From contig CAWJGT010000009.1 in assembly GCA_963842525.1 (NCBI GenBank), positions 1,792,001 to 1,856,000 of the forward strand: DNA of 64,000 bases, in the 5' to 3' direction. Position 1 is the stretch's first letter, and the number at the start of each line of letters is the position of its first letter. The position numbers were made by a program, and so were the translations under genes. Below the pieces are notes generated by a model. It saw only the letters and a program-made list of their open reading frames with translations, was not told the DNA's origin and searched no databases. This document shows, piece by piece, positions 1-64,000 of the stretch. The DNA is from an uncultured Holophagales bacterium (GTDB lineage: Bacteria > Acidobacteriota > Thermoanaerobaculia > Multivoradales > UBA5704).

Positions 1-1199
1 TGGACGCCCCGCTGCCGGCGGAGGCGCCGGCCGACCTCGCCTACACCAACCGGATGTTCGGGTTCCTCACCCGGCTGGCGAAGGTCCTGATCAACGTGGA
101 GTCGGTGGACGACGTGCTCGCCCGGGTGCTGGACATCGCCTTCGATGCGCTCCCGGTGGACCGCGGGTTCGTCCTGCTCTCGGATGCCGGTGGGGAGCTC
201 GTCTGCGAGCTCTCCCGCATCAAGGACCGGGTCGAGCTGCGGCCGGCGGAGGTCCCGGTCTCACGCACCATGCTGCGCGCGGTCATGCAGGAGCGGGTGG
301 CGCTGGTCACCTTCGACGCCCAGTCCGACCAGCGGCTCTCGGGCGGCGAGTCGATCCGCCTGCACCAGATCCGCGCCGCGATGTGCGCCCCGCTCTGGTC
401 GGGAGAGCGGATCATCGGCGTCATGCAGGTGGACTCGCCGTTCCAGGTGGGCGCCTTCACCGAGCGCGACCTCGACTTCCTGAGCACGCTGGCCAACTAC
501 GTGGCGGTGGCGGTCGAACGCATCCGCTATGCCCGGCAGGCCGAGCACGAGCGCCAGATGCGGTCGCAGCTCGAGAGGTACCACTCGCCGGCGGTCATCG
601 AGCAGGTCCTCCACGAGGGGGGCGACGGGTCGCGGCCGCGGCTCGCGCAGGCGACGGTCCTCTTCGCCGACCTAGTGGGGTTCACCTCCTTTCGCGAGAG
701 CTCGGGGCCTGAGGAGGTGGCGGAGCTGCTCGGCGCCTTCCTGAACCTGTCGGTCGAGGCGATCTTCCGCGCCGGCGGCACCCTGGACAAGTTCATCGGC
801 GACTGCGTGATGGCCTTCTTCGGCGCGCCGGTGCCGCAGGAGGATCATGCCCTGCGGGCCGCACGGGCGGCGGTCGAGATCCAGCGCGAGCTCAAGGCGT
901 GGAGCGCGGCGCGGGAGGCCCGTGGGCTGCCCGGTTTCGCCGCCAGGGTCGCCCTGAACAGCGGTCCGGTAGTGGTGGGGGACATCGGCAGCGCCCGCCG
1001 CGTCGACTACACGGTGCTGGGAAACACCGTGAACGTGGCCGCCCGCCTCGAAGCCCTCGTCGCCCGTCCCGGCGACGTCGTCCTCGGCCCCGAGACCTGG
1101 CGCCTCCTCGGCGGCCAGATCCCCGCCGAGCCCCTCGGCGAGCACCAGCTGAAGGGCCTCCAGCAGAAGATCATGGCGTACCGGGTGGCGGCGGGGTGA
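1..1199 (+). CDS. GAF-domain class III adenylate/guanylate cyclase, 5'-partial (frame open from window start)
   Basis: GAF segment (AAMCAPLWSGERIIGVMQVDS) followed by cyclase motifs VLFADLVGFT, LDKFIGDCVMAFFG, DYTVLGNTVNVAARLE; no in-frame stop upstream of ATG 54. Confidence 0.92.
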   Translation, partial: DAPLPAEAPADLAYTNRMFGFLTRLAKVLINVESVDDVLARVLDIAFDALPVDRGFVLLSDAGGELVCELSRIKDRVELRPAEVPVSRTMLRAVMQERVALVTFDAQSDQRLSGGESIRLHQIRAAMCAPLWSGERIIGVMQVDSPFQVGAFTERDLDFLSTLANYVAVAVERIRYARQAEHERQMRSQLERYHSPAVIEQVLHEGGDGSRPRLAQATVLFADLVGFTSFRESSGPEEVAELLGAFLNLSVEAIFRAGGTLDKFIGDCVMAFFGAPVPQEDHALRAARAAVEIQRELKAWSAAREARGLPGFAARVALNSGPVVVGDIGSARRVDYTVLGNTVNVAARLEALVARPGDVVLGPETWRLLGGQIPAEPLGEHQLKGLQQKIMAYRVAAG

Positions 1200-1211
1200 G
1201 AGAATAGCCGG

Positions 1212-2367
1212 ATGATTCAGGTCATCGAGGCCCTCCACTTCCGAAGCCTGCGGAAAATCCGCCAGGAGATCGATTCATTTCAGGTCCTCGTCGGACCCAA
1301 CGGCAGCGGCAAGTCCTCTTTTCTGGATGTGATCCGGATGATCGGAGATCTCCTTACGGACGGGCTTGCCCCCGCAATCCGCAAGCGGTCTCCGAACTTT
1401 TCGGATTTGGTATGGATGTCGGACCCGAAGGGCAGCTTCGAGGTCACGATAGAGCTCCAAGATGACAGAGATCGGCGAGCCAAGTACGAGATCACGATTG
1501 GTCCGGCCGAGAAAGGAGAGATCTCGATCCTGCACGAGGCGCTCTGGACTGCATCGCCTGGGGGAGGGTTGGGCCTGAAAGGTTGGAGAAAGATCATTGA
1601 AAAGGATCCGGAGTCAGGCATTGATCGGTTCTTCTCCGAGACTGACGATTGGACGAGCCCCTTCCGATTCGGCCCCCAAAGATCGGCCCTCTCCAATCTG
1701 CCAGAAGACGAAGATCTCTTCCCAGTGGCCACTTGGGTCAAGCGATTCCTCCGTGAAGGCGTGCACTTGCTGGCCCTCAACAGCGAGGTCATGAGGAGAC
1801 CCTCACCACCAGGCAGCCCGACCGAGTTCCAGCCCGACGGCTCGAATCTGCCATGGGCGATCGAGGAGCTTCGGACAACGAATGGGCCGGTCTTCCAGCG
1901 CTGGATTGACCACGTGCGAACGGCTCTTCCGGATATCGAAACCGTCGAAACGGTGGAGCGCGAGGAGGACCGGCACCGGTATCTCCGGATCATCTACAAG
2001 ACCGGTCTGCGGGCCCCCTCCTGGACCGTGTCTGACGGGACTCTTCGCCTGCTCGCCCTGACCCTGGTTGGATATCTGGAGAAGCTCCGGGCGCATCTAC
2101 CTGATTGAGGAGCCTGAGAACGGAATCCATCCGCAGGCCGTGGAGACGGTGTTTCAGTCGCTCTCGTCAGCCTATGGCAGCCAGATCCTCTGCGCGACCC
2201 ACTCGCCGGTCTTCTTGGCCATGGCCGAGCCCGAGCAGGTCCTCTGCTTTGCTCGCACGCCGGATGGCGCCACGGCCGTTGTGCGCGGGTCCGAGCATCC
2301 GAACCTGAAGGACTGGAAGCGCTCCACGGACCTCGGGACGCTCTTCGCCACGGGAATTCTCGGATGA
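1212..2367 (+). CDS. ABC/AAA_21-type ATPase, MAD3-like; split by one frameshift near 2085-2095
   Basis: Walker A GPNGSGKS and signature SDGTLRLLAL in ORF 1212..2108; Walker B IYLIEEPENGIHP and H-loop ATHSP in ORF 2068..2367. Confidence 0.85.
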
Positions 2368-3005
2368 GCGCGGGCGAGCCGCTCGACTTGGTCGTGCTCG
2401 TTCCGGGCAAGGATGACCGGGAGACCGTCGACGGATTGCTGTCCGTCCGTTCCGAGAGCCTCGGAATCCTGCGCATCCGCTACGAGATCCTGGTGCATCC
2501 GCGGCGAGATGCCGGCTGCTTCCACGAGGCCCCCGCCGTGCTTCAGCCGTTCCACCGGCGAGCCCGTCATGCGCTTGTCCTGTTCGATCGCGAAGGGTGC
2601 GGGCAGGAAAACCGCACGGCACAAGAGATTGCCGGGGATGTCCAGGGCCGGCTCGCCGAGGCAGGCTGGGGAGATCGCGCCGAGGCCGTCGTCATCGATC
2701 CGGAGCTGGAGGTCTGGATCTGGACTGATTCTCCTCGGATCGAGGGCGAGCTCGGGTGGAGCCATCGTGATCGACGGCTCCGGGACTGGCTCCAGGAGAA
2801 CGGATGGTGGGGCGAGGAGGAACGCAAGCCGGCCCGTCCCAAAGAGGCGTTCGAACGGGTGCTGCGGGAACTGCGCCTGCAGCGCTCCTCCTCGATCTAC
2901 GGCAGGCTTGCCAGGACGGTTGGGCTCCGCCGTTGCGAGGACCTCAGCTTCCGGAGATTCTGTGATCTGCTCCGGTCCTGGTTTCCCGCCGAGCCTCCGG
3001 CCTGA
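2364..3005 (+). CDS. ATPase partner protein, MAD4-like (TOPRIM/DUF4276-like)
   Basis: ATGA overlap with the ATPase; motifs DLVVLV..KDD, VHPRRDAGC, LVLFDREGCG, IDPELEVWIW, KPARPKEA, C.D.SFRRF resemble the MAD4 family (recognised, not searched). Confidence 0.65.
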   Translation: MSAGEPLDLVVLVPGKDDRETVDGLLSVRSESLGILRIRYEILVHPRRDAGCFHEAPAVLQPFHRRARHALVLFDREGCGQENRTAQEIAGDVQGRLAEAGWGDRAEAVVIDPELEVWIWTDSPRIEGELGWSHRDRRLRDWLQENGWWGEEERKPARPKEAFERVLRELRLQRSSSIYGRLARTVGLRRCEDLSFRRFCDLLRSWFPAEPPA

Positions 3006-3007
3006 TC

Positions 3008-3820
3008 CTACCGTGCCGTCGGGATCTGCAGCATCTGGCCGGGCTTCAGGCGGCTGGAGCGGACGCCGTTGGCGCTCTTGATCCTGGAGACGCTCGTGCC
3101 GTGGCGCTGGGCGATGCTCCAGAGGCTGTCACCGGACCGGACCTTGTATTTGCGGTTGGAGGCCTTGGCCACCGTGCCCCGGCTCGAACCGCCCGTGCCC
3201 TTGGCCGCGACCTGGACGCCGGAATCCACGCCGCGGCTGGCCAGGTAGCGCATGTAGGGCTGCGGGTAGAGCGTGACGTGGTAGTGCGGGGGATGGTTCT
3301 CGCGCGTGGCCTCCAGGACCCCTTTCCCCTCCAGGGCGAGCAGGTTCTTCTCCAGCCAGGCGCGGCAGGCCGGACGGCTGCTGCGGCGCAGGTCGACCGC
3401 CATGCCGGTGGGGTGGACCGAAAGCGGCGAGGCGTTGCGGGGTTGGCGCGTCGTGGGCCGGGTGAGGCTGGTCACCACCAGCCGCTCCCGGCAGGCGCTC
3501 TTGTACTGCTGCGCCAGGCGCTCGATGAAGGTCTTGACCTCGGACCGCGCATAGGGGAAGGAGACGTCGACCACCCGGAAATTGGAATTTCCCGTCACGC
3601 GGACAAGCAGGCCGCGGCTCGCGAACTCGCGGACCTCGCTGGAGGTGCGCAGGTAGGTGTAGTCGTGCTCCCGGGCCATCCGGTTCTGGCGGACCATCGA
3701 GACCTTCGAGCCGGCGAGGCTCTGGGCCTCGGGGGCCGGCACGGCGGCGAGAAGGAGCAGACCGGAGGCGACGGCGACGCGGGACAGGGGCCGGAGGCGG
3801 GAGGATCTCTCGAGCTTCAT
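3008..3820 (-). CDS. Secreted DUF5715-like peptidoglycan peptidase with C-terminal LysM
   Basis: Signal peptide; SVHPTGMAVDL and HYHV metal-ligand motifs; C-terminal YKVRSGDSLWSIAQRHG LysM. Confidence 0.85.
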   Translation of the reverse strand: MKLERSSRLRPLSRVAVASGLLLLAAVPAPEAQSLAGSKVSMVRQNRMAREHDYTYLRTSSEVREFASRGLLVRVTGNSNFRVVDVSFPYARSEVKTFIERLAQQYKSACRERLVVTSLTRPTTRQPRNASPLSVHPTGMAVDLRRSSRPACRAWLEKNLLALEGKGVLEATRENHPPHYHVTLYPQPYMRYLASRGVDSGVQVAAKGTGGSSRGTVAKASNRKYKVRSGDSLWSIAQRHGTSVSRIKSANGVRSSRLKPGQMLQIPTAR

Positions 3821-3961
3821 TCTTGCGACAACTCCGTCATCAGTGAAGGTCCGCTGGCGTAAGCGGCTCTCCCTGAGACAAAATGCAGAACAGAAAGTTC
3901 ATCCAAGCGTATTCAGGGTACCACAGACGCCGTGAATTCGTGCCCTGGTTTTTTCCGGGAT

Positions 3962-5119
3962 TTACGCCGGCGAAGACGTAGGCGCCACCTTGGCGGGCGC
4001 TGACGGCGTCGTCGTCCAGACCTCCGCCAGCGCCCGCTGGAAGTTGCCTCCCAGGATGAGCTCGATGTTCCGGTCGCTGTACCCTCGCCGGATCAGGCCT
4101 TCGGCGAGGTCGAAGATCCGCCGCGGGTGGCGGAGGCCGCGCACGACGTACCGCGGCCGGACCTGCCGGGTACGAGGATCGATCGCGTCCACGTCGGTGT
4201 CGCTTCCCACCCCGACGTGCTCGACGCCGACCAGGCGGATGACGTGGTCGAAGTGGTCGAGCACGTCGTTGAAGGACGCGGCCTTCCCCTGCTTCAGGAA
4301 CGCGGGGAGGACCGTGATGCCCATCACGCCGCCGCGCGCGGCCATCTTCTGGATCACCGCGTCGGACTTGCAGCGCGGGTGCGGCACCAGTGCGCGGCAG
4401 TTCGCGTGCGTGACCAGCACCGGCTTGCGGGAGGCGGCGATCGCCTGGAGCGTCGTCTGGTCCGAGCAGTGCGAGACGTCGACCACCATGCCGACCCGGT
4501 TCATGGCCTGGACGACCTTCACCCCGTACTCGGTCAGGCCGGTGTCGCGGAGCTCCTTGCAGCCGGCGCCGAGCCGGTTGCACTCGTTGTAGGTGAGCTG
4601 CGACACCCTCTGCCCCAGGCCATGGAAGAGCGCCACGTCGTCGACGCTCTGGAAGTGGTCGGAGTTCTGGAAGCCGATCAGGAGGCCGACCTTCCCCTCG
4701 TCGCGCGCCCGCTTCAGGTCGGCGGCGTTGTCGATGCGCACGAAGTAGCCGGGCTGGGCGCCGAGGAAGTGGTTCCAGCGCCAGGTCCAGCGGAGCGCCG
4801 CCTCGCGCGGCTTCTCCGCGTTGGGCTCGACGGCGGGGTGGTAGACACCGATGCCGGTGCTGCGCAGCTTCTGGAAGTCGGCCTGGGTGAAGCTGTCCGG
4901 CTGGCCCTGCCAGCGGTAGAGCTTCTGCCAGTCCAGGGTCAGCAGCCCGAGCATGTCGATCACCATGGAGCGGCCGACCAGCTCGAGGGCGCGGGCCGAG
5001 GTGTCGGGCCCCTGGTCCGCGAAGAGGCTGAACCGGCCGCGGTTGATCATCGGGGCGCACAGCACCCCCGCGCCGGCGAGCAGGCCCGTCCTGAGGAATT
5101 GCCTTCGGTTCAACTTCAA
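3962..5119 (-). CDS. Membrane dipeptidase (peptidase M19) with Tat signal
   Basis: NRRQFL twin-arginine signal; QLTYN, VDVSH, VTHAN, HPRCKSD, HVGVGSD, ILGGNF motifs. Confidence 0.9.
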   Translation of the reverse strand: MKLNRRQFLRTGLLAGAGVLCAPMINRGRFSLFADQGPDTSARALELVGRSMVIDMLGLLTLDWQKLYRWQGQPDSFTQADFQKLRSTGIGVYHPAVEPNAEKPREAALRWTWRWNHFLGAQPGYFVRIDNAADLKRARDEGKVGLLIGFQNSDHFQSVDDVALFHGLGQRVSQLTYNECNRLGAGCKELRDTGLTEYGVKVVQAMNRVGMVVDVSHCSDQTTLQAIAASRKPVLVTHANCRALVPHPRCKSDAVIQKMAARGGVMGITVLPAFLKQGKAASFNDVLDHFDHVIRLVGVEHVGVGSDTDVDAIDPRTRQVRPRYVVRGLRHPRRIFDLAEGLIRRGYSDRNIELILGGNFQRALAEVWTTTPSAPAKVAPTSSPA

Positions 5120-5228
5120 ATGTACATCCGCCGAATCAGTTGGCAGGATTCTACACGTCTCCCCGAGCCTCCGCTAGGGGGGAGCGAAAAAAAGCTGTTG
5201 TAATTTTTGGATAGAGAGGGGCGCGGAG

Positions 5229-5254
5229 GCCGGCCCACCGGGTGGTGGGCCGGC
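5229..5254 (-). terminator. GC-rich hairpin just downstream of the S1-domain gene
   Basis: gccggcccacc-gggt-ggtgggccggc inverted repeat right after the stop at 5257. Confidence 0.5.
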
Positions 5255-5256
5255 TG

Positions 5257-6541
5257 CTACTTGCGCTTCATGTTCTTGAAGAAGTCCGCCATCGAGCCGA
5301 AGCCGCTCGCGGGCGACGGCGCCGCCGAAGACGACGACGAAGAAGAAGAGGACGATGAGCCGCGGCCGCCGGAGTAGCTGCCGGCCATGGCCTCGTCGCG
5401 GTCGTCCTCCATGCCCACGCCCCGCGTGCCCATGGTCAGGGAGATGCGGCGCTTGGCCGAGTCGACCCCGAGCACCCGCACCCGCACGTCCTGGCCGAGC
5501 TGGGCCGCCTCGCGGGAATGGGTCAGGCGGCGGCCGGAGCCCATCTCGCTGATGTGGACCAGCCCTTCGATGCCGGGCGCGATCTCCACGAAGGCGCCGA
5601 ACGACTCCAGGCGCATGATCCGCCCGGACAGCTCGGTCCCTTCGGGGAAGCGATCGGCCACGTCTCTCCAGGGGTCGCGCTCCATGCTCTTGCGGGACAG
5701 CGAGATGCGCGGCCGCTTGTCATCCTTGCCCTTCTCGATCTTGATGACCTGGACCTCGACCTCCTGCCCGACCTGGAGCACCTCGTTCGGGTGCGCGAGC
5801 CGCGAGTGGCCGATCTCGCTGACGTGCAGCATGCCCTCGAGGCCGCCGAGGTCGACGAACGCGCCGTAGCTGGTCAGCGACGTGATCCGGCCGTTGAGGA
5901 TGGCCCCGACCTGGAGCCTCTCGCGGGTCTCGGCCGCCTTGGACTGGGCCTCCTCTTCGAGGAGCGCCCGGCGCGACAGCACGATGTTCGGACGGGTCCG
6001 GCCGGCCTCGATGCCGGCTGACCTTGAACGACAGCCGCTGGCCGATGAACTGCTGCGGGCTCTCGACGTAGCGCAGGTCGAGCTGCGAGAGGGGGCAGAA
6101 GGCCCGCATCCCGGAGACCTGCACCTCGGCGCCGCCCTTGTTGATGGCCGTCACCAGCCCCTCGACCGGGATGCCCGTCTCGAGGGCCTGGCGCAGCTCG
6201 TTGGAGACGTCCTGGCCGCGGGCGGCCTTGCGCCGCAGCACCAGGCTGCCGGTCTCAGGGTCGGTGCCGGTGACCGTGGCCTCGAGCTCGTCCCCGACAT
6301 TGACGGTGAGAGCGCCGGCCGCGTCCTTGAGCTGGGCGATGTCGATCACCCCTTCGGACTTGCCGCCGAGGTCGACGAAGGCCGTCGTCTCGCCGATCGA
6401 GAGGATGCGGCCCTTGACCTTCCCGCCCACCGCGGGCTCCGGCGCCGCGGTCTCGCTGCCCTTCTCCTCGCTGTCCTTCTCCTCGAACTCCGCCAGGATC
6501 TGGCCGAAGTCCTTGCCTTCCTCGATTTCCTGCTCCTTCAT
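5257..6541 (-). CDS. Ribosomal protein S1-like RNA-binding protein (about 4 S1 repeats); frameshift near 6010
   Basis: Repeated S1 motifs AFVDLGGKSEG, YGAFVDLGGLEGMLHVSE, FGAFVEIAPGIEGLVHISE across ORFs 5720..6541 and 5257..5982. Confidence 0.88.
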
Positions 6542-6735
6542 TCCTTGGCTCCTGCGTACCGTTCGTGTGCCCGACTGCCCGGCCCGCGCATTGTAAACCG
6601 ACCGAAGGTATCATGCCGAGGCGCAGAAGGTTTCAACCCGCGCGGGACCCGTTTCGATTCCCACCCGGCGAGATCGGGGCTCGGGAATGGCTTCCGCGTG
6701 GCGGCTCGTTCTGCTTCTCGACGTGAGGGGACTTC

Positions 6736-9508
6736 ATGAGATCAGGCATTTTGTACGCATTGGCGCTGCTGTTGTTTCCGTTCCTCGCCGGTTCCGCCGC
6801 CGCGCAGGCGGGGGAGGCCCACCTCGCCGACCTCCGGCAGCTCACCCGGGGCGGCGAGAACGCCGAGGCCTACTGGTCTCCCGACGGCAAGCAGCTCGTC
6901 TTCCAGTCGACCCGCCCGCCGTTCGCCTGCGACCAGATCCTGCGGATGCCGGCCGACGGCACGGGGCAGCCGGCCCGGGTCTCGACAGGCAAGGGGCGGA
7001 CCACCTGCTCCTATTTCACCGCGGACGGCGCGAGGATCCTCTACTCCTCGACCCACCACGCCCGCGAGGCCTGCCCGCCGCCGCCGGACCGCTCCCACGG
7101 CTACGTCTGGCCGATCGACCCGGACTATGAGATCTGGAGCGTGCGGCCGGACGGCTCGGACCCCGAGCGGCTGACGAACAACCGGGCCTACGACGCCGAG
7201 ATCCACGGTCTGCCCGCGGGGTGACCAGAAGGGTGCGGTCATCTTCACCTCGACCCGCGACGGCGACCTGGACCTCTACCGGATGGACGCCGACGGCTCG
7301 CACGTCCGGCGCCTGACGAGCACCCCCGGCTATGACGGCGGCGCCTTCTTCTCGCCGGACTGCCGGCAGATCGTCTGGCGGGCCTCCCGGCCGGCCGCGG
7401 GCGAGGAGCTGGACGACTACCGGCGCCTGCTCTCCCAGGGCCTGGTGCGGCCGACCCGGCTCGAGCTCTGGGTGGCGGACGCCGACGGCCGCAACGCCCG
7501 TCAGGTGACGAGCCTCGGCGCGGCCTCGTTCGCCCCCGCGTTCTTCCCCTCGGGCAAGAGGATCATCTTCTCCTCCAACCACAGCGACCCGAAGGGGCGC
7601 GAGTTCGACCTCTGGGCGATCGACACCGACGGCACGGACCTCGAACGCATCACCACGAGCCCGGGCTTCGACGGGTTCCCGATGTTCTCCCCGGACGGCA
7701 CCCGCCTCGCCTTCGCCTCCAACCGCAACCAGGGTGCGCCCGGAGAGACGAACGTCTTCGTGGCGCGCTGGGTGGACAGGAGGGAGGCCGAGCCCGGGGC
7801 CAGCGTCCCGGCGCGGGCACAGCGGTTCCTGGACGACGTGCGCTGGCTGGCCGATGACGCACGGGAGGGCCGGGGCATCGGCACCAAGGGGCTCGACGAG
7901 GCCCGGCGCTGGCTCGAAACCCGCTTCCGCGAGGTGGGGCTCGCGCCGGCGGGGGAGAACGGGACGTACTTCGAGAGCTTCGAGGTGCCGGTCGCCGTGG
8001 AGGTGCTGCCGGGCACGACCGTGACCGTCGACGGCCGGCCGGTGCCGCGCGACGCCTTCCAGCCGGCGAGCTTTTCGGGCGCCGGCGCCACCGGGACGGT
8101 CGACGGCGAGGTGGTGGCCGCCGGCTACGGCATCACCGCGGCCGACCTGGGGGTGGACGACTACAAGGGCCTCGACGTCCAGGGCAGGATCGTCGCCGTC
8201 CGTCGCTACACGCCCAAGGGCGCCCCGTTCGACAAGGAGGAGCTGGAGCGCCGCTACGGCGATCTGCGCTACAAGGCCTTCAACGCGCGCGAGCACGGAG
8301 CCAGCGGCCTGATCGTGGTCGACCTCCCGGCCGGGGAAGACCCTGGCTCCGAGCCGCCGCTGCCGGTGCCGGTCGTCGAGACCAGCATGGCGGCGTCCAC
8401 GGGTGACGTGGGCATCCCGGTGGTCGTCCTGACCCGCGCCGCCGGCGCCGGGCTGTTCGAAGGGGCGCAGGCCGGCCATCGGGCCGCGCTCGCCATCGAG
8501 CTGAAGTTCCGCCAGGAGCCGGCCGCGAACGTGATCGGCGTGCTGCGCGCCGGAGCGGCGGAGCGCCTGCCGGGCTCGGTCCTGGTCGGCGCCCACTACG
8601 ACCACATCGGCTACGGCGGAGGCGCCTCCATGGCGCCCGGCGTCCGCGAGGTCCACAACGGCGCGGACGACAACGCCTCCGGGACCGCCGCGCTGCTGGA
8701 GGCGGCTCGCCAGCTCGCGGCGCGGCGCTCCGAGCTGCGGCGGGACGTCTACTTCGTAGCCTTCTCCGCCGAGGAGTCGGGCGTCCTCGGCTCGACGGCC
8801 ATGACCCGCCGTCCGCCGCCCGGGTTCGCCATCGCCGACCTGGTGGCGATGCTCAACATGGACATGGTGGGGCGGCTGCGCGACGGCAAGCTCTCGGTCC
8901 TGGGGGGCGACACGTCCGAAGGCTGGCCCGACCTGGTCAATCCGGCCTGCAAGCGGGCGCAGCTCAACTGCACCCTGGGCGGCGACGGCTACGGCGCCTC
9001 GGACCAGACCCCGTTCTACGCCTCCGGCGTTCCGGTGCTCCATTTCTTCACCGGCACCCACGAGGACTACCACAAACCGTCGGACGACACCGGCAAGGTC
9101 AACGCCCAGGGAGGCGAGCAGGTGGCCGGCGTGGTCGCCGAGGTCGCGCTCGGGCTGGCCGGCCGGCCGGAGCGCCTGGCCTACAAGAGCGCGCCGGCAC
9201 CGGCGCCGCAGGGGGACATGCGCTCCTTCGGCGCCTCCCTGGGCACGGTCCCTGACTACGCAGGTGACGGCCGGCCCGGGGTGCTCCTGGCCGGCGTCCG
9301 CCCCGGCAGCCCGGCTGAGAAGGGCGGGCTGCAGCGCGGCGACCTCCTGGTCGAGCTCGCCGGCACGCCGGTCCGCGGCATCCACGACTTGATGTTCGTA
9401 CTGCGCAGCGCGAAACCGGGCCAGGCAGCGAAGGCGGTGGTCGACCGCGAGGGGCAGAAGGTCGAGCTCGACGTGACCTTTGAAGCCAGCAGCCGGGCCG
9501 TCCGGTGA
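6736..9508 (+). CDS. Secreted TolB-like PD40 beta-propeller fused to M28 peptidase with PA and PDZ domains; extra base near 7201
   Basis: PD40 repeats (WSPDG, FSPDG); GAHYDHIG, GADDNASG, FSAEESG, NMDMVGR, DYHKPSD; C-terminal PDZ. Removing one base near 7201 joins ORFs 6736..7224 and 7283..9508. Confidence 0.88.
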
Positions 9509-9529
9509 TTCTTTGAGGGAGCCTGTTCC

Positions 9530-11389
9530 ATGAAATCCACACTTACTGTCCTTGTTGTCCTTGCCGTCCTTTTCGTCCTTCCACCCGCGGCCACCGCAGC
9601 GCCTGCGGAGACCGACTACGCCGCCGCCTTCGAGAAATTCGCCTCCGAGCGCGGAGACGGCAGCGAGAGCGAGCGCCTGAAGAAGCTCTTTGATCTCGAC
9701 TGGGCCTACTCCCTCCAGGAGTCCAAGGAGATGGGGGTCTATCTCGGGCTGCCGGGCCGCTACCCCGACTGGTCGGACACCTCGTTCGCCGCCCAGGAGA
9801 AAGGCGAGGAGATCACCCGCAAGCTCCTCAAGGCGATCCGTTCGATCGACCGCTCGCAGCTCACCCCCTCCGAGCAGGTCCTCTACGACCTCTACCGCCG
9901 CCGCCTGCAGCGGTCGATCGAAGGCCTCCCGTTCCCCGCCGAATACATGATGGTCAACCAGATGGGCGGCCCGCAGCAGTGGATCCCCCAATTCCTTGCC
10001 ATCATGCCGGCGCGGACCGTCGAGCAGTACGAGGACATCGTCGCCCGGCTGCGCGGCCTGCCGCGGGTCATCGACGACACTATCGCGCTACCTCCAAAAG
10101 GGGCTCGAAATGGGCGTGACGCCGCCGCGCGTGACCCTGCGCGACGTGCCCGACCAGGTGAAAAACCTGATCGTCGACGATCCGCTGAAGAGCCCGATGC
10201 TCACCGCCTTCACCAAGCTCCCGGACAACATCGGCCCGGACGAGCGGGAGCGGCTGACCCGCGAGGCCGTGCGCGCCTACGACGAGCAGGCCGCACCGGC
10301 CTTCCGCAAGCTCCACCGCTTCCTGACCGAGACCTATATCCCGGGCGCCCGCGAGTCGATCGCCATGAGCGACCTGCCGGACGGCAAGGCCTGGTACGCC
10401 TTCAACGTGCGCGGGGAGCACCACCACCGACCTGACGCCGGAGCAGATCCACCAGATCGGCCTCTCCGAGGTGAAGCGCATCCGCGCGGAGATGGACAAG
10501 GTCATCGCCAGCACCGGCTTCAAGGGGAGCTTCGAGGAGTTCCTCACCTTCCTGCGCACCGATCCGCGGTTCTACTTCGACAAGCCGGAGGACCTCGCTC
10601 ACCGCCTACCGCGACATCGCCAAGCGGGTGGACCCGCAGCTCGTCAAGCTTTTCGGCCGGCTGCCGCGGCTGCCCTACGGCGTCGAGCCGGTCCCGTCCT
10701 ACGCCGAGAAGTCGCAGACCACCGCCTACTACGAGGACGGCAACTTCGCCGCGGGCCGGCCGGGGACTCTACCGGTCAACACCTACGACCTCAAGTCGCG
10801 GCCGAAGTGGGAGATGGAGGCCCTGACCCTGCACGAAGCCGTGCCGGGGCACCACCTCCAGATCTCCCTCGCCCAGGAGATCGAAGGCGTGCCTGAGTGG
10901 CGCAAGTACGACGGCTACGGCGTCTTCGTCGAGGGCTGGGCGCTCTACGCCGAGAGCCTGGGCGACGAGATGGGCTTCTACCAGGACCCCTATGCCAAGT
11001 TCGGCCAGCTCACCTACGAGATCTGGCGCGCCATCCGCCTGGTGGTCGACACCGGCATGCACACCATGGGCTGGACCCGCGAGCAGGCGATCGACTACTT
11101 CAGGGAAAACGCCGGCAAGACCGACCACGACATCATCGTCGAGGTCGACCGCTACATCGTCTGGCCCGGCCAGGCCCTCTCCTACAAGATCGGCGAGCTG
11201 AAGATCCAGGAGCTGCGAGCCCTGGCCGAGAAGGAGCTGGGCCCGAAGTTCGACCTGCGCGCCTTCCACGATGCGGTGCTGTTGAACGGCGCGCTGCCGC
11301 TCGACCTGCTGGAGAAGAACGTCAAGACCTGGCTCGCCGACAAGAAAGCGGAGATCGCGAAGGAGAAGGACGAGCGGGTGGGGTCGTAG
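9530..11389 (+). CDS. DUF885 family secreted metallopeptidase-like protein; three frameshifts (about 10087, 10415, 10598)
   Basis: Signal peptide; LHEAVPGHHLQ, FVEGWALYAE, RAIRLVVDTGMH, EVDRY..WPGQALSYKIG, FDLRAFHDAVL. Confidence 0.88.
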
Positions 11390-11394
11390 GCGGG

Positions 11395-11979
11395 ATGCGG
11401 ATCGGGCCCGTACGTCTCGAAGGCAGGATCATTCGCCTGGAGCCGCTCTCCCTGGAGCACGCTCCGGGGCTCTACCCGCACGCGGACCCTGAGGTCTTCC
11501 GGTGGACGCTGGAGTTCCCGCGCGACGAAAGCTTCGAGGCTTTCGCGGACTGGCTGCGCAGCACCACGATCGAGGCGCCCGCTTCCCTCCCCTTCGCGAT
11601 CGTCCTTGCGGCCACCGGAGAGTCGATCGGCTCGACCAGCTTCCTGGAGATCCGGCCGCAGCACCATGGGCTGGAGATCGGCCGCACCTGGATCGGCAAG
11701 GCCTTCCAGGGCACGGCGGTCAACCCCGAGAGCAAGTACCTCCTCCTGCGCCACGCCTTCGAGACCCTGGGCGCCGCGCGGGTCCAGTTCAAAACCGACC
11801 TCAACAACCTCCACAGCCAGCGGGCCATCGAAAAGCTCGGCGCCCAGCGCGAGGGCGTGCTCCGCCGCTACCAGGTGCGCTCCAACGGCCTGCACCGCGA
11901 CACGGTCATGTACAGCCTGATCGCCGAAGAATGGCCCGAGGTCAAGGAGCGGCTGGAGGCTCGGCTGGCGGCACACTGA
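11395..11979 (+). CDS. GNAT N-acetyltransferase (RimJ/RimL-like)
   Basis: ATG at 11395; LEIGRTWI, NPESKYLLLRHAFE, N..SQRAIEKLGA.REGVLR, RDTVMYS. Confidence 0.9.
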   Translation: MRIGPVRLEGRIIRLEPLSLEHAPGLYPHADPEVFRWTLEFPRDESFEAFADWLRSTTIEAPASLPFAIVLAATGESIGSTSFLEIRPQHHGLEIGRTWIGKAFQGTAVNPESKYLLLRHAFETLGAARVQFKTDLNNLHSQRAIEKLGAQREGVLRRYQVRSNGLHRDTVMYSLIAEEWPEVKERLEARLAAH

Positions 11980-13084
11980 AGACGAACGCCTCCAGGAACG
12001 CCTGCGCGAAGGGAGCCTTCTCGACCTCGGCCTTGTCGAGCGGGTTGTCCCACCAGATCCCTTCGCCGTTGGACAGCAGGATCAGCGTCAGCGACTTCGC
12101 CGGGACCTTGAGGTAGAGCGCCGAGAACCCGCGGTCCGGATCCCAGCCGGAGTGCCAGTAGAGCTTTTCGTCCCGATAGTCCTGCACGTACCAGCCGAAG
12201 GCGTAGGGGAGCACGGTTCCGTCCGGCGCCTTGGCCGGTGTGAACAGCTTCTCCATGACGGCTTTGGACGCCAGAGCCCCGCTGTCGAGCGCGATGTCGT
12301 ACCGGGCCAGGTCCTCGACGGTCGAGACGATGCCCGCGCCGCCGGCGAGATGGCGGTCCGGCCGCGGACGCTTGAGGAATTCCCCTTCGGTGCTGATCCC
12401 GAAGCCCTCCGCCACGTCGAAGTAGACCAGGGCCTTGTCGCGTTGCCACTGGCTCGCCATGGTGCGGCGCATGCCGGCAGGTTCCAGGATCCGAGCCTCC
12501 ACGAGCTGCGCCATGGTGTTGTGCCGGCCCTCGACCGTGTCCACCGAGCGGCCGTTCTTGTGCTCGATGTAGCGCGACAGCCGCGAGTAGAGGACGGGGT
12601 TATAGAGGAAGCGGGTCCCCGGTTGTCCGTTGGCTGTATGGTTGAGGATGTTCCGGATCGTGATCGGCGCCGTGCAGCGCAAGTCCTTTCCGAAGGGGAG
12701 GCCGGAGCCGGCGAGCCATTCGCAGAGGTCCATCCATTTCGGGACGTCGTTGATGCTGTCGTCGAGGCTGATCTTGCCATCCGCTTCGAGCTGCAGGAAG
12801 AGGAGGCCGAGGAAGGTTTTGGTCACCGAGGCGATCCAGAAGGGAGTGTCCGGCGTGACCGGCACCTCCCGGTCCGCATCCGCGAACCCGTAGCCCTTGG
12901 ACCAGGCCAGCTTGCGGTCCTTGACGATCGCCGCCGCGAGGCCCGGGAGCTTGTGCTCGCGGCGCAACGCGTCGAGACGGGCCTCGAAGGCCGGTAGGCT
13001 CTTTTCGAACGCCACGGGCTCGGCGCCCGCGGGCAGGACTGACGCCAGGAGGAGCAATGGCAGCAGAACGGAGACGTGTTTCAT
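11942..13084 (-). CDS. Serine hydrolase, beta-lactamase class C family
   Basis: Signal peptide; SxxK motif (IASVTK), FLYNP, WHSG. Confidence 0.88.
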   Translation of the reverse strand: MKHVSVLLPLLLLASVLPAGAEPVAFEKSLPAFEARLDALRREHKLPGLAAAIVKDRKLAWSKGYGFADADREVPVTPDTPFWIASVTKTFLGLLFLQLEADGKISLDDSINDVPKWMDLCEWLAGSGLPFGKDLRCTAPITIRNILNHTANGQPGTRFLYNPVLYSRLSRYIEHKNGRSVDTVEGRHNTMAQLVEARILEPAGMRRTMASQWQRDKALVYFDVAEGFGISTEGEFLKRPRPDRHLAGGAGIVSTVEDLARYDIALDSGALASKAVMEKLFTPAKAPDGTVLPYAFGWYVQDYRDEKLYWHSGWDPDRGFSALYLKVPAKSLTLILLSNGEGIWWDNPLDKAEVEKAPFAQAFLEAFVFSVPPAEPPAAP

Positions 13085-13193
13085 GAACGCTATTCTAATG
13101 CCGGCCCCGCTCTCGAGCAGCCCTCGCCCCGGGTGTCAACCCGGGGTGAGGGCTCCGATATAGAATCTCCGCCTCTCCGAGTCCGGTGACGCC

Positions 13194-13799
13194 ATGAAAG
13201 CTCCACGCCCGCGCAAGTCTTCCTTCGACGCCTCCTACTACAGGAAGTACTACGAGAACGCGCGCACCCGCGTCGCCGACCCGGCGAGCTGCGCGTCCCT
13301 TGCCGGCTTCGTCTTCGCTTATCTGGAGTACCTGCGCGTGCCGGTCGAGCGGGTGCTGGACATCGGCTGCGGGGTCGGCTTCTGGCGCCAGGAGGTGCTG
13401 CGGCGCTATCCCGCGGCGCAGTACGTCGGCGTCGAGAAGAGCAACTATGCCTGCCGCAAGTACGGCTGGGAGCAGGGGAGCCTCATCGACTACGAGCCGG
13501 CCGAGCCCTTCGACCTGGTCATCTGCCAGGGCGTGTTCCAGTACCTGGACGACGCCGAGGCGCAGGCCGCGATCCGCCGGCTGCCGCGCCTCACCCGGTC
13601 CGCCCTCTACCTCGAGATCCTCACCCACGGCGACTGGGAGCGCAACTGCAACCAGAGCCTCACCGACGGGTCGGTCCACCTGCGCAGCGTCTCCTGGTAC
13701 CGGCGGCGCCTGCGGCGCCGCTTCCTGGAATGCGGCGGCGGCCTGTTTCTCAACAGGAACACGCCGCCTGTACTTTTCGAGCTGGAATACCTCGGGTGA
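13194..13799 (+). CDS. Class I SAM-dependent methyltransferase
   Basis: VLDIGCGVG and FDLVICQGVFQYL motifs. Confidence 0.85.
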   Translation: MKAPRPRKSSFDASYYRKYYENARTRVADPASCASLAGFVFAYLEYLRVPVERVLDIGCGVGFWRQEVLRRYPAAQYVGVEKSNYACRKYGWEQGSLIDYEPAEPFDLVICQGVFQYLDDAEAQAAIRRLPRLTRSALYLEILTHGDWERNCNQSLTDGSVHLRSVSWYRRRLRRRFLECGGGLFLNRNTPPVLFELEYLG

Positions 13800-14244
13800 C
13801 GGCTTAGATACCGCAGGCGCGGCAGTCGGACGGGGTCGTCGTGGGGCAGACGCTCTGATCCGACCAGCCTTCAGCGCCTGCGACCTTCCCCAGATCCCGG
13901 CCGCTCAACTGGATGAGCGTTTCTTTCGTCAGCAAGAGCTTTTTCACACTCTTCTTTTGCATGACCCCTCTCTCTTTCATGGCCGAATTCGCCTTGTTGG
14001 GGCCGTTTCCCCGGCCCGGTGGTTGCCTACAAGGAGATACGTACCGCAGCCTGATTATGTTTGGATTCCCAACGAATTCATAGCCACATCCGTATAACTC
14101 TCGAGGACTGGCTCCTCATTCGCTGCAGAACAGCCCACCTCCCTCGCCCCCTCTCCCCTGTCTGGGAAGGGGGCCCCTCCTTGGCACGCAAGTTGCCGTC
14201 CTCCAGGGTGGACGCGTTGTGGTCGCCGCGGAAAGGAGGAGCAG

Positions 14245-15168
14245 ATGGATCCGAGCCGAGCCTGGAACCTGGTCGCCCGCAAGCTCGCGGGGTGGGTGCG
14301 GGACTTCATCCTCCTGCTCCCCAATCTGGCTCTGGCTGTGGTCATCCTGGTTGCCTTCTGGGCCGGCGCGCGGCTGGTGCGCAACCTCCTGCTGCGGCTG
14401 CTTCGCCGCATCTCGCACAGCGACGAGGTCAACCGCTTCGTCGCCCAGGCGGTCTACATCGCGATCCTGGGGGGAGGCGTATTCGTCTCCCTGGGCATCC
14501 TGGGGCTCCAGAAGACGGTCGCCTCGCTGCTGGCCGGAGCCGGCATCCTTGGCATCGCCCTGGGCTTCGCCTTCCAGGACATCGCCGCCAACTTCATGGC
14601 CGGCATCTACATGTCGGTCCAACGGCCGTTCCGCCCCGGCGACCTCATCAAGACCAAGGACTTCTTCGGCGTCGTCCAGGAGATCAACCTGCGCTGGACC
14701 GAGATCCTCACCCCGCAGGGCCAGCTCGTCCTCCTCCCCAACAAGGAGGTCTTCGAGAACCCGCTCATGAACTACTCCATCCGGGGTACACGGCGGGTCG
14801 ACCTCTCGGTCGGAGTGTCGTACGGCGACGACCTCGAAAAGGCGCGGCGCGTGGCGATCGAGGCCGTCGAAGCGATCGCGTCCCGCGTCCCGGACCGCGA
14901 CGTCGAGCTCTTCTACGAGGAATTCGGTGACAGCTCCATCAATTTCACCCTCCGCTTCTGGATCCCCTTCCGCAATCAGGCCGACTATCTGGCGGCCCGC
15001 AGCGAAGCCATCGAGCGCCTGAGGACGGCGTTCAACGCCAACGGCATCACCATTCCGTTCCCGACCCGCTCGATCGACTTCAACGTCAAGGGTGGACGGA
15101 CTCTCGACGAGGTCCTGGAGGAAGCCGTGATCGCGCGGGTGGAGGTGGGGGAGCCGTCGCGTCGCTGA
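14245..15168 (+). CDS. Small-conductance mechanosensitive channel (MscS family)
   Basis: GAGILGIALGFAFQD, RPFRPGDLI, FGDSSINF, GITIPFP. Confidence 0.92.
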   Translation: MDPSRAWNLVARKLAGWVRDFILLLPNLALAVVILVAFWAGARLVRNLLLRLLRRISHSDEVNRFVAQAVYIAILGGGVFVSLGILGLQKTVASLLAGAGILGIALGFAFQDIAANFMAGIYMSVQRPFRPGDLIKTKDFFGVVQEINLRWTEILTPQGQLVLLPNKEVFENPLMNYSIRGTRRVDLSVGVSYGDDLEKARRVAIEAVEAIASRVPDRDVELFYEEFGDSSINFTLRFWIPFRNQADYLAARSEAIERLRTAFNANGITIPFPTRSIDFNVKGGRTLDEVLEEAVIARVEVGEPSRR

Positions 15169-15222
15169 AGGTGCCCTGGCCCCCATAGGCGCTAACTTAC
15201 CCACCCCGCCGTGGGCGCCACC

Positions 15223-15387
15223 CACTGTAGAGACGCCCCGTGGGGCGTCTCCGAGGCGGCAAAGACGGACCGAATTGAAAGGCGTTGGATCGAGCGCGGT
15301 GTCGACGGCCGGGTGACCGCGCACCTGCGCTGGTCTCTGGAACGATGGCGCCGCTACGGAGACGCCCCACGGGGCGTCTCTACAGTG
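15223..15387. repeat. REPIN-like pair of perfect 31-bp inverted repeats, each internally palindromic
   Basis: cactgtagagacgccccgtggggcgtctccg (15223-15253) and its exact reverse complement (15357-15387); GTAG-type REP head. Confidence 0.85.
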
Positions 15388-15445
15388 ACCGGCAAGCGCC
15401 GAGGCAACGGTAGGTTAGAGTCTAGCTGCCAGACCGCAGGCCCAG

Positions 15446-15740
15446 CTACGGGACAAGGATTGCCTCTGCCTCGACCAGAGGCTTCGCCCAGGGCTTCAAC
15501 GCCTTCTTCATGACGAGATCCACCCGCCGCCCCAGAAGGTCTTCGAGCAAGAACTTGAGACTCATATAGTCGGTCAGCCCCGGCGTTTCACGAAACTCAA
15601 CCAAGACGTCCTACATCGCTTTCCGGTCCGGCTTCGTCCCGAACCATCGATCCAAAGAGAGCGAGAGAGCAGACGCCAAAGCGCTCCTCCAACTCCTGCC
15701 GGTGTAAGGAGAGAAAGCTGATCACCTCATCGCGTTTCAT
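15446..15740 (-). pseudogene. Minimal nucleotidyltransferase (MNT antitoxin) with two frameshifts; HEPN partner apparently lost
   Basis: Manual translation: MKRDEVISFLSLHRQELEERFGVCSLALFGSMVRDEAGPESDV/DVLVEF...LEDLLG/VDLVMKKALKPW...EAEAILVP*. Confidence 0.75.
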
Positions 15741-15825
15741 GACCTGGAGATCTTATCAAGGGTGGAGCACCGGTCGCAGGTGGCGCCCGAGAAGGGCCGG
15801 GGGTAAGGTAAGCTCAGCACAAATT

Positions 15826-16775
15826 GCCGCCTGCTCGCCCATGCCGAGCCCGAGGAGCTGCTGCGCGGCGTCGAAGGCAAGGTCTGGGAGTGGGTGCTCC
15901 CCAGCGCCGAGCTGCCGGCCGCGCGCGAGCGGTGGAAGATCAGCGGCACCCTCCGCCGGGCCGACGGGGTCCACGCCCGGGTGGTCTCGGCCGTGCCACC
16001 GTCGCCGGCCGCTACACCGCTCCCGCCGAGCCTGGAGGACGCCTACCTGGACGTGCTCGAGGGGCACCGCGAAGGCCGCCCGATGCAGCCGATGGAGAAG
16101 ACGGAGAAGGTGGCATGAGCCGGGCGCGCGTTCTCTGGCATCTCCTGCGCGCCGACTTCCTCGAGCGTGTGCGGCGCTACAGCTTCCTCTTCACCCTGGC
16201 GCTCGCCGCGTGGCTCGGCTGGCTGGTCGCCACCGGCACGATCGGGCTGTGGATCGGCGACGCCCGCGGCGTCTACAACTCGGCCTGGATCGGCACCGCG
16301 CCATGCAGTCGCCCAACATCCCGGACTTCGTCGGGATCGGGCCGGTCAACAAGGCTTTGCAGCAGGTGGTCGATGCGGCCTTCGGCAAGGCCGACCGCGG
16401 CTTCACCCTCGGCGGGATCAAGATCGACAAGCCGAGGACCTTCCATTGGGATGGGATGGACTGGACGGGAGACGTCCTCTTCGGCCGGCTGTTCTGGGTG
16501 GCGGTCGCCTTCGGCGTGTCCCTCCTTGCCGCCCTCTTCTTCGACCGCTTCGATCCGGCGCGCCACCGGCTCCGCCCCGAGCGGCGACGCAAGACCGCGG
16601 CGGCCGTCGAGCCGGTGGACGCTTCCGGACCCAAGGAGGCGCTGCCGGCCGTTCACCTGACCCCGCTGCCCGCGGGAGCCTTCCGGTTGGGATGCCGCTG
16701 GTCTATCTGGGAGTCACCGCGCTGCTGGCCGCCGCAGCGGTGGCCGGGCGGCGGCGGCAGATCCTGGCCGGCTAG
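15826..16775 (+). pseudogene. Remnants of an ABC-2 exporter: ATPase 3' end (to 16118) and internally deleted permease (16115-16775)
   Basis: RLLAHAEPEELL...PPSLEDAYL ATPase tail with no Walker motifs; MSRARVLWHLLRADFLERVRR permease start; disjoint hydrophobic pieces in other frames. Confidence 0.65.
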
Positions 16776-16854
16776 GTGAAACACCCCCGTGTTTCGTCAC
16801 GGTTTGACGCGAAACACGGCCGTGTTTATGATTTCGGCTCTGGAGCGCTGTGCC

Positions 16855-18219
16855 ATGTACCTGCCCCGCAGCATCGACGCAATCTTGCTTGCATGGACCC
16901 AGGAGGTTGACCGCAAGCCTCTCGTGCTTCGCGGTGCACGCCAGACCGGCAAGACCGAGGCGGTGCGCCGACTGGCTGAGCATTTCGAGCTGTTCCTCGA
17001 GCTCAACCTCGAACGCTTCGAAGACCTCTCGCTGGTCCGCTCCTGCCGCTCGGCCGGCGAGCTCCTCACCGCGCTCGCGGCGCGCCACAATGTGGAGCGT
17101 TTCCCGGTCCGCACGTTGCTGTTTCTCGACGAGATCCAGGAAAGCCCTGAAGCGGTGGCCTGGCTGCGCTTTCTGCGCGAGGATCACCCGGACCTGTACG
17201 TCATAGCGGCCGGGTCATTGCTCGAGGTACGCCTTCAGGAGCGGGGATTCTCGTTTCCCGTCGGCCGGGTCACGTTCCGCGTGCTGCGGCCCTTCACCTT
17301 CTTCGAGTTCCTGACGGCGAGCGAGCGAGGAGTGCTCGCTCAGCACCTGGCCGCAGCGGTCAGCGAGGGACGGCCGGTCCCTCCGGCGCTCGACGAGCAG
17401 GCGCGCGAGCTGCTGCGCGACTACTTGCTGGTCGGCGGCATGCCCGAGGCGGTTGCACGCTGGGTCGCCGAGCACAACCCGGCCGCCGTACGTAGCGTCC
17501 ACCGCGACCTTGTCCAGGCGCTTGCCGAAGACCTCCAGCGCTTCGGCAACCTGCGCGAGGCCGGCTATCTCGAGGCGGCCTTCGAGAATCTCCGCCACCA
17601 CTATGGGCTGCGCTTCCGTTACGAAAACTTCGCTCCGGGCTACCGCAGTCAACTGATGAAGAATGCCCTCGGCAAGCTCGAAGCGGCGCTCCTCATCCAT
17701 CGCGCCTTGCCGACGAGCTCCATGGAGCTGCCCTTGCGCGAGAAGCCGCGCTCGGCTGCCAAGCTGCTTCCGCTCGACGTGGGGCTGGCACTCCATACCA
17801 TGGGCTCGGGGTTCGAGACCGTGCGCAGCCTGCCCCTCGGCCAGCTCCTGGACGGGCGCATCGCTGAGGTCTTCGCCGGCCAGCAGTTGCTGGCCGCAGC
17901 CCCTGGTTTTCCGGGCGAGCTCTTCTTCTGGGTCAGCGAGTCGCCGCGCAGCAATGCCGAAGTCGACTACTTGGTGCCGATCGAGGGCCGGCCGGTGCCG
18001 GTCGAGGTCAAGTCGGCGGCGGCCGGCTCGCTCAAGTCCCTCCACCAGTTTCTCTGGCGCGCCGGCCAGTCGACCGGCATCCGCCTCTACGCTGGACCTT
18101 TCGCCGACGAGCGGCTCAAGGTGCAAATGCCCGAAGGCGAGCTCGCTTACCGGCTCCTCTCGCTGCCTGTCTATCTTGCCGAGAAGCTGCCGGCTTTGAA
18201 TCTTCATGCCTCAGGTTGA
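16855..18219 (+). CDS. AAA+ ATPase with C-terminal DUF4143 nuclease-like domain
   Basis: RGARQTGKT, LFLDEIQ, AAGSLL, VGGMPE, EVDY...PVEVKS. Confidence 0.88.
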   Translation: MYLPRSIDAILLAWTQEVDRKPLVLRGARQTGKTEAVRRLAEHFELFLELNLERFEDLSLVRSCRSAGELLTALAARHNVERFPVRTLLFLDEIQESPEAVAWLRFLREDHPDLYVIAAGSLLEVRLQERGFSFPVGRVTFRVLRPFTFFEFLTASERGVLAQHLAAAVSEGRPVPPALDEQARELLRDYLLVGGMPEAVARWVAEHNPAAVRSVHRDLVQALAEDLQRFGNLREAGYLEAAFENLRHHYGLRFRYENFAPGYRSQLMKNALGKLEAALLIHRALPTSSMELPLREKPRSAAKLLPLDVGLALHTMGSGFETVRSLPLGQLLDGRIAEVFAGQQLLAAAPGFPGELFFWVSESPRSNAEVDYLVPIEGRPVPVEVKSAAAGSLKSLHQFLWRAGQSTGIRLYAGPFADERLKVQMPEGELAYRLLSLPVYLAEKLPALNLHASG

Positions 18220-18266
18220 CGCGAGACGCTACGTCCTCTCTGGGGCGTTGAGACGGCCCGACGACT

Positions 18267-18533
18267 GTGGACCCGCGGGTTGGATGGTATGGCCGTGACA
18301 TCTCGGTCTACCTGCGCCGCCTGCACGCCGAAGGCCGCCTCCGCCGCCTACGCTGTGGGGCTACCGGGCTCGAGGCGCGGCAGATCGTCCTCGACATGCT
18401 CGGCGAGCGCTTCGGAGCGGTTCCCGATCGGGTTCTGCGCCAAGTTGAAGAGATCGAGTCCCTGGATCGCCTGCGCTTCCTCGTGAGAAAGGTGATGAAG
18501 GCACAGTCCCTCGCCGAGATCGGGCTCGGCTGA
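18267..18533 (+). other. Rpn/DUF4351-like C-terminal fragment or small protein
   Basis: IVLDMLGERFGAVPDRVLRQVEEIESLDRL...AQSLAEIGL resembles the C-terminal helical tail of Rpn-family proteins; start uncertain. Confidence 0.5.
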
Positions 18534-18607
18534 AGTGACTCAAGATCGTTGCGGACGCGGTCATCTCGACTAGAATCACCGCGAAACCCCGTACCCGGGA
18601 GGCCCGC

Positions 18608-20071
18608 ATGCCCCGTAGCTTTCGGTCGATTTGTGTTCTGTCGCTTCTCCTGCTGACCCTGCCTTGGCTGGCGGTCGCCAAGCCGGCGGCCAAAGCGCCG
18701 AAGCCCGACCCCGACAAGGATGTGGCCGTCGGCTCAGTCGAGCGGCAACGCCCGGAGCTCGTCCGCCTCTCCGACCAGATCTGGACCTATGCCGAGACGG
18801 CGTTGCGCGAGACCCGGTCGTCCAAGGCGCTCGCCGAGCATGCGGAGCAGCAGGGGTTCCGGGTCGAGCGCGGCGTGGCCGGCATGCCGACGGCTTTCGT
18901 GGCCAGCTATGGCGAGGGGCGGCCGGTGATCGGCATCCTGGGCGAGTACGACGCCCTGCCGGGGATCTCGCAGAAGGCGCAGCCGACCAAGGAGCCGCTG
19001 GAGGCTGGCGCGGGCGGGCACGGCTGCGGGCACAACCTGTTCGGCGTCGCCAGCCTGGGCGCGGCCACCGCGATCAAGGAGCTGATCGCCGCCGGCAAGC
19101 TCAAGGGGACCATCCGCTTCTATGGCACCCCGGCGGAGGAGTCGGTCGGCGGCAAGCTCTACATGGTCCGCGACGGGCTCTTCAAGGACGTCGACGTCAT
19201 CCTTGCCTGGCATCCGTCCGTCGAGATCCGCGCCGACACCCAGAGCACCCAGGCGCTGGTCGACTTCGTCGTGGAGTTCAAGGGCAGGGCGGCCCACGCC
19301 GCCTTCGACCCCTGGAACGGCCGCAGCGCGCTCGACGCCGCCGAGCTCTTCACGCATGGCCTCAACCTGATGCGCGAGCACGTCCAGCCCAGCGTCCGCA
19401 TGCACTACGTCATCCAGAACGGCGGCGACGTACCCAACGTGATCCCCGAGCACGCCCGGATCTGGTGCTGGGTGCGGGACTCGAAACACGCCTCGGTCGA
19501 TACGCTGTTGGAGAGGGTGCGCAAGATCGTCCAGGGCGCGGCCCTCGCCGCCGAGGTCGAAGGGACGCTCACGGTGCAGTCGGGCGACTACGAGATGCTG
19601 CCCAACATGGCCGGCGCGAAGCTCCTCCAGGCCAACCTGGATTGGCTCGGGCCGATTCAGTTCACGCCGGAGGAGCAGGAGTTCGCGAAGACGCTCCAGC
19701 GCGAGACCGGCGTCGTAGCCAAGGGGCTCGACGGCGAGGTCAAGCCCCTCGACGAGCATCCCGGACCCCCGGACGGCGGCTCGACCGACGTGGCCGACGT
19801 GAGCTGGAACGTGCCGGTCATCCACCTCTCGGTCACCACCGGGGCCACGGGCGCGCCCTGGCACGCCTGGCCGGAGGTGGCCTGCGCCGGCATGTCCATC
19901 GGCCACAAGGGAATGACCTACGCCGCCAAGGCGCTGGCCGCCACGGCGATCGACCTTTTCAAGAGCCCGAACCACCGCAACGCCATCCGCCAGGAGCTCG
20001 AGGAGAAGACGAAGGGTCAGATCTACAAGGGTTATATCCCCGACGGTCCGCCGCCGATCCCGAAGGATTGA
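18608..20071 (+). CDS. Secreted M20 amidohydrolase (AbgB-like)
   Basis: GEYDALPG, GHGCGHNL, GTPAEE, GGSTDVADVSW. Confidence 0.92.
   Translation: MPRSFRSICVLSLLLLTLPWLAVAKPAAKAPKPDPDKDVAVGSVERQRPELVRLSDQIWTYAETALRETRSSKALAEHAEQQGFRVERGVAGMPTAFVASYGEGRPVIGILGEYDALPGISQKAQPTKEPLEAGAGGHGCGHNLFGVASLGAATAIKELIAAGKLKGTIRFYGTPAEESVGGKLYMVRDGLFKDVDVILAWHPSVEIRADTQSTQALVDFVVEFKGRAAHAAFDPWNGRSALDAAELFTHGLNLMREHVQPSVRMHYVIQNGGDVPNVIPEHARIWCWVRDSKHASVDTLLERVRKIVQGAALAAEVEGTLTVQSGDYEMLPNMAGAKLLQANLDWLGPIQFTPEEQEFAKTLQRETGVVAKGLDGEVKPLDEHPGPPDGGSTDVADVSWNVPVIHLSVTTGATGAPWHAWPEVACAGMSIGHKGMTYAAKALAATAIDLFKSPNHRNAIRQELEEKTKGQIYKGYIPDGPPPIPKD
19864..20071 (+). repeat. 208-bp direct repeat, copy 1 (3' end of the amidohydrolase gene)
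   Basis: Aligns ungapped to 23591-23798 with 9 mismatches. Confidence 0.95.
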
Positions 20072-20200
20072 CCGTCTTGAGCTCCTACCGGAAGACCTTC
20101 GAGGTCCGCTGGGCGGGCCTCGACCGCTCCTCTCGCCTCGAGCCTGCACAACTGTCATAATCCAGATGTGCCCCACTTTGTGGGCACAACAGGAGTGGTA

Positions 20201-20536
20201 ATGATGGAACCCCTTGATGTCTTCACCGTGCGGGACCTGCGTCAGCGGTCGGGGGACCTGCTTCGCGACGCCGAGCAAGGCAGGCTGTCCCTGATCACCA
20301 AACACGGCCGTCCGGCCATCCTGGCTGTGCCCTTCGACGAGCGTCTGCTGAGGTACGGAATTCATCGCGCTTTGGCCCTCCACCTGTTCGAAGCCGGACA
20401 GGTGACGCTCGCCCAGGGAGCCAGGCTGGCCGGCTTGCCGCTCGAAGCTTTCATCGAGCTCTTGGGCCAGACCGACATTCCAGCCGTGAGCTACCCTCCG
20501 GAGGATCTGGAGGACGAAGTCGAGGCCGCGCGTTGA
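20201..20536 (+). CDS. Antitoxin with Phd/YefM-like N-terminus and UPF0175 domain
   Basis: [15 protein letters not shown]...LITKHGRP followed by [21 protein letters not shown]. Confidence 0.8.
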
Positions 20537-21042
20537 CCGACCTCCCCGTCGTGGCAGATGCCGGTCCTCTCATTGGCTTGGCGAGAGTCGGCCTCCTGGA
20601 TCTGCTGCGCCAGCTCTATGGAAAGGTCCTGGTCCCGGCCCAGGTTTTCGAAGAGCTCCAGACCTCCGAGGACCGGCCGGGGTCACGAGCGCTCCGTGCG
20701 GCCGTGGAAGAAGGTTGGCTCGAAGCGGCTCCCCGGGCCAGAGGCGAGGAGTTGGAGTTTCTGAGCCTTGCCCTCGGTCCTGGCGAGGCAGGTGCGATTC
20801 TGCTCTCGGGGCAACGCCCCTGCCGTTTTCTCCTGCTCGACGAGCGGCGCGGAAGGACAGTCGCGAAGAGGCGTGGGCTCAGGGTTGTCGGGACTGGCGG
20901 GGTCCTTCTCGCGGCCAAGCAGCAGGGGCTGATAGACCGAGTCTCGGAGGTGCTCGATCAGCTCGCCAAGAGCGGGTATCGGCTCTCCCCTGAGCTCCGG
21001 AACCAGATCCTGAACCTTGCCGGAGAGGCCGAGAACGCATAG
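20533..21042 (+). CDS. PIN-domain toxin, DUF3368 family
   Basis: [36 protein letters not shown]; overlaps the antitoxin stop. Confidence 0.85.
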
Positions 21043-21174
21043 GAGAGCCGGCGCCAATTCTCCCCCGATCTGGAGGACCCGTGGGATTGCGTTTACTACG
21101 ATTCGCCAAGACTTTTTGGAATACCTGTCGCCCTCCACTAGTCTCTCAGCGATCATTCACATGAGGATCAACCC

Positions 21175-23371
21175 ATGATCACGAATGGCCCAATCTACTC
21201 GACGCTTCTTGCTGAAGCCGAACAGACTAGACCCTACGGGCCCGAGTCATTGAAGGTCATCTTCTCGACTGTCGAGAATCTTCAGAAGCACCCAACCTCC
21301 AGCGATCGCCCTGGAATGCTTTTGGGCATGATTCAGAGCGGCAAGACGCGCACTTTCGTGGGCGTCATCGCTCTTGCTGCGGACAATGGCTTTGACTTGT
21401 TCATCGTCCTCACCAAGGGAACAAAAGCGTTGACCACCCAAACCTACGAGCGTCTCAAGAAGGCGTATGACACGGCAATCGAGAGTGACGACCTGCGGGT
21501 CTTCGACATCATTGACGCTGCCGAAGCTGACTTCCCGCGAACAGCGCATCCCTGTGATCATCGTCGCCAAGAAGGAGAAACGGAATCTAGACCGCCTGAA
21601 GTCCGCTTTATTCAAGACCTATCCGTTCGAAAACCGGCGAGCCTTGATTATCGATGACGAGGCCGACTTCGCCTCGGTCGGATTCCGCCGTCCCAAGGGT
21701 GAACAGGCGGAGTTGCAGGCCATCATGCGCCTTATCTCCGAAGTGCGCAATGGTCTGCCGAACTCCAGCTTCCTACAGGTCACCGCGACGCCATATTCGC
21801 TATACCTTCAGCCGTCGGCACCGACTCCCGGGCAGGGTCCTGAGTTTCAGCCTGTCCGACCGGCCTTCACCGAACTCGTTCCCATCCATGACGAGTACGT
21901 CGGAGGCAAGGTGTACTTCGAGGAGTCAGGTGAACCCGGCTCAGTGGCCTCCGCCCTCTTCACCCCCGTGCTGCCCGAAGAGATCAACCTTCTCCACCAC
22001 GCTGATCGCAGACGATTCAAAGTTGAAGAGGCGCTGAATCATAGCGGGATCAACACTCTGCGGCACGCCATCATAACGTTTATCGTCGGCGGGGTAGTCC
22101 GGCGGCTTCAAGCCAAGAATTCCAGGGAGAAGCCTAGCAAATATAGCTTCATTATTCACACCGAATCGAGTCGAGGCTCTCATGCTTGGCAGGAAAAGAT
22201 CGTCGATACACTCATCGACACCGTCCGGACTGCGGCCGAGTCGCCCACGGCCCGCTTCGGCGAGCTCGCCAGAGCGGCGTACGACGACATCGCTCTATCA
22301 ATCGGCTTTGCAGGCGGATGGCTGCCTCCATTTGACGAAGTTCTTACGGAGGTCATCGAGCATCTTGCGGCAGTCCAGGTTGAGAAGGTCAATACTGACA
22401 ACGACGTCAAGAACCTCTTGGACCGCGACGGTCAACTCGAGCTGCGCAACCGTCTCAACATCTTCATCGGTGGCCAGATTCTTGATCGTGGCCTCACGAT
22501 TCGCAACCTAATTGGGTTCTACTACGGAAGGCGAGCGAATCGATTCCAACAGGATACCGTTCTTCAGCATGCCCGGATGTACGGCGCTCGTCCGAAGGCA
22601 GATCTTGCCGTCACCCGCTTTTACACGTCTGTTGACCTCCATCGCGTACTGAGCACAATTCACGAGTTCGATGCCGGATTGCGAGAGGCTTTCACGGCTG
22701 GCGGGAACGCCGCGGGCGTTGCGTTCATCCGCAGAGAGGGAGCCAACATAATTCCTTGCTCACCCAACAAGATCCTGATTTCAACCCTCACCACTCTTCG
22801 TGCGGGAAAGAGACTGCTTCCTGTAGCATTTCAAACCGGGTACAAGAGCCACGTGCTCAAGCACGTGAAGACCATTGACGGGTTCATCGCCTCCACGCTC
22901 AAGGCGGATGCTGTGGGCGCGCCCGTTCTGGTGAGCTTGACTGATGCCGAGGGCCTTGTCGATCTCGTCCATGCGACATTTGAGGATCAGAACGAGTTTG
23001 GCTACGAGTGGGACGTAGAGGCCTTCAAGGCAAGTATGGAGTACGTCAGCAAGCTCAACCCGGACCCAACGGAGCGAGGGAGCATTTATTTGCTAGCTCG
23101 TCGCGATCGCGATAATGTCCGCATTCGCGACAGCGGTCGGCCGTTTGATGCGCCGGATACCTCGCACGTCGAGGGCGCTATTGCCAAATCTGTCGCGAAA
23201 ACCGCCCCAATGCTCATGATGTTTCGGCAGAACGGGAGGAAAGAACGCGGGTGGCGTGACTGCCCGTTCTGGTGGCCTGTTCTGTATATGCCTCAGCGCA
23301 TGGGCACGGTGGTCTTCGCAAGCGATGTGAATGACTACGACGAGGATGCGCCAATTCCGTCCGTGCCCTGA
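21175..23371 (+). CDS. Z1-domain protein with SF2-like N-terminus; frameshift near 21515
   Basis: GMIQSGKT, IIDDEAD, TATPY, IGGQILDRGLT, DTVLQHARMYGAR; visibly more AT-rich than its neighbours. Confidence 0.85.
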
Positions 23372-23400
23372 GTTCGAACCGAACATCGGCTAACTCAAAG

Positions 23401-23451
23401 AGTAAGCCCCCGGCTCTGCCTGGGGACTCCCAGAGTTTGACAGTTCCGGGA
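23401..23451. mobile_element. Possible IS200/IS605-type terminal hairpin remnant with no transposase
   Basis: aagcccccggctctgcctggggactcccagagtttgacagttccggga resembles IS200-like ends (recognised from memory). Confidence 0.4.
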
Positions 23452-23590
23452 TCGTGGAAGTGTGGGCGGGCTTCACTGTTCGGAGTCGATCGGAGCTGAA
23501 AAGGAGAAAGGAGGTGGCGGAGGGGCGGGCGGTGGCACCATCTATCGCAGAAACTGCGGCGAAGACCTGCGCTCCAAGTGGAGGATCCGG

Positions 23591-23798
23591 CGCCTGGCCG
23601 GAGGTCGCCTGCGCCGGCATGTCCATCGGCCACAAGGGAATGACCTACGCTGCCAAGGCCCTGGCCGCCACGGCGATCGACCTCTTCAAGAGCCCGGACC
23701 ACCGCAACGCCATCCGCCAGGAGCTCGAGGAGAAGACGAAGGGGCAGATCTACAAGGGTTACATCCCCGACGGCCCGCCGCCGATCCCGAAGGACTGA
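23591..23798 (+). pseudogene. Orphan duplicate of the amidohydrolase 3' end (208-bp repeat, copy 2)
   Basis: Encodes AWPEVACAG...PPPIPKD* with 8 synonymous changes and 1 N/D change versus copy 1. Confidence 0.92.
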
Positions 23799-23823
23799 CG
23801 GCGGCGCTGGAGAGGCACGGCGG

Positions 23824-25747
23824 TCAGCTCGCTCCGCCGAGATCCCGCCAGCCCAGGATCTCGTCGATGGTCTGCCGCGAGACGGAGTGGTAGCCGGGCC
23901 GGGCCTTCTCGTAGATGCGCAGGGCCAGCTCGGCGCCTTCGGGAGTCTTCGCCAACTCGGTGTAGAGGGGCCGCAGGAACTTCCTTCTCCCCATGCCCGT
24001 CAGGAACCGCTCCAGCGCCGGCCAGGCCGCGTCGTAGCGGCTGTCGATGGCCCGCAGGAACCAGGCGTTCAGGATCTCGGAGTTGCCCGAGTCGGTGAAG
24101 TGGAAGGCCGCGTCGAGCTCGGCCATCCGGTCCCGGCTGAGCGGCGCCGGCAGGTTGGGCAGGAAGTGTTGCCACTGGAACGCATTCCACCCCTGGGTCT
24201 GGAGCTGGCCGGCAGGAGTCCCCCGGGCGAAAGCCTGGAGCTGGCGGTCCACCTCGGCGAAGGCCGTGGAGCGGATCTCCGGCGCGTTCAACGGCAGCCC
24301 CGGTCCGTAGACCCACTGCTGGATCTGCAAGCGCTCGGCGAGCGCTGCGTCGCCGGCGAGCAGGCTCTGCTGCAGGATGGCGAGGAACCCAGCGGTATCC
24401 GTGGACTGAAAGGCGTGCGAGTCGAAATACTCGCGCAGGAAGCGGTCGAGCTTCTCGCGCCCCACGGCTTCCTCGATCGTCCGCAGGAACAGAGACCCCT
24501 TCTCGTAGGCGATGTCGTTCATCCCTTCGTCGGGGTCGCGGCCGGCGAGGCTCAGGAAGAGGTGGGTATCCGGCTTGTCGGCCCCGAGGTCCTCGAGCGT
24601 CGTTTGCAGATCCTGCCGGCCGAGCACCCAGAGCATGTCCACGTAGTCCTTGCCGTGGAGCGACTCCATGATCCGGCGCTCGAAGTAGTTGGTGAAACCT
24701 TCGTTGAGCCAGAAGTCGTTCCAGGTAGCGTTCGTCACCAGGTTGCCCGACCAGGAGTGGGCGGAGCTCATGGGCGATCAGCGACACCAGGGAGCGGTCG
24801 CGGGCGAGCAGGGTGGGGGTCACGAAGGTCAGGCGCGGGTTCTCCATGCCTCCATAGGGGAAGCTCGGCGGCAGCACGAGCAGGTCGTAGCGGCCCCATC
24901 GATAGGGGCCGTAGAGGCGCTCGGCCGCGTCGATCATCTTCGGAGTGTCCGCGAATTCCCAGGCCGCGAGGTCGATCACCGTGGGCTCGGCGTAGACGCC
25001 GCTGCGCTCCCCGAGCGGCCGGAAGACGATGTCGCCCACCGCGACCGCTAGGAGGTAGGAGGGGATCGCCTGCGGCATCCGGAACTGGTAGACGCCGTCG
25101 GCGCTCTTCTGGGTCGGGTTCTCGGCGCTCATCAGGGCCAGCAGACCGCGCGGCACGCGCAGGGTGGCCTCGTAGGTCATGCGTACGCCGGGCGAATCCT
25201 GGCAGGGCACCCAGGTGCGGGCCAGGATCGCCTGCGACTGGCTGAGCAGGAAGGGAGCCGTTTTGGAAGCTGTCTGCTGCGGGTCGAGCCACTGGAGAGC
25301 CGCCGCCTCCGGCCGGGTGGAGTAGTCGACGTGGACCCACTGGGTCGCGGGAGTGATCTCGATCTCCAGGGCCCGTCCGAGGAACTCCACCGGCTCGCCC
25401 AGGGTGAACCGCGTGGCCGTGCCGTTGTCCAGGGTCACCCTCTGGACGTCCAGGTCGCGGGTGTCGAGGACGAGCCGCTCAGCGCCGGTCTTGTTCTTGA
25501 TGCGCAGGCTGGCGCGACCGGCGAGCCGGCGCTTCTCGAAGTCGACGCCGAGGTCGAGCTTCAGGTGCTCGACCGCGACCTCGTCGGGCCGGGCAAAGGA
25601 GTGCGGGTCCTGCGACGTCTCCTGGACGACGCGCACGGCCGGCGCCGCGGTCACGGGCGGCGGAGCCGGGGTGGCGCAGGCGAGCAGCCAGGGTCCGAGA
25701 ACGAGCAGGGCGAGGGACGAGCGGTGGAGGAGCTTCGGCATGGCCAT
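23824..25747 (-). CDS. M1 aminopeptidase (leukotriene A4 hydrolase-like), lipoprotein; frameshift near 24770
   Basis: LLAC lipobox; PYGGMENP; IAHEL/AHSWSGNLVTN...WLNEGF split across two frames; YEKG. Confidence 0.9.
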
Positions 25748-25788
25748 AAGGAGGCGATTATACGAGGGAGTGCAGGATCAAACCGGGA

Positions 25789-26721
25789 TCAGATCGCCGG
25801 CTCGCCCTGATCCAACGCCTTGTGCAGGCGCTGCAGGATCGCGAAGACCTCGGGCCGCGTCAGCTTGGCGCCGGGGCCGCGGGCCTCGATCCGGTCCAGG
25901 GTGGCCTGGGCGAGGTGGACCGGCAGGGCGTTGAAGGCCACCAGCCCCTGTTCCGCCCCGGCGCGCTGGAGAGCGAGCACGTACTCGGCTGCCTGATCCA
26001 GGTCCCGCCGCGCCAGGGCCATCACCTCGGCCCGGTCCACCCCCTCGGGCAGGTACCGCCGGCCCTGGGTGGCGTCGGAGGCGGAGTCCTTCAGGATGTT
26101 GACGAGCTGCAGGCCCTCGCCGAAGGGACGCGAACGCGACCGTAGCAGGGAGGAGGCGTCCGCCAGCCCGGGCCGTTCGCGCAGGAACAGCTCGGTCAGG
26201 AGCTCGCCGACGATGCCCGCGACCACGTAGCAATAATCTTGAAGATCCGCCAGGTCCCGCAGGCGCAGCTCCCCCTGATCCGAGGTCCGAGCCACAAAAC
26301 CCGCCATGCCGTCGGCGGTGCGCACCGTGTGCTCGCGGATCAGGTCGACCGCGCCGGGGGAGAGAGCAAAGAATGCGTCCAGCACCGCCGGCAGCCCAGC
26401 CAGCAGATCGCGGTAGGCCGGGTGCTCGCAAGGGACCTCGGTGGCCCAGCGACGCGCGGTCGCCGCGATCTCGTCCGTGTCCGGCGCGTGGAGCAGGCGG
26501 CCGAAGTCTTCCAGGGCCTCGATCCGCTGCGCCTGCGGCCAGCTCGTCGCGTCCTCGAAGGTGTCGGCGATCCGGAAGAGCAGGTAGGTGATGGTCACCT
26601 CCCGCCGGGTCGGCTCGGGAAGCAGGGGGATGGCCAGCGCGAAGGTGCGGCTGGTGGTGATGAGGAGCTGCTCCAGGTCCACCGCGCTCTCCGCCGCCTG
26701 GAGGTTCGAGTCCGCAAGCAT
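25789..26721 (-). CDS. Squalene/phytoene synthase, squalene-synthase-like
   Basis: SRTFAL, YLLFRIADTFED, DYCYVVAGIVGELLT, FGEGLQLVNILKD, GRRYLP. Confidence 0.85.
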   Translation of the reverse strand: MLADSNLQAAESAVDLEQLLITTSRTFALAIPLLPEPTRREVTITYLLFRIADTFEDATSWPQAQRIEALEDFGRLLHAPDTDEIAATARRWATEVPCEHPAYRDLLAGLPAVLDAFFALSPGAVDLIREHTVRTADGMAGFVARTSDQGELRLRDLADLQDYCYVVAGIVGELLTELFLRERPGLADASSLLRSRSRPFGEGLQLVNILKDSASDATQGRRYLPEGVDRAEVMALARRDLDQAAEYVLALQRAGAEQGLVAFNALPVHLAQATLDRIEARGPGAKLTRPEVFAILQRLHKALDQGEPAI

Positions 26722-26834
26722 TCGCAGAGGATAACAGGTCCGGGCCCCTCACCCCCGGCCCTCCAGCGGCGGGCGACCGGTAATCCTTTTCGAGAAGCTT
26801 TGACCCGCCTGTCCGTATCGTCTAGACTTTTTTC

Positions 26835-27713
26835 ATGGCTCAGCCGGTGCGGAACAACCCGGCCCTGTCGCCGTGGGATCTCGACTGGGACGAGAACGAG
26901 GAGGCTTGCCTCGTCTTCGGCTTCCGCGAGGGACTCTTCCGCGCACCCGATGGCGGCGTCGAATACCGCCAGATCCCCCTGACCGCCGAGGACTACATCA
27001 ATCCGCGCGTCGGTGACCACTTGACCCAAGGCAACCGCCACGCCATCGTCAGCATGAACCTGTACGACATGCTCGAACAGCGGTATGAGACCGCAGCGGA
27101 TGTGATGGTGTCCTTCGACATGAAGATCCGCTGGGGAATGCGCCGGCTTCCAAGCCCGTCGCCGGACGTGGCGGTGATCCCGGACGTACGCGACAGGGAG
27201 AAAAGTCGCAAAAGCTTCCATGTGGGCGCGGAAAAAGCACGCCCCTGCCTGGTCATCGAGGTGGTCTCGGCCGACGAGGAGGGGGACGAGCGGTGGCTTG
27301 CGGATTATAAGACGAAGGTCGACATCTACCGGCGAGCCGGGGTGCCGGAATACCTGATCGTGGACCCCCAGCACTACCTGAAGGAGCCGCACCTGCGGCT
27401 CACCGGCTACCGCCTGGACGCGAGAGGCCGCTACCGGCCGATCGAGCCGGACGCCCAAGGGCGACTGCTCTCGGAGACGACCGGCGTGTGGTTCGCCATC
27501 GCGCCGGACCGCCAGGACCCCTGGCTGATCGACGCCGCCACCGGGGAGCGGCTGTTGACCGGACGCGAGACGCGGGCCGCCCGGCGGGAGGCGGAGCAAG
27601 CTCGGCAGACAGCCGAAGAGCGAGCCGCGGCAGCCGAAGAGCGAGCCGCAGCGGCCGAAGCAGAGCTGGCGCGATTGCGTCAGAAGCTGGGGCTCGGCGA
27701 TCCACAGCCCTGA
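26835..27713 (+). CDS. Uma2 family PD-(D/E)XK endonuclease with coiled-coil tail
   Basis: SPDVAV, PCLVIEVVS, K..IY.RAGVPEYLIVDP; AEERAAA tail. Confidence 0.88.
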   Translation: MAQPVRNNPALSPWDLDWDENEEACLVFGFREGLFRAPDGGVEYRQIPLTAEDYINPRVGDHLTQGNRHAIVSMNLYDMLEQRYETAADVMVSFDMKIRWGMRRLPSPSPDVAVIPDVRDREKSRKSFHVGAEKARPCLVIEVVSADEEGDERWLADYKTKVDIYRRAGVPEYLIVDPQHYLKEPHLRLTGYRLDARGRYRPIEPDAQGRLLSETTGVWFAIAPDRQDPWLIDAATGERLLTGRETRAARREAEQARQTAEERAAAAEERAAAAEAELARLRQKLGLGDPQP

Positions 27714-27756
27714 GCCGGTTTCCCGTCTCCCGTCATTTGAGATCACTTCCCGGCTT

Positions 27757-27810
27757 CCCCCTCTCCCGGTCGGGGGGAGAGCGATGGGAAAGGGGCCAGG
27801 GGGGGTGAGG
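27757..27810. repeat. REP family A (CCCTCACCCC..CCCCTCTCCC..GGGAGAGGG); other copies near 14140, 26745, 28970, 29351, 32249-32374, 36041-36108, 43458-43600, 57612-57668
   Basis: The same G/C-run palindromic motif recurs in intergenic positions, often as inverted doublets. Confidence 0.8.
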
Positions 27811-27813
27811 TGT

Positions 27814-27891
27814 CTACGTCACCTCTGTCCCTGGCACCTCCTCCCCGCGCAGCGCCCGTTCCAGTGCGCCGGGGGCAAGGCCGTTGAGGAT
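27814..27891 (-). pseudogene. Orphan duplicate of the isopentenyl phosphate kinase 3' end
   Basis: Encodes ILNGLAPGALERALRGEEVPGTEVT* versus ILNGLTPGALERALRGEEVPGTEVSLTP* of the full gene ending at 29356. Confidence 0.88.
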
Positions 27892-28720
27892 CGCCTCCTG
27901 GGTGCCAGAGGATCCTCCTGAGGCTTCCTCCCTCGCCGGCGGAAACGTCTACTGCCCGTGCTCTCACGGAAGAAGACCGCGATCCTTCCACCTTCGAAGC
28001 ACCATCCCTCCCCGCACCCGGCCCTCGGACCCCCAAGATACCGCGACGCGATCGAACTGCACGGTTTCCGACCGGGAGCTTTCCACCGCACCTGCCGTTC
28101 GTCAGCGACCAGCCGCCGCATGGTCTCATTCCCGTGCCCGGGTAGCCGCGCTGGTCCCGCCAGTTGCAAAAGCTCCCTCGCCTGGCTGCCGGGCAGAGCT
28201 GTACCCGGTCTAGTGCTGGTCGTCGGCAGATCTCAAAGAATGCGGGGAAAATCCCTCTCAATCTTCTCCGGGGCGCAGCCCAAGGGCGCGTTCAGGTGCC
28301 CCGTGAGGGTAAATGCAGGCCGGCCCGCAAGCCTCGCGGGGCTCCATGCTCAAGATTCCCCAAGAATCCTCAGGCACCTATTCTAGACCGCAACGAGGGG
28401 TTAGGCGGCCAGTCGCCGCCGTAGCGACGCGATTCTTAGAGGACTTCAAGACGGAACCGAGGATTTACCGCGCCGGATTCGACGTAGCCGCCCCCCGAGA
28501 GAATCAGCCGCCATTCGATGCCTTTGCCGCGAGTAGCGGTACGTTGAGCCCTGGCTCGTCGAGTGATTCCAGGAGTGGCGCGACCGCCAGAAAGTGACGT
28601 GGCCGGACCACAATTTCTTTGGGAATAGTGCCGTCACCCGGGAGCACATCGATCGCCTCGATGTGTTGGAGCCCTCCCTGATCCGCGAGGATACTGCCCT
28701 TGCTGTCGAACACGATCGCG

Positions 28721-28922
28721 TGAGGCCGGAGGCCGATGCCCTGGGAGAAAGGCAATACGCCAAGGCGGCCTGAAAGGCCCGCGAGAGATCTGGTCCGAGT
28801 CGGCGCGTTCCGCTCCGGCTCTCGCGGACCTTTCAGGCCGCGTGACCGTGGGGCCTGTTGACCCAGGGCATCGGCCTTCGGTCTCAGCCCTGGGCTGCGC
28901 TCTCGCGACCCCTTGGGTCGCC
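28721..28922. repeat. REP family B composite (GCCGATGCCCTGGG / GGCCTGAAAGGC / CCCAGGGCATCGGCCTTCGG.CTCAGCCCTGGGC)
   Basis: Nested inverted repeats; close relative at 46333-46585 and an interrupted copy at 43691-43725. Confidence 0.85.
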
Positions 28923-29013
28923 AAGGCCGCGTGCCGGCCAAGCCCGGCTAAGTAAGGTTAGCGCGTATGCCCGGTCGGGGGGAGGGCGATCACGCCCACC
29001 GGCGGGCGCGAAC

Positions 29014-29154
29014 CCGATTCACGGTGAAACGGCTCTGGTTTGCCATGAACGCGGGCCGATTCATGGTGAAACGGCTCTGGTTTGCCGTGAACGCGGGCCG
29101 ATTCATGGTGAAACGGCTCTGGTTTGCCGTGAACGCGGGCCGATTCATGGTGAA
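29014..29154. repeat. 42-bp tandem repeat, about 3.4 copies
   Basis: ccgattcatggtgaaacggctctggtttgccgtgaacgcggg units start at 29014, 29056, 29098 and 29140 (partial). Confidence 0.92.
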
Positions 29155-29355
29155 CCGGCCCTCATCGCGGCGATCCGGCCGCGGTTCGTCATGATCTCGG
29201 CCCGATTCGCCATGACCGCGAAGCCGTTTCCCGCGAATCGGCCCTCGTTCGTCATGAATCGGTTGCGTTCGCGGCGATCTCGTCTCCGTTCACGGCGAAC
29301 CACGACCGGTTCACCACGATCCGCCCCACCCAGAGCAAAGTTAGCGCGCATGGGG

Positions 29356-30159
29356 TCAGGGGGTGAGGGACACCTCGGTCCCCGGCACCTCCTCGCCGCG
29401 CAGCGCCCGCTCCAGAGCGCCGGGGGTGAGACCGTTGAGGATCAGCGACGGGATGCCCAACCGGGCGAGCGCGAGCGCCGTCTCCACCCGGTGGCGCATG
29501 CCGCCGGTCACGTCGGTCCCGGCGGCGGAGCCGATCGCGCTGATGGCCTTACCGGCCCCATCTGCTGAGATCCGCGGGATCGTCCGGCCCGCCTCGTCCC
29601 AGACACCGTCGGTCTCTCCCAGCCAGAGGGCGCGGCGAATGGAGATCCCCATCCCGGGCAGCGTGCGGGCGAGCAGCTCGAACAGCCGCTCGGTCGAGCA
29701 GATCGAAGCGCCCCAGGCGCGGTCCATCACCACATCGCCGTAGAGCACCGGCAGGAGCCCCTGCGCCAGGGCGAGGCGCAGAGGCTCGGCGTCGAGGGAG
29801 ACCGGCCGGCCGGCCTCGGCGACCACGCAGCTCGACGGAGCGATGGAGAAGGGGAGCGCGCCGGCTTCGACGAGACCAGCCACCATCAGCCGGTGGAGCA
29901 CCGCGGCACGCTCCTGGGTCACGGAGATTCCGGGGACCTGGTCCGGCGAGAGGGCCCCTTTGGCGAGGCCGTAGCGGTGGGCCGCGACGTGACCGTACGA
30001 GCCGCTGCCATGGGCCACGATCAGGAGCTCCGCGAGGCCCGGCGCGGTGCGCGCGATCTCGTTGGCCAGCCGGGCGATCACCTCCGACCGCGGCGTCTCC
30101 GGCCGCGTTTTGTCGGTGATCAGGCTGCCGCCGAGCTTGACGAGGATGGCGTCTGGCAT
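29356..30159 (-). CDS. ipk: Isopentenyl phosphate kinase (amino-acid kinase fold)
   Basis: ILVKLGGSLITDK, AHGSGSYGH, PVLYGDVV, TDVTGGM; translationally coupled to the decarboxylase. Confidence 0.9.
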   Translation of the reverse strand: MPDAILVKLGGSLITDKTRPETPRSEVIARLANEIARTAPGLAELLIVAHGSGSYGHVAAHRYGLAKGALSPDQVPGISVTQERAAVLHRLMVAGLVEAGALPFSIAPSSCVVAEAGRPVSLDAEPLRLALAQGLLPVLYGDVVMDRAWGASICSTERLFELLARTLPGMGISIRRALWLGETDGVWDEAGRTIPRISADGAGKAISAIGSAAGTDVTGGMRHRVETALALARLGIPSLILNGLTPGALERALRGEEVPGTEVSLTP

Positions 30160-31172
30160 CAGAACAGGTGCTGGGTCTCGACCTCCGGGCCGTCGCCGAC
30201 GCCGTCGCGGATGACGAAGCCGACGGCGGGGAGGTCTTCCAGCCGTTCGGCGACCTGGTCTTCGGAGTCGGGGTCGCAGAGGACGTGGATGTTGGCGCCC
30301 GCGTCCATGGTCGCCCAGGCGGCGAGCCCCTCCTGGCGCAGCTCGCGGACGGCGCGCAGGACCGCGACCGTGCCGGGGCTCCAGTAGAAGATCGGCGGCC
30401 GCGAGGACATGGCGATCAGATGGAGGTCGATCGCCTCCTCTTCGAGGACCGGGCCCAGCATCTCGAGGTCGGCGTGCTCGATGGCCCGCCGGACCCGCTC
30501 CAGGCGCTCGGGCAGGAGCTCCAGGCGTTTGGTGTAGTAGGGACTGGTGTGGGCGCGCTGGTGCCCATCGTGCGACGAGACCACCTTGGGTCCGATCTCG
30601 ACGACGGCGATCACGTCGCGGAGGTCCCAGTGGGCGGCGTCGGCGAGCTGGACCGCATAGCTCTCCTCCTCCGTCTCGTTGCCGTTGGTCCTGTCGACCG
30701 GCCATTCGACGTAGCCGCCGAAGATCGAGCGGGCCGCCGAGCCGGAGCCGCTGCTGCGGGCGAGGCGCGACAGCTCCTCGGGCGGGACGTCCCCCTTGCC
30801 GAGGACCTTGGCGACCGCGAGCGTCAGGGCGGCGAACCCGGAGGCCGACGAGGCGAGACCGGCGGCGGTGGGGAAGCTGTTGCGCGTCGCCACCCGGAAC
30901 CGCTCATCGCGGCCGGCCCACTGCCGAATGCGGTCGAGGTGCTGGTCGACCCGCCGGCCGAACTCCGGATCGGGCGAGCCGAAGCCGTCCGGCTCCTTGA
31001 TCCAGACCTCGTCGCGTCCCGAGTCGAGGATCTCGACGGTGCACTTGCTCACGCACTCTTCCAGGGTCATGGAGATCGACGGGTTCATGGGGAGCGCCTT
31101 TTCGAGGTCGCGAGCCCCCCAGTACTTGATGAAGGCGATGTTTGCCGGTGCGGAGACGGTGACCTTGCTCAT
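30159..31172 (-). CDS. Mevalonate (di)phosphate decarboxylase, probably the phosphomevalonate decarboxylase type
   Basis: ANIAFIKYWG, NSFPTAAGLASSASG, SGSAARS, TMDAGAN; substrate inferred from operon context. Confidence 0.88.
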   Translation of the reverse strand: MSKVTVSAPANIAFIKYWGARDLEKALPMNPSISMTLEECVSKCTVEILDSGRDEVWIKEPDGFGSPDPEFGRRVDQHLDRIRQWAGRDERFRVATRNSFPTAAGLASSASGFAALTLAVAKVLGKGDVPPEELSRLARSSGSGSAARSIFGGYVEWPVDRTNGNETEEESYAVQLADAAHWDLRDVIAVVEIGPKVVSSHDGHQRAHTSPYYTKRLELLPERLERVRRAIEHADLEMLGPVLEEEAIDLHLIAMSSRPPIFYWSPGTVAVLRAVRELRQEGLAAWATMDAGANIHVLCDPDSEDQVAERLEDLPAVGFVIRDGVGDGPEVETQHLF

Positions 31173-32257
31173 CCGAAAGCCTCCTCCTGAAGGAACCCCG
31201 GGGCTCCCAGGTGGACAGAGTAAAAACGAAAAAATCGCAAAAACTTCCACTCCGCGATCCGCTCGGGATCGGGATGATAAACCAACAGAGAGCCCGCCCC
31301 CGGGCCCGCGAGCGAGCCGGCGCCGGAGATTTTTGCCGCTCCTCCCTCGGCTTCCACCCGGCGGACGGCGCCGCGAACGGCCTCGGGGACGACACCGATC
31401 TCCTCGAGGCAGGCCTCGTAGGCCCGAATCTGATGCAAGGTCCGGTCCGGGTCCTCCGTCTCCCGTTCGAGCTCGGCGCGGAAGGCCCGGGTCGCCGCCT
31501 CCATCCTCTCGAGCAGGCGCTCGTGCCGATCCGGCTCCCGGTCGCGGCGGTCGCGCACCGCGGCGACCACGGCGCCGGTGGGCTCGGCGGGCGTCCCTGT
31601 GTCATAGACCCGCAAACGAGACAGCAGGGGTGAGCCCGCGGCGACCGGCTCGGTCTCGACCCCCCCTTCGGCCCGGCGGCGCGCCCAGATCACCCCCCCA
31701 TGGAGCACTGTGGCGCCGTCGACACCCGAAGGCTGGCCGTGCTGCCGGCGCTCGACCTCCAGGGCCAGCCGCTCGATCCGAGAAAGGTCAGGTGTGGTGG
31801 AGAAGAAAGCGAGCGTGGCTGCAGTCACCGCCACGGCGGTCGCCGCCGAGCTGCCGAACCCGGAGCCGATGGGCAGGTCGGACTCGACCCTGAGGTCGAT
31901 GCCGTCTCCGACCTCTCCCGCCAGCTCCTCGGCAGTCTCGCCCAGCGCCACCTTGACCACGTGCGCCGGGTCCTCGCCGCGCACCCGGCGGAACGCCTCG
32001 GCGCCAGGCTTTTCCGCGTACTCCGTCCAGGTTGTGCGGGCGGCTCGGGCATAAGCGCGGACAGCGTCCCAGGAGAGATCCTCCTGGTGGCTCAAGCCGG
32101 GAAGGTCGAGATGGATGGCGTTGCCGAAACGGGGTGAGATCCGGGCGGTGAGGCGGAGGTCGATCGCGGCGACGAGGGCGGGCCGGCCGTAGACGGCGGC
32201 GTGCTCGCCCATCAGGATGAGCTTGCCGGGGGCGGAGACGGCGACGGGACCCCTCAC
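31169..32257 (-). CDS. mvk: Mevalonate kinase (start uncertain: GTG 32257 or ATG 32275)
   Basis: SAPGKLILMGEHAAVYG, PIGSGFGSSAA, HGQPSGVD, AKISGAG. Confidence 0.9.
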   Translation of the reverse strand: MRGPVAVSAPGKLILMGEHAAVYGRPALVAAIDLRLTARISPRFGNAIHLDLPGLSHQEDLSWDAVRAYARAARTTWTEYAEKPGAEAFRRVRGEDPAHVVKVALGETAEELAGEVGDGIDLRVESDLPIGSGFGSSAATAVAVTAATLAFFSTTPDLSRIERLALEVERRQHGQPSGVDGATVLHGGVIWARRRAEGGVETEPVAAGSPLLSRLRVYDTGTPAEPTGAVVAAVRDRRDREPDRHERLLERMEAATRAFRAELERETEDPDRTLHQIRAYEACLEEIGVVPEAVRGAVRRVEAEGGAAKISGAGSLAGPGAGSLLVYHPDPERIAEWKFLRFFRFYSVHLGAPGFLQEEAFG

Positions 32258-32391
32258 CCCCGGCCCCTCTCCCATCGCCCCCCCTGCCCCCGGGAGAGGG
32301 GAGAAAAGCGATCTGTTCCCCCCTCTCCCGGTCGGTGGGGGGGCGATGGGAGAGGGGGGTCAGGGGGGTGAGGTCTCAAACGTCGCCGTGA

Positions 32392-33699
32392 TCAGGTCCG
32401 GTGCGGCCCGAGCGGCATCTGGCCGGCGGTTTGGACGGACGCCTGGCCGCGCGCCAGCTTCTCGTGCGCCCGCGCCAGGTCCTGGGACGTGAAGGCGGCC
32501 ATCAGCGACAGCTCGCCGGCGAGGACCACCGCGCCCACGATCTCGGCGAGCCGCATGACGGCATCACCGCGCCGCTCCGGATCGGGGGAGACACCGAGCA
32601 TGGCCAGAGCCTCCCGCTGCGTGTCGAGCTGCGTGCCGCCTCCGACCGCGCCCAGGGGGACGTCGGGCAGGAACACCGAGGCGAAGACCGACTCCGGGCC
32701 TCGCGGCTCGATGCAGGTGATCCCCATGGAGCCCTCGACCACGTGCGCCGGATCCTGTCCGGTGGCGATGAAGAAGGCCGACAGCACGTTGGCGTAGTGG
32801 GCGTTGAAGCCCAGCGAGCCGGCCGCGATCGAGCCGAGGAGGTTCTTGCGGTACTGCACTTCGACCAGGTCGCGGGCGTTGGTCTTGAGCTGGTGGTGGA
32901 GGATCGGCGCCTCCAGCAGCACCTCGGCGTAGATCCGCTTGCCGCGCCCCTCCTGGAAGTTGATGTGGGAGGGCTTCTTGTCCACGCAGTAGTTGCCCGA
33001 GAGGCCGATGCAGGGGACGCCGGTCGCCGGCTCGATCAAGTCGTTGACCACGCGGTCGCAGGCGATGGTCACCATGTTCATCCCCATGGCGTCGCCCGAG
33101 TCGAAGCGGAAGCGCAGGAAGACCGTGGTGCCGAAGGCGTAGGGCCGCACCTCGAGCAGGCGCAGGTGGCTGCTGGTGGCCTCGGTGGCCCGCCGGATGT
33201 CCTCGTCGTTGTCCTTGATCCACTGCAGGAACTGCTGCGTCTGCACGATCCCCGAGGTGCGGAAGACGGGCGCCCGGGTCATGCCCACGTCCTCGACCCG
33301 CACCACGGCGCCGCCGGCCTCGCGCAAGGCCGAGCAGCCGCGGTTGGTGCTCGCCACCAGCGCCGCCTCGGTGGTCGCCAGCGGCACCCAGACGTCGCCG
33401 TCCACGTGCTTGCCGCGGACGCGCAACGGCCCGACCACGCCCATGGGTACCTGGGCCACGCCGATGAAGTTCTCGCAGTTGCGCTTGGAGGCCCGCTGCA
33501 CGTCGAGCGAGTGGTGCGCGATGTGGTCGAGCGGCGTCTGCGTCATGCGCTCCAGCGCCAGCCGCCGGATCTCCGCCGCATCTTCCGCGGAGAGGTCCTT
33601 GGGCAGCTCGTGGAAGCGGCGCTCGCCACGGGCCAGCGCGTCGACCAGGTCGTCGCGGGTCGGTGGGGCGGGGATGGGATCGATATTGGTCATGCTCAT
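32392..33699 (-). CDS. hmgA: HMG-CoA reductase, class I (NADPH)
   Basis: CENFIG, PLATTE, SGDAMGMNM, LSGNYCVDKK, ATGQDPA, GELSL..A. Confidence 0.93.
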   Translation of the reverse strand: MSMTNIDPIPAPPTRDDLVDALARGERRFHELPKDLSAEDAAEIRRLALERMTQTPLDHIAHHSLDVQRASKRNCENFIGVAQVPMGVVGPLRVRGKHVDGDVWVPLATTEAALVASTNRGCSALREAGGAVVRVEDVGMTRAPVFRTSGIVQTQQFLQWIKDNDEDIRRATEATSSHLRLLEVRPYAFGTTVFLRFRFDSGDAMGMNMVTIACDRVVNDLIEPATGVPCIGLSGNYCVDKKPSHINFQEGRGKRIYAEVLLEAPILHHQLKTNARDLVEVQYRKNLLGSIAAGSLGFNAHYANVLSAFFIATGQDPAHVVEGSMGITCIEPRGPESVFASVFLPDVPLGAVGGGTQLDTQREALAMLGVSPDPERRGDAVMRLAEIVGAVVLAGELSLMAAFTSQDLARAHEKLARGQASVQTAGQMPLGPHRT

Positions 33700-34745
33700 T
33701 CTCGCGGCCCTTTGCGGAGATCGACGTTCTTCAGCTCCGCGACTGTTTTCACGCCGAGGCAGAACATACAGATGCGCAGCTCCTGGACCACGCGCCGCAC
33801 CTTGTCGGCGACCCGTTCGGCGGACTCGGTGGCCGCCGCCAGGAAGGGATAGGCCATTCCTACCAGGTCAGCCCCCAGGGCGATGGCCTTAGCGGCATCG
33901 ATGCCGTTGCGGATGCCCCCGCTCGCGATCACCGTGGCCCCGGGCACCTGCCGGAGGGCTTGCCGGACCTCGCGGATCGACTGCGGGGTCGGGATGCCCC
34001 AGCCGGCGAAGATCTCGCCGATCTCGACGTCCCCGGCCCGTTGCGCCTCGATCCGCGCCCAGCTCGTGCCGCCCACGCCGGCCGTGTCGAGGATGTGGAC
34101 CCCCTGGCCGGCGAGGTCCTGCGCGGTCCGCCCCGAGATGCCGCAGCCGATCTCCTTGACCACCACCGGCACGCCGAGCCCGCGGACCACCTCGCCGATC
34201 TTGGGCAGGAGGCCGGCGAAGTTGCACTGGCCCTCGGGCTGGATGGCCTCCTGCAGCGGGTTGAGGTGAAGGATCAGGGCGTCCGCCTGGATCATCTCCA
34301 CCACCTGCCGGCACTCGCGCACGCCCATGCCGTAGTTGAGCTGGACGGCGCCGAGGTTGGCCAGCAGGGGGACCGACGGCGCGAGATCCCGGACGCGAAA
34401 GGTATCAGCTTTCGCCGGGTCTTCCAATGCCTTGCGCTGCGAACCGACCGCCACGGCGATGCCCGTCCGCTCGGCCCCGGCCGCAAGATTACGGTTGATG
34501 ACGCCGGCGGCCTCGGTGCCGCCCGTCATCGAGGAGATCAGCAGGGGCGCCGCGAGGCGACGGCCGAGGAGCTCGACAGAGGTGTCCACCTCCGCCATGT
34601 CGATCTCCGGCAGCGCGGCATGGTCGAATCGGTAGTCGTCGAAATAGTTGGCGCCGAGCTGCATCCGCTCGTCCAGGGCGAGCCGGATGTGCTCGGCCTT
34701 GCGGTCGCGCTCGAGGTCCACCGGGCTCTCCAGGAGGGCGCTCAC
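33696..34745 (-). CDS. fni: Type 2 isopentenyl-diphosphate isomerase
   Basis: GTG start; RKAEHI, ISSMTGG, VGSQR, HLNPLQE..QPEG, VKEIGCG, GGTSW, IASGGIRNG. Confidence 0.93.
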   Translation of the reverse strand: MSALLESPVDLERDRKAEHIRLALDERMQLGANYFDDYRFDHAALPEIDMAEVDTSVELLGRRLAAPLLISSMTGGTEAAGVINRNLAAGAERTGIAVAVGSQRKALEDPAKADTFRVRDLAPSVPLLANLGAVQLNYGMGVRECRQVVEMIQADALILHLNPLQEAIQPEGQCNFAGLLPKIGEVVRGLGVPVVVKEIGCGISGRTAQDLAGQGVHILDTAGVGGTSWARIEAQRAGDVEIGEIFAGWGIPTPQSIREVRQALRQVPGATVIASGGIRNGIDAAKAIALGADLVGMAYPFLAAATESAERVADKVRRVVQELRICMFCLGVKTVAELKNVDLRKGPRE

Positions 34746-35911
34746 TGCTCGCGCTCCCACAGGAAGTCGATCAGCCCTTCGAGGAAGAGCCGCCCCTCCG
34801 GCTGCAGCTCGAATCCGCGCTCGGAGCCCTGGAGCTCCTCGAGGGCCTGGTGCGCCGCCCGCAGCCGCTCGGCCACCATGGCGGTGACCTTGGCGCGGGC
34901 GCCGGTCTCTTCGAGGATCCGTTGCACGCGGGTCACCTCGGCGACCTCCAGGCCGGGATTGCCGAGCGCGGCGTCGAGGGCCTGCCTCTGCTCCGGGGTG
35001 GCCGCGGCGAGGGCGTGATGGATGAGGAACGTGAACTTCCCCTCGCGCAGGTCCTCGCCGACCGGCTTGCCCACGGTCCGGGCGTCGCCGAACATGCCGA
35101 GGAGGTCGTCCTGGAGCTGGAAGGCCTCGCCGATCGCCGCGCCGTAGCGCGAGAGGCCTGCGACGACCTCGTCCGGCGCACCGGTGAGCAGGGCGCCGAG
35201 CTGGATCGGCCGCTCGGCCGTGTAGCAGCCCGACTTCAGCCGCAGCACGCGGAGCAGCTCCTCCTCGCGGCCGGCCGCGGAGGCGTCCGGCGCCTGAAGG
35301 GAGAGGGCCCCGCGGCGCTGTGCCAGCAGCAGCTCCAGGTACTGGCCGCCGATGACCTCCTCGCTCATCGCCGAGAAGCAGCGCGCCAGGCGCCGGCGCC
35401 GCTCGCCGTCCAGGTCCAGGCCGGTGAACAGCTCCACCGCCCAGGTGTGCGCCAGGTCGCCGAGCAGGATGGCCACCGAGCGGCCGAAGTCCTGCGGGTC
35501 GCCGTGGAAGCCGCGCTGCTGGTGCGCCTGGCGGAAGCGGACGTGCGCGGCCGGCTGGCCGCGGCGGACCTCCGCGTGGTCCATGATGTCGTCGTGGATC
35601 AGCAGGTAGGTGTGGATCAGCTCGCACGCCAGGGCGAGGGGGAGGACCTCCTGGTCCGACGGGCCGCCGCAGGCGCGGTAGGTGTAATAGACCAGGGCCG
35701 GCCGCAGGCGCTTGCCCCCCTGGGTGGTGAGCTGGCCGACGCCGTCGATCAGCTCGCTCATCTCGCGCCAGCCGGCCGCCGCCTGCCGCTTGCTCGCCAG
35801 CCAGGCCGCCAGCTCGCGGTCGAGCTTCTCGCGCAAGGCGTCCAGGAGGTCGTGGAACCCGGCGGGCACGTCCTGGTGCCAGGCTGACGGAGCGGCTGTA
35901 GGTCGTCCCAT
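34742..35911 (-). CDS. Polyprenyl (FPP/GGPP) synthetase
   Basis: GGKRLRP, LIHDDIMD...RRG, GQYL, AFQLQDDLL, DLREGK. Confidence 0.93.
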   Translation of the reverse strand: MGRPTAAPSAWHQDVPAGFHDLLDALREKLDRELAAWLASKRQAAAGWREMSELIDGVGQLTTQGGKRLRPALVYYTYRACGGPSDQEVLPLALACELIHTYLLIHDDIMDHAEVRRGQPAAHVRFRQAHQQRGFHGDPQDFGRSVAILLGDLAHTWAVELFTGLDLDGERRRRLARCFSAMSEEVIGGQYLELLLAQRRGALSLQAPDASAAGREEELLRVLRLKSGCYTAERPIQLGALLTGAPDEVVAGLSRYGAAIGEAFQLQDDLLGMFGDARTVGKPVGEDLREGKFTFLIHHALAAATPEQRQALDAALGNPGLEVAEVTRVQRILEETGARAKVTAMVAERLRAAHQALEELQGSERGFELQPEGRLFLEGLIDFLWEREQ

Positions 35912-36165
35912 GGGTTCGTTCGAGAAAAGTCCGAATGTGCCGGTCTTTGAGAGTTTATCCGGAAACTCCGTCCGCCGGATGTGGATCATAGCGGAAGAGC
36001 ACTTTGCAATGCAAAGTCGAGGGGTGGTGCGGGCTGGAGTCCTCACCCCCTGTCCCCTCTCCCATCTCCCTTCCACCCCCCGCCGGGAGAGGGGGACAGG
36101 GGGTGAGGTTTTGCCCAAGCGACCACTGACTTTGACGGAGTCGTCGGTGGTGTAGAGTTTTTGCC

Positions 36166-36960
36166 ATGAGCTATGACCTCTATCAGGTGGACGCCTTCAC
36201 CGACCGCGCCTTCGCCGGCAATCCGGCGGCGGTCTGCCTGCTGCCCGGACCGCGCGAGCCGGAGTGGATGCAGGAGGTCGCGTGCGAGATGAACCTGTCG
36301 GAGACGGCCTTCCTCCATGCCGACGAGCACGGTGGTTACCGTCTGCGCTGGTTCACCCCGGCCATCGAGGTTGAGCTCTGCGGCCACGCCACCCTGGCGA
36401 GCGCCCATGTGCTCTGGGAGTCCGGCCGGCTGGCGGCCGGGGAGACCGCCCGCTTCCACACCCTGAGTGGCCTGCTGACCGCAGAACGGAATGGGGATGA
36501 CATCGAGCTCGACTTCCCGGCCCGGCCGATGGAGGAGGTCGCGCCTCCGCCGGGCCTGGCCGAGGCGTTCGGGGCGGTGCCCCGCTTCGTCGGCCGCAGC
36601 CGGTACGATTACCTCCTGGAGCTGCCCACCGAGGACGCCGTGCGCACCGCGGCCCCCGATTACGCCCTGCTGCGGACTCTGCCCGTGCGCGGCATCATCA
36701 TCACCGCGGCGGGGGAGCAGGGTCCGCACGACTTCGTCTCGCGTTTCTTCGCGCCCGGCTCGGGCGTCGACGAGGACCCCGTGACCGGCTCGGCCCACTG
36801 CACCCTCGGCCCCTACTGGGCATCGCGCCTGGGCAAGACGTCGTTCCTCGCCTGGCAGGCCTCGGCGCGCGGCGGCGAGCTCCGGGTGCGCCTCGAAGGC
36901 GACCGGGTCCGGCTCGGCGGTCGGGCCGTGACCATTTTCCATGGCCGCCTTCTGGTCTGA
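36166..36960 (+). CDS. PhzF family epimerase/isomerase
   Basis: VDAFT...GNPA, NLSETAF, LCGHATLA, EDPVTGSAH. Confidence 0.93.
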   Translation: MSYDLYQVDAFTDRAFAGNPAAVCLLPGPREPEWMQEVACEMNLSETAFLHADEHGGYRLRWFTPAIEVELCGHATLASAHVLWESGRLAAGETARFHTLSGLLTAERNGDDIELDFPARPMEEVAPPPGLAEAFGAVPRFVGRSRYDYLLELPTEDAVRTAAPDYALLRTLPVRGIIITAAGEQGPHDFVSRFFAPGSGVDEDPVTGSAHCTLGPYWASRLGKTSFLAWQASARGGELRVRLEGDRVRLGGRAVTIFHGRLLV

Positions 36961-37161
36961 GCCCCAGAACTACCGCCTTACTGCCGATTTATTCACCTGT
37001 TTGCAAGAAAGAAACGCCCCCGTCTCCCGAGGAAAGTAGAATTTCCTCGTCGTTGTCCCGCTTTGACCCTCCTGTCGCACTCCAACAACGGGCCAAGTCA
37101 AACGGCCCGCCGCAGCCGAACGCGGCCTTAAATTGATGTATTTAATTGATTGGGGGGAACA

Positions 37162-38415
37162 ATGGTCAACGCTCTCAGAGACAGTCTGTCTGACGTCGCA
37201 CTCCTGGATCATCCGATCACGCAGGTCAAGGAAGAGCTTCGGCTTGCCCGGTCCATGCGGTCGATGTCCCAATCGGGGCTGCGCGAGGTCATGGACCTGG
37301 TGAACCGGCCGGGCGTCCTCTCGCTGGCCGTGGGATTGCCGGCCGCCGAGATGTTTCCCACCGAGGCGATCGCCGATGCCACCGCCCGCCTCCTGACCTC
37401 CGATCCGGTCTCCCTTCAGTACGGCGTCCCCTCCAAGTCTCTCAAAGCGCAGATCGTCGAGCTGATGGCCCTGCGCGGCGTCCGCTGCCGGGCGGAGCAG
37501 GTCTTCCTCACCTCGGGCGCGCAGCAGGCGCTGGACCTCATGGCGTGCCTGCTCCTCGACCCGCACGGCGAGGTAATGATCGAGCGCACGGTCTACGACG
37601 GCATCCAGATGGCCGTCAAGCGTTTCGAGCCCGAGATCCTGACCGTGTCGACCGACCCGGAGACCGGGATCGAAGTCGATGAGATCGAAGCCCTCCTCCT
37701 CGCCGGCCACCGCCCTGCCTTCATTTACGTGATCACCGACGGCCACAACCCCCTGGGCGTCAGCGTCAGCCAGGAGAAGCGCTACCGCCTGGTCGAGCTC
37801 GCCCGCGAGTTCGGCGTGCCGATCATCGAGGACGACGCCTACGGGCTGCTCTACTACGAGCAGGCTCCCGCCGCGCCGCTGCGCGCCCTGGACGACGAAT
37901 GGGTCCTCTATGTCGGCTCGTTCTCGAAGATCCTGGCCCCGGCGCTGCGCGCGGGCTGGGCGGTCGTCCCCGAGCATCTGGTGCCGCGCCTGTCGGCCCT
38001 CAAGCACGCCGCCGACATCGACACCCCGTCTTTCAGCCACCGCGCCATCTCCGTCTATCTCGAATCCGGCCATCACTACGGGCACCTCGTCGCGCTGCGC
38101 AACGAGTACCGGCGCCGCCGCAACGCGCTGCTCGGCGCGCTGGAGGCCTACCTGCCGCCCTACGTGAAATGGAACTATCCCACCAGCGGGATGTTCGTCT
38201 GGGTCGAGCTGCCGCGGAACCTGGACGCCACCACGCTCCTGCGCACCGCGGTCGAGCGCGAGAGCGTCGCCTTCAGCCCGGGCGCCATCTTCTGCGGCGC
38301 CGACGACTCCCACGCCCGCCACTGCCTGCGGCTGACCTTCGCGAGCTGCACCCCCGAAAAGATCGAAGAAGGCATCCGCCGGCTCGCCCGCGCCATCGAA
38401 GCCGCGATGCGCTAG
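37162..38415 (+). CDS. PLP-dependent aminotransferase, class I/II (LysN/MocR-like)
   Basis: TSGAQQAL, HNPLG, IIEDDAY, GSFSKILAPALRAGW. Confidence 0.9.
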   Translation: MVNALRDSLSDVALLDHPITQVKEELRLARSMRSMSQSGLREVMDLVNRPGVLSLAVGLPAAEMFPTEAIADATARLLTSDPVSLQYGVPSKSLKAQIVELMALRGVRCRAEQVFLTSGAQQALDLMACLLLDPHGEVMIERTVYDGIQMAVKRFEPEILTVSTDPETGIEVDEIEALLLAGHRPAFIYVITDGHNPLGVSVSQEKRYRLVELAREFGVPIIEDDAYGLLYYEQAPAAPLRALDDEWVLYVGSFSKILAPALRAGWAVVPEHLVPRLSALKHAADIDTPSFSHRAISVYLESGHHYGHLVALRNEYRRRRNALLGALEAYLPPYVKWNYPTSGMFVWVELPRNLDATTLLRTAVERESVAFSPGAIFCGADDSHARHCLRLTFASCTPEKIEEGIRRLARAIEAAMR

Positions 38416-38511
38416 GCACGACCACGGAAGGGACCACGGAAGAAAGTTGGGGCGGCCCCCTGAGGGACCGCCCGCATCGAGAGAGGGCGCCCCGAAGGGC
38501 GCCCTTGCTCT

Positions 38512-38997
38512 TTACGTCTTGTCTTCCGGGGTGTCTTCCGGGACTTCCGGGGTGTCTTTGGACGGCTCGCTCTCGCCCTGCGACGGACGCTGCACGGACA
38601 GCACGATGTGCCGGATGAGGCGATGGAAGCCGCCGAGGAGCTGCTCGAGGGCCCTCTCCTCCTCCGGCGGCAGGGTGCTGGGCAGGCCCAGGATGCGATA
38701 GACGTCCAGCCCCCCGGAGCCCCCGCCGCCGCCCCAACTCGCCGCCGGTCCGGGGCTCGCCGCCGGCCGGCCGTTGACGATCTGCAGGGCGTTGTGAAGG
38801 TCTTGCAGATCGCAGCCCAGAGTCCCCAGGATCTTCTCCAGCGTGTCGAGCGAAGGCCGCTGCCGGCCCGTCTCGTACGCCGAGAGCATCCCCTTGGTGA
38901 TGCCGGCGGCATCCGCCACCTGGTACTGCTTCCTCCCGTGCCGGTCCCGTATCCAGCGAATCGCCGGACCGAGGCCGGTCAGAACCGTTGTACGCAC
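38512..38997 (-). CDS. XRE-family helix-turn-helix regulator
   Basis: GTG start after AGGAG; KQYQVADAAGITKGMLSAYETGRQRPSLDTLEKIL. Confidence 0.85.
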   Translation of the reverse strand: MRTTVLTGLGPAIRWIRDRHGRKQYQVADAAGITKGMLSAYETGRQRPSLDTLEKILGTLGCDLQDLHNALQIVNGRPAASPGPAASWGGGGGSGGLDVYRILGLPSTLPPEEERALEQLLGGFHRLIRHIVLSVQRPSQGESEPSKDTPEVPEDTPEDKT

Positions 38998-39161
38998 GGC
39001 TTTTCTCTCCTGATGAGTCCGTCGCCGCCTGTCAGCTCGCGCCGGAATGGTTCGAGGGGGGCGAAGGCGTCTTGGTTCCACATGTTCCAGAGTATAGGCG
39101 TAACATGGGCGTAAATCAAGCGTCAATGGCGTAATTCTTCTGTCTGGTACGATCAGCCGCC

Positions 39162-40101
39162 ATGCTCGACCTTGCGGACCTCCGGACAGCCTCCGAAAGG
39201 CTGCGCCCGTACGTCCGCAGGACACCCCTGCTGCGCGCCGAGCCGCTGCTGCGGCAGGTGACCGCCGCGGAGCTCTGGCTCAAGCTGGAGTCGCTCCAGG
39301 TGACCGGTTCCTTCAAGCCCCGGGGAGCCACGCACAAGGTGCTGACGCTGCCACCCGAACAGGCACGCCGCGGCCTGGTGACCGCCTCCGGAGGCAACCA
39401 TGGCCTCGGCGTGGCGTACGCTGGAAGCCGGCTGGGCGCGCCGGCGGTGATCTACCTGCCGGCCAACGCGCCGCCGAGCAAAGCCGAGAAGCTCGAGCGC
39501 TGGGGCGCCCGGGTCGTGTGGGAGGGCGACGTCTGGGATGACGCCGACCGGGCGGCCCGCGACGCGGCGGAGAGCGAGGGCTGGACCTACGTCCACTCGT
39601 TCGCCGATCCGGCAGTCATTGCCGGCCAGGCGACGATCGGCCTCGAGATCCTCGAGGAGGTGCCGGAGATCGATCTGCTGCTGGTGTCGATCGGCGGCGG
39701 CGGGCTCATCTCCGGAGTGGCCACCGCCGCCAAGGCGATCCGCCCGTCGGTGCGCGTCGTCGGCGTCGAGCCCGTGGGGGCGCCCACGCTCTACGAGAGC
39801 GTCCGCGCCGGGGCCGTGATCGAGCTGCCACGCGTCACCACGGCCGCCAACACCCTGGCCCCGCGCCGCAGCGCCGAGCTCAACCTCGCGATCATCCGCG
39901 AGAAGGTCGACGAGATCGTGCTGGTGAACGACGAGGAGATGCGCGAAGCCGCGCGCTGGCTCTGGTTCGAGACCGGCGTGGCCGTCGAGCTTCTCCGGCG
40001 CCGCGGCCGTCGCGGCCCTCCTCACGGGGCGCGTCACGGCGGAGGGGCTGCGAGCCTGCGCCGTCATCTGCGGCGCCGGGACCGACGGGTTGACCTCCTG
40101 A
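39162..40101 (+). CDS. Threonine/serine dehydratase family; frameshift near 39990
   Basis: LQVTGSFKPRG, ASGGNHG, SIGGGGLISG; C-terminus (SGAAAVAALL...ICGAG) continues in another frame to TGA 40099-40101. Confidence 0.88.
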
Positions 40102-40231
40102 AATGGCGGCGATGGCCCCCTCCGTGGCGAGGCGTCAGGAAGCGGGAACTTACCACTTCCGCCTTCAGGAAGCTGCCCCTTGGGAGGGTCCAACGATTCG
40201 GGAGTGGTTTTGTTGATCCGGAGGAGCACGG

Positions 40232-41515
40232 ATGTCGCAGTCTCTCTTGCCTGGCCCTCGGCCCGCAGATTTCCTCTGGGCGAGCGGCATCGAAGACACC
40301 TTCGTCCCCCAGACCCGGCAGGGCCAGCGCGCCCTCGACGAATACCAGCTCATGGGCCATTACGACCACTGGCGCGAGGACCTCGCGCTGGCGCGGGACC
40401 TCGGCCTCCAGGCCCTGCGATGGGGCGTCCCCTGGTACCGTGTCGAGCCGCTGCCCGGCGAATTCGACTGGAGCTGGACCGACCAGGTCATCCCCTACAT
40501 GGTCGAGGTGCTGGGGATCACGCCGATCCTCGACCTCATGCACTACGGCTGCCCCTTCTGGCTGCGCCGCGAGTTTGCCAGCGACGACTATCCCGAGCGG
40601 GTCGCCGCGTACGCCGCCGCGGTGGCGCGCCGTTACAAGGGGCGCGTGCGGTGGTACACGCCGCTCAACGAGCCGCTGGTCAACGCCCTGATGTGCGGCA
40701 AGCGCGGCCTCTGGCCACCTTACCTGCGCGGCGACAACGGCTACATCCGGATCATGCTGCAGCTCGTCAAGGGCATCCTGCGCACGGTCGACGCTCTCAA
40801 GTCGGTCGACCCCGACGCGGTCATGGTGCACGTCGAAGCCGCGGGCCTGGCGCGCGCCGCCCGCGCCGACCTCGAAGCCCTCGCCGTCGAGGACCAGCGG
40901 CGGGGATACCTCTCCTTCGACCTGCTGACCGGCCGGGTGACGCCCGAGCATCCGCTCTTCACCTGGCTTCTCCGCCACGGCGCGGGCCCCGACGACCTGG
41001 CGGAGATCGCCAGGTCGCCCATCCCGCTGGAGGTGATGGGCCTCAACTTCTATCCGCAGTGGTCCACGCAGCAGATCTCCGTCGACCGCCGGGGCCGCAT
41101 CGCCTATCAGGCCACGGAGCAGGACGGGGCGGGCTTCGGGGCCCTGATCGAAGCCTACTGGCGTCACTACGGCGCCCCGATCATGGTCACCGAGACCAGC
41201 GCCCGCGGCCGCGTCGAAGTCCGGTCCCATTGGCTGGAGACCTCCCTGGCAGCCATCCGCCGCCTGCGCGAGAAAGGTGTGCCCGTGCTCGGCTACACCT
41301 GGTTCCCGCTGTTCACCATGATCGACTGGAAATACCGCTTCGGCCGCCAGCCCCTGGAGCACTACCGACTGGAGCTGGGGCTCTACACCCTCTCCGAGCA
41401 CGGCGCGGACCGCTGGAGCCCGACGCCGCTGGTCGACCAGCTCCGCGGCTACATCGCCGATCCGGCCGCCTCGATCGGCGAGCTCGTGGAGGCCGGGGAG
41501 CTGCTCGCCAGGTGA
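40232..41515 (+). CDS. Glycoside hydrolase family 1
   Basis: DLMHYG, TPLNEP acid/base, GLNFYP, VTETS nucleophile. Confidence 0.85.
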   Translation: MSQSLLPGPRPADFLWASGIEDTFVPQTRQGQRALDEYQLMGHYDHWREDLALARDLGLQALRWGVPWYRVEPLPGEFDWSWTDQVIPYMVEVLGITPILDLMHYGCPFWLRREFASDDYPERVAAYAAAVARRYKGRVRWYTPLNEPLVNALMCGKRGLWPPYLRGDNGYIRIMLQLVKGILRTVDALKSVDPDAVMVHVEAAGLARAARADLEALAVEDQRRGYLSFDLLTGRVTPEHPLFTWLLRHGAGPDDLAEIARSPIPLEVMGLNFYPQWSTQQISVDRRGRIAYQATEQDGAGFGALIEAYWRHYGAPIMVTETSARGRVEVRSHWLETSLAAIRRLREKGVPVLGYTWFPLFTMIDWKYRFGRQPLEHYRLELGLYTLSEHGADRWSPTPLVDQLRGYIADPAASIGELVEAGELLAR

Positions 41516-43411
41516 GCGCCGGACAGACCTATCAGAACCCGGTCTGGCCCGGGTCGTTCCCCGACCCGTTCGTCCTCAAGTTCCGGGGCGAGTACTGGGC
41601 CTACTGCACCGGCTTCTGGACGGACGGCCGCTGCTTCGGGGTCCTCCACTCGCGCGACCTGGTGCGCTGGGAGCCCCGGGCCGGCGCCCTGGAGACCCTT
41701 CCCGGCGGACATCCTTGCTACTGGGCTCCGGAAGTCACCTACGACAACGGCCGCTTCTACCTTTATTACAGTGTCGGCAACGAAGAGCGCATGGAGATCA
41801 GGGTGGCGGTGGCGGACCGGCCGGAAGGGCCGTTCGTCGACAGCGGCCGGCGGCTGACCTCCGAGCCCTTCGCCATCGACGCCCACGTCTTCGCCGCGCC
41901 GGACGGCTCGCGCTGGCTGTTCTATGCCACGGACTTCCTGGAGCACAGCCACATCGGCACCGGCACGGTGCGCGACCGGATGCTCGACCCATACACCCTG
42001 GCCGGCGTTCCGCAGCCGGTCTCCCTGCCGCGCCACGACTGGCACGTCTATCACCCGAACCGGCCGGAGAAGGGGGGAGTGCGCTGGCACACCGTCGAGG
42101 GCCCCTTCGTCCTGGAGCGCAAGGGGCTCCTCTACCAGATGTTCAGCGGCGGCAACTGGCAGAACCCGACCTACGGCGTGAGCTATGCCGTGAGCCCCAG
42201 GGTCGACAGCCCGGGCGAGTGGAAGCAGGCGGCCGACGGCGTGCGGGTCCTGCCGGTCCTGCGCACCCTCCGCGGCGGAGAGGCGGAAGTGATCGGACCC
42301 GGCCACAACTCGGTCGTGCGCGGCCCTGACAACCGGGAGCTCTGGTGCATCTACCACCGCTGGTCCGCCGATTCCAGCGCCCGCGTGCTTTCGATCGATC
42401 CGCTCGACTGGGCCGGCGAACGCCTGCTGGTGCTCGGCCCCTCGACAGCCCCGCAGCCCGCGCCTCGTCCTCCGGTCTTCGTGGACTTCTTTGACGAGCC
42501 AGGAGGCCTCGGGCCGGGATGGGAGACGCTGGGCGGGGCATGGTCCTCGGGAAACCACGCAGCCGTCCAGAGCGAGCCCCAGGGGACCGGTGCAGCCAGC
42601 CGGCGGACCAACACGCCGAGCTTCCTCGTCGAGGTCAGCGCGCGGGCGCTGGACCGCTCCAGGGGCAGCTTCGGCCTTGGCCTGCGGGGACGGGGAGGCC
42701 GGTGGCTCCGCCTTCTGGCCTCCGACCTGCCGTTGCCGCCAGGCTTCGATCCCACCGCCTTCCACCTGCTCCGCCTGGAGGTGGACGGTCTACGCCTCCG
42801 CCTCGAGATCGACGGCGGCGCCGCCCGCTGGCAGGGTCGGCTGGAGCAGCCCGCGGACGAGATCGCCCTCCTCGTCGAAAGGACCGCCGCCGAATTCTCC
42901 GGCTTTTCCCTGTCCGCCGGCTGGGAAGACCTGTTCGAACGACGAGACGTCTCCGGCCGATCTGGGCTGGGACACCGGAGGCGCCGAAGCGTGGGTGGGG
43001 GAGGGCCGGCTCTGGCTCGCCTCCGGCGTGATCACCAAGGGTCCGCCCTTCGAAAGCTACGAGGTGCGGATCAACGCACGTCTGCACGAAGGAGACGGCG
43101 GCTACGTCCTGTTCCCGGCCTGGGGCGAGATGGGGCCGGGACCCGCAATCGAGCTTGTCCTTGCAGACAGGGCCTTGGATGTCGGAGAAGCTGGAGAGGA
43201 GCGCCAATTCCTCCTGCCCTCCGGCTTCGATCCGCGGACCGACCAGCATCTCCGCTTCCGCAAGCACGGCGGTAAGCTGGAGATCTCCTGGGAAGGCACC
43301 ATCCTGGGCACCGTCGCCGCTCCGACCCACCCCACCCGGCTGGCGCTGGGAGCCCGGGGAGGCCGGGTCTCCTTCGAGGCGGTGCGGGTCACGGCCCTGA
43401 TCGACGCTTGA
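41512..43411 (+). CDS. Glycoside hydrolase family 43 with C-terminal beta-sandwich domains; frameshift near 42940
   Basis: GTG overlapping the GH1 stop; YQNPV..FPDPFV, WAPEV, AIDAH, TVEGP, GPGHNS. Confidence 0.87.
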
Positions 43412-43636
43412 AGGCCTGAGAGGGTGTCTGGAAAACTCTGCTGGGGGCGTCGCCTTGGCCCCTCACCCCCAGCCCCTCTCCCATCCGCACTCCCTTCCCC
43501 CGGGAGGGGGGAGAAATGCATGATCAGGAAGCTCCTGGGTGGGGGCTCCCCTCTCCCGGGCGGGTGTGAGTGCGGATGGGAGAGGGGTCGGGGGTGAGGG
43601 CCCGCGGCGGGACTCGCGCAGGACTTCCAGACACCC

Positions 43637-43724
43637 TCTGATCTACTACGTCCGAGAGTCCTCGTACGGCGCGCAAATTTCTTTTCCATCCGGCCCAACG
43701 GGCTGGGAGAGCGGAGCCCAGGGC
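43637..43724 (+). repeat. About 88-bp direct repeat of 46279-46366 (left arm of a REP-B element), interrupted here by the IS110 end
   Basis: tctgatctactacgtccgagagtcctcgtacggcgcgcaaattt... versus tctgatcgactacctccgagaatcctcgtgcggcgcgcagattt... Confidence 0.85.
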
Positions 43725-43877
43725 TTCTATGTGGGCCACCGGTGTCAAGCGTCTCGGGGTGGTGGTTCGTCGTTTTCCCTTTCCTGGCCCCCCTCCTGTC
43801 ACCGGTTTTCTCGCTTCTTGGTTCTCAGTCCGTCTGGCGCTTGCCCGGAGTGTGCAGGGACCTGGGGAGTCGTCCTT

Positions 43878-44045
43878 TCCAGCTTCTATCCGTGCTGACC
43901 TCTTTGGGTCAGGACACCAAATGCAGCATGCGCTGTCGAGCGACTCAGGCAAGCTCTCGGAGCGGCCCCATCTGAGAGAACGGTTCGGAAGCCGAACCAA
44001 GCCCTGGGCCGGGCACGCTCCACCAGTCGTTTCTCTCCGAGCTTT
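43878..44045 (-). ncRNA. Putative bridge RNA / seekRNA (boundaries approximate)
   Basis: Two internal loops, each around a short hairpin; loop strands match the target flank (gcccagggct; ctgaga) and the element end (cttctat). Confidence 0.7.
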
Positions 44046-44056
44046 TTCCTCCCAGA

Positions 44057-44570
44057 TTACTTCGTCTTCAGCTCAGCACCCTCAGGAATCACACCGTAGT
44101 CCAGATAGCGCCACAGCGCGATCAGCAGCTTGCGGGCGAGGGCCACGATCCCCACCCGCCGAGATCGGCGGCTCCCAGGACCATAACGCTCCTGAAACCA
44201 CAAGCTCAGGCGACTCTGCGGTTGGAAGCGCAACCAGCCCCAAGCGATCTCGATCGCCATCGCCCGGACCCGACGATTCCCCGCCTTGCTGATCCCTTGT
44301 TCGTGGTTGACCGTGTCACCGCTCTGATAAGGCATCGGCGTCAGACCCGCCAAACCGGCCACCTCACGGCGGTTGCGGAACTGCCGCCAGCCGAAGAACT
44401 CCACCACGAACAGCCAACCACTGTTGCCTCCGATCCCCTTGAGCTCTTGCAGCCGCTGCACCTTCTCCGTCGCTTCCACGCTGGCCGTCCGGCGAAACCG
44501 CTCGAGCTCGGCAATCTGACTCTCCAGCACAGCCAGACGCTCGCCCTCTCGCCTCAAACGCTCTCTCCGC
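44057..44570 (-). pseudogene. IS110 transposase, C-terminal half only
   Basis: LKGIG...F.NRREVAGLAGLTP.PYQSG...GISKAGNRRVR...IVALARKLLIALWR; N-terminal DEDD RuvC domain absent. Confidence 0.9.
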
Positions 44571-44761
44571 TCCGATTCGAACCTGCCCCGCCCGCGAACC
44601 GCCTCACCAAGGCCGAAATTTGCGCCGAAAGCTCCGAGCTGGCAGCTTCTACGAGTGCGGCTTGGAATATCCGCGCCGGATTCCGCCGCGCTCCGCTTGG
44701 AAGCTCCTGCACACCTGTCGAGAGCGGCCGGACCACTGCCCCTTCGGACGCCGCAACCAGC

Positions 44762-45030
44762 GCGGCCTGCATCACTACGGCGGCGGCCTGCATCACTCGC
44801 ACCCTGGCCTGCGACACTGCTCGGGTGAAGCGAATCATTCCGAAGGTGAAGCACATCACTCCTGTTGTGACCTGATACGCTCCAAAGGTGGCAGGAGTGA
44901 TTCGTGTGATGTTCGGAGTGTCTCGCGGATCGGCGTGTGTGATGCGCGATCCGGCGGGAGTGTTGCGCTTCGAAGGCGAGGTGATGCAGATCACGGCAGG
45001 AGTGATGTCAGTCGTGATGCACGAGAGCGC
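44762..45030. repeat. Degenerate 21-bp-periodic tract with inverted symmetry
   Basis: Units such as gcggcctgcatcactacggcg / gcggcctgcatcactcgcacc / gtgaagcacatcactcctgtt, then ggcaggagtgattcg / ggcaggagtgatgtc. Confidence 0.6.
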
Positions 45031-45478
45031 GGAGTGTTCGGGTGCATTGCGGCGCAGGATCGCTATGCCCAAGGAGCTGAAGCGCCTGGTGCCGAGACCG
45101 CGCCGTGTGTCCTCCAGGCTCAGCCGTATGCAGCGCGCCGATCTTGTCGTAGGCCGAGGCGACTTGGCCGGTCCTCAGAAGCGGCTCGAAAGTCCTCGCC
45201 AGCGAACAGACTCGACCCGCTGGTGATCCAGGTCCGTCGTGTCATCCTGTGAGCGTAGCGAAGGATCTGGGCGGTGGGAACGGCCCCCACCAGCGTCATG
45301 TGGCACGACCTTTATTTCTCCGTGCGTTGATTCATTTTTTCACCGGTTCAATTCTCCACTGCGCCAATTCCTCACCCGCGGCGGTACCGGGCCGGTGCGC
45401 CGCCCGCCCGTTCCACCGCCCCTGAAGGGGCTCGAAAACGAAATCGGAGCCACCTGATCCCCGGGTTGAAACCCGGGT

Positions 45479-46189
45479 CTACGTGCCGGCGCCCACAAGG
45501 GGCGCTCCCCCCGGTCCCCCGGAGCTTTGCGGGCGAGGGCTGGGCGATTGAGGCACCGCAAGCACACGCAGAGCCATATAGCCGAGTAGCAGGCCAATGC
45601 CGAAGATCAGCGTGACTCCGTACGTGCGGGGATGCGAAGCGGGATTCAACAACCGGACCGTGATGTCACCGAAGATTCCCGCCGGATCCGTCAGGACTTC
45701 CCAACTGTTCCAGCGCAGGAACCGTCCGAGATAGATCCCGAATCCGGACAAGAAGAGCGAGCCGGCGGCGACGATCCAGCCTGCCACGCGACCGTGCCGC
45801 TCCTCCACGGCGCCTTGGACTTCGAGGAGAGAGATGTACCCGAGCAGGAGCCCCGTGCCGGCACAGGAGAGCAGGAGAGCGAGGTCATACCACAGCGGGA
45901 CCAGCGGCCGTGGTGCGAGGTGGAGCAGGTCCGTCAGGATGTAAGGTGCGTTCGGGAGGAAGAGAAGCCAGAGGGTGAACCATCCGAGCCGGAGCAGCCT
46001 GGGACCACGGCGCTGACTCGAAGCCCGGAAGGCCTGAGCCGCCAGCCACGGAATCCAGGCGAGAAAGAGATTCCACCACAGGAATACGTAGGAGAGGGAA
46101 CCCGAGCGCTCCACCCGCAGCATGAGGAGAGCGATGCACCAGAGAGTCAGCACACCGGGGATGGTCCATCGCGTGGCATCAGTTCTCAT
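45479..46189 (-). CDS. DUF1361 family membrane protein
   Basis: FLWWNLFLAWIP, WLLFLPNAPYILTDLLHL, GIYLGRFLRWNSW. Confidence 0.9.
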   Translation of the reverse strand: MRTDATRWTIPGVLTLWCIALLMLRVERSGSLSYVFLWWNLFLAWIPWLAAQAFRASSQRRGPRLLRLGWFTLWLLFLPNAPYILTDLLHLAPRPLVPLWYDLALLLSCAGTGLLLGYISLLEVQGAVEERHGRVAGWIVAAGSLFLSGFGIYLGRFLRWNSWEVLTDPAGIFGDITVRLLNPASHPRTYGVTLIFGIGLLLGYMALRVLAVPQSPSPRPQSSGGPGGAPLVGAGT

Positions 46190-46332
46190 GATCAGAATAG
46201 ATGCTTCAGGAACGGCGCGCAGAAGGCCGGATTATGGCAAGCCGGTGGGAGATCGTGGCGAAATCGTGGCTTTACTCATCTGATCGACTACCTCCGAGAA
46301 TCCTCGTGCGGCGCGCAGATTTCGTCTCCATC

Positions 46333-46725
46333 CGGCCCAACGCGCCGGCAGAACGGAGCCCAAGGCATCTGAGGCCGAAGGCCGATGCCCTGGGCAGAGA
46401 GGTGATCAAACCCCGCGGCCTGAAAGGCTCGCGAGAGATTTCTGCCGGAGTCGGCTCAGCGCTCGGTTCAGCCAGAGGTCTCGCGGCCTTTCAGGCCGCC
46501 TGAACGTGGGGCCTGTTGACCCAGGGCATCGGCCTTCGGCCTCAGCCCTGGGCTGGAGTCTCCCGGCCCGTTGGGCCGGCCTGGAAGGCTTGGGTTGCGG
46601 GCAAGCGTGAGCCGCTCTGAGAGGGTCTGGAATCAGCCCCGCAGGGGCGGTCGGAATTAGCCCGGGATTTCAATCCCGGGAACCGAGCACATTTCAACCC
46701 ACCGGAGCCCCGGCAGGGGCGACAG
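46333..46725. repeat. REP family B composite followed by another REP type (agccccgcaggggcg / cccgggatttcaatcccggg)
   Basis: Nested palindromes matching 28721-28922; related palindromes near 45418-45482 and 13127-13146. Confidence 0.8.
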
Positions 46726-47069
46726 GAATTCACGTGGCGAGGCTCATTCCGTCCGGATCTGCGGGGCTCGATTTTAAACTGTGATCATGGCGTCGTCAGG
46801 ACATGATAGCCCAGGAGGGCGGCGAAGACCAGGAAGAGGATGCCTGGGTAGACGAAGAGGTGTGCCCGCTCGTGCGAGGGGATCTGGAGCTTGCGAAGAC
46901 CGAATGCGGGAAAAGCGAAGTAGATGGCGGCGATCTGCGCCAGCTCGGCGAGGGTGTAGGTGGCTGGCGATCGGAGGATGGTCACTTCCGCTTGCATCGT
47001 CATGATGATAGCAGCTTCACGCCCCTCGCGTTCCATGACACCCTCCTTCTAGCCTCACCCCGACAGACC

Positions 47070-47723
47070 CTAGCGATCCACAAGCCGTGCTTCCTTTGGA
47101 ACCAAGGTCACCCACCCTTCATGGAGATGGAGGATCTCCATGAGCCGCAGGGCGCGTAGCGCGCTGGTCGAAACCGCATTGGTGAGGCAGTCGAAACTAC
47201 CGACAGAGCACGGATAACAGCGGCAACCGCTCGCGCACTCGGATTCGCATACCTTCCCGTTCTGCACAGTGCGTGCATCCTTCATGAGCAATACGGCAAG
47301 GCGGGACATGATGCCCGCCTCGATTGTGTAAGATTCGGCCTCGGCGAGGCTGCTCACCGAGATTAGATCTATGCTGCACGGCGCCGGTCCATGGTCAGGA
47401 CATAGCTCTGAGGGGGCAGGCGCGAGACGCTTTACTTCCCTTCCGTCCGGGCCAGTGACGCGGAAGAAATAGTTTATTATCATCCTATCGTTTGCATCGC
47501 GGCCTGTGAGGAATGAAACACCGAGGACCATCTGGCCATCCGGATTGCGTGTTACGGTGCGCAGTACGTTTCTCATGACCACGTCCGCCTCGGCGACAGC
47601 GGAGCCGAGGCTAAGAGCTGCTTCCTTCTCTGTAGAGTCTTCTCGAGCCGCAGCCGCACTGCTGGCAAGAGGCAGGCCAAGGATTCCTGCAACCAAGAAT
47701 GCCACGAGCATGATGCGTCTCAT
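47070..47723 (-). CDS. Hypothetical secreted protein with a Cys-rich segment
   Basis: GAGGAG RBS, signal peptide MRRIMLVAFLVAG...AAA, CESECASGCRCYPC; lower GC. Confidence 0.55.
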   Translation of the reverse strand: MRRIMLVAFLVAGILGLPLASSAAAAREDSTEKEAALSLGSAVAEADVVMRNVLRTVTRNPDGQMVLGVSFLTGRDANDRMIINYFFRVTGPDGREVKRLAPAPSELCPDHGPAPCSIDLISVSSLAEAESYTIEAGIMSRLAVLLMKDARTVQNGKVCESECASGCRCYPCSVGSFDCLTNAVSTSALRALRLMEILHLHEGWVTLVPKEARLVDR

Positions 47724-47866
47724 TGCCTTCTCCTCTTTGTGGAAAGTTAACATCCCTCATTTGGGCCAGGCGAGCGCGTACGGTGCCGAGCTCCTCGAAC
47801 GCTGCGCGGCAGCTCTGCCAGTGACGACCTGATGAGATACTACACCAAGCACCCTACCGAAGTGGC

Positions 47867-48391
47867 TCACGTTCCCTGGTAGACTACACGTCCCATGAAG
47901 CGTCCGCGGCAGAGATCGTCGACCCGTTTGAGGAGGGTCGGAATGCGGTAGGGCCCGTGCATCTCGGCAATGTGGTGAGCGGCCTCGGAGAGGTCCATTC
48001 CGGCAGCGGTGATGTAGAGAGGAGAGCGGCTGGCCCCACGCAGGAGCTCCTGCACGGCGGTGGCCCCGGCGTAGCGCGTCTTGGCCACGCCGATGACCGC
48101 CGCCTTCTCGTCCAGCGTCCGGTAGAGATGCGCACCGAGGCCAGGCCGTTGCTCGTCTCCCAGCCAGACGTAGCCGTCGACCACGATGATGTCTGCCGGA
48201 GGCCCCTTCTCCAGCACCGCGAGCAGGCACGGCAGCTCTCGAAGATAGAACTGCCCGGATTGATAAGGCGCGACCCGCTCGATGGGCACGACGGCCTCGG
48301 CTGCGCTGGTGCTGTCAGACCACTGGCGGAACCAAAGACCGGCAGCGACCGCGCCAGGCTCCTGGTAGTGGACGTCGAGACAGATAATCAC
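47867..48391 (-). CDS. Endonuclease V family
   Basis: CLDVHY, PYQSGQFYLRELP, VVDG, GVAK, PLYIT, YRIP. Confidence 0.88.
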   Translation of the reverse strand: MIICLDVHYQEPGAVAAGLWFRQWSDSTSAAEAVVPIERVAPYQSGQFYLRELPCLLAVLEKGPPADIIVVDGYVWLGDEQRPGLGAHLYRTLDEKAAVIGVAKTRYAGATAVQELLRGASRSPLYITAAGMDLSEAAHHIAEMHGPYRIPTLLKRVDDLCRGRFMGRVVYQGT

Positions 48392-48493
48392 GTGAGATTC
48401 ATTGCACAAAGCACAGATGTGAGCGAGGTCTCAAGGATGCGAGCCGGGTGGAACGTTGTCAAGAGGCCCTTTTGGGCTATCCTTCAATGCGCG

Positions 48494-51056
48494 ATGAGAC
48501 GGCTCGGTTGGAGGCTTCTCTTGGCCGTAGCTCTAGCGGGCGCTACGTCCGTTGACGCTGCGACGGCGGACGTGCAGGCGGCCGCGAGCTACGAAGGCCG
48601 TCCCTTGGCCGAGGTGCTCCAGTCCCTGCAAAGGCAAGGACTGACGATCGTCTTCACCAGCCAGCTTGTGCGACCGGACATGACGGTCGCCGCCGAGCCC
48701 GCCGCCCGCGAGCCGCGGCAGCTCCTGGAAGAGGTCCTGGCGCCGCACGGGCTGGGAGTCGAGGCCGGGCCCGAGGGCATCCTGGTGGTCGTTGCGAAAG
48801 CGGCGGCCGGCGACATTGGCAAGGCCTCGATCGAGGGGAGGGTGTTCGCTCGCGAAGGCCGCCGGGGCTTGGCGGGTGCCGTCGTCCGAGTGGTCGAACG
48901 CGCGCAAGAGGCTGCGGTCCTCGACGATGGGAGCTTCTCCGTGGCCGCTCTGGACCCCGGAAGCTACACCCTGGAGGTGAGCGCGGCGGGGTACCTGGAG
49001 CAGCGGATCGAGGGGATCTCGGTTGCCGCGGGCGAGGCGCGCCAGGTCGTGTTCTACCTGCGCCTGCAGCCTGTCTTCCACGACGAGATCGTCGTGCAGC
49101 CGAGCCGCCTGTCACTGCTCCAGGAGCCCTCGGACTCGTCTTTGTCCTTCGGCCGGGAGGAGATCGAGAGGCTTCCCCATCTGGGCGGGGACATTTTCCG
49201 CGCGGCCTCCTTGCTGCCCGGCGTGGCGGCCAACGACGTCACCGCCCGACTCAGCGTCCACGGCGGACGTTCCGACGAGGTGAAGATCCTCCTGGACGGA
49301 CAGGAGCTGTACGACGCCTACCACCTCCAGGACTACGACGGCGCGCTGAGCCTGATCCCCGCTCGCGCCCTCGCCAGCGCCAGCCTGACGACGGGAGCCT
49401 ACCCGGTCAGCCACGGCGATCGCATGAGCGGTGTGCTCGACCTGCGGACCACGGATCCGCCGGCCGGACGCCAGCTCGTCCTCGGGCTCAGCGTGCTCGA
49501 CGCGCTGGCATCCGGCTCCGGCAGGCTTGCAGACGACCGCGGGGCCTGGCTCGTCACCATGCGCCGCGGCTCCCTGGACCTCGCCCGGGACGCGATCGGC
49601 GGCGAGCACCCGCAGTTCTGGGATGTCCTCGGCAAGGCCGAGCTGCACGACGGACCTCGGCCTGGTGGGAGCCCGGGTCCTCGCGGCCGGCGATGACCTC
49701 GAGCTGGACAGGATCGACAACGACAGCGTCGAGCGCTTCGAGAACGGCTACCGCAGCACCTATGGATGGCTCACGCACCAGGCGATGCCGGGCCGGCAGC
49801 TTCTCGTCGAGACGGTCGGATCGTGGGCGGAGATCGAGAGGCGGCGCGGAGGGACAGGAGAAGACGAGGAAGGCGAGTTCGAGCTGCGGGACCGGCGCCA
49901 CCTCCAGGTCCTGGCGCTTACCCAGGCCTGGAGCCGGCAGCTCGAGCCCCGGCACGTGCTCATGGCGGGGTGGGAGGCACGGCGCTACGACGCCTTTTTC
50001 GACTACTTCAAGGAGATGGAGCCCGAAATCGTGATTCTCGCACCCTTCGCGCCTCCCCGGTTGATCGAGCACCAGCTCGAGGAATCGTTGCGCGACGAGC
50101 ACGTCGGCCTCTGGGCCAGCGACCTGGTCTCCTGGAGCAACCGATTCACGGCCGAGCTCGGGCTGCGCTACGACCGTCACACCGCCACCCACGACAACCT
50201 TTTGAGTCCCAGAATCAATCTCGCCTGGCGCCGGGGAGAGCGCAGTGTCATCCGCGCAGCCTGGGGGAGGTTTTACCAGAGCCAGCGCCCCTACGAGCTG
50301 CAGGTCGAGGATGGCGAGACCGCCCTCCGGCGGGCGGAGCTTTCAGAGCATCGGGTCCTGGGCTACGAGACCGTCCTGCGGCCCAACCGCCTGGGCTTCG
50401 AGGCCGTTCGCGTCGAGTTGTTCCACCGCGAGATCGACGACCCGAGGCCGCGCTATGAGAGCCTCCTCGAGCCGCTGAACATTTTTCCCGAGATCGAGCC
50501 CGACCGGGCGCGCATCGCTCCCGTGCGGAGCACGGCGGAAGGCCTGGAGCTCCTGGTGCGCGGCAGCCGCGGCGCCCGCTTCGACTGGTGGATCGCCTAT
50601 TCCTACGCCCGGGCCGAGGACCGGCTCGCCGGCGAGGACGTGCCGCGTCCCCTCGACCAGCCGCACACGCTGGCTCTCGACCTCAACGTCCGCCTCCCCA
50701 GGTCGTGGAACCTCAACCTCGCCGGGCGGTATCACACCGGCTGGCCGACCACTCCGGTCGACACCCGCGAAGTCATCGACCCGGAAGACCCGGAGGAGTC
50801 TGAGCTCGTGGCAGTCTTCGGGCCGCTGCGCAGCAAGCGCTTCCCGCCGTATCATCGCCTCGACCTGCGGGCCAGCCGCCGCTGGGACCTGCGCGCGGGG
50901 GCGCTGACGTTCTTCGTCGACATCCAAAACGTTTACAATCGGCACAACCTCGCGGGGTTCGACGCACAACCGGACGAGGACGCCGGTGTCGTGGTTCTCG
51001 AAAAGGAGCGCTGGGCGGGCATCTTCCCCTCCCTTGGTGTGACCTGGGAGCTCTGA
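48494..51056 (+). CDS. TonB-dependent receptor with N-terminal STN-like and carboxypeptidase-regulatory-like domains; frameshift near 49645
   Basis: Signal peptide; plug (LPGV..GG..E..ILLDG..GDRMSGVL); GLRYD, LSPRINLAW, RLDLR, NVYN; C-terminal GVTWEL. Confidence 0.87.
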
Positions 51057-51106
51057 GCCGAGCGAAGGTGCCAGCTCTCGGCGCCGTCGCAAAGCGAGCG
51101 ACCAGG

Positions 51107-52156
51107 TCAACGCCGACGCCGGATGACCAGCGTACCGCCTTCCAGCGTCCCCTCCAGCCCGGCTCCCGGGAGGACGGCGAACGGCGCGCGGTCCGGCCGC
51201 AGGTTGCCGATGCTGCCGTGCAGCACGATTCCTCTCGCCGAGGCCGCGAGCGCTTCGTCCGCAAAGCGGATCTGCCAGCCGGTCTCGCGCGACACCCAGG
51301 CGAGGAATTCCTGCAAGCTGCGGCCCTCGATGTCGAAGCGGGCAGAGGTCTCCAGGACCCATTCCCAGCCGGGACCGTAGGTGGCTGCCTGGTGGCGCTC
51401 CGCCGTTCCATCGGGGTGGAGGACCAGCTCCTGCCCGGCCGGTGTGCGAAAGGTGTGACCACGGTGCTCCGTGAGGACCTCGCCGTCGCGGACCCTCACG
51501 AGCAGGGCGCTTCTTTCAGACCCTACCCGGACCATGAACTGCGTGCCGATGTCCCGTGCCGTGCCCAGCGGGGTCCGGATTTCGATCGCGGGAATCGCCG
51601 AGCCCGATCGGCCCGTGTCGATGTACAGCGCTCCGCGCTCGAGCTCTACGGCGGTGGCGGAGGCGAAGCGCAGCCGGGTTCCCGCGTCAAGGCGCACGGT
51701 CGCGCCGTACGCCAGGCGTAGCAAGGCCCGTCCAGGGCTCTCGTCGCCGCCGCTCGCGAGCGTTGCACCGCTTGGAATCGGCTCGCCGGCCGAGAGCAGG
51801 CGCATCGCACCAGTTCCTTCAAGCTGGACGGAGCCGGTGGCCGCCTCCACCCAGGCGACCGTCGGTGGCACGCTGTCGCTCTGCAGAGCCCACCACACAG
51901 CGAGACCGACGGCGACGGCCAAGGCAGCCGCCAGAGGCAGCAGGAGCGCGCGGAGCGGCCGGCGCCTGATCTGCACCGGGGCCGGGGCCCTGCGCTGGAC
52001 CTGCTGCCGCCACGCGGACCGGGCTGCCGAGGAGATTGCCGCGAGGTCCTCTTCCGGGATCTGTGGGCGTGGCCCGGCGCTCTCCAGCAGCCGGCGGACG
52101 ATCTCCTCCTCTTCGGGAGGGAAAGCGCCTGCGGTCTTCTGATCTCGTTCATCCAT
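51107..52156 (-). CDS. FecR-family anti-sigma factor
   Basis: Single TM; VRLDAGT, LERGALY, DIGTQFMV, VRDGEV; C-terminal SLQEFLAWVSRETG. Confidence 0.85.
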   Translation of the reverse strand: MDERDQKTAGAFPPEEEEIVRRLLESAGPRPQIPEEDLAAISSAARSAWRQQVQRRAPAPVQIRRRPLRALLLPLAAALAVAVGLAVWWALQSDSVPPTVAWVEAATGSVQLEGTGAMRLLSAGEPIPSGATLASGGDESPGRALLRLAYGATVRLDAGTRLRFASATAVELERGALYIDTGRSGSAIPAIEIRTPLGTARDIGTQFMVRVGSERSALLVRVRDGEVLTEHRGHTFRTPAGQELVLHPDGTAERHQAATYGPGWEWVLETSARFDIEGRSLQEFLAWVSRETGWQIRFADEALAASARGIVLHGSIGNLRPDRAPFAVLPGAGLEGTLEGGTLVIRRRR

Positions 52157-52766
52157 GGTGCGGTCCTTCGAGGCTCTCGTAAATCGTCCGGAACGCCTGT
52201 CTCGCTCGTGTGAGCAGCGACTCTGCCGCCTTGGGACGTACATCCATCCGTGCGGCGATATCCTCGACGGAGAGGCGGTCCAGGTATTTCCATTCCAGCG
52301 CGCGGGCGTAGTGCTCGGGCAGGCCGTCGAGCGCCATATGTACCAGGTGCGCTCCTTCCTGCCTCAGGAGCGCGGACTCGGGATCGCGAAGGTGTTGCGA
52401 GCCGAAGCCGGGAGCAGCTTCCACGGCTTCGTCGAGCTCGACGTCGAGCGGTACGGTCCGCTGGTGGCGAAAGTGCATGAGGATCTCGTTGCGGCAACAG
52501 GCGCACAGCCAGGTCAGAAGCGATGCCTTGCCCCGATAGGTGTCGAGCTTGGCGAGAGCTTTGGTCATGGCGATCTGCACGATCTCCCGGGTCACGTCGC
52601 GGTCGCCGCGCAGCCGGGCAAAGACGAACCGGTAGAGGGCCTTGAAGTAACGCTCGCCGAAGGCGTCGAAGGCTCTCTCCTCGCCCGCGAGCATGCGTTC
52701 GACGAGCTGTAGGTCCTCCGTGTGATCCGTCACTGGCTGCCCGAGAAGCATCGGTGATTCGCTCAT
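52149..52766 (-). CDS. ECF RNA polymerase sigma factor (start uncertain)
   Basis: Region 2 (LYRFV...TWL...RN) and region 4 (LSVEDIA...SLLTRAR); overlaps the FecR start. Confidence 0.9.
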   Translation of the reverse strand: MSESPMLLGQPVTDHTEDLQLVERMLAGEERAFDAFGERYFKALYRFVFARLRGDRDVTREIVQIAMTKALAKLDTYRGKASLLTWLCACCRNEILMHFRHQRTVPLDVELDEAVEAAPGFGSQHLRDPESALLRQEGAHLVHMALDGLPEHYARALEWKYLDRLSVEDIAARMDVRPKAAESLLTRARQAFRTIYESLEGPHHG

Positions 52767-52816
52767 GGCCGGCAGGGGCGATGATAGAGCCATGCCGGGG
52801 TGCGGACAACGGGCTC

Positions 52817-53527
52817 TCAGTCCCGCCGGAAATCGCTCAAGGTGATGTCGTTGTCCTGCACCAGCCCGACACCGGGGCAATAGACCTTGATGCTTTCGTG
52901 TCCCGGCTCGAGAGGTGAGGTTTCGACGACCTCGCCGCAGTCTTCGAAGGTCTCGCCCGCGGCGGTCACCGAGAATCCCATGCGGGCATGCCTGGCGCGG
53001 TCGAGGGCCACCCCGGGAGCGATCTCCTGGTAATAGCGCGAGCCGATCAGGAAACGGGCGGGAACGATGATGCCGGGCTGGGCGCCGGCCACTCCTGCCT
53101 GCCAGGCGCCGTCGTGGCTGACCACCTCCCCATCCTCATAGATGTCGACCGCCTCTCCGAAGTAGAAGATGTCGTTGGTTTGCACACAGCGGGCGAACCA
53201 GTTGCGCGAGATCTCGACGATCTCCCCGTCGACCCATTCCCTTTCGACGACCACCCGGGCCTGGACCGACATCGGCGCGCCGCCGGCCGGCGTAAACTTG
53301 ATCAGCTTGGTGTTGTTGGTGACGGTGATCTGGACCTTGACCTCTTCGCCGTCGTCCTCGCCCTCGAGCGTGATTTGATCGCCTGGGTGGAGGCTGAAGT
53401 ACGGGTTCTGACGGCCATCCGCGGCGAACGTGCAGCTCTCGATCGCGAAATCGGTGGTGAACTGGGCGGTGAGCGTTGCCGGAACGAGCGCCATGCTTGC
53501 CAATGCCAGACTCAGTGCAATTTTCAT
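52817..53527 (-). CDS. Conserved-looking secreted hypothetical protein
   Basis: AAGGAG RBS, signal peptide, NPYF.L.PG, YFGE, W.AG, YYQE, K.YCPGVG. Confidence 0.75.
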   Translation of the reverse strand: MKIALSLALASMALVPATLTAQFTTDFAIESCTFAADGRQNPYFSLHPGDQITLEGEDDGEEVKVQITVTNNTKLIKFTPAGGAPMSVQARVVVEREWVDGEIVEISRNWFARCVQTNDIFYFGEAVDIYEDGEVVSHDGAWQAGVAGAQPGIIVPARFLIGSRYYQEIAPGVALDRARHARMGFSVTAAGETFEDCGEVVETSPLEPGHESIKVYCPGVGLVQDNDITLSDFRRD

Positions 53528-53703
53528 GAAGAGCTCCTTTCTCCCGAAGCGTCGTTGATTCTGCCGCCGCCGTAAAGCCGGGGCGGCTGCCGTGCCTGCC
53601 CCTCTTGGATGCACGGCGGACCAGAATCCTTCGCAAGGAGCTGTCGAGGCGATGGAACCCCCTCTCCAGGCAGCGGAGAGGGGGGCTTGAAACAGAGAGC
53701 TTT

Positions 53704-55308
53704 TTACGGGCAGGTTGCGAACGCGGAGACGTCCTGCACGGGCGCGAAGGGCTTGCCCTGCGGGTTGAAATACTGCCGCACACGGCCGGTCTCGGTGTCG
53801 GTCACGTTGATCAGGACCTCTACATTGGTCAGGCCGCTGGCGAAGACCCAGAACCGGTCATTGAAGCTGCAGGCGTCCACCAGCTTCACGGTCAGCTCCG
53901 TGTTGTCGGAGTCGAAGAAGTAGAACTGCCCGGAGCTGTCGGTGTGCGAGCCGACCTGGGCCGGCCCCGAGGAGGTACCGGTCTTCCACTGTGCCTGGAC
54001 CTTGAAACGCCCGCCGTCGAGGCAGAGCGTCGTCGCATCGGCCGTGCAGGTGCCGGGCGCGGACACCGGCGTCAGGAAGCCGAAGAAGACGTGCTCCGCC
54101 AGGGTGCGGCCGCTCGTGAGCCCCGCCTGGTTGTCGTACTGCCAGTGGATGCCGCCGTAGACCCGGCTCTGCCCCGCCTCTTCGGCGGCTTGCGAGAAGC
54201 TGGTGAACGAGCGCGTCACGCCGGGGAGCCCGTCCGTGGTGGTCGAGAAAGAGAAGGCGTCGGTCCCGAAGAACAGCTCGAGCAGCCTGGACGACGAGCC
54301 GCTGAACGTGCTGTGGCCCGAGGTGTAGGAGGGGAACGGCGGCGTCGCGATGAGCGGCTCCCAGGCCGGGTCGGCAATCGTGTCCGGATTGCCGTCGGTG
54401 TCGGCGTGCTGAATGCCGGTGACCGGGCGCCAGTCGTTGTAGGCATATTTGGCGTCCCAGGAAACGATCGCCGCGTCGGCCACGGTGATGCCCAGCAGGG
54501 CGAACAGCCGGGCGTTTTCGAGCAGCGAGAGATGCTCCTGCTGCGAGACTCCCTGGGCGACGAGGAGCCAGTGGCCGGGCGGTGTGGCAGTGCCCGCGCC
54601 GTCGGCCCAGAACAGGGCGATCTGCGTCTGATCGGCGGTGCGACTGGTGCTGTTCTTCTCGCCGAGCCTTTTGACCTCGCGGAAGGCCGCTGTATACGCG
54701 CCGCTGGCCGACGAGGGCTTCGGCCCTACGCGGAATTGTGACCCCTTGGTCATGCACCACGGCGTCACGAGGGGCCAGTTGGGCAGCAGGGCCGGGGCCA
54801 GGGCCGGCGGTGTCGGAATCCACCAATGGGCGCCGGTGGGAGACTCATAGCTCAGCACCTGCCCTGCATGGTCGTCGGCCCGCAGGTCGAGGATCTCATC
54901 CGCCACCGCTTTGCCCCAGGAGACACCGGCGATCTTGGCCGCACCGTCGGGGAGGGCGGCGAGCGAGGTGACCAGCGCGGCATCGAAGGTGGCCTGCTGG
55001 GCCGGGAAGAGCGCCACCAGGGCCTGATGGGCCGCCGCCGCAGCAGCGGCCTCGGGCAACGCGCCGCCCGGAGGGCTCGTCGTCACGTGGAAGGGCGTGT
55101 AGCCGCCCAGGATGCCGTTGACGGCATCGAAGATGGCCACGTGGACGAGGGCCATGGCCCGGCTCGCCTTGGGCGGCGGCGTCCTGTCGGCTCGGATGGC
55201 GTTGAGCAGAACGATGTCCCAGTCGATCACCACGTCGGCGCGAGCCTGCACGGCGAGGCCGAGCAGGGCGGCGATGCAGAGTCCTACTCCGGTCAGCTTG
55301 CGCAGCAT
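53704..55308 (-). CDS. Vanadium-dependent haloperoxidase (PAP2 superfamily) with an extra C-terminal domain
   Basis: WDAKY..WRP, PPFPSYTSGHS, SRVYGGIHW vanadate/phosphate-binding motifs; signal peptide. Confidence 0.87.
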   Translation of the reverse strand: MLRKLTGVGLCIAALLGLAVQARADVVIDWDIVLLNAIRADRTPPPKASRAMALVHVAIFDAVNGILGGYTPFHVTTSPPGGALPEAAAAAAAHQALVALFPAQQATFDAALVTSLAALPDGAAKIAGVSWGKAVADEILDLRADDHAGQVLSYESPTGAHWWIPTPPALAPALLPNWPLVTPWCMTKGSQFRVGPKPSSASGAYTAAFREVKRLGEKNSTSRTADQTQIALFWADGAGTATPPGHWLLVAQGVSQQEHLSLLENARLFALLGITVADAAIVSWDAKYAYNDWRPVTGIQHADTDGNPDTIADPAWEPLIATPPFPSYTSGHSTFSGSSSRLLELFFGTDAFSFSTTTDGLPGVTRSFTSFSQAAEEAGQSRVYGGIHWQYDNQAGLTSGRTLAEHVFFGFLTPVSAPGTCTADATTLCLDGGRFKVQAQWKTGTSSGPAQVGSHTDSSGQFYFFDSDNTELTVKLVDACSFNDRFWVFASGLTNVEVLINVTDTETGRVRQYFNPQGKPFAPVQDVSAFATCP

Positions 55309-55509
55309 GAGTCCTCCCTTTGTCAGACGGTGGCAACCCCGTGAGGAAGTTACATTTCAGGCGTATCTTAATGAATGCCGATTGTACTAGTCCGGGACCA
55401 AGTGAAGACCCGAATCCGTAGACCCAAAATAGATCTAGACTCCCTCCAGATCCAGGACAAGTCCATAAAATAGAAGAGTAGCAGCCTTAGACCTGAGAGG
55501 AGGAATGGG

Positions 55510-56361
55510 ATGAGAAGGAAGAGCCTAGAGGGAAAGTCTCACGTCGCGTTACGCGCTGTGCTGGTCGTCGCCGTCGCCGTCGCCGGGCTCGGGGCGCCTC
55601 TTCACGCCATGGACATCAACGGCTTCCTGCCGAGCCGCGGACACGGGGACCTCGCCGTGTCGTATACCGCCGAGGGCTACGATGAGTTCTGGGTCGGCAC
55701 GACCAAGGTCTCCGATCCCGGGGTCGGCGAGGTGGACATCAACAGCTTCAGCGTCTGGCTGCAATGGGGCCTGACGGACCGCCTGGCGATCGTGGCTAAC
55801 CTTCCGTATGTCGACGCCAGCTCGGACGGTCTGGGCGGGTTCGAGGACAGCGGCCTTCAGGACCTCTCGGTCCTTCTCAAGCTCCGCTTCCTCTCGTCCG
55901 GCCCGCACAACCTGGTCGGCGCGGTGGGCGTGCGCACCGCCGCCCAGGACTACGAGGCCAACCTGCCGGTGGACCTGGGAGACAACACCACGGACGTCCT
56001 CTTGCGGCTGGTCTACCAGTTCCAGACGCAGACCTTCTACATCTCCCAGCAGGTGGGCTACGACCTGCGGAGCGACGAGGCGCCCGACGGGTTCCCTCTG
56101 TACACGGAGCTCGGTTTCACGGCGGGTCGCGTCACCTTCGGCGGCTTCTACTCCTACCTGAGCGCCGACGATGGCACCGACATCGGCGACCCGGGCTTCA
56201 CCTTCCCCAGCAACAAGGAGGAGTACTCCAGGGCGGGCGTCAAGCTCTACGCCCGCGTCACCGAAATGGTCGGCCTCTCCGCGGCCTACTTCACCACCCT
56301 GGACGGCCGCAATACGGGAGACACCGACGGCCTCTCGGCGGGGGCGGTCTTCAGCTTCTGA
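55510..56361 (+). CDS. Putative outer-membrane beta-barrel protein
   Basis: Signal peptide, alternating beta strands, C-terminal Phe (GAVFSF). Confidence 0.65.
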   Translation: MRRKSLEGKSHVALRAVLVVAVAVAGLGAPLHAMDINGFLPSRGHGDLAVSYTAEGYDEFWVGTTKVSDPGVGEVDINSFSVWLQWGLTDRLAIVANLPYVDASSDGLGGFEDSGLQDLSVLLKLRFLSSGPHNLVGAVGVRTAAQDYEANLPVDLGDNTTDVLLRLVYQFQTQTFYISQQVGYDLRSDEAPDGFPLYTELGFTAGRVTFGGFYSYLSADDGTDIGDPGFTFPSNKEEYSRAGVKLYARVTEMVGLSAAYFTTLDGRNTGDTDGLSAGAVFSF

Positions 56362-56448
56362 AAATGTTTTTTGTCATTCTTACAGCAGAAACCGCGGTCT
56401 CAAGGCGCGGACCGCGGTTCCTCGGAGAATGGTCTGGAAGACGGAGTG

Positions 56449-57528
56449 CTACGGCCGCAGCCAGCTCGTGCCCTTGAGGCGCTCGGCAAAGGAGAAGCTC
56501 ACCTCGCTCGGGCAGCTCGCGGGGCCTTTCCAGCAGACCGTCGTGCCAGGCTCGGCGGTCCACTTCTGCTGGCCGGAGATCGGGTGGATGATCGAGACCG
56601 ACACCTCGGAGGTCACGGACGTGCAGTCGCGGTCTCCCGCGGCGGCGCAGGCCGGCAGCACCCGCAGCGTGGCGTCACCGAGCGCCCCGTCCGGCCCGAG
56701 GTCGATCAGCAGCTCCAGCGAGACGCGGTTCGTCTTCCCCTTGGCCAGCGGGAAGAGGTCGATCCGGTAGCTCGTGCGCGCTCCCGCCGACAGGGGAGAG
56801 GACTCCTCGCCGCGGTAGATGGTCGCCAGCTTGTGGAGCCGCTCGGCCTTCCTGTCCGTCCGGCGGGTGCTCCAGGCCGTGGCGCGCAGCATCCGGGAGA
56901 CGACGTTGAAGACGTGCAGGTCGGCCTTCGTGAAGGTGGTGGTCCGGCAGCGTTCCAGGAGCAACTGGAGGCCTCGTCCCGTCTTGCCGTCGGAGGTCAG
57001 CCCGCCGTCCTCAAAGCCGAGGTTGTCGATCGCCAGCAGGGTGGAGAAGTCCTCGTTTTTCAGGGGTTCCATCGTGGGATCGAGGATCACGGCCATGGCG
57101 AACGGGTCTTCGAGGCGGCTGGGGTCGGAGCTCGCCATGTCGCGGATGAGGTTGAAGGAGCTGAGCTGCGGCTTCGCCGGGTTGCGCCGCAAGCGGGTGC
57201 GGCTCGGGATCACGCTGAAGAGGAGCTGGCGGTCGGCGCCGACCACCCGGCCGGTCGTGTCCTCCTGCTCCATCAGGGCGAGCCCGGAGAGCTCGTTCGA
57301 GCCCCCCGCGTAGGTGAAGAGGAAGGTCGCCGTCTGCTCGCTGTACCCGGGTCCGAAGAGGACCGCCGAACGGCCGAAGAGGGCGTGGAGCTGGTCGGCG
57401 CTGCAATTCACCTGCTCCGCCGTAAGTGGTTGAGTCACCTGGGCTTGCGACCCAATGGGAAGAAGGAAGAGGGCGAGGCCGACGAGAAGAAGGGTTCCCG
57501 TCGAAGAACTGCGTAGGGTGGGCTGCAA
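56449..57528 (-). CDS. Hypothetical secreted protein
   Basis: AAGGAGG then TTG at 57528; signal peptide; host-like codon bias; several Cys. Confidence 0.65.
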   Translation of the reverse strand: MQPTLRSSSTGTLLLVGLALFLLPIGSQAQVTQPLTAEQVNCSADQLHALFGRSAVLFGPGYSEQTATFLFTYAGGSNELSGLALMEQEDTTGRVVGADRQLLFSVIPSRTRLRRNPAKPQLSSFNLIRDMASSDPSRLEDPFAMAVILDPTMEPLKNEDFSTLLAIDNLGFEDGGLTSDGKTGRGLQLLLERCRTTTFTKADLHVFNVVSRMLRATAWSTRRTDRKAERLHKLATIYRGEESSPLSAGARTSYRIDLFPLAKGKTNRVSLELLIDLGPDGALGDATLRVLPACAAAGDRDCTSVTSEVSVSIIHPISGQQKWTAEPGTTVCWKGPASCPSEVSFSFAERLKGTSWLRP

Positions 57529-57861
57529 GAGAACCTCCTTGGCTGTCAGGCCGGTTGCCGGCCTCGCCGCTGCCACCGGCCCTCAGCAAGGATCGCGCCA
57601 CCCCACCCGAAACCTCACCCCCTGTCCCCCCTCTCCCATCGCCCTCCCACCGACCGGGAGAGGGGGGACGCGTTCATTTGAGTAAGCTGAAATGGAGGCG
57701 TTGTCCCCTCCGTCCCGCGATGCCACACCCTAAGTAGTGACCGTTGCCGCGAGGCCGCGAGGCCCGGGATCTGCCCATGGCCCGGCCCGCACGGTAGAAT
57801 CCCGCCTCCGCGGGCGCCCCGGGGGGCGCCGCAGGCAGATTCCCAGGAGAGAGGAGCGAAC

Positions 57862-58734
57862 ATGGAGATACAGACGGTCGGCGTCGTCGGCGCCGGCGTG
57901 ATGGGGTCGGGTGTGGGGCAGAACCTCGCCCAGACGGGCCACCAGGTGGTGCTGGTCGACATCTCGGACGAGATCCTCGACCATGCGCGTGAGGAGATCC
58001 GCAAGAGCCTGCGTTTCCAGGGTATGTTCCAGAAGGGCGCCCAGGGGACCAAACCGGAGAGCGCGGACGTCGTGCTCGGCCGCATCCGCTTCACCCAGAG
58101 CCTGGACGACCTGGCCGGCGTCGATTTCGTGGTCGAGAACGTGCCGGAGAAGTGGGACATCAAGAGCAAGGTCTATCCGCGGATCGACGAGATCTGCCCC
58201 CAGCACGCCGTCTTCGCAGTCAATACATCGTGTATTTCGATCACCCGCGTCGGCGGCATCACCAAGCGCCCGGACCGCGTGATCGGCATGCACTTCATGA
58301 ACCCGGTACCCTTGAAGCCCATGGTCGAGGTCATCCGCGGCTACCACACCACCGAGGAGACCATCGAGACCGCCCGCCGGTTCCTGCGCCAGATGGGCAA
58401 GGACTGCATCGTGGTCAACGACTATCCGGGCTTCGTCTCCAACCGGGTGCTCATGCTGACCATCAACGAGGCCGTGTTCGTGGTGCAGGACGGCGTCGCG
58501 ACGGCCGAGCAGGTCGACCAGCTCTTCAAGACCTGCTTCGGCCACAAGATGGGCCCCCTCGAAACCGCGGACCTGATCGGGCTGGACACCATCCTGTTTT
58601 CGATCGAGGTCCTCCACGAATCCTATAGCGACAGCAAATACCGTCCCGCTCCGCTGCTCAAGAAGATGGTCGACGCCGGCCTCCACGGGCGAAAGAACGG
58701 AAAAGGTTTTTACGACTACAGCGTCTCGCTGTGA
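57862..58734 (+). CDS. 3-hydroxyacyl-CoA dehydrogenase, FkbK/ZmaG-like
   Basis: [36 protein letters not shown]. Confidence 0.9.
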
Positions 58735-58754
58735 ACATGGACGGACCGATCCCC

Positions 58755-59018
58755 ATGGATGATCAGACGCAGGGCAAGATCAAGGAGTTTCTCTCCCGTT
58801 TCTTCAAGAACCACGACCTGCAGCCGGACGAGGACATCTTCGCCCTCGGCTTCGTGAACTCACTGCTCGCCATGCAGCTCGTGGCGTTCGTGGAGAAGGA
58901 GTTCGGCATCCGCGTCGAGGACGAGGACCTCGACCTCGACAACTTCCGCTCGATCCGGGCGATCTCGAACCTGATCGCCCGCAAGACCGGCGCGGCGGCG
59001 CCCGCGGCCTCGGCGTGA
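58755..59018 (+). CDS. Acyl carrier protein, FkbJ/ZmaD-like
   Basis: DIFALGFVNSLLAMQLV.FVEKEFGI (NS variant of the Ppant site typical of these ACPs). Confidence 0.88.
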   Translation: MDDQTQGKIKEFLSRFFKNHDLQPDEDIFALGFVNSLLAMQLVAFVEKEFGIRVEDEDLDLDNFRSIRAISNLIARKTGAAAPAASA

Positions 59019-60157
59019 ACCTGGAGCTTACCCCCGAGCAGCGGCGGTTCCGCGACGACGTCCGCGCCTTCGTGGCCGCGGAGATCGCACCGCACGCCGG
59101 CCGCTGGGACCGGGAGGAGAAGATCCCGTCCGAGCTGGTCGGCAAGCTCCGCGAGCGGGGGTGGCTCGGCTCGCTCCTGTCCGCGGAGCATGGCGGCGGC
59201 CGCACGGACATGATCACCTACGGCCTGCTGACCGAAGAGATCGCCCGCGGCTGCTCCTCCGTCCGCTCGCTCCTGACCGTGCACGACATGGTGGCCCATG
59301 CCATCGAGAAGCGGGGGAGCCGGGCGCAGAAGGAGCGCTACCTGCCGCGCATGGCCTCCGGCGAGCTGCTCGGCGCCCTGGCGCTTTCCGAGCCCAACAT
59401 CGGCAGCGATGCCAAGAGCGTCGAAACCATCGCGACCGCGACCGAGGACGGCGACTCCTGGGTGCTCGACGGCCGGAAGAAGTGGACCACCTTCGGCCAG
59501 ATCGCCGGCCTCTACCTGGTCCTTGCCCAAGTCCAAGGCAAGGGAAAGCCGGCGGCCTTCCTGGTCGAGCGGGAGACGCCGGGGCTCCGCGTCGAGCCTC
59601 TCGCAGGCATCACCGGCACCCGCGCCTCGATGCTCGCCGAGCTGTTTTTCGAAGGCTGCCGCGTCCCCCGCGGGCAGCTCATCGGCGGCGTCGACTTCGG
59701 CATGCTCGTGGTCTCGAACGCCCTAGAGCAGGGCCGCTACAGCGTGGCGTGGGGCTCGGTCGGCATCGCCCAGGCCTGCCTCGACGCCTGCCTGCGCTAC
59801 ACCCACGAGCGCCGGCAGTTCGGCGTGCCCCTGTTCGAGCACCAGCTCATCCGCGCCCTGCTCACCGACATGATCGTCGGCGTGCGTGCCGCGCGCCTGC
59901 TCTGCCTGCGGGCCGGGCACATGCGCGCGCAGGGCGGCACCGCCGGCAACGCCGAGACCATGGCCGCCAAGTACTTCGCCTCGCGGCTCGCCACCCGCGC
60001 GGCCAACGATGCCGTGCAGATCCACGGCGCCAACGGATGCAGCGAGGACTACCCGGTGTCGCGCTACCTGCGCGATTCCAAGGTCATGGAAATCATCGAG
60101 GGGAGCACGCAGATCCAACAGATCCACATCCCCACGTTCGACTTCCCCGAATTCTGA
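59015..60157 (+). CDS. Acyl-CoA/ACP dehydrogenase, FkbI/ZmaE-like
   Basis: CSSVRSLLTVH, ALSEPNIGSD, G.KKWTTFGQ, QIHGANG, EIIEGSTQ. Confidence 0.9.
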   Translation: MNLELTPEQRRFRDDVRAFVAAEIAPHAGRWDREEKIPSELVGKLRERGWLGSLLSAEHGGGRTDMITYGLLTEEIARGCSSVRSLLTVHDMVAHAIEKRGSRAQKERYLPRMASGELLGALALSEPNIGSDAKSVETIATATEDGDSWVLDGRKKWTTFGQIAGLYLVLAQVQGKGKPAAFLVERETPGLRVEPLAGITGTRASMLAELFFEGCRVPRGQLIGGVDFGMLVVSNALEQGRYSVAWGSVGIAQACLDACLRYTHERRQFGVPLFEHQLIRALLTDMIVGVRAARLLCLRAGHMRAQGGTAGNAETMAAKYFASRLATRAANDAVQIHGANGCSEDYPVSRYLRDSKVMEIIEGSTQIQQIHIPTFDFPEF

Positions 60158-60171
60158 GACGGAGACACGCC

Positions 60172-61248
60172 ATGATCGATACGGCTCCAACCCTGGCCGA
60201 GCTGGACAAGAAAAAGAAAGAGAAACAGTCCATCAAGTGCGTGGTCTGGGACCTCGACAACACCGTGTGGGACGGCATCCTTCTGGAGGATGACGAGGTC
60301 ACGCTCCGCCCGCACGTCGTCGAGATCCTGAAGACCCTGGACGAGCGCGGCATCCTGCATTCGATCGCCAGCCGCAACGATCACAAGACGGCGATGGCGA
60401 AGCTGGAGGAATTCGGAATCGACGAGTACTTCCTCTACCCGCAGATCAACTGGAATTCCAAGGCTGCCTCGATCACCCAGATCGCCCAGGACATCAACAT
60501 CGGCCTCGACACCATTGCCTTCGTCGACGACCAGCCGTTCGAACGCGAGGAGGTGGCCTTCACCCACGAGAAGGTCCTCTGCATCGACTCGGCATTGCTC
60601 GACGACATGCTCGACCGGCTGGAGCTGAAACCCCGTTTCATCACCGAGGACTCGAAGATCCGCCGCAGGATGTACATGGCGGACATCGCGCGCAACCGTG
60701 AAGAAGCCGAGTTCGTCGGCCCGACCGAGGAGTTCCTCGCCACGCTCAACATGATCTTCACCATCGAGCCGGCGAAGGAAGAGGACCTGAAGCGCGCCGA
60801 GGAGCTGACCGTCCGCACCCACCAGCTCAACACCACGGGCTACACCTACTCGTACGAAGAGCTGGACGAGCTGCGCAAATCGCCAAGCCACCGGCTGCTG
60901 ATCTCCAGCCTGGAAGACCGGCACGGCACCTACGGCAAGATCGGCCTGACGCTGGTCGAATGCGAGCCGGACGTCTGGAACGTCAAGCTCCTCCTGATGT
61001 CCTGCCGCGTGATGTCGAAAGGCGTGGGGATGATCATGATCCACCACATCCTGCGCGAGGCCCAGAAAGCCGGAGTCAAGCTCCGCGCCGAATTCGTCTC
61101 CACCGACCGCAACCGCCAGATGCTGATCACCTACAAGTTCGCCGGCTTCAAAGAGATCGAGAGAAACGGCGACATCATCCTTTTCGAGAACAACTACGCG
61201 GCCGTGCAGCCTCCGCCGCCCTACGTGGATCTGCGGGTGGAGGGGTAA
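60172..61248 (+). CDS. fkbH: FkbH-like glyceryl transferase/phosphatase (HAD-IIIC)
   Basis: KCVVWDLDNTVWDG, SIASRN, FVDDQPFER, RTHQLN, LMSCRV. Confidence 0.92.
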   Translation: MIDTAPTLAELDKKKKEKQSIKCVVWDLDNTVWDGILLEDDEVTLRPHVVEILKTLDERGILHSIASRNDHKTAMAKLEEFGIDEYFLYPQINWNSKAASITQIAQDINIGLDTIAFVDDQPFEREEVAFTHEKVLCIDSALLDDMLDRLELKPRFITEDSKIRRRMYMADIARNREEAEFVGPTEEFLATLNMIFTIEPAKEEDLKRAEELTVRTHQLNTTGYTYSYEELDELRKSPSHRLLISSLEDRHGTYGKIGLTLVECEPDVWNVKLLLMSCRVMSKGVGMIMIHHILREAQKAGVKLRAEFVSTDRNRQMLITYKFAGFKEIERNGDIILFENNYAAVQPPPPYVDLRVEG

Positions 61249-61263
61249 GAAAAACGCGGTTCC

Positions 61264-62871
61264 TCAGCCTTTGAAGGCGAGGACCCGTTGCGCATCCTCT
61301 TCGCGCTGGCGATTGCGCAGCAGCCATGCCAGGGTCTCGAGCTGGTGGTCCTTGAAGACCCAGCCGATCCGGCCCAGAGACTCCATGCTGGCGATCAGAC
61401 GATCGATTTGTGCCTCGGACGGGGTCGTATCGGCTCCCGCTTTCCGATAGATCTCTTCGAGGCGGCCAAGCATCCCGTCGAGGGCCGTCCGGTCGAGCCA
61501 GATCCCCCGCACCATGACCCCGGCCGGATGGCGGAGGTTTGCTGTGGAGGCGAGAGGATCGGCGTCCAGCAAGACCAGGTCCGCCCGCTTGCCGGCCTCG
61601 ATCGTGCCAAGCTCGCCCTCGTGCTCCAGAGCCCGCGCTGCATTGATCGTGGCGGCCCGGAGCGTCTCCAGGGGCGGCAACCCGAGCTCTTCCAGGATGC
61701 GGAGCTCCTCGTGCAGCGCGAAGCCGGGGACCATGTTCGCATAGCCGCCGCCCGAGTCGGTTCCGGCGAGAAAGCGGGCATGGATCGGCAGCAGGTCGGC
61801 GAAGATCTTCTTCGACAGGGTGAAAACCTTTTCTTCGCTGTCGCCCGTGTAGGTGTCCGCCCGCTCCAGCCAGCGGCGGCGCGTCCGGGCCGGGATATAG
61901 CGCATTTCCTCGGCCGTCTGGACGAGCCTCTTGGCCTCGTCTCCCTTGAGGCCGCCTCGATAGTTGTAGAACGTCGGGCAGTTCCAGACCTCGGCGCCCC
62001 GGGTGGCCGCGACGTAGTCCTCACTGGTGATGGTCAGGCCGCGGTCGAGGATGTAGCCCTTGAAGTGCTCCAGGGTGAGCTGCCCTCCCTGAATGGCCTC
62101 GGCTACGGTGATGCCGTGCGGGATGTGGCCCACGACCCGGACGTCGAGCTTTTTCGCCTCATCCAGAATGGCCTGGTACACCTCCTTGGGCAGGACGTTA
62201 TGGACCTTGATGAATTCGTACCCGGCCGCTTTTTGCTCGCGGACGGTGCGGCGGGCCTCCTCCGGAGTCTTTACGACCGTCGCGTAGATCTCCATGGGCA
62301 TGGCGTTGAGGATGTGCCCGGCCACGTAGCGGTTGGGCATCAGGACGCGGCCCGTCCGGATCCGCTCGCGCAGCCGCAGCGTCCAGGGAAAGCCGCACAT
62401 CTCCCGCACCGAGGTCACGCCGTTGGCGAGGTGGAGCAGGGTATCGGCATCGGTCTGCGTCGAGTGGACGTGCATGTCGACCAGGCCCGGGATCAGATAC
62501 CGCCCACGGCCGTCGACCTTCACATAGCCGCGCGGTACCAGGGCTGATCCCGCCGGGACCACCGCCTCGATGCGTCCTCCACTCACCAACACCGTCCGGT
62601 CCGGCAGCCGTTCGCCCGAGGCCACATCGACCACCGTCACACCGACGAATGCGAAGCGGCCCGGCTGGTAGCGAGCCGTCAGATCCTCGATCAGGCGGTG
62701 GACATCGTTTTCCTCGAAGTAGAAGGCCCAGGGGCCACCGCCTCCAGCCGGAACCTTCGCGGCGGCCTGCGGCGACGGAGAGCTGTCGGCCGCGGTCCGT
62801 CCGGGCGGGGCGCCACAGGCGGTGAGGAGAGGGAGGAGGAGCAGGAGAATGTGGGAGCGTTTTGCGGCCAT
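61264..62871 (-). CDS. Amidohydrolase family lipoprotein
   Basis: ATG 62871 with LTAC lipobox; PGLVDMHVH, LAGTDSGG, GKRADLVLLDADP. Confidence 0.88.
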   Translation of the reverse strand: MAAKRSHILLLLLPLLTACGAPPGRTAADSSPSPQAAAKVPAGGGGPWAFYFEENDVHRLIEDLTARYQPGRFAFVGVTVVDVASGERLPDRTVLVSGGRIEAVVPAGSALVPRGYVKVDGRGRYLIPGLVDMHVHSTQTDADTLLHLANGVTSVREMCGFPWTLRLRERIRTGRVLMPNRYVAGHILNAMPMEIYATVVKTPEEARRTVREQKAAGYEFIKVHNVLPKEVYQAILDEAKKLDVRVVGHIPHGITVAEAIQGGQLTLEHFKGYILDRGLTITSEDYVAATRGAEVWNCPTFYNYRGGLKGDEAKRLVQTAEEMRYIPARTRRRWLERADTYTGDSEEKVFTLSKKIFADLLPIHARFLAGTDSGGGYANMVPGFALHEELRILEELGLPPLETLRAATINAARALEHEGELGTIEAGKRADLVLLDADPLASTANLRHPAGVMVRGIWLDRTALDGMLGRLEEIYRKAGADTTPSEAQIDRLIASMESLGRIGWVFKDHQLETLAWLLRNRQREEDAQRVLAFKG

Positions 62872-62899
62872 TGGTACAGGTACGTGCGTAGAGGGCTCC

Positions 62900-64000
62900 A
62901 GGTTATGAGCTGGAGAACCGGCGCGAACGCCGGGATCGAGGTAGGAGGCCCGGCTGGAAAGATCTATGGCGAGGGAGGCCCGGCCCTCGCCCGGGGTGAC
63001 GATCCCGAAGGGCGTCCCCCGGCGCTGCTCCTGTTCGAAAAGCGAGCACAGCGGGGCGAGAGGATAGGACTTTGGGAGCTCCTCTGCCGGGTAATTCATA
63101 TAGATGGTGAATGGCTGCCCGTCGTCGCGGCGGGCCTCGAAGAGCATCTCGAAGGTTTTCAGCTTCGGGTTGTTGACACCTCCAACAAACCCTTCTCATC
63201 GACGTATCCGGCCTGTGCCAGGGCCTGCAGGAGGACATCGCTGCGACTGTCCGCGGGCAGCAGCATGCGCCTGCCCTCCAGCTCCAGCATCAGCACGATG
63301 CTGGCGAGGTTGTAGACGGATTGTTCCTGCCCCTGGGGTATGGGGATGTCGACGATCTCGATCGGAGACGGCAGGAGCTCGATGCGGCGGCTTGCGAAAG
63401 TCTCGAGGATCTCGACATCGCGCAGCGCCGCTGTCACAGCCTCCGCGGTCTCCGGAGCCTCGCCCTCGAGGTCCACCGACTTTGCAATGTCGCGCAACCA
63501 GAAGTCGGCGAAGCGCCGGACCCACTCGACCGGCGGTCCCAGCACCGTCATCGAGAGTCCGTGCTCCCAGTGAACGCGGGCGGCGCCGGCCTCGGGAAGC
63601 GTGATGAGGCGGGAGAAGGGCTCGTTGACTGGAATGCCCGCGGCCGCTGCCCCCGACACCAGTTGAGTCTTCCAGCGCGATCGGGAGATCACCTCCGCGG
63701 CCCTGCCAGTGCCGGGCAGGAAGGCGTTGGACCAGATCGTCCCGAGCCGACAGGGCGCGCTCCCGTTCGATGGCCGCCTCGCGGCGCGCTCCTCCGCCGC
63801 CAGGGCCTGCTTTACGGTAGCCTCCAGCCGGGCGCGCTCGGCTTGCTCCGCGGCCTGGACGAATTTCTCGAGCAGTGGATGGACCAGCGGCGGGAGGCTG
63901 TCCCGCCGCGCCGGCTGCCGCGCGTAGCGCCCCTCCTCAGTGACCCGCACCATCCGCAGGAAGGCTTGGCGGAGCCGGTCTTCCTCGGCCGGCGTGAGGC
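62900..64000 (-). pseudogene. Mosaic remnant: nSTAND-type NTPase helical segment joined to pieces of a ComEC/MBL-fold hydrolase (5'-partial)
   Basis: LRQAFLRMVRV...LLEKFVQA; NLASIVLMLE..GRRMLLPAD; NP..TFEMLFEAR; the expected KVxHHGS segment is missing and the frame shifts. Confidence 0.5.

Follow-up and report, generated by a model that had tools for sequence, protein, structure and literature searches.

The decarboxylate-first lower mevalonate pathway is represented in Chloroflexota by the mevalonate-phosphate decarboxylase (MPD, or PMD) of Roseiflexus castenholzii (Dellas 2013) and by the PMD of Anaerolinea thermophila, for which a structure with mevalonate 5-phosphate bound is available (6n0x; PMC9254496). 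The locus described here, located in a 64-kb stretch of DNA that was analysed as a whole (the window), has in common with these systems a mevalonate kinase (MVK), a GHMP decarboxylase devoid of the key Lys, an isopentenyl phosphate kinase (IPK) and the lack of a phosphomevalonate kinase (PMK), the latter being observed locally in the window. Moreover, both the Chloroflexota decarboxylases tested and the window enzyme pass the cutoff of the NCBIfam model for diphosphomevalonate decarboxylase (MDD). However, the Chloroflexota enzymes carry Asn, Val or Leu where the window enzyme has Ala, the Arg at position 26 is missing in the window, and the window enzyme belongs to a separate, strongly supported clade. 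The window genes also form a single operon with a class I HMG-CoA reductase (HMGR), whereas dispersed genes and HMGR-II are described for Chloroflexi in passages of PMC6107057; among the loci that we compared, the decarboxylase had no further pathway gene as a neighbour in 21 of the 24 loci of the Chloroflexota clade (including the gap row L053).

In haloarchaea, Haloferax volcanii MvaD and IPK follow the same reaction order as that proposed for the window, and the window IPK, as in the haloarchaeal-type pathway, is of the archaeal IPK family, scoring above the cutoff of NF040647. Haloarchaeal MvaD is nevertheless different, and membership of its equivalog family NF040704 was rejected for the window decarboxylase (147.5 bits, for a cutoff of 475). 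Classical bacterial operons (MVK-MDD-PMK, such as Bacillus locus L077) resemble the window in their clustering, type 2 isomerase and decarboxylase fold, but they encode a clear PMK (TIGR01220, 344 bits in L077), retain the key Lys and lack IPK, the window being the opposite on each point (locally, for PMK). In CPR (Patescibacteria), mevalonate genes may be clustered with IPK and a prenyl synthase, according to passages of Hoshino and Gaucher 2018 (PMC6107057); CPR-type loci contain two tandem MVK-like kinases and a Lys or Arg at position 20 of the decarboxylase, neither of which occurs in the window.

Within Acidobacteriota, the text passages and supplement of Sinninghe Damste et al. 2017 (PMC5462960) on the SD22 metagenome-assembled genome (MAG) Mor1 report no MEP genes, but a type 2 isomerase, HMGR, MVK and a decarboxylase, which stand with shc, hpnH, and a squalene-synthase-like gene. 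The decarboxylase is listed there as a mevalonate diphosphate decarboxylase, which is the classical reading, and neither IPK nor an alternative route is named in these passages. The mevalonate gene set was noticed in 2017 in one acidobacterial MAG, with no alternative-route reading in these passages.

Organization of the operon and identity of its enzymes

The earlier note had described six co-oriented, mostly overlapping genes in a probable acidobacterium. Both points were borne out: start and stop positions place six minus-strand genes exactly over 29356-35911, in agreement with the family models (Table 1), and the source contig, from a soil-type organism, belongs to the class Thermoanaerobaculia (Acidobacteriota). 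As the contig is acidobacterial, a Chloroflexota origin, which that note had named as fatal to its reading, is ruled out. The genes, of which the polyprenyl synthase gene is the first, overlap by 4, 4, 4 and 1 nt, and the HMGR-MVK gap is the only one in the operon. The isomerase gene begins with GTG within the 4-nt overlap with the upstream stop; the decarboxylase gene has an AGGAGG sequence upstream of its ATG, which lies in the 4-nt overlap with the MVK gene. The IPK start and the decarboxylase stop share 1 nt, and translational coupling links the two genes.

Table 1. Features of the mevalonate operon and its downstream region (window positions)
Feature	Position	Strand	Evidence or remark
Polyprenyl diphosphate synthase, short-chain	34742..35911	-	PF00348, 200 bits; ATG at 35911
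Type 2 (FMN-dependent) isopentenyl-diphosphate isomerase	33696..34745	-	TIGR02151, 397.5 bits, cutoff 281.3
Class I (NADPH-type) HMG-CoA reductase, soluble, 435 aa	32392..33699	-	TIGR00533, PF00368
Intergenic gap, 116 nt	32276..32391		between HMGR and MVK
Mevalonate kinase	31169..32275	-	TIGR00549, 153.4 bits
GHMP mevalonate-phosphate decarboxylase, putative MPD/PMD	30159..31172	-	PF22700 + PF18376; TIGR01240
Isopentenyl phosphate kinase	29356..30159	-	NF040647, 159.9 bits, cutoff 120
Lineage-specific insertion between IPK and squalene-synthase-like gene	26685..29355		comparison with relatives
Uma2-family endonuclease ORF	26835-27713	+	PF05685; inside insertion
Squalene/phytoene-synthase-family gene	25789..26721	-	PF00494, 122 bits

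Among the NCBIfam models, the polyprenyl synthase best matched those of FPP/GPP and GGPP synthases, all far under their cutoffs. The HMGR was recognized by TIGR00533 (452.6 bits, cutoff 441.8) and PF00368 (391 bits), and a class II identity was rejected (TIGR00532, just 41 bits). The MVK, which is the sole GHMP kinase of the operon, scored slightly under the cutoff of TIGR00549 (163.05), yet this was by far its best model; it reached 43.6 and 37.5 bits on PMK models, and all of its PDB matches (11 out of 11) were named mevalonate kinase. Of the eight PDB matches of the IPK, the best seven were IPKs (up to 122 bits) and the weakest was FomA (60.6 bits). The aligned stretches K-x-GGS, HG-GS-x-GH, which contains the His, and DVTGG were retained.

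Pfam scans (E<=1e-6) revealed no domain of PMK, HMG-CoA synthase, thiolase or the MEP pathway in the 64-kb window, in agreement with the absence of PMK and HMG-CoA synthase that had been noted earlier. These scans covered 206 of the 232 stop-to-stop ORFs of at least 140 aa; the other 26 lay within the operon, for which each of the six genes was scanned on its own. The genes for HMG-CoA synthase and thiolase must lie outside the window.

Conservation of the operon and its downstream gene

We compared the window decarboxylase with those of 80 fetched loci (81 decarboxylases). The window and 29 of these loci formed a single decarboxylase clade of 30 members (SH-aLRT 100). All six genes were found in the same order in 22 of the 29 related loci; four had five genes, with no match to the polyprenyl synthase, and three were interrupted by a contig end. 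The IPK gene adjoined the decarboxylase gene in all 29. As the same gene order recurs in 29 loci from other genomes, the arrangement is not due to chance. In none of the 29 related loci did phmmer (E<=1e-5) detect a second GHMP kinase in the 10 kb on either side of the decarboxylase, whereas the same search picked up the PMKs of 10 classical loci (25-33 bits). Beyond the window and these ±10-kb regions, PMK may be absent from the genome as a whole.

Downstream of the operon, a gene similar to squalene synthases, which scored 91.5 bits on TIGR01559 (under cutoff), was found directly after the IPK gene in loci L010 and L025 (Pfam) and in L005, L001, L013, L008, and L009 (collinear blastn blocks). 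This gene is the ancestral seventh member of the operon, separated from it here by a 2.7-kb insertion, the flanks of which are 62 nt apart in L005 versus 2,687 nt in the window. Besides the endonuclease ORF, the insertion holds dispersed repeats, a 42-bp tandem repeat and a second copy, 73 nt long, of the 3' end of the IPK gene. Two inverted copies of a dispersed repeat of about 58 nt (32248-32301 and 32319-32387), which match 27757-27823, take up the HMGR-MVK gap. In the deeper relatives L025 and L021, the operon lies near hopanoid genes, in a neighbourhood like that of Mor1.

The operon is probably chromosomal and vertically inherited within the lineage. Collinear synteny throughout the class supports the long residence that had been proposed from host-like GC. 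Its flanks are collinear over about 18 kb, at 72-84% nucleotide identity, in eight relatives, and the operon is also present in a second order, Multivoradales. A recent acquisition from Chloroflexota or Archaea, rather than a long-resident trait, might be suggested by the insertion and dispersed repeats that abut the operon, by the Gemmatimonadota titles of two operon-bearing loci (L021 and L027), and by the cultured type species Thermoanaerobaculum aquaticum, which, according to Table 2 of PMC5462960, has MEP genes and lacks squalene and hopanoid genes, so that the operon is not universal in the class. Such an acquisition is nevertheless very improbable given the synteny and the second order, and given that the 30 decarboxylases group in a clade of their own (support 100), outside the Chloroflexota clade. 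The window clade was not nested in the latter, in a tree whose deep forks were poorly supported (support 8). The GC content of the operon region (0.70-0.715, versus 0.59-0.71 in the rest of the window) and the presence of a class I HMGR, where passages of PMC6107057 give Chloroflexi an HMGR-II and dispersed genes, also argue against it.

Specificity residues of the decarboxylase

The best PDB match of the decarboxylase was the A. thermophila PMD (6n0x/6n0y, 247.5 bits), and the best MDD was 5v2l (169.2 bits). The engineered mutant of this enzyme, 6n0z, departs from 6n0x at two positions only, YWG[N>K] and G[H>M], and mutagenesis by Thomas et al. (cited in PMC9254496) changed the specificity from PMD to DMD. 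At these two positions, the window enzyme has Ala20 (YWGA) and His204 (DGH), a state shared by all 30 clade members. With Ala20 at the Lys position, it lacks the diphosphate-binding Lys: in Table 4 of PMC3857490, K21 of Staphylococcus epidermidis is a diphosphate contact of MDD and is missing from MPDs. The pattern of a lost Lys and a kept His has been used to call PMD-like enzymes (PMC11052028); His204 is not diagnostic alone, because CPR-type enzymes that have the Lys and a second kinase also keep this His. The column of the catalytic Asp (D290 in the window enzyme, also aligned within the 6n0x match) was Asp in 81 of 81 decarboxylases, which indicates a full decarboxylase. A mevalonate-3-kinase-like enzyme was rejected on this basis, following the rationale of PMC9254496.

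Other positions of Dellas Table 4 (PMC3857490) were MDD-like or neutral, with both Ser of the GSGS motif (Ser143 and Ser145) and Ser200 kept. The phosphate Arg of MPD models (R83 in R. castenholzii, also Arg in A. thermophila), for which that table gives Arg/Thr in Chloroflexi, corresponds to Ala26 in the window enzyme. Across the clade, this position is Ala, Val or Gly, so that no Arg is found at the single phosphate; the adjacent position 25 is basic (Arg or Lys) in 25 of the 30 members.

These residues bear on two other readings. In the first, the enzyme would be a true MDD of a classical pathway, with a PMK encoded at another locus of the genome and IPK merely salvaging isopentenyl phosphate, a role that has been proposed for plants and possibly for CPR, where IPK coexists with the classical pathway (passages of PMC6107057 and PMC3857490). 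This is consistent with the serines, which agree with the MDD column of Table 4, with the missing Arg at position 26, and with the score of the window enzyme on TIGR01240, the model for diphosphomevalonate decarboxylase (245.1 bits, cutoff 171.35). This label is not discriminating, however, since the cutoff is also passed (249-278 bits) by seven decarboxylases in which position 20 is non-basic; these belong to six Chloroflexota loci, including Anaerolinea sp., and to L047, a record titled Planctomycetota, and all scored under the cutoff of NF040704 (185-239 bits). CPR clusters with IPK and two GHMP kinases (passages of PMC6107057) would also fit the classical reading, as would the CPR-type locus L031, where the decarboxylase has Arg at position 20 and is adjacent to IPK, and our view of the genome spans 64 kb of a contig of about 1.98 Mb. 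Nevertheless, the Lys that would contact the second phosphate is replaced by Ala in the entire clade, the decarboxylase stop overlaps the IPK start, and the ±10-kb regions of all 29 relatives yielded no second GHMP kinase, although all the remaining steps, HMGR through prenyl synthase, are covered by the operon. We therefore regard a classical pathway as unlikely.

In the second reading, which appears similarly doubtful, a promiscuous decarboxylase in an intermediate state would accept both the 5-phosphate and the 5-diphosphate of mevalonate, either order of steps being usable. The mixture of residues (Lys lost, serines kept, Arg absent) and the position of the clade, which branches apart from the Chloroflexota clade as well as from the classical ones, are compatible with such an enzyme; moreover, dual activity has been reported for Chloroflexota enzymes, and the combination of no Lys with His has been considered a possible intermediate (PMC11052028). 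However, no PMK was seen locally and, with none in the window or near the decarboxylases of relatives, there would be no source of the diphosphate substrate.

Among the 81 decarboxylases, Lys or Arg occupied position 20 in each of the 19 that had a PMK or a tandem second GHMP kinase in their vicinity, while all 33 with a non-basic residue and any pathway neighbour had IPK beside them and none had PMK; this association involves only three state changes on the tree and one independent pair, and carries no statistical weight beyond the clade level.

Proposed pathway and its significance

Judging from gene content and residues, the operon most probably encodes a lower mevalonate pathway in which MVK is followed by a mevalonate 5-phosphate decarboxylase and then by IPK, as the earlier note had proposed. 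The reported lack of MEP genes in the related MAG Mor1, where such mevalonate genes accompany shc and hpnH, also speaks for this reading. Class I HMGR would supply mevalonate, which MVK would convert to mevalonate 5-phosphate, the predicted substrate of the decarboxylase. With ATP, the latter would yield isopentenyl phosphate directly, to be phosphorylated to IPP by IPK. The type 2 isomerase would interconvert IPP and DMAPP, and the polyprenyl synthase would elongate them. Ancestrally, the squalene-synthase-like enzyme would carry the polyprenyl product toward squalene, which may continue to hopanoids in the deeper relatives; squalene and, in those relatives, hopanoids are thus the presumed final products of the route.

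If this is right, the decarboxylate-first route known from haloarchaea and Chloroflexi would reach a second bacterial phylum. More tentatively, it is possible that most Thermoanaerobaculia, except Thermoanaerobaculum, have lost the MEP pathway and rely on an MVK-MPD-IPK operon wired to squalene and hopanoids, their decarboxylases being a third independent MPD lineage outside the Chloroflexota and haloarchaeal groups. If true, the decarboxylate-first pathway would be old and more widespread in bacteria, which would bear on the question of whether PMD or DMD came first.

Gene content of the operon and its host

Six minus-strand genes occupy positions 29356-35911 (table below). Four of the five gene junctions are overlaps (4, 4, 4 and 1 nt); the fifth, between the HMG-CoA reductase (HMGR) and mevalonate kinase (MVK) genes, is a gap of 116 nt that contains a dispersed repeat. 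All 11 PDB matches of the MVK were mevalonate kinases, and the seven best of the eight PDB matches of the isopentenyl phosphate kinase (IPK) were IPKs, the eighth being FomA. Pfam scans of the window covered 206 of the 232 stop-to-stop ORFs of at least 140 aa, the other 26 lying inside the cluster, and found no further GHMP kinase, HMG-CoA synthase, thiolase or MEP enzyme in the 64 kb. Gene calls, family scores and these scans thus confirmed the earlier note's description of a six-gene, co-oriented operon with neither phosphomevalonate kinase (PMK) nor HMG-CoA synthase in the window. Terminator-like hairpins with T-rich tails were observed within the 3' end of the MVK gene, shortly before the decarboxylase gene begins, where the stretch is locally AT-richer and encodes a Phe-rich tail.

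Coordinates of the operon genes and other features in the window
Feature	Position	Strand	Details
Polyprenyl diphosphate synthase	34742-35911	-	1st transcribed; PF00348, 200 bits
Type 2 isopentenyl diphosphate (IPP) isomerase	33696-34745	-	2nd; TIGR02151, 397.5 bits
Class I HMGR	32392-33699	-	3rd; TIGR00533, 452.6 bits; class II model, 41 bits
MVK	31169-32275	-	4th; TIGR00549, 153.4 bits, slightly below cutoff
GHMP decarboxylase	30159-31172	-	5th; TIGR01240, 245 bits
IPK	29356-30159	-	6th; NF040647, 159.9 bits, cutoff 120
Terminator-like hairpins	31232-31307	-	
Squalene/phytoene-synthase-family gene	25789-26721		
2.7 kb insertion	26685-29355		
Uma2-family endonuclease ORF	26835-27713	+	within insertion
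Duplicate of IPK 3' end	27820-27892		73 nt, 89% identical; within insertion
Dispersed repeat (~55-70 nt)	27757-27823, 32248-32387, 36041-36096, 43548-43599, 57609-57666		intergenic
Palindromic element (~200 nt)	28721-28920, 46333-46578		two copies, 73-80% identity; both orientations match
42-bp tandem repeat	29014-29159		3.5 copies, 97% match; just downstream of IPK
Related inverted copies	29287-29327		
Acyl-CoA dehydrogenase	59015-60157		
Acido-Lenti-1 sRNA	46635-46680	-	49.8 bits, gathering score 37
AAA ATPase, split	1200-2367		tail matches antiphage MADS3 model
S1-domain protein, split	5260-6610		two pieces
DUF885, split	9509-11386		four pieces
M1/leukotriene-A4-hydrolase-like peptidase, split	23762-25777		two pieces
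AAA_14/DUF4143 ORF	16780-18216		just upstream of first lower-GC stretch
Lower-GC stretch	20000-24000		UPF0175/DUF3368 small ORFs, Z1-domain protein
Lower-GC stretch	44000-48000		IS110-family transposase fragment, DUF1361

The acidobacterial host that the earlier note had thought probable was borne out by four observations. The decarboxylase's top 120 homologues share 73-91% identity with it, and the seven that bear an organism name are all from a "Thermoanaerobaculia bacterium"; all nine organism-named matches of the acyl-CoA dehydrogenase, an unrelated marker 23 kb away, were likewise from Thermoanaerobaculia; the sole Rfam match in the window was the Acido-Lenti-1 sRNA; and eight Thermoanaerobaculia or Acidobacteriota loci were collinear with the window (about 23.8-41.9 kb, 72-84% nucleotide identity). 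The contig is therefore acidobacterial and not from Chloroflexota, so that the taxonomic ground for refuting the earlier reading fails. Next to this collinearity, a recent transfer, the rival account of the operon's origin, appears highly improbable. The acyl-CoA dehydrogenase was present at 100% identity in the protein collection, and no such entry surfaced for the decarboxylase, perhaps because its gene call uses another start. A tRNA scan found no tRNA genes in the window.

The window has a high GC content (0.59-0.715 per 2 kb). Two stretches of lower GC (0.60-0.64) within it probably represent mobile or defence islands. Four genes elsewhere in the window are broken across reading frames, which points to assembly indel errors or pseudogenes; those of the mevalonate cluster are intact.

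The decarboxylase and its key residues

The top solved-structure match of the decarboxylase was 6n0x/6n0y (247.5 bits, E = 2e-72), and the best match to a true diphosphomevalonate decarboxylase (MDD) was 5v2l, with 169.2 bits. The entry 6n0x is described in PMC9254496 as the phosphomevalonate decarboxylase (MPD) of Anaerolinea thermophila with mevalonate 5-phosphate bound, and a sentence of the same paper states that Thomas et al. changed MPD specificity to MDD specificity by mutagenesis. By sequence comparison, 6n0z differs from 6n0x at only two points (YWG-N to K and G-H to M), and this double mutant presumably represents that specificity switch. At the two mutated positions, the window decarboxylase carries Ala (Ala20) and His (His204), respectively.

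The first of these corresponds to K21 of Staphylococcus epidermidis, a lysine that Table 4 of PMC3857490 includes in the set of diphosphate contacts that MDDs conserve and MPDs replace; in a passage of PMC11052028, MPD-like enzymes are recognised by the absence of this Lys together with retention of the His. His204 as the sole marker was rejected, because the His also occurs in CPR-type enzymes that carry the Lys and are accompanied by a second kinase. The catalytic Asp was present in all 81 aligned decarboxylases. Among the other positions of Table 4, Ser143, Ser145 and Ser200 are MDD-like; the Arg set on the phosphate in MPD models corresponds to Ala26, and a basic residue stands at position 25 in 25 of the 30 members of the window's clade. 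A promiscuous decarboxylase is considered unlikely, and we infer that the window enzyme acts on mevalonate 5-phosphate. The NCBIfam name was rejected as a discriminator: the label is uninformative because the decarboxylases of six Chloroflexota loci and of L047, a locus titled Planctomycetota, receive the same TIGR01240-type MDD label as the window enzyme, with scores of 249-278 bits.

The 81 aligned decarboxylases were also grouped according to which residue occupies the Lys position. A PMK or second GHMP kinase was nearby for 19 of the 26 with Lys or Arg and an IPK for one, with neither for six; of the 54 with a non-basic residue, these numbers were 0, 33 and 21, respectively, and the single enzyme with a gap (L053) had neither, all counts being descriptive and without statistical force since the association follows a few deep clades, and testing on the tree gave three state changes and one independent pair (p = 1). 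The 33 non-basic enzymes with an IPK comprised the 30 clade members and those of L043, L045 and L047. In a quick tree search, the deep forks among the Acidobacteriota, Chloroflexota, CPR-type and classical clades had a support of 8, too low to order these clades or to place the window's clade as sister to the Chloroflexota or archaeal enzymes. L047 exhibited MVK, decarboxylase and IPK with Asn at the Lys position, L050 (Aggregatilineales, Chloroflexota) had Lys and a CPR-type second kinase, and L031 (Roizmanbacteria), the basic enzyme with an IPK, had Arg with the IPK adjacent. Classical and decarboxylate-first routes seem to be intermingled in a wider set of lineages than published accounts give.

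Conservation of the operon and its squalene setting

A scan of a genome collection with the decarboxylase alignment yielded 80 loci, 29 of which formed one clade with the window in a maximum-likelihood tree (SH-aLRT 100). These 29 were titled Thermoanaerobaculia, Acidobacteriota or Candidatus Multivoradales (an order within the class Thermoanaerobaculia), except for two titled Gemmatimonadota. When the six window proteins were searched against all ORFs of the loci, all six genes were found in unchanged order in 22 clade loci, five genes without a polyprenyl synthase match in 4, and an interruption by the contig end in 3; the IPK gene adjoined the decarboxylase gene in all 29. The two Gemmatimonadota-titled loci (L021 and L027) had the same operon, and their decarboxylases nest within the Thermoanaerobaculia clade, reflecting either transfer or mis-assigned bins.

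In the same search, a second GHMP kinase was found in none of the 29 clade loci. The search was sensitive enough to detect one, since it recovered, at 25-33 bits, ORFs of 10 classical loci that NCBIfam calls PMK. With no PMK found in the 64 kb window or within 10 kb of the decarboxylase gene in the 29 loci, a classical route completed by a distant PMK is given little credence, and the genome as a whole presumably lacks a PMK.

In several relatives, including L001, L005, L010 and L013, a squalene/phytoene-synthase-family gene trails the IPK gene by about 60-100 nt; its counterpart in the window lies beyond the region described in the earlier note. In L025 (Multivoradales) and L021, a squalene-hopene cyclase gene and an HpnH-like radical SAM gene precede the mevalonate genes, together with an epimerase and a nucleosidase-family gene in L025. 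Because of the squalene-synthase-like gene after IPK and the hopanoid genes in deeper relatives, the operon is best interpreted as the part of a squalene/hopanoid locus that supplies precursors. The five loci scanned showed no HMG-CoA synthase within 10 kb on either side. In the window, a 2.7 kb insertion, absent from relatives, parts the IPK gene from the squalene-synthase-like gene and carries, besides the features tabulated within it, dispersed, palindromic and 42-bp tandem repeats. Copies of the dispersed repeat, possibly a REP- or MITE-like element, include an inverted pair in the HMGR-MVK gap and one just upstream of the operon.

Proposed route and its significance

Taking gene content and residues together, the operon probably encodes a decarboxylate-first mevalonate route (MVK, mevalonate-5-phosphate decarboxylase, IPK). 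HMG-CoA, made by enzymes encoded elsewhere, would be reduced to mevalonate, which would be phosphorylated at C5; mevalonate 5-phosphate would undergo ATP-dependent decarboxylation to isopentenyl phosphate, which IPK would convert to IPP. This would be isomerised and elongated and, ancestrally, condensed to squalene. The alternative mevalonate route that the earlier note had proposed for this lineage is thus supported, as far as sequence reaches, by operon conservation, the nearest structure and the residues. The operon is real and conserved, and would extend a known pathway, with no new one revealed.

According to passages in PMC6107057 (2018), PMC9254496 (2022), PMC9385802 (2022) and PMC11052028 (2024), the MPD-IPK route is, among bacteria, confined to Chloroflexi/Chloroflexota, and no link to Acidobacteriota was found in the literature searched. 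A related case is the SD22 acidobacterial MAG "Mor1", reported in PMC5462960 (2017) to be without MEP genes; its gene table gives a type 2 isomerase, HMGR, MVK and a "mevalonate diphosphate decarboxylase", with no PMK and no IPK. Not every member of the class has the operon, given that the same source reports MEP genes in cultured Thermoanaerobaculum aquaticum.

If the proposed route is correct, Acidobacteriota would be a second bacterial phylum, beyond Chloroflexi, with the MPD-IPK pathway, and the tidy operon, class I reductase and distinct decarboxylase clade would provide an independent data point for the relationship between MPD and MDD. Hundreds of public "diphosphomevalonate decarboxylase" entries would be flagged for re-annotation, and a compact seven-gene cassette would become available for pathway engineering. 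Finally, the route would explain the supply of squalene and hopanoid precursors in these abundant soil and sediment acidobacteria.

Follow-up and report, generated by a model that had tools for sequence, protein, structure and literature searches.

A truncated IS1111-type insertion sequence of an uncultured Holophagales bacterium very probably encodes a two-domain bridge RNA that reads the host REP

The locus described here holds a broken insertion sequence that abuts one half of a host repeat, and it raises the question of whether its non-coding region encodes an RNA reading both that repeat and the ends of the element, or merely resembles them. Our analysis covered a window of 64,000 nucleotides, i.e. 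the whole stretch of DNA under study, and points to a dead IS1111-type copy of the IS110 family whose non-coding region very probably encodes a two-domain bridge (seek) RNA reading the host REP.

The window copy, its full-length sisters and the host REP

The following features delimit the locus and its targets:

43637..43725, plus strand: left half of a host REP unit, ending in GCCCAGGG plus the core CT (43724-43725), i.e. the left target flank
43726..44563, minus strand: truncated IS1111-type element that retains its right end, the non-coding region 3' of the gene and the last 168 codons of the transposase, delimited by identity to sister copies
43726..43748, minus strand: tip of the right end, comprising the sub-terminal inverted repeat (GGCCCACATAG-A) as well as a conserved TTGACA (43748-43743)
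44057..44563, minus strand: transposase fragment, Tnp domain only (PF02371, E 2.2e-17), with its stop codon at 44057-44059
46541..46556, minus strand: unoccupied intact target GCCCAGGG-CT-GAGGCC, 2.8 kb off, within inverted repeat I2
28880..28895, minus strand: second unoccupied target in the window, GCCCAGGG-CT-GAGACC

Across query positions 1-848 of 855 the window copy is 100% identical to five other genomic copies, and its identity to the full-length copies breaks off after 44563. PF02371 is the sole match of the window ORF, in which no RuvC-domain match was found; since identity also ends at 44563, this copy is a remnant, and the loss of the RuvC half of the transposase, as claimed in the earlier note, stands. 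So does its assignment to the IS110 family, IS1111 type, which is supported by PF02371, by the non-coding region downstream of the gene and by the IS1111 motif, present as GLTPMPYQSG in the translation. A search of the window for the left end, allowing up to 2 mismatches, returned 0 matches. As for the break at 44563, two candidate causes were considered and found no support: another mobile element, beyond this point there being only 71-73% partial matches elsewhere and a common short repeat, and a guide-directed event, the flank there being without match to the guides. No Pfam domain was found in the sequence beyond 44563.

The same genome harbours five full-length, near-identical copies, every one within one REP at GCCCAGGG-CT-GAGGCC. 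The intact element measures ~1553 bp and encodes a DEDD/Tnp recombinase of 378 aa; 332 nt of non-coding sequence lie downstream of the gene, compared with 84 nt upstream, which agrees with the proposal that the RNA is encoded downstream of the transposase. The full-length copy matches PF02371 at E 3.1e-17, and its protein matches NF033542 ('IS110 family RNA-guided transposase') over residues 61-366 with 183 bits (cut-off 140), PF01548 reaching 22.3 bits, under its cut-off of 29; judging from the NF033542 match, the full-length copies appear to have the N-terminal RuvC-like DEDD domain. The 378-aa frame is open in four of the five, so that copies which could supply the enzyme to the window RNA, as the earlier note supposed, do exist. 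IS1111 transposases share the motif GL-P----S(T)G and measure 330-350 aa (PMC11187229), a soft, descriptive range outside which the 378 aa of this protein fall.

The flanks of the five full-length copies read ...GCCCAGGG-CT on one side and CT-GAGGCCGAAGG on the other, one copy having GCTCAGGG instead; CT stands on both sides in 5/5 of them and unoccupied sites hold a single CT, with no longer duplication. Sub-terminal inverted repeats in the IS1111 group span 7-17 bp; the one of this element, CTATGCAGGGC versus CTATGTGGGCC, is weak (8/11, with terminal extensions of 3 nt and 1 nt); that of the relative L032, CTATGAAGG, matches at 9/9. The pattern TTGAC-N8-22-ATAGA-AG placed the right end in 40 of 44 loci, and the TTGACA near this end may, by analogy, be a promoter element.

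On the host side, the junction gcccaggg-CT-tctatgtggg was found at 43716-43735, as reported earlier. The REP half at 43637-43725 is a direct repeat of 46279-46370 (86%), and its flank is shared with all 5 full-length copies. Both target sites named in the earlier note were located on the minus strand, GCCCAGGGCTGAGA at 28882-28895 and GCCCAGGGCTGAG at 46541-46553. The genome contains 12 unoccupied exact targets, versus 0 for a reversed-pattern control, and 46 occurrences of the REP core CCGGCCCAACGGGCCGG with up to 1 mismatch, versus 3 for the control. Many of these cores sit as inverted pairs ~215-230 bp apart, and an inverted REP pair lies in the window at 46332-46395 and 46520-46579. In four REP copies three additional bases stand precisely where the element inserts, being either the first three element bases (ATG) or the last element base plus the core (AAG). 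Separately, one relative has a right end that is three bases short.

Structure of the predicted RNA and covariation of its target loop

The predicted RNA and its parts, all on the minus strand, are:

43834..44026: predicted bridge/seek RNA with a target-binding domain and a donor-binding multiloop domain (covariance model R1)
43959..44021: closing stem of the target domain with the enclosed region (helix 1, 44021-44011 with 43969-43959)
44000..44009: candidate target guide, 5' strand GCCCAGGGCU, the same as the plus-strand left flank and core CT (10/10 identity to the flank)
43982..43998: hairpin of the target loop (helix 2)
43970..43977: candidate target guide, 3' strand UCUCAG, then AU; UCUCAG pairs with CT-GAGG including one G-U pair
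43839..43954: outer stem of the donor domain with the enclosed multiloop (helix 3, GCUUGC 43954-43949 with GCAAGC 43844-43839)
43921..43924: candidate donor guide, 5' strand GCAU, complementary to left-end bases 1-4 (ATGC in transposase orientation)
43892..43917: hairpin 2 of the donor domain, with a GUG...CAC base, holding most of TTGGTGTCCT (helix 5)
43882..43889: candidate donor guide, 3' strand AUAGAAG, corresponding to the right-end tip ATAGA and core AG, then C

Model R1 has a single match in the window (171.3 bits, E 2e-39) and matches 42 places in all, pair counts being made on 41 distinct rows. The R1 structure has 97.3% of its cells paired, versus a mean of 82.3 in shuffles and 32-50% in slid controls, and changes on both sides occur in 18 of 27 pairs, values reached by 0 of 500 shuffles on an alignment that was itself fitted to the model, which favours the structure. 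RNAalifold, applied to a MAFFT alignment, returned the target domain and the outer stem of the donor domain but mis-paired the variable hairpins, and the structure for R1 was therefore set by hand. Helix 1 had been described earlier as a stem of 44011-44021 with 43959-43969; the stem exists, but as 10 pairs with a bulged U (GGAGCG-U-GCCC / GGGC-CGCUCC) and not as 11 plain ones, with both-side changes in 7 pairs and 99.2% of cells paired. The two hairpins reported at 43982-43998 and 43897-43910 are in place, helix 2 showing both-side changes in 2 of its 4 modelled pairs. Helix 3 has them in 6/6 pairs with 100% of cells paired; in helix 5 the figure is 98.3%, with GUA/UAC in the relative L024. 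Single-sequence folds did not differ significantly from shuffles (z -0.28 and -1.13), and an Rfam search of 43000-45500 returned no bridge-RNA family, its matches being spurious miRNA hits on the 43451-43609 palindrome. Contigs aligning to the stretch from four sequencing runs are relatives, 90-99% alike.

The window RNA is one of 12 RNA copies in the genome and identical to that of the intact copies, and neither a promoter-like nor a terminator-like site was found for it. With the RuvC half and the left end lost, no promoter-like site and an RNA that intact copies also carry, the window copy is therefore probably a silent, redundant fossil.

The strands of the target loop lie where they had been reported, GCCCAGGGCU at 44009-44000 and UCUCAG at 43977-43972. 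Since GCCCAGGGCU has the sequence of the left flank plus CT, it would pair with the bottom strand; in transposase orientation this 5' strand is complementary to AG-CCCTGGGC, and CUCAG of the 3' strand is identical to CTC-AG. Three co-resident subfamilies (A, B and C) have identical ends, an almost identical donor domain and three different target loops, each of which fits its own flanks: loop GCCCAGGGCU with flank AG-CCCTGGGC in A, GGGCGGAGCU with AG-CTCCGCCC in B and GCGCCAGGCU with AG-CCTGGCGC in C. All 12 of 12 copies occupy the site best matching their own 5' guide. Among 32 distinct pairs of RNA and right flank, the 5' guide matched over at least 8 nt in 15 cognate cases versus 14 of 992 non-cognate ones, and the 3' guide over at least 5 nt in 13/26 cognate versus 61/650 non-cognate pairs; for both strands, on about 30 relatives, 0 of 10000 permutations reached the observed match sum. 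Loops thus covary with insertion sites, as the earlier note had predicted, which supports its proposal that the target loop reads the left flank plus CT and CT plus the right flank of the REP. The anchored 5'-guide match is 3 nt or less in 12 of the 32 relatives, mostly the most distant elements, for which ends were placed by motif only and a single mismatch interrupts the contiguous count. Covariation of guides with flanks, together with that of the stems, argues strongly that the observation goes beyond chance.

Donor strands and competing explanations

The donor domain was read only in part correctly in the earlier note. Its strings AUAGAAG (43889-43883) and UUGGUGUCCU (43920-43911) are present, and AUAGAAG matches the right end plus core, but TTGGTGTCCT is rejected as a donor guide: its GGUG belongs to a hairpin stem, pairing with CAC at the hairpin base, and the GUA/UAC of L024 is a compensatory change. 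The missing end that had been expected to read ...ttggtgtcCT does not do so, all five full-length copies reading ...CTGCATAGCAT-CT-gag; the true other end is ...GCATAGCAT-CT, complementary to the GCAU just upstream of TTGGTGTCCT. In 26 of 32 rows the candidate guide GNAU fits the first four bases of the left end exactly (ATGC-GCAU 21 times, ATCC-GGAU 3/3, AAAC-GUUU 1/1, ATAC-GUAU 1/5), with one mismatch in 4 of the 9 cases whose left end is other than ATGC. On the opposite side AUAGAAG and the right-end tip are nearly invariant, the string CG[GA]ATAGAAG occurring in 44 of the 51 loci examined, and this strand therefore offers no covariation. The proposed pairing with the donor is short, comprising 4-5 nt on one strand and 7 nt on the other.

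Immediately after AUAGAAG comes a base that agrees with the first base of the flank in 33 of 37 combinations (0/10000 permutations), the four exceptions being wobble-compatible; in the window copy it is C, the first base of the target flank. On this comparative evidence it may act like a handshake guide. A second handshake position gave no signal (7/37, reached by 7211 of 10000 permutations). The AU after the 3' strand of the target guide agrees with the first two bases of the left end in 21 of 24 combinations, at an end that is nearly invariant. Two further pairings were considered and discarded. A discontiguous donor pairing of CAC-GG-AUAGAAG with CAC-ATAGAAG is at odds with the pairing of CAC with GUG inside the RNA, again with the compensatory exchange in L024; pairing with the core by the dinucleotide that separates GCAU from the hairpin (UU here) fails in that this dinucleotide varies (UU, UG, AG, GA, UA and others) unrelated to the invariant core, to which it is not complementary in most relatives.

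The similarities between non-coding region and flanks could also be pieces of REP captured by the element, for example through imprecise excision, and alike by descent without being guides. The genome is indeed rich in REP-like palindromes with CCCAGGG/CCCTGGG cores, and several relatives target such motifs. However, relatives with unrelated targets have exactly matching loops at the same two structural positions (AG-GGGAGGGC in L027, AG-CCGTAATC in L028 and AG-GGTGGGC in L041), and, as is the case for seek/bridge RNAs proven by experiment, each loop strand matches a different strand of the DNA, with an overlap at the core. The covariation seen among these sequences already speaks against capture of REP pieces, which is in our judgement extremely improbable.

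Another objection would leave guiding to the first domain alone, as a ~90-nt target-selecting seekRNA, with the second domain binding protein or regulating and the ends being recognised by the transposase via the sub-terminal repeats. The purified seekRNAs of four IS1111 members are 82-96 nt long, with only target matches described (PMC11187229), and at an ISRel9-family locus a weak target-like domain (E 0.068, filters off) is followed by a simple hairpin in the place of the donor domain; besides, the proposed donor pairing is as short as stated, and that of the nearly invariant AUAGAAG lies beyond the reach of covariation. On the other hand, GNAU shifts with left-end bases 1-4 in several lineages (GGAU/ATCC in 3/3, GUUU/AAAC and GUAU/ATAC once each), and the tracking of the first target base in 33/37 combinations is hard to explain unless the strand lies on junction DNA. 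Donor-complementary bases in the multiloops of IS1111 RNAs are also reported by Durrant et al. (PMC11208160). We hold a target-only RNA to be quite unlikely.

On the preferred reading, in which both domains are guides, the intact element would enter the REP at the CT of GCCCAGGG-CT-GAGGCC. The target domain would open as an internal loop, GCCCAGGGCU pairing with the bottom strand and UCUCAG with CT plus the right flank, and the AU after UCUCAG would read into left-end bases 1-2. In the donor domain, a predicted three-hairpin multiloop, GCAU would pair with the start of the transposase-proximal end and AUAGAAG with the core and the transposase-distal end, the following base reading the first target base. 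By analogy with IS621 and ISEc11, the RNA-bound recombinase would join the circularised element, carrying the junction ...CCCACATAGA-AG-ATGCTATGCAG..., and the REP, with strand exchange at the CT/AG core.

Relation to known systems and wider readings

The earlier note regarded the guide-target-donor set as new, which was overstated: right-end bridge/seek RNAs of IS1111 type, REP targeting and the CT/AG core have been published (PMC11208160, PMC11187229, PMC12288879), and the window RNA is identical to that of intact copies. The element is an ordinary new member of the family described in 2024 and no new kind of system. We compared it with ISEc11, ISPa11, ISKpn4 and ISPst6 (Siddiquee et al. 2024, PMC11187229), as well as with ISCARN28, ISAzs32 and ISPa11 (Durrant et al. 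2024, PMC11208160). It has in common with this group a DEDD and PF02371 recombinase with the GLTPMPYQSG motif, a long downstream non-coding region, sub-terminal repeats with short extensions, an RNA segment matching the top strand placed 5' and, as predicted, donor bases within a multiloop. For IS1111 seekRNAs, too, the segment matching the top strand precedes, from 5' to 3', the one matching the bottom strand (PMC11187229), and IS1111 bridge RNAs are placed at the right end, often with their donor bases in a multiloop (PMC11208160). ISPa11 likewise targets REP. Unlike the named elements, to which it was compared by description, ours belongs to a distinct Acidobacteriota lineage (Thermoanaerobaculia-like relatives) and has 378 aa.

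IS621, of the IS110 group, provides the structural reference (8WT6-8WT9, Hiraizumi et al. 2024, PMC11208158; excision complexes, PMC13626964). Both RNAs, ours as predicted, have two domains in which each 5' strand is the DNA top-strand sequence and each 3' strand is complementary, and both systems have a CT core, a REP target and a handshake-like base after the 3' donor strand; the predicted guide order LTG, RTG, LDG, RDG (with CT on top) is the same. In contrast to IS621, the RNA is downstream of the gene, and with respect to the recombination sites both are found on the other strand, an arrangement reported as the 'reversed order' of IS1111-type elements. The candidate donor strands occupy a three-way multiloop instead of an internal loop, and the 5' donor guide has only 4-5 nt without core pairing. 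Protein alignment is limited to the C-terminal domain (E 2.6e-5 to IS621, 1.7e-6 to ISCro4).

With ISPpu9 and ISPpu10 of Pseudomonas putida KT2440 (Pares-Guillen et al. 2025, PMC12288879) the element shares membership of the IS110 family, insertion into REPs, AG at both junctions when read in transposase orientation and the presence of multiple genomic copies, among them a fragment in which nothing but the 3' end of tnp survives, as here; ISPpu9 differs in belonging to the IS110 group and in having the bridge RNA upstream, while the Ssr9 encoded downstream is a different, dispensable small RNA (PMC12288879). The best annotated tblastn matches in a plasmid collection were to the ISMno20 family (Methylobacterium nodulans pMNOD01) and the ISRel9 family (rhizobial plasmids), with 48.1% identity over 88% of the query and about 42% over 96%, too distant from the window element to be the same IS. 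With default filters model R1 found no RNA beside these genes; with filters off, a weak target-domain-like match appeared at the ISRel9-family locus only.

It is tempting to speculate, although we consider it rather doubtful, that the guide RNA acts mainly in cis and switches targets by loop exchange, and that the three-base REP variants and the short right end are traces of off-register excision. Action mainly in cis would follow from the 12/12 copies at their own loop's site, if this is more than small numbers; the RNA would then be loaded onto recombinase from the same transcript, and retargeting in nature would proceed through the loop alone. If the scars are read correctly, excision would have slipped to a neighbouring AG or TG, and these sequences would preserve excision errors made in nature by IS1111-type bridge recombination.

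Whatever the outcome of such speculation, the locus adds a fully read natural set of guide, target and donor, with its ends and target defined and four guide segments and a single handshake position predicted, for a lineage of bridge recombinases distant from IS621 and ISCro4. For comparison it brings about 40 relatives and three co-resident subfamilies, among which the target loop changes and the donor module stays fixed, a data set that may help in the choice and programming of new orthologues and in learning how IS1111-type elements read their ends.

The remnant and its intact copies

On re-reading of the sequence the coordinates of the earlier note proved exact. A REP-like unit on the + strand terminates in GCCCAGGG-CT at 43716-43725 and is followed by TCTATGTGGG, and the open frame on the - strand, ending at 44057, has PF02371, the C-terminal IS110-family domain, as its sole domain match (E 2.2e-17). 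With 43716-44570 as query, the bacterium's own genome (34 contigs, 9.95 Mb) yielded five further places of 100% identity across positions 1-848 of the 855, two at 84% and four at 74%. Beyond 44563 the window copy departs from the sequence of the other copies, and the element's other end had no match in the window with up to two mismatches allowed; this copy is devoid of the left end and of the RuvC half, and its RNA region shows no difference from the intact copies.

Five full-length copies span 1550-1554 bp between two CT dinucleotides and all read, in the window + orientation, ...ccggcccaacgggccgg.agaa...GCCCAGGG-CT-[TCTATGTGGG ... CTGCATAGCAT]-CT-GAGGCCGAAGGCCGATGCCCTGGG, with the variant flank GCTCAGGG in one of them. 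The missing end had been predicted to read ...ttggtgtcCT followed by gag; the gag is there, but the predicted ttggtgtc is not, the full-length copies ending in ...GCATAGCAT-CT. The intact element codes for a 378-aa protein, whose gene is preceded by 84 nt and followed by 332 nt of the element. This protein matches PF02371, PF01548 below that model's cut-off only, and the NCBIfam model NF033542 'IS110 family RNA-guided transposase' at 183 bits (cut-off 140), and against solved structures its C-terminal domain alone aligns (ISCro4, E 1.7e-6; IS621, E 2.6e-5). The open frame is kept in 4 of the 5 full-length copies, a one-base insertion shortening it to 325 aa in the copy L004 (C11:199757-203605 of the window's own genome, G000). 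Sub-terminal inverted repeats (CTATGCAGGGC vs CTATGTGGGCC, 8/11) may add to end recognition via the protein. A perfect -35-like hexamer, TTGACA, lies at 43743-43748 on the - strand, 17 nt from the right tip; most relatives have it conserved in their right ends, and by analogy with ISEc11 and IS621, which have junction promoters, it may fire across the circle junction. No convincing -10 was seen in the element's left end.

Neither a sigma-70-like promoter nor an intrinsic terminator was found in 43650-44650. Since bridge and seek RNAs are, in the published view, processed from the transposase transcript or from a junction-promoter transcript (PMC12288879), expression of the remnant's RNA would come by read-through only, for which a DUF1361 membrane-protein gene (PF07099, E 3.5e-44) upstream on the same strand (45479-46189, - strand) is the only candidate source. 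Past the element's break, 44564-45460 gives 71-73% partial matches at two other places of the genome and includes a segment of ~100 bp (about 45185-45285) with dozens of repeats, as well as short direct and inverted repeats rich in GCATCAC/GTGATG (44762-45008); no Pfam domain was found in its ORFs. The large imperfect palindrome at 43451-43609 (61-nt arms, 79% complementary) probably belongs to a further repeat family of the genome, the Rfam miRNA-family matches there being spurious. A solo fragment adjoining a REP, L013 (G000 C12:20664-20729), matches the final 56 or so right-end bases at 96-97% identity and is another remnant.

The target loop and its insertion sites

The target-binding domain of the RNA comprises the following features.

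44021-44011 with 43969-43959, - strand (RNA sense): closing stem, GGAGCG-U-GCCC with GGGC-CGCUCC
44009-44000, - strand: 5' loop strand, GCCCAGGGCU
43998-43982, - strand: target-loop hairpin
43977-43972, - strand: 3' loop strand, UCUCAG

The 5' loop strand repeats the left flank of the + strand together with CT, and UCUCAG is the complement of CT-GAGG, one of the pairs being G-U. The same genome harbours, besides subfamily A to which the window copy belongs, subfamilies B (two copies) and C (four copies), which have their element ends in common with A and different loop sequences, each loop matching its own flanks.

Loop strands and right flanks of the co-resident subfamilies (flanks in transposase orientation)
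A: 5' loop strand GCCCAGGGCU; right flank AG-CCCTGGGC; 3' loop strand CUCAG
B: 5' loop strand GGGCGGAGCU; right flank AG-CTCCGCCC; 3' loop strand CUCAG
C: 5' loop strand GCGCCAGGCU; right flank AG-CCTGGCGC; 3' loop strand UAAAG

All 12 copies occupy the site best matched by their own 5' guide (cognate 7-10 nt vs 3-5 nt at the other sites).

The comparison was extended to 40 loci encoding related proteins of 44-90% amino-acid identity, mostly from metagenome assemblies of Acidobacteriota (Thermoanaerobaculia) and also from Chloroflexota, Planctomycetota, Desulfobacterota and Proteobacteria. In 35 of the 40 an RNA sequence profile detected a homologue 3' of the gene, and the conserved donor motif was present in 44 of the 51 loci examined (the 40 plus 11 own-genome copies); the seven loci without it were dropped (L030, L037, L039, L043, L046, L048 and L058), and distinct target-domain sequences were present in 36 loci. 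Element ends were placed by the motifs AG-A..CTATG (found in 34/44 loci) and TTGAC...ATAGA-AG, which includes the -35-like hexamer (40/44), and covariation was scored as the contiguous match anchored at the core. The 5' guide matched the right flank over at least 8 nt in 15/32 cognate and 14/992 non-cognate combinations, and the 3' guide the left flank over at least 5 nt in 13/26 and 61/650, respectively. The proposal that the loop strands covary with the insertion sites was thus borne out for both guides, none of 10000 permutations reaching the observed sum in either case. Against this stand matches of 3 nt or less in 12/32 relatives; they concern mostly the most distant elements, whose ends were placed by motif alone, and one mismatch stops the count, as in locus L035 (9/10 by eye). 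For the reading of the target loop, the comparative evidence is the decisive one.

The unoccupied exact 16-mer GCCCAGGGCTGAGRCC occurs 12 times in the genome, vs 0 for a reversed-pattern control, including two exact matches in the window.

28880-28895, - strand: unoccupied GCCCAGGGCTGAGRCC
46541-46556, - strand: unoccupied GCCCAGGGCTGAGRCC

The REP core CCGGCCCAACGGGCCGG has 46 occurrences with up to one mismatch (control 3), inverted pairs being common among them. In four REP copies the insertion point itself holds three additional bases (window 46359-46376; G000 C25:137415-137432, C25:540246-540263 and C13:63881-63898), three reading CCCA(A/G)GG-CAT-CT-GAGG and one CCCAGGG-CT-TCT-GAGG. Read in the transposase direction, the triplets correspond to ATG, with which the element begins, and to AAG, its final base joined to the core; off-register excision may have left them as scars, or they may be plain REP variants. 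In locus L020 the right junction (about 2990-3010 of the locus) reads CCCACATAG joined directly to CCCAGGG, three bases short of the canonical CCCACATAGA-AG-CCCAGGG, as if the core role had been taken by the upstream AG of ATAGAAG; the REP family is that of the window's element, but the site lies 8 bases away in the opposite orientation.

RNA structure and the donor-binding domain

A covariance model, R1, was built on 13 sequences and a structure of 27 pairs set by hand. Run on 45 sources it gave 42 matches, with one in the window (43834-44026, - strand, 171.3 bits); run on the genome as a whole, where 150 of about 10140 first-look candidates were scored, it gave exactly 12 (subfamily A 6, B 2, C 4). 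In an alignment fitted to the model, and therefore favouring the structure, 97.3% of cells were paired on 41 distinct rows (shuffled mean 82.3%; slid controls 32-50%) and 18/27 pairs had changes on both sides, values reached by 0/500 shuffles. Single-sequence folding against shuffles was uninformative (z -0.28 and -1.13).

43954-43949 with 43844-43839, - strand: donor closing stem GCUUGC/GCAAGC, compensatory changes in 6/6 pairs
43924-43921, - strand: GCAU, complement of ATGC (bases 1-4 of the transposase-proximal end)
43889-43882, - strand: 3' junction strand GG-AUAGAAG-C

Three hairpins lie inside the closing stem, so the candidate donor strands sit in a multiloop, an arrangement remarked by Durrant et al. 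for many IS1111 RNAs (PMC11208160). The earlier note rightly read AUAGAAG as the element's last five bases plus core, in transposase orientation; this strand and the right-end tip are both nearly invariant, and therefore no covariation comes from it. The base after it equals the first flank base in 33/37 distinct combinations (0/10000 permutations reach this), the four exceptions being wobble-compatible, and the second position gives no signal (7/37). That base behaves like the handshake guide described for IS621 (PMC11208158; PMC13626964).

The other donor strand suggested in the note, UUGGUGUCCU, is not a guide, since its GUG is taken up with CAC in the basal pairs of hairpin 2 (paired in 98.3% of cells; GUA/UAC in locus L024). 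By complementarity, the strand reading the other end is probably GCAU.

Left-end bases 1-4 and corresponding guides
ATGC: 21 rows with GCAU and two near-misses, of which L023 is a parsing error (GCAU by eye)
ATCC: GGAU, 3/3
AAAC: GUUU, 1/1
ATAC: GUAU once, GCAU twice, UUAU once, GAAU once

Guide and left end agree exactly in 26/32 rows. A core complement was sought in the two bases after GCAU, its expected place, and discarded, these bases being variable and not pairing with the core. Donor reading by the RNA is supported by these matches but short (4-5 nt + 7 nt).

Relation to known systems

When CT is taken as the top strand (window +), order and sense of the four strands are those of IS621.

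Left target guide (LTG): left target + CT
Right target guide (RTG): complementary to CT + right target
Left donor guide (LDG): left donor
Right donor guide (RDG): complementary to CT + right donor

Transposase and RNA are then encoded on the bottom strand; read in the direction of the transposase, the core is AG and the top-strand match lies 5' of the bottom-strand match. This arrangement is like that of the IS1111 seekRNAs of Siddiquee et al., where the top-strand match comes before the bottom-strand match, the reverse of IS110 types (PMC11187229), and AG at both junctions is also described for ISPpu9 (PMC12288879). The nearest annotated relatives by protein identity are the ISMno20 (48%) and ISRel9 (42%) families, and R1 with default filters found no RNAs of elements of either; therefore the element represents an unnamed lineage. 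With filters off, a weak target-domain match (8.6 bits, E 0.068) appeared in a Shinella plasmid locus (L066, 2368-2459), 3' of an ISRel9-family transposase gene and followed, at the place of the donor multiloop, by a CUUGCC-5 nt-GCAAGC hairpin; this may be a short, target-only form of seekRNA.

All the essential features are already published, namely an RNA-guided IS110-family recombinase, an RNA in the IS1111-type right end, targeting of REPs, a CT/AG core, a pair of programmable loops, and handshake bases, and the IS1111 donor multiloop and handshake positions may already figure in the figures or supplements of published papers. What may be worth following are the co-resident subfamilies A, B and C, in which a single donor module goes with three target loops and each copy occupies its own site, and the REP copies with three additional bases.
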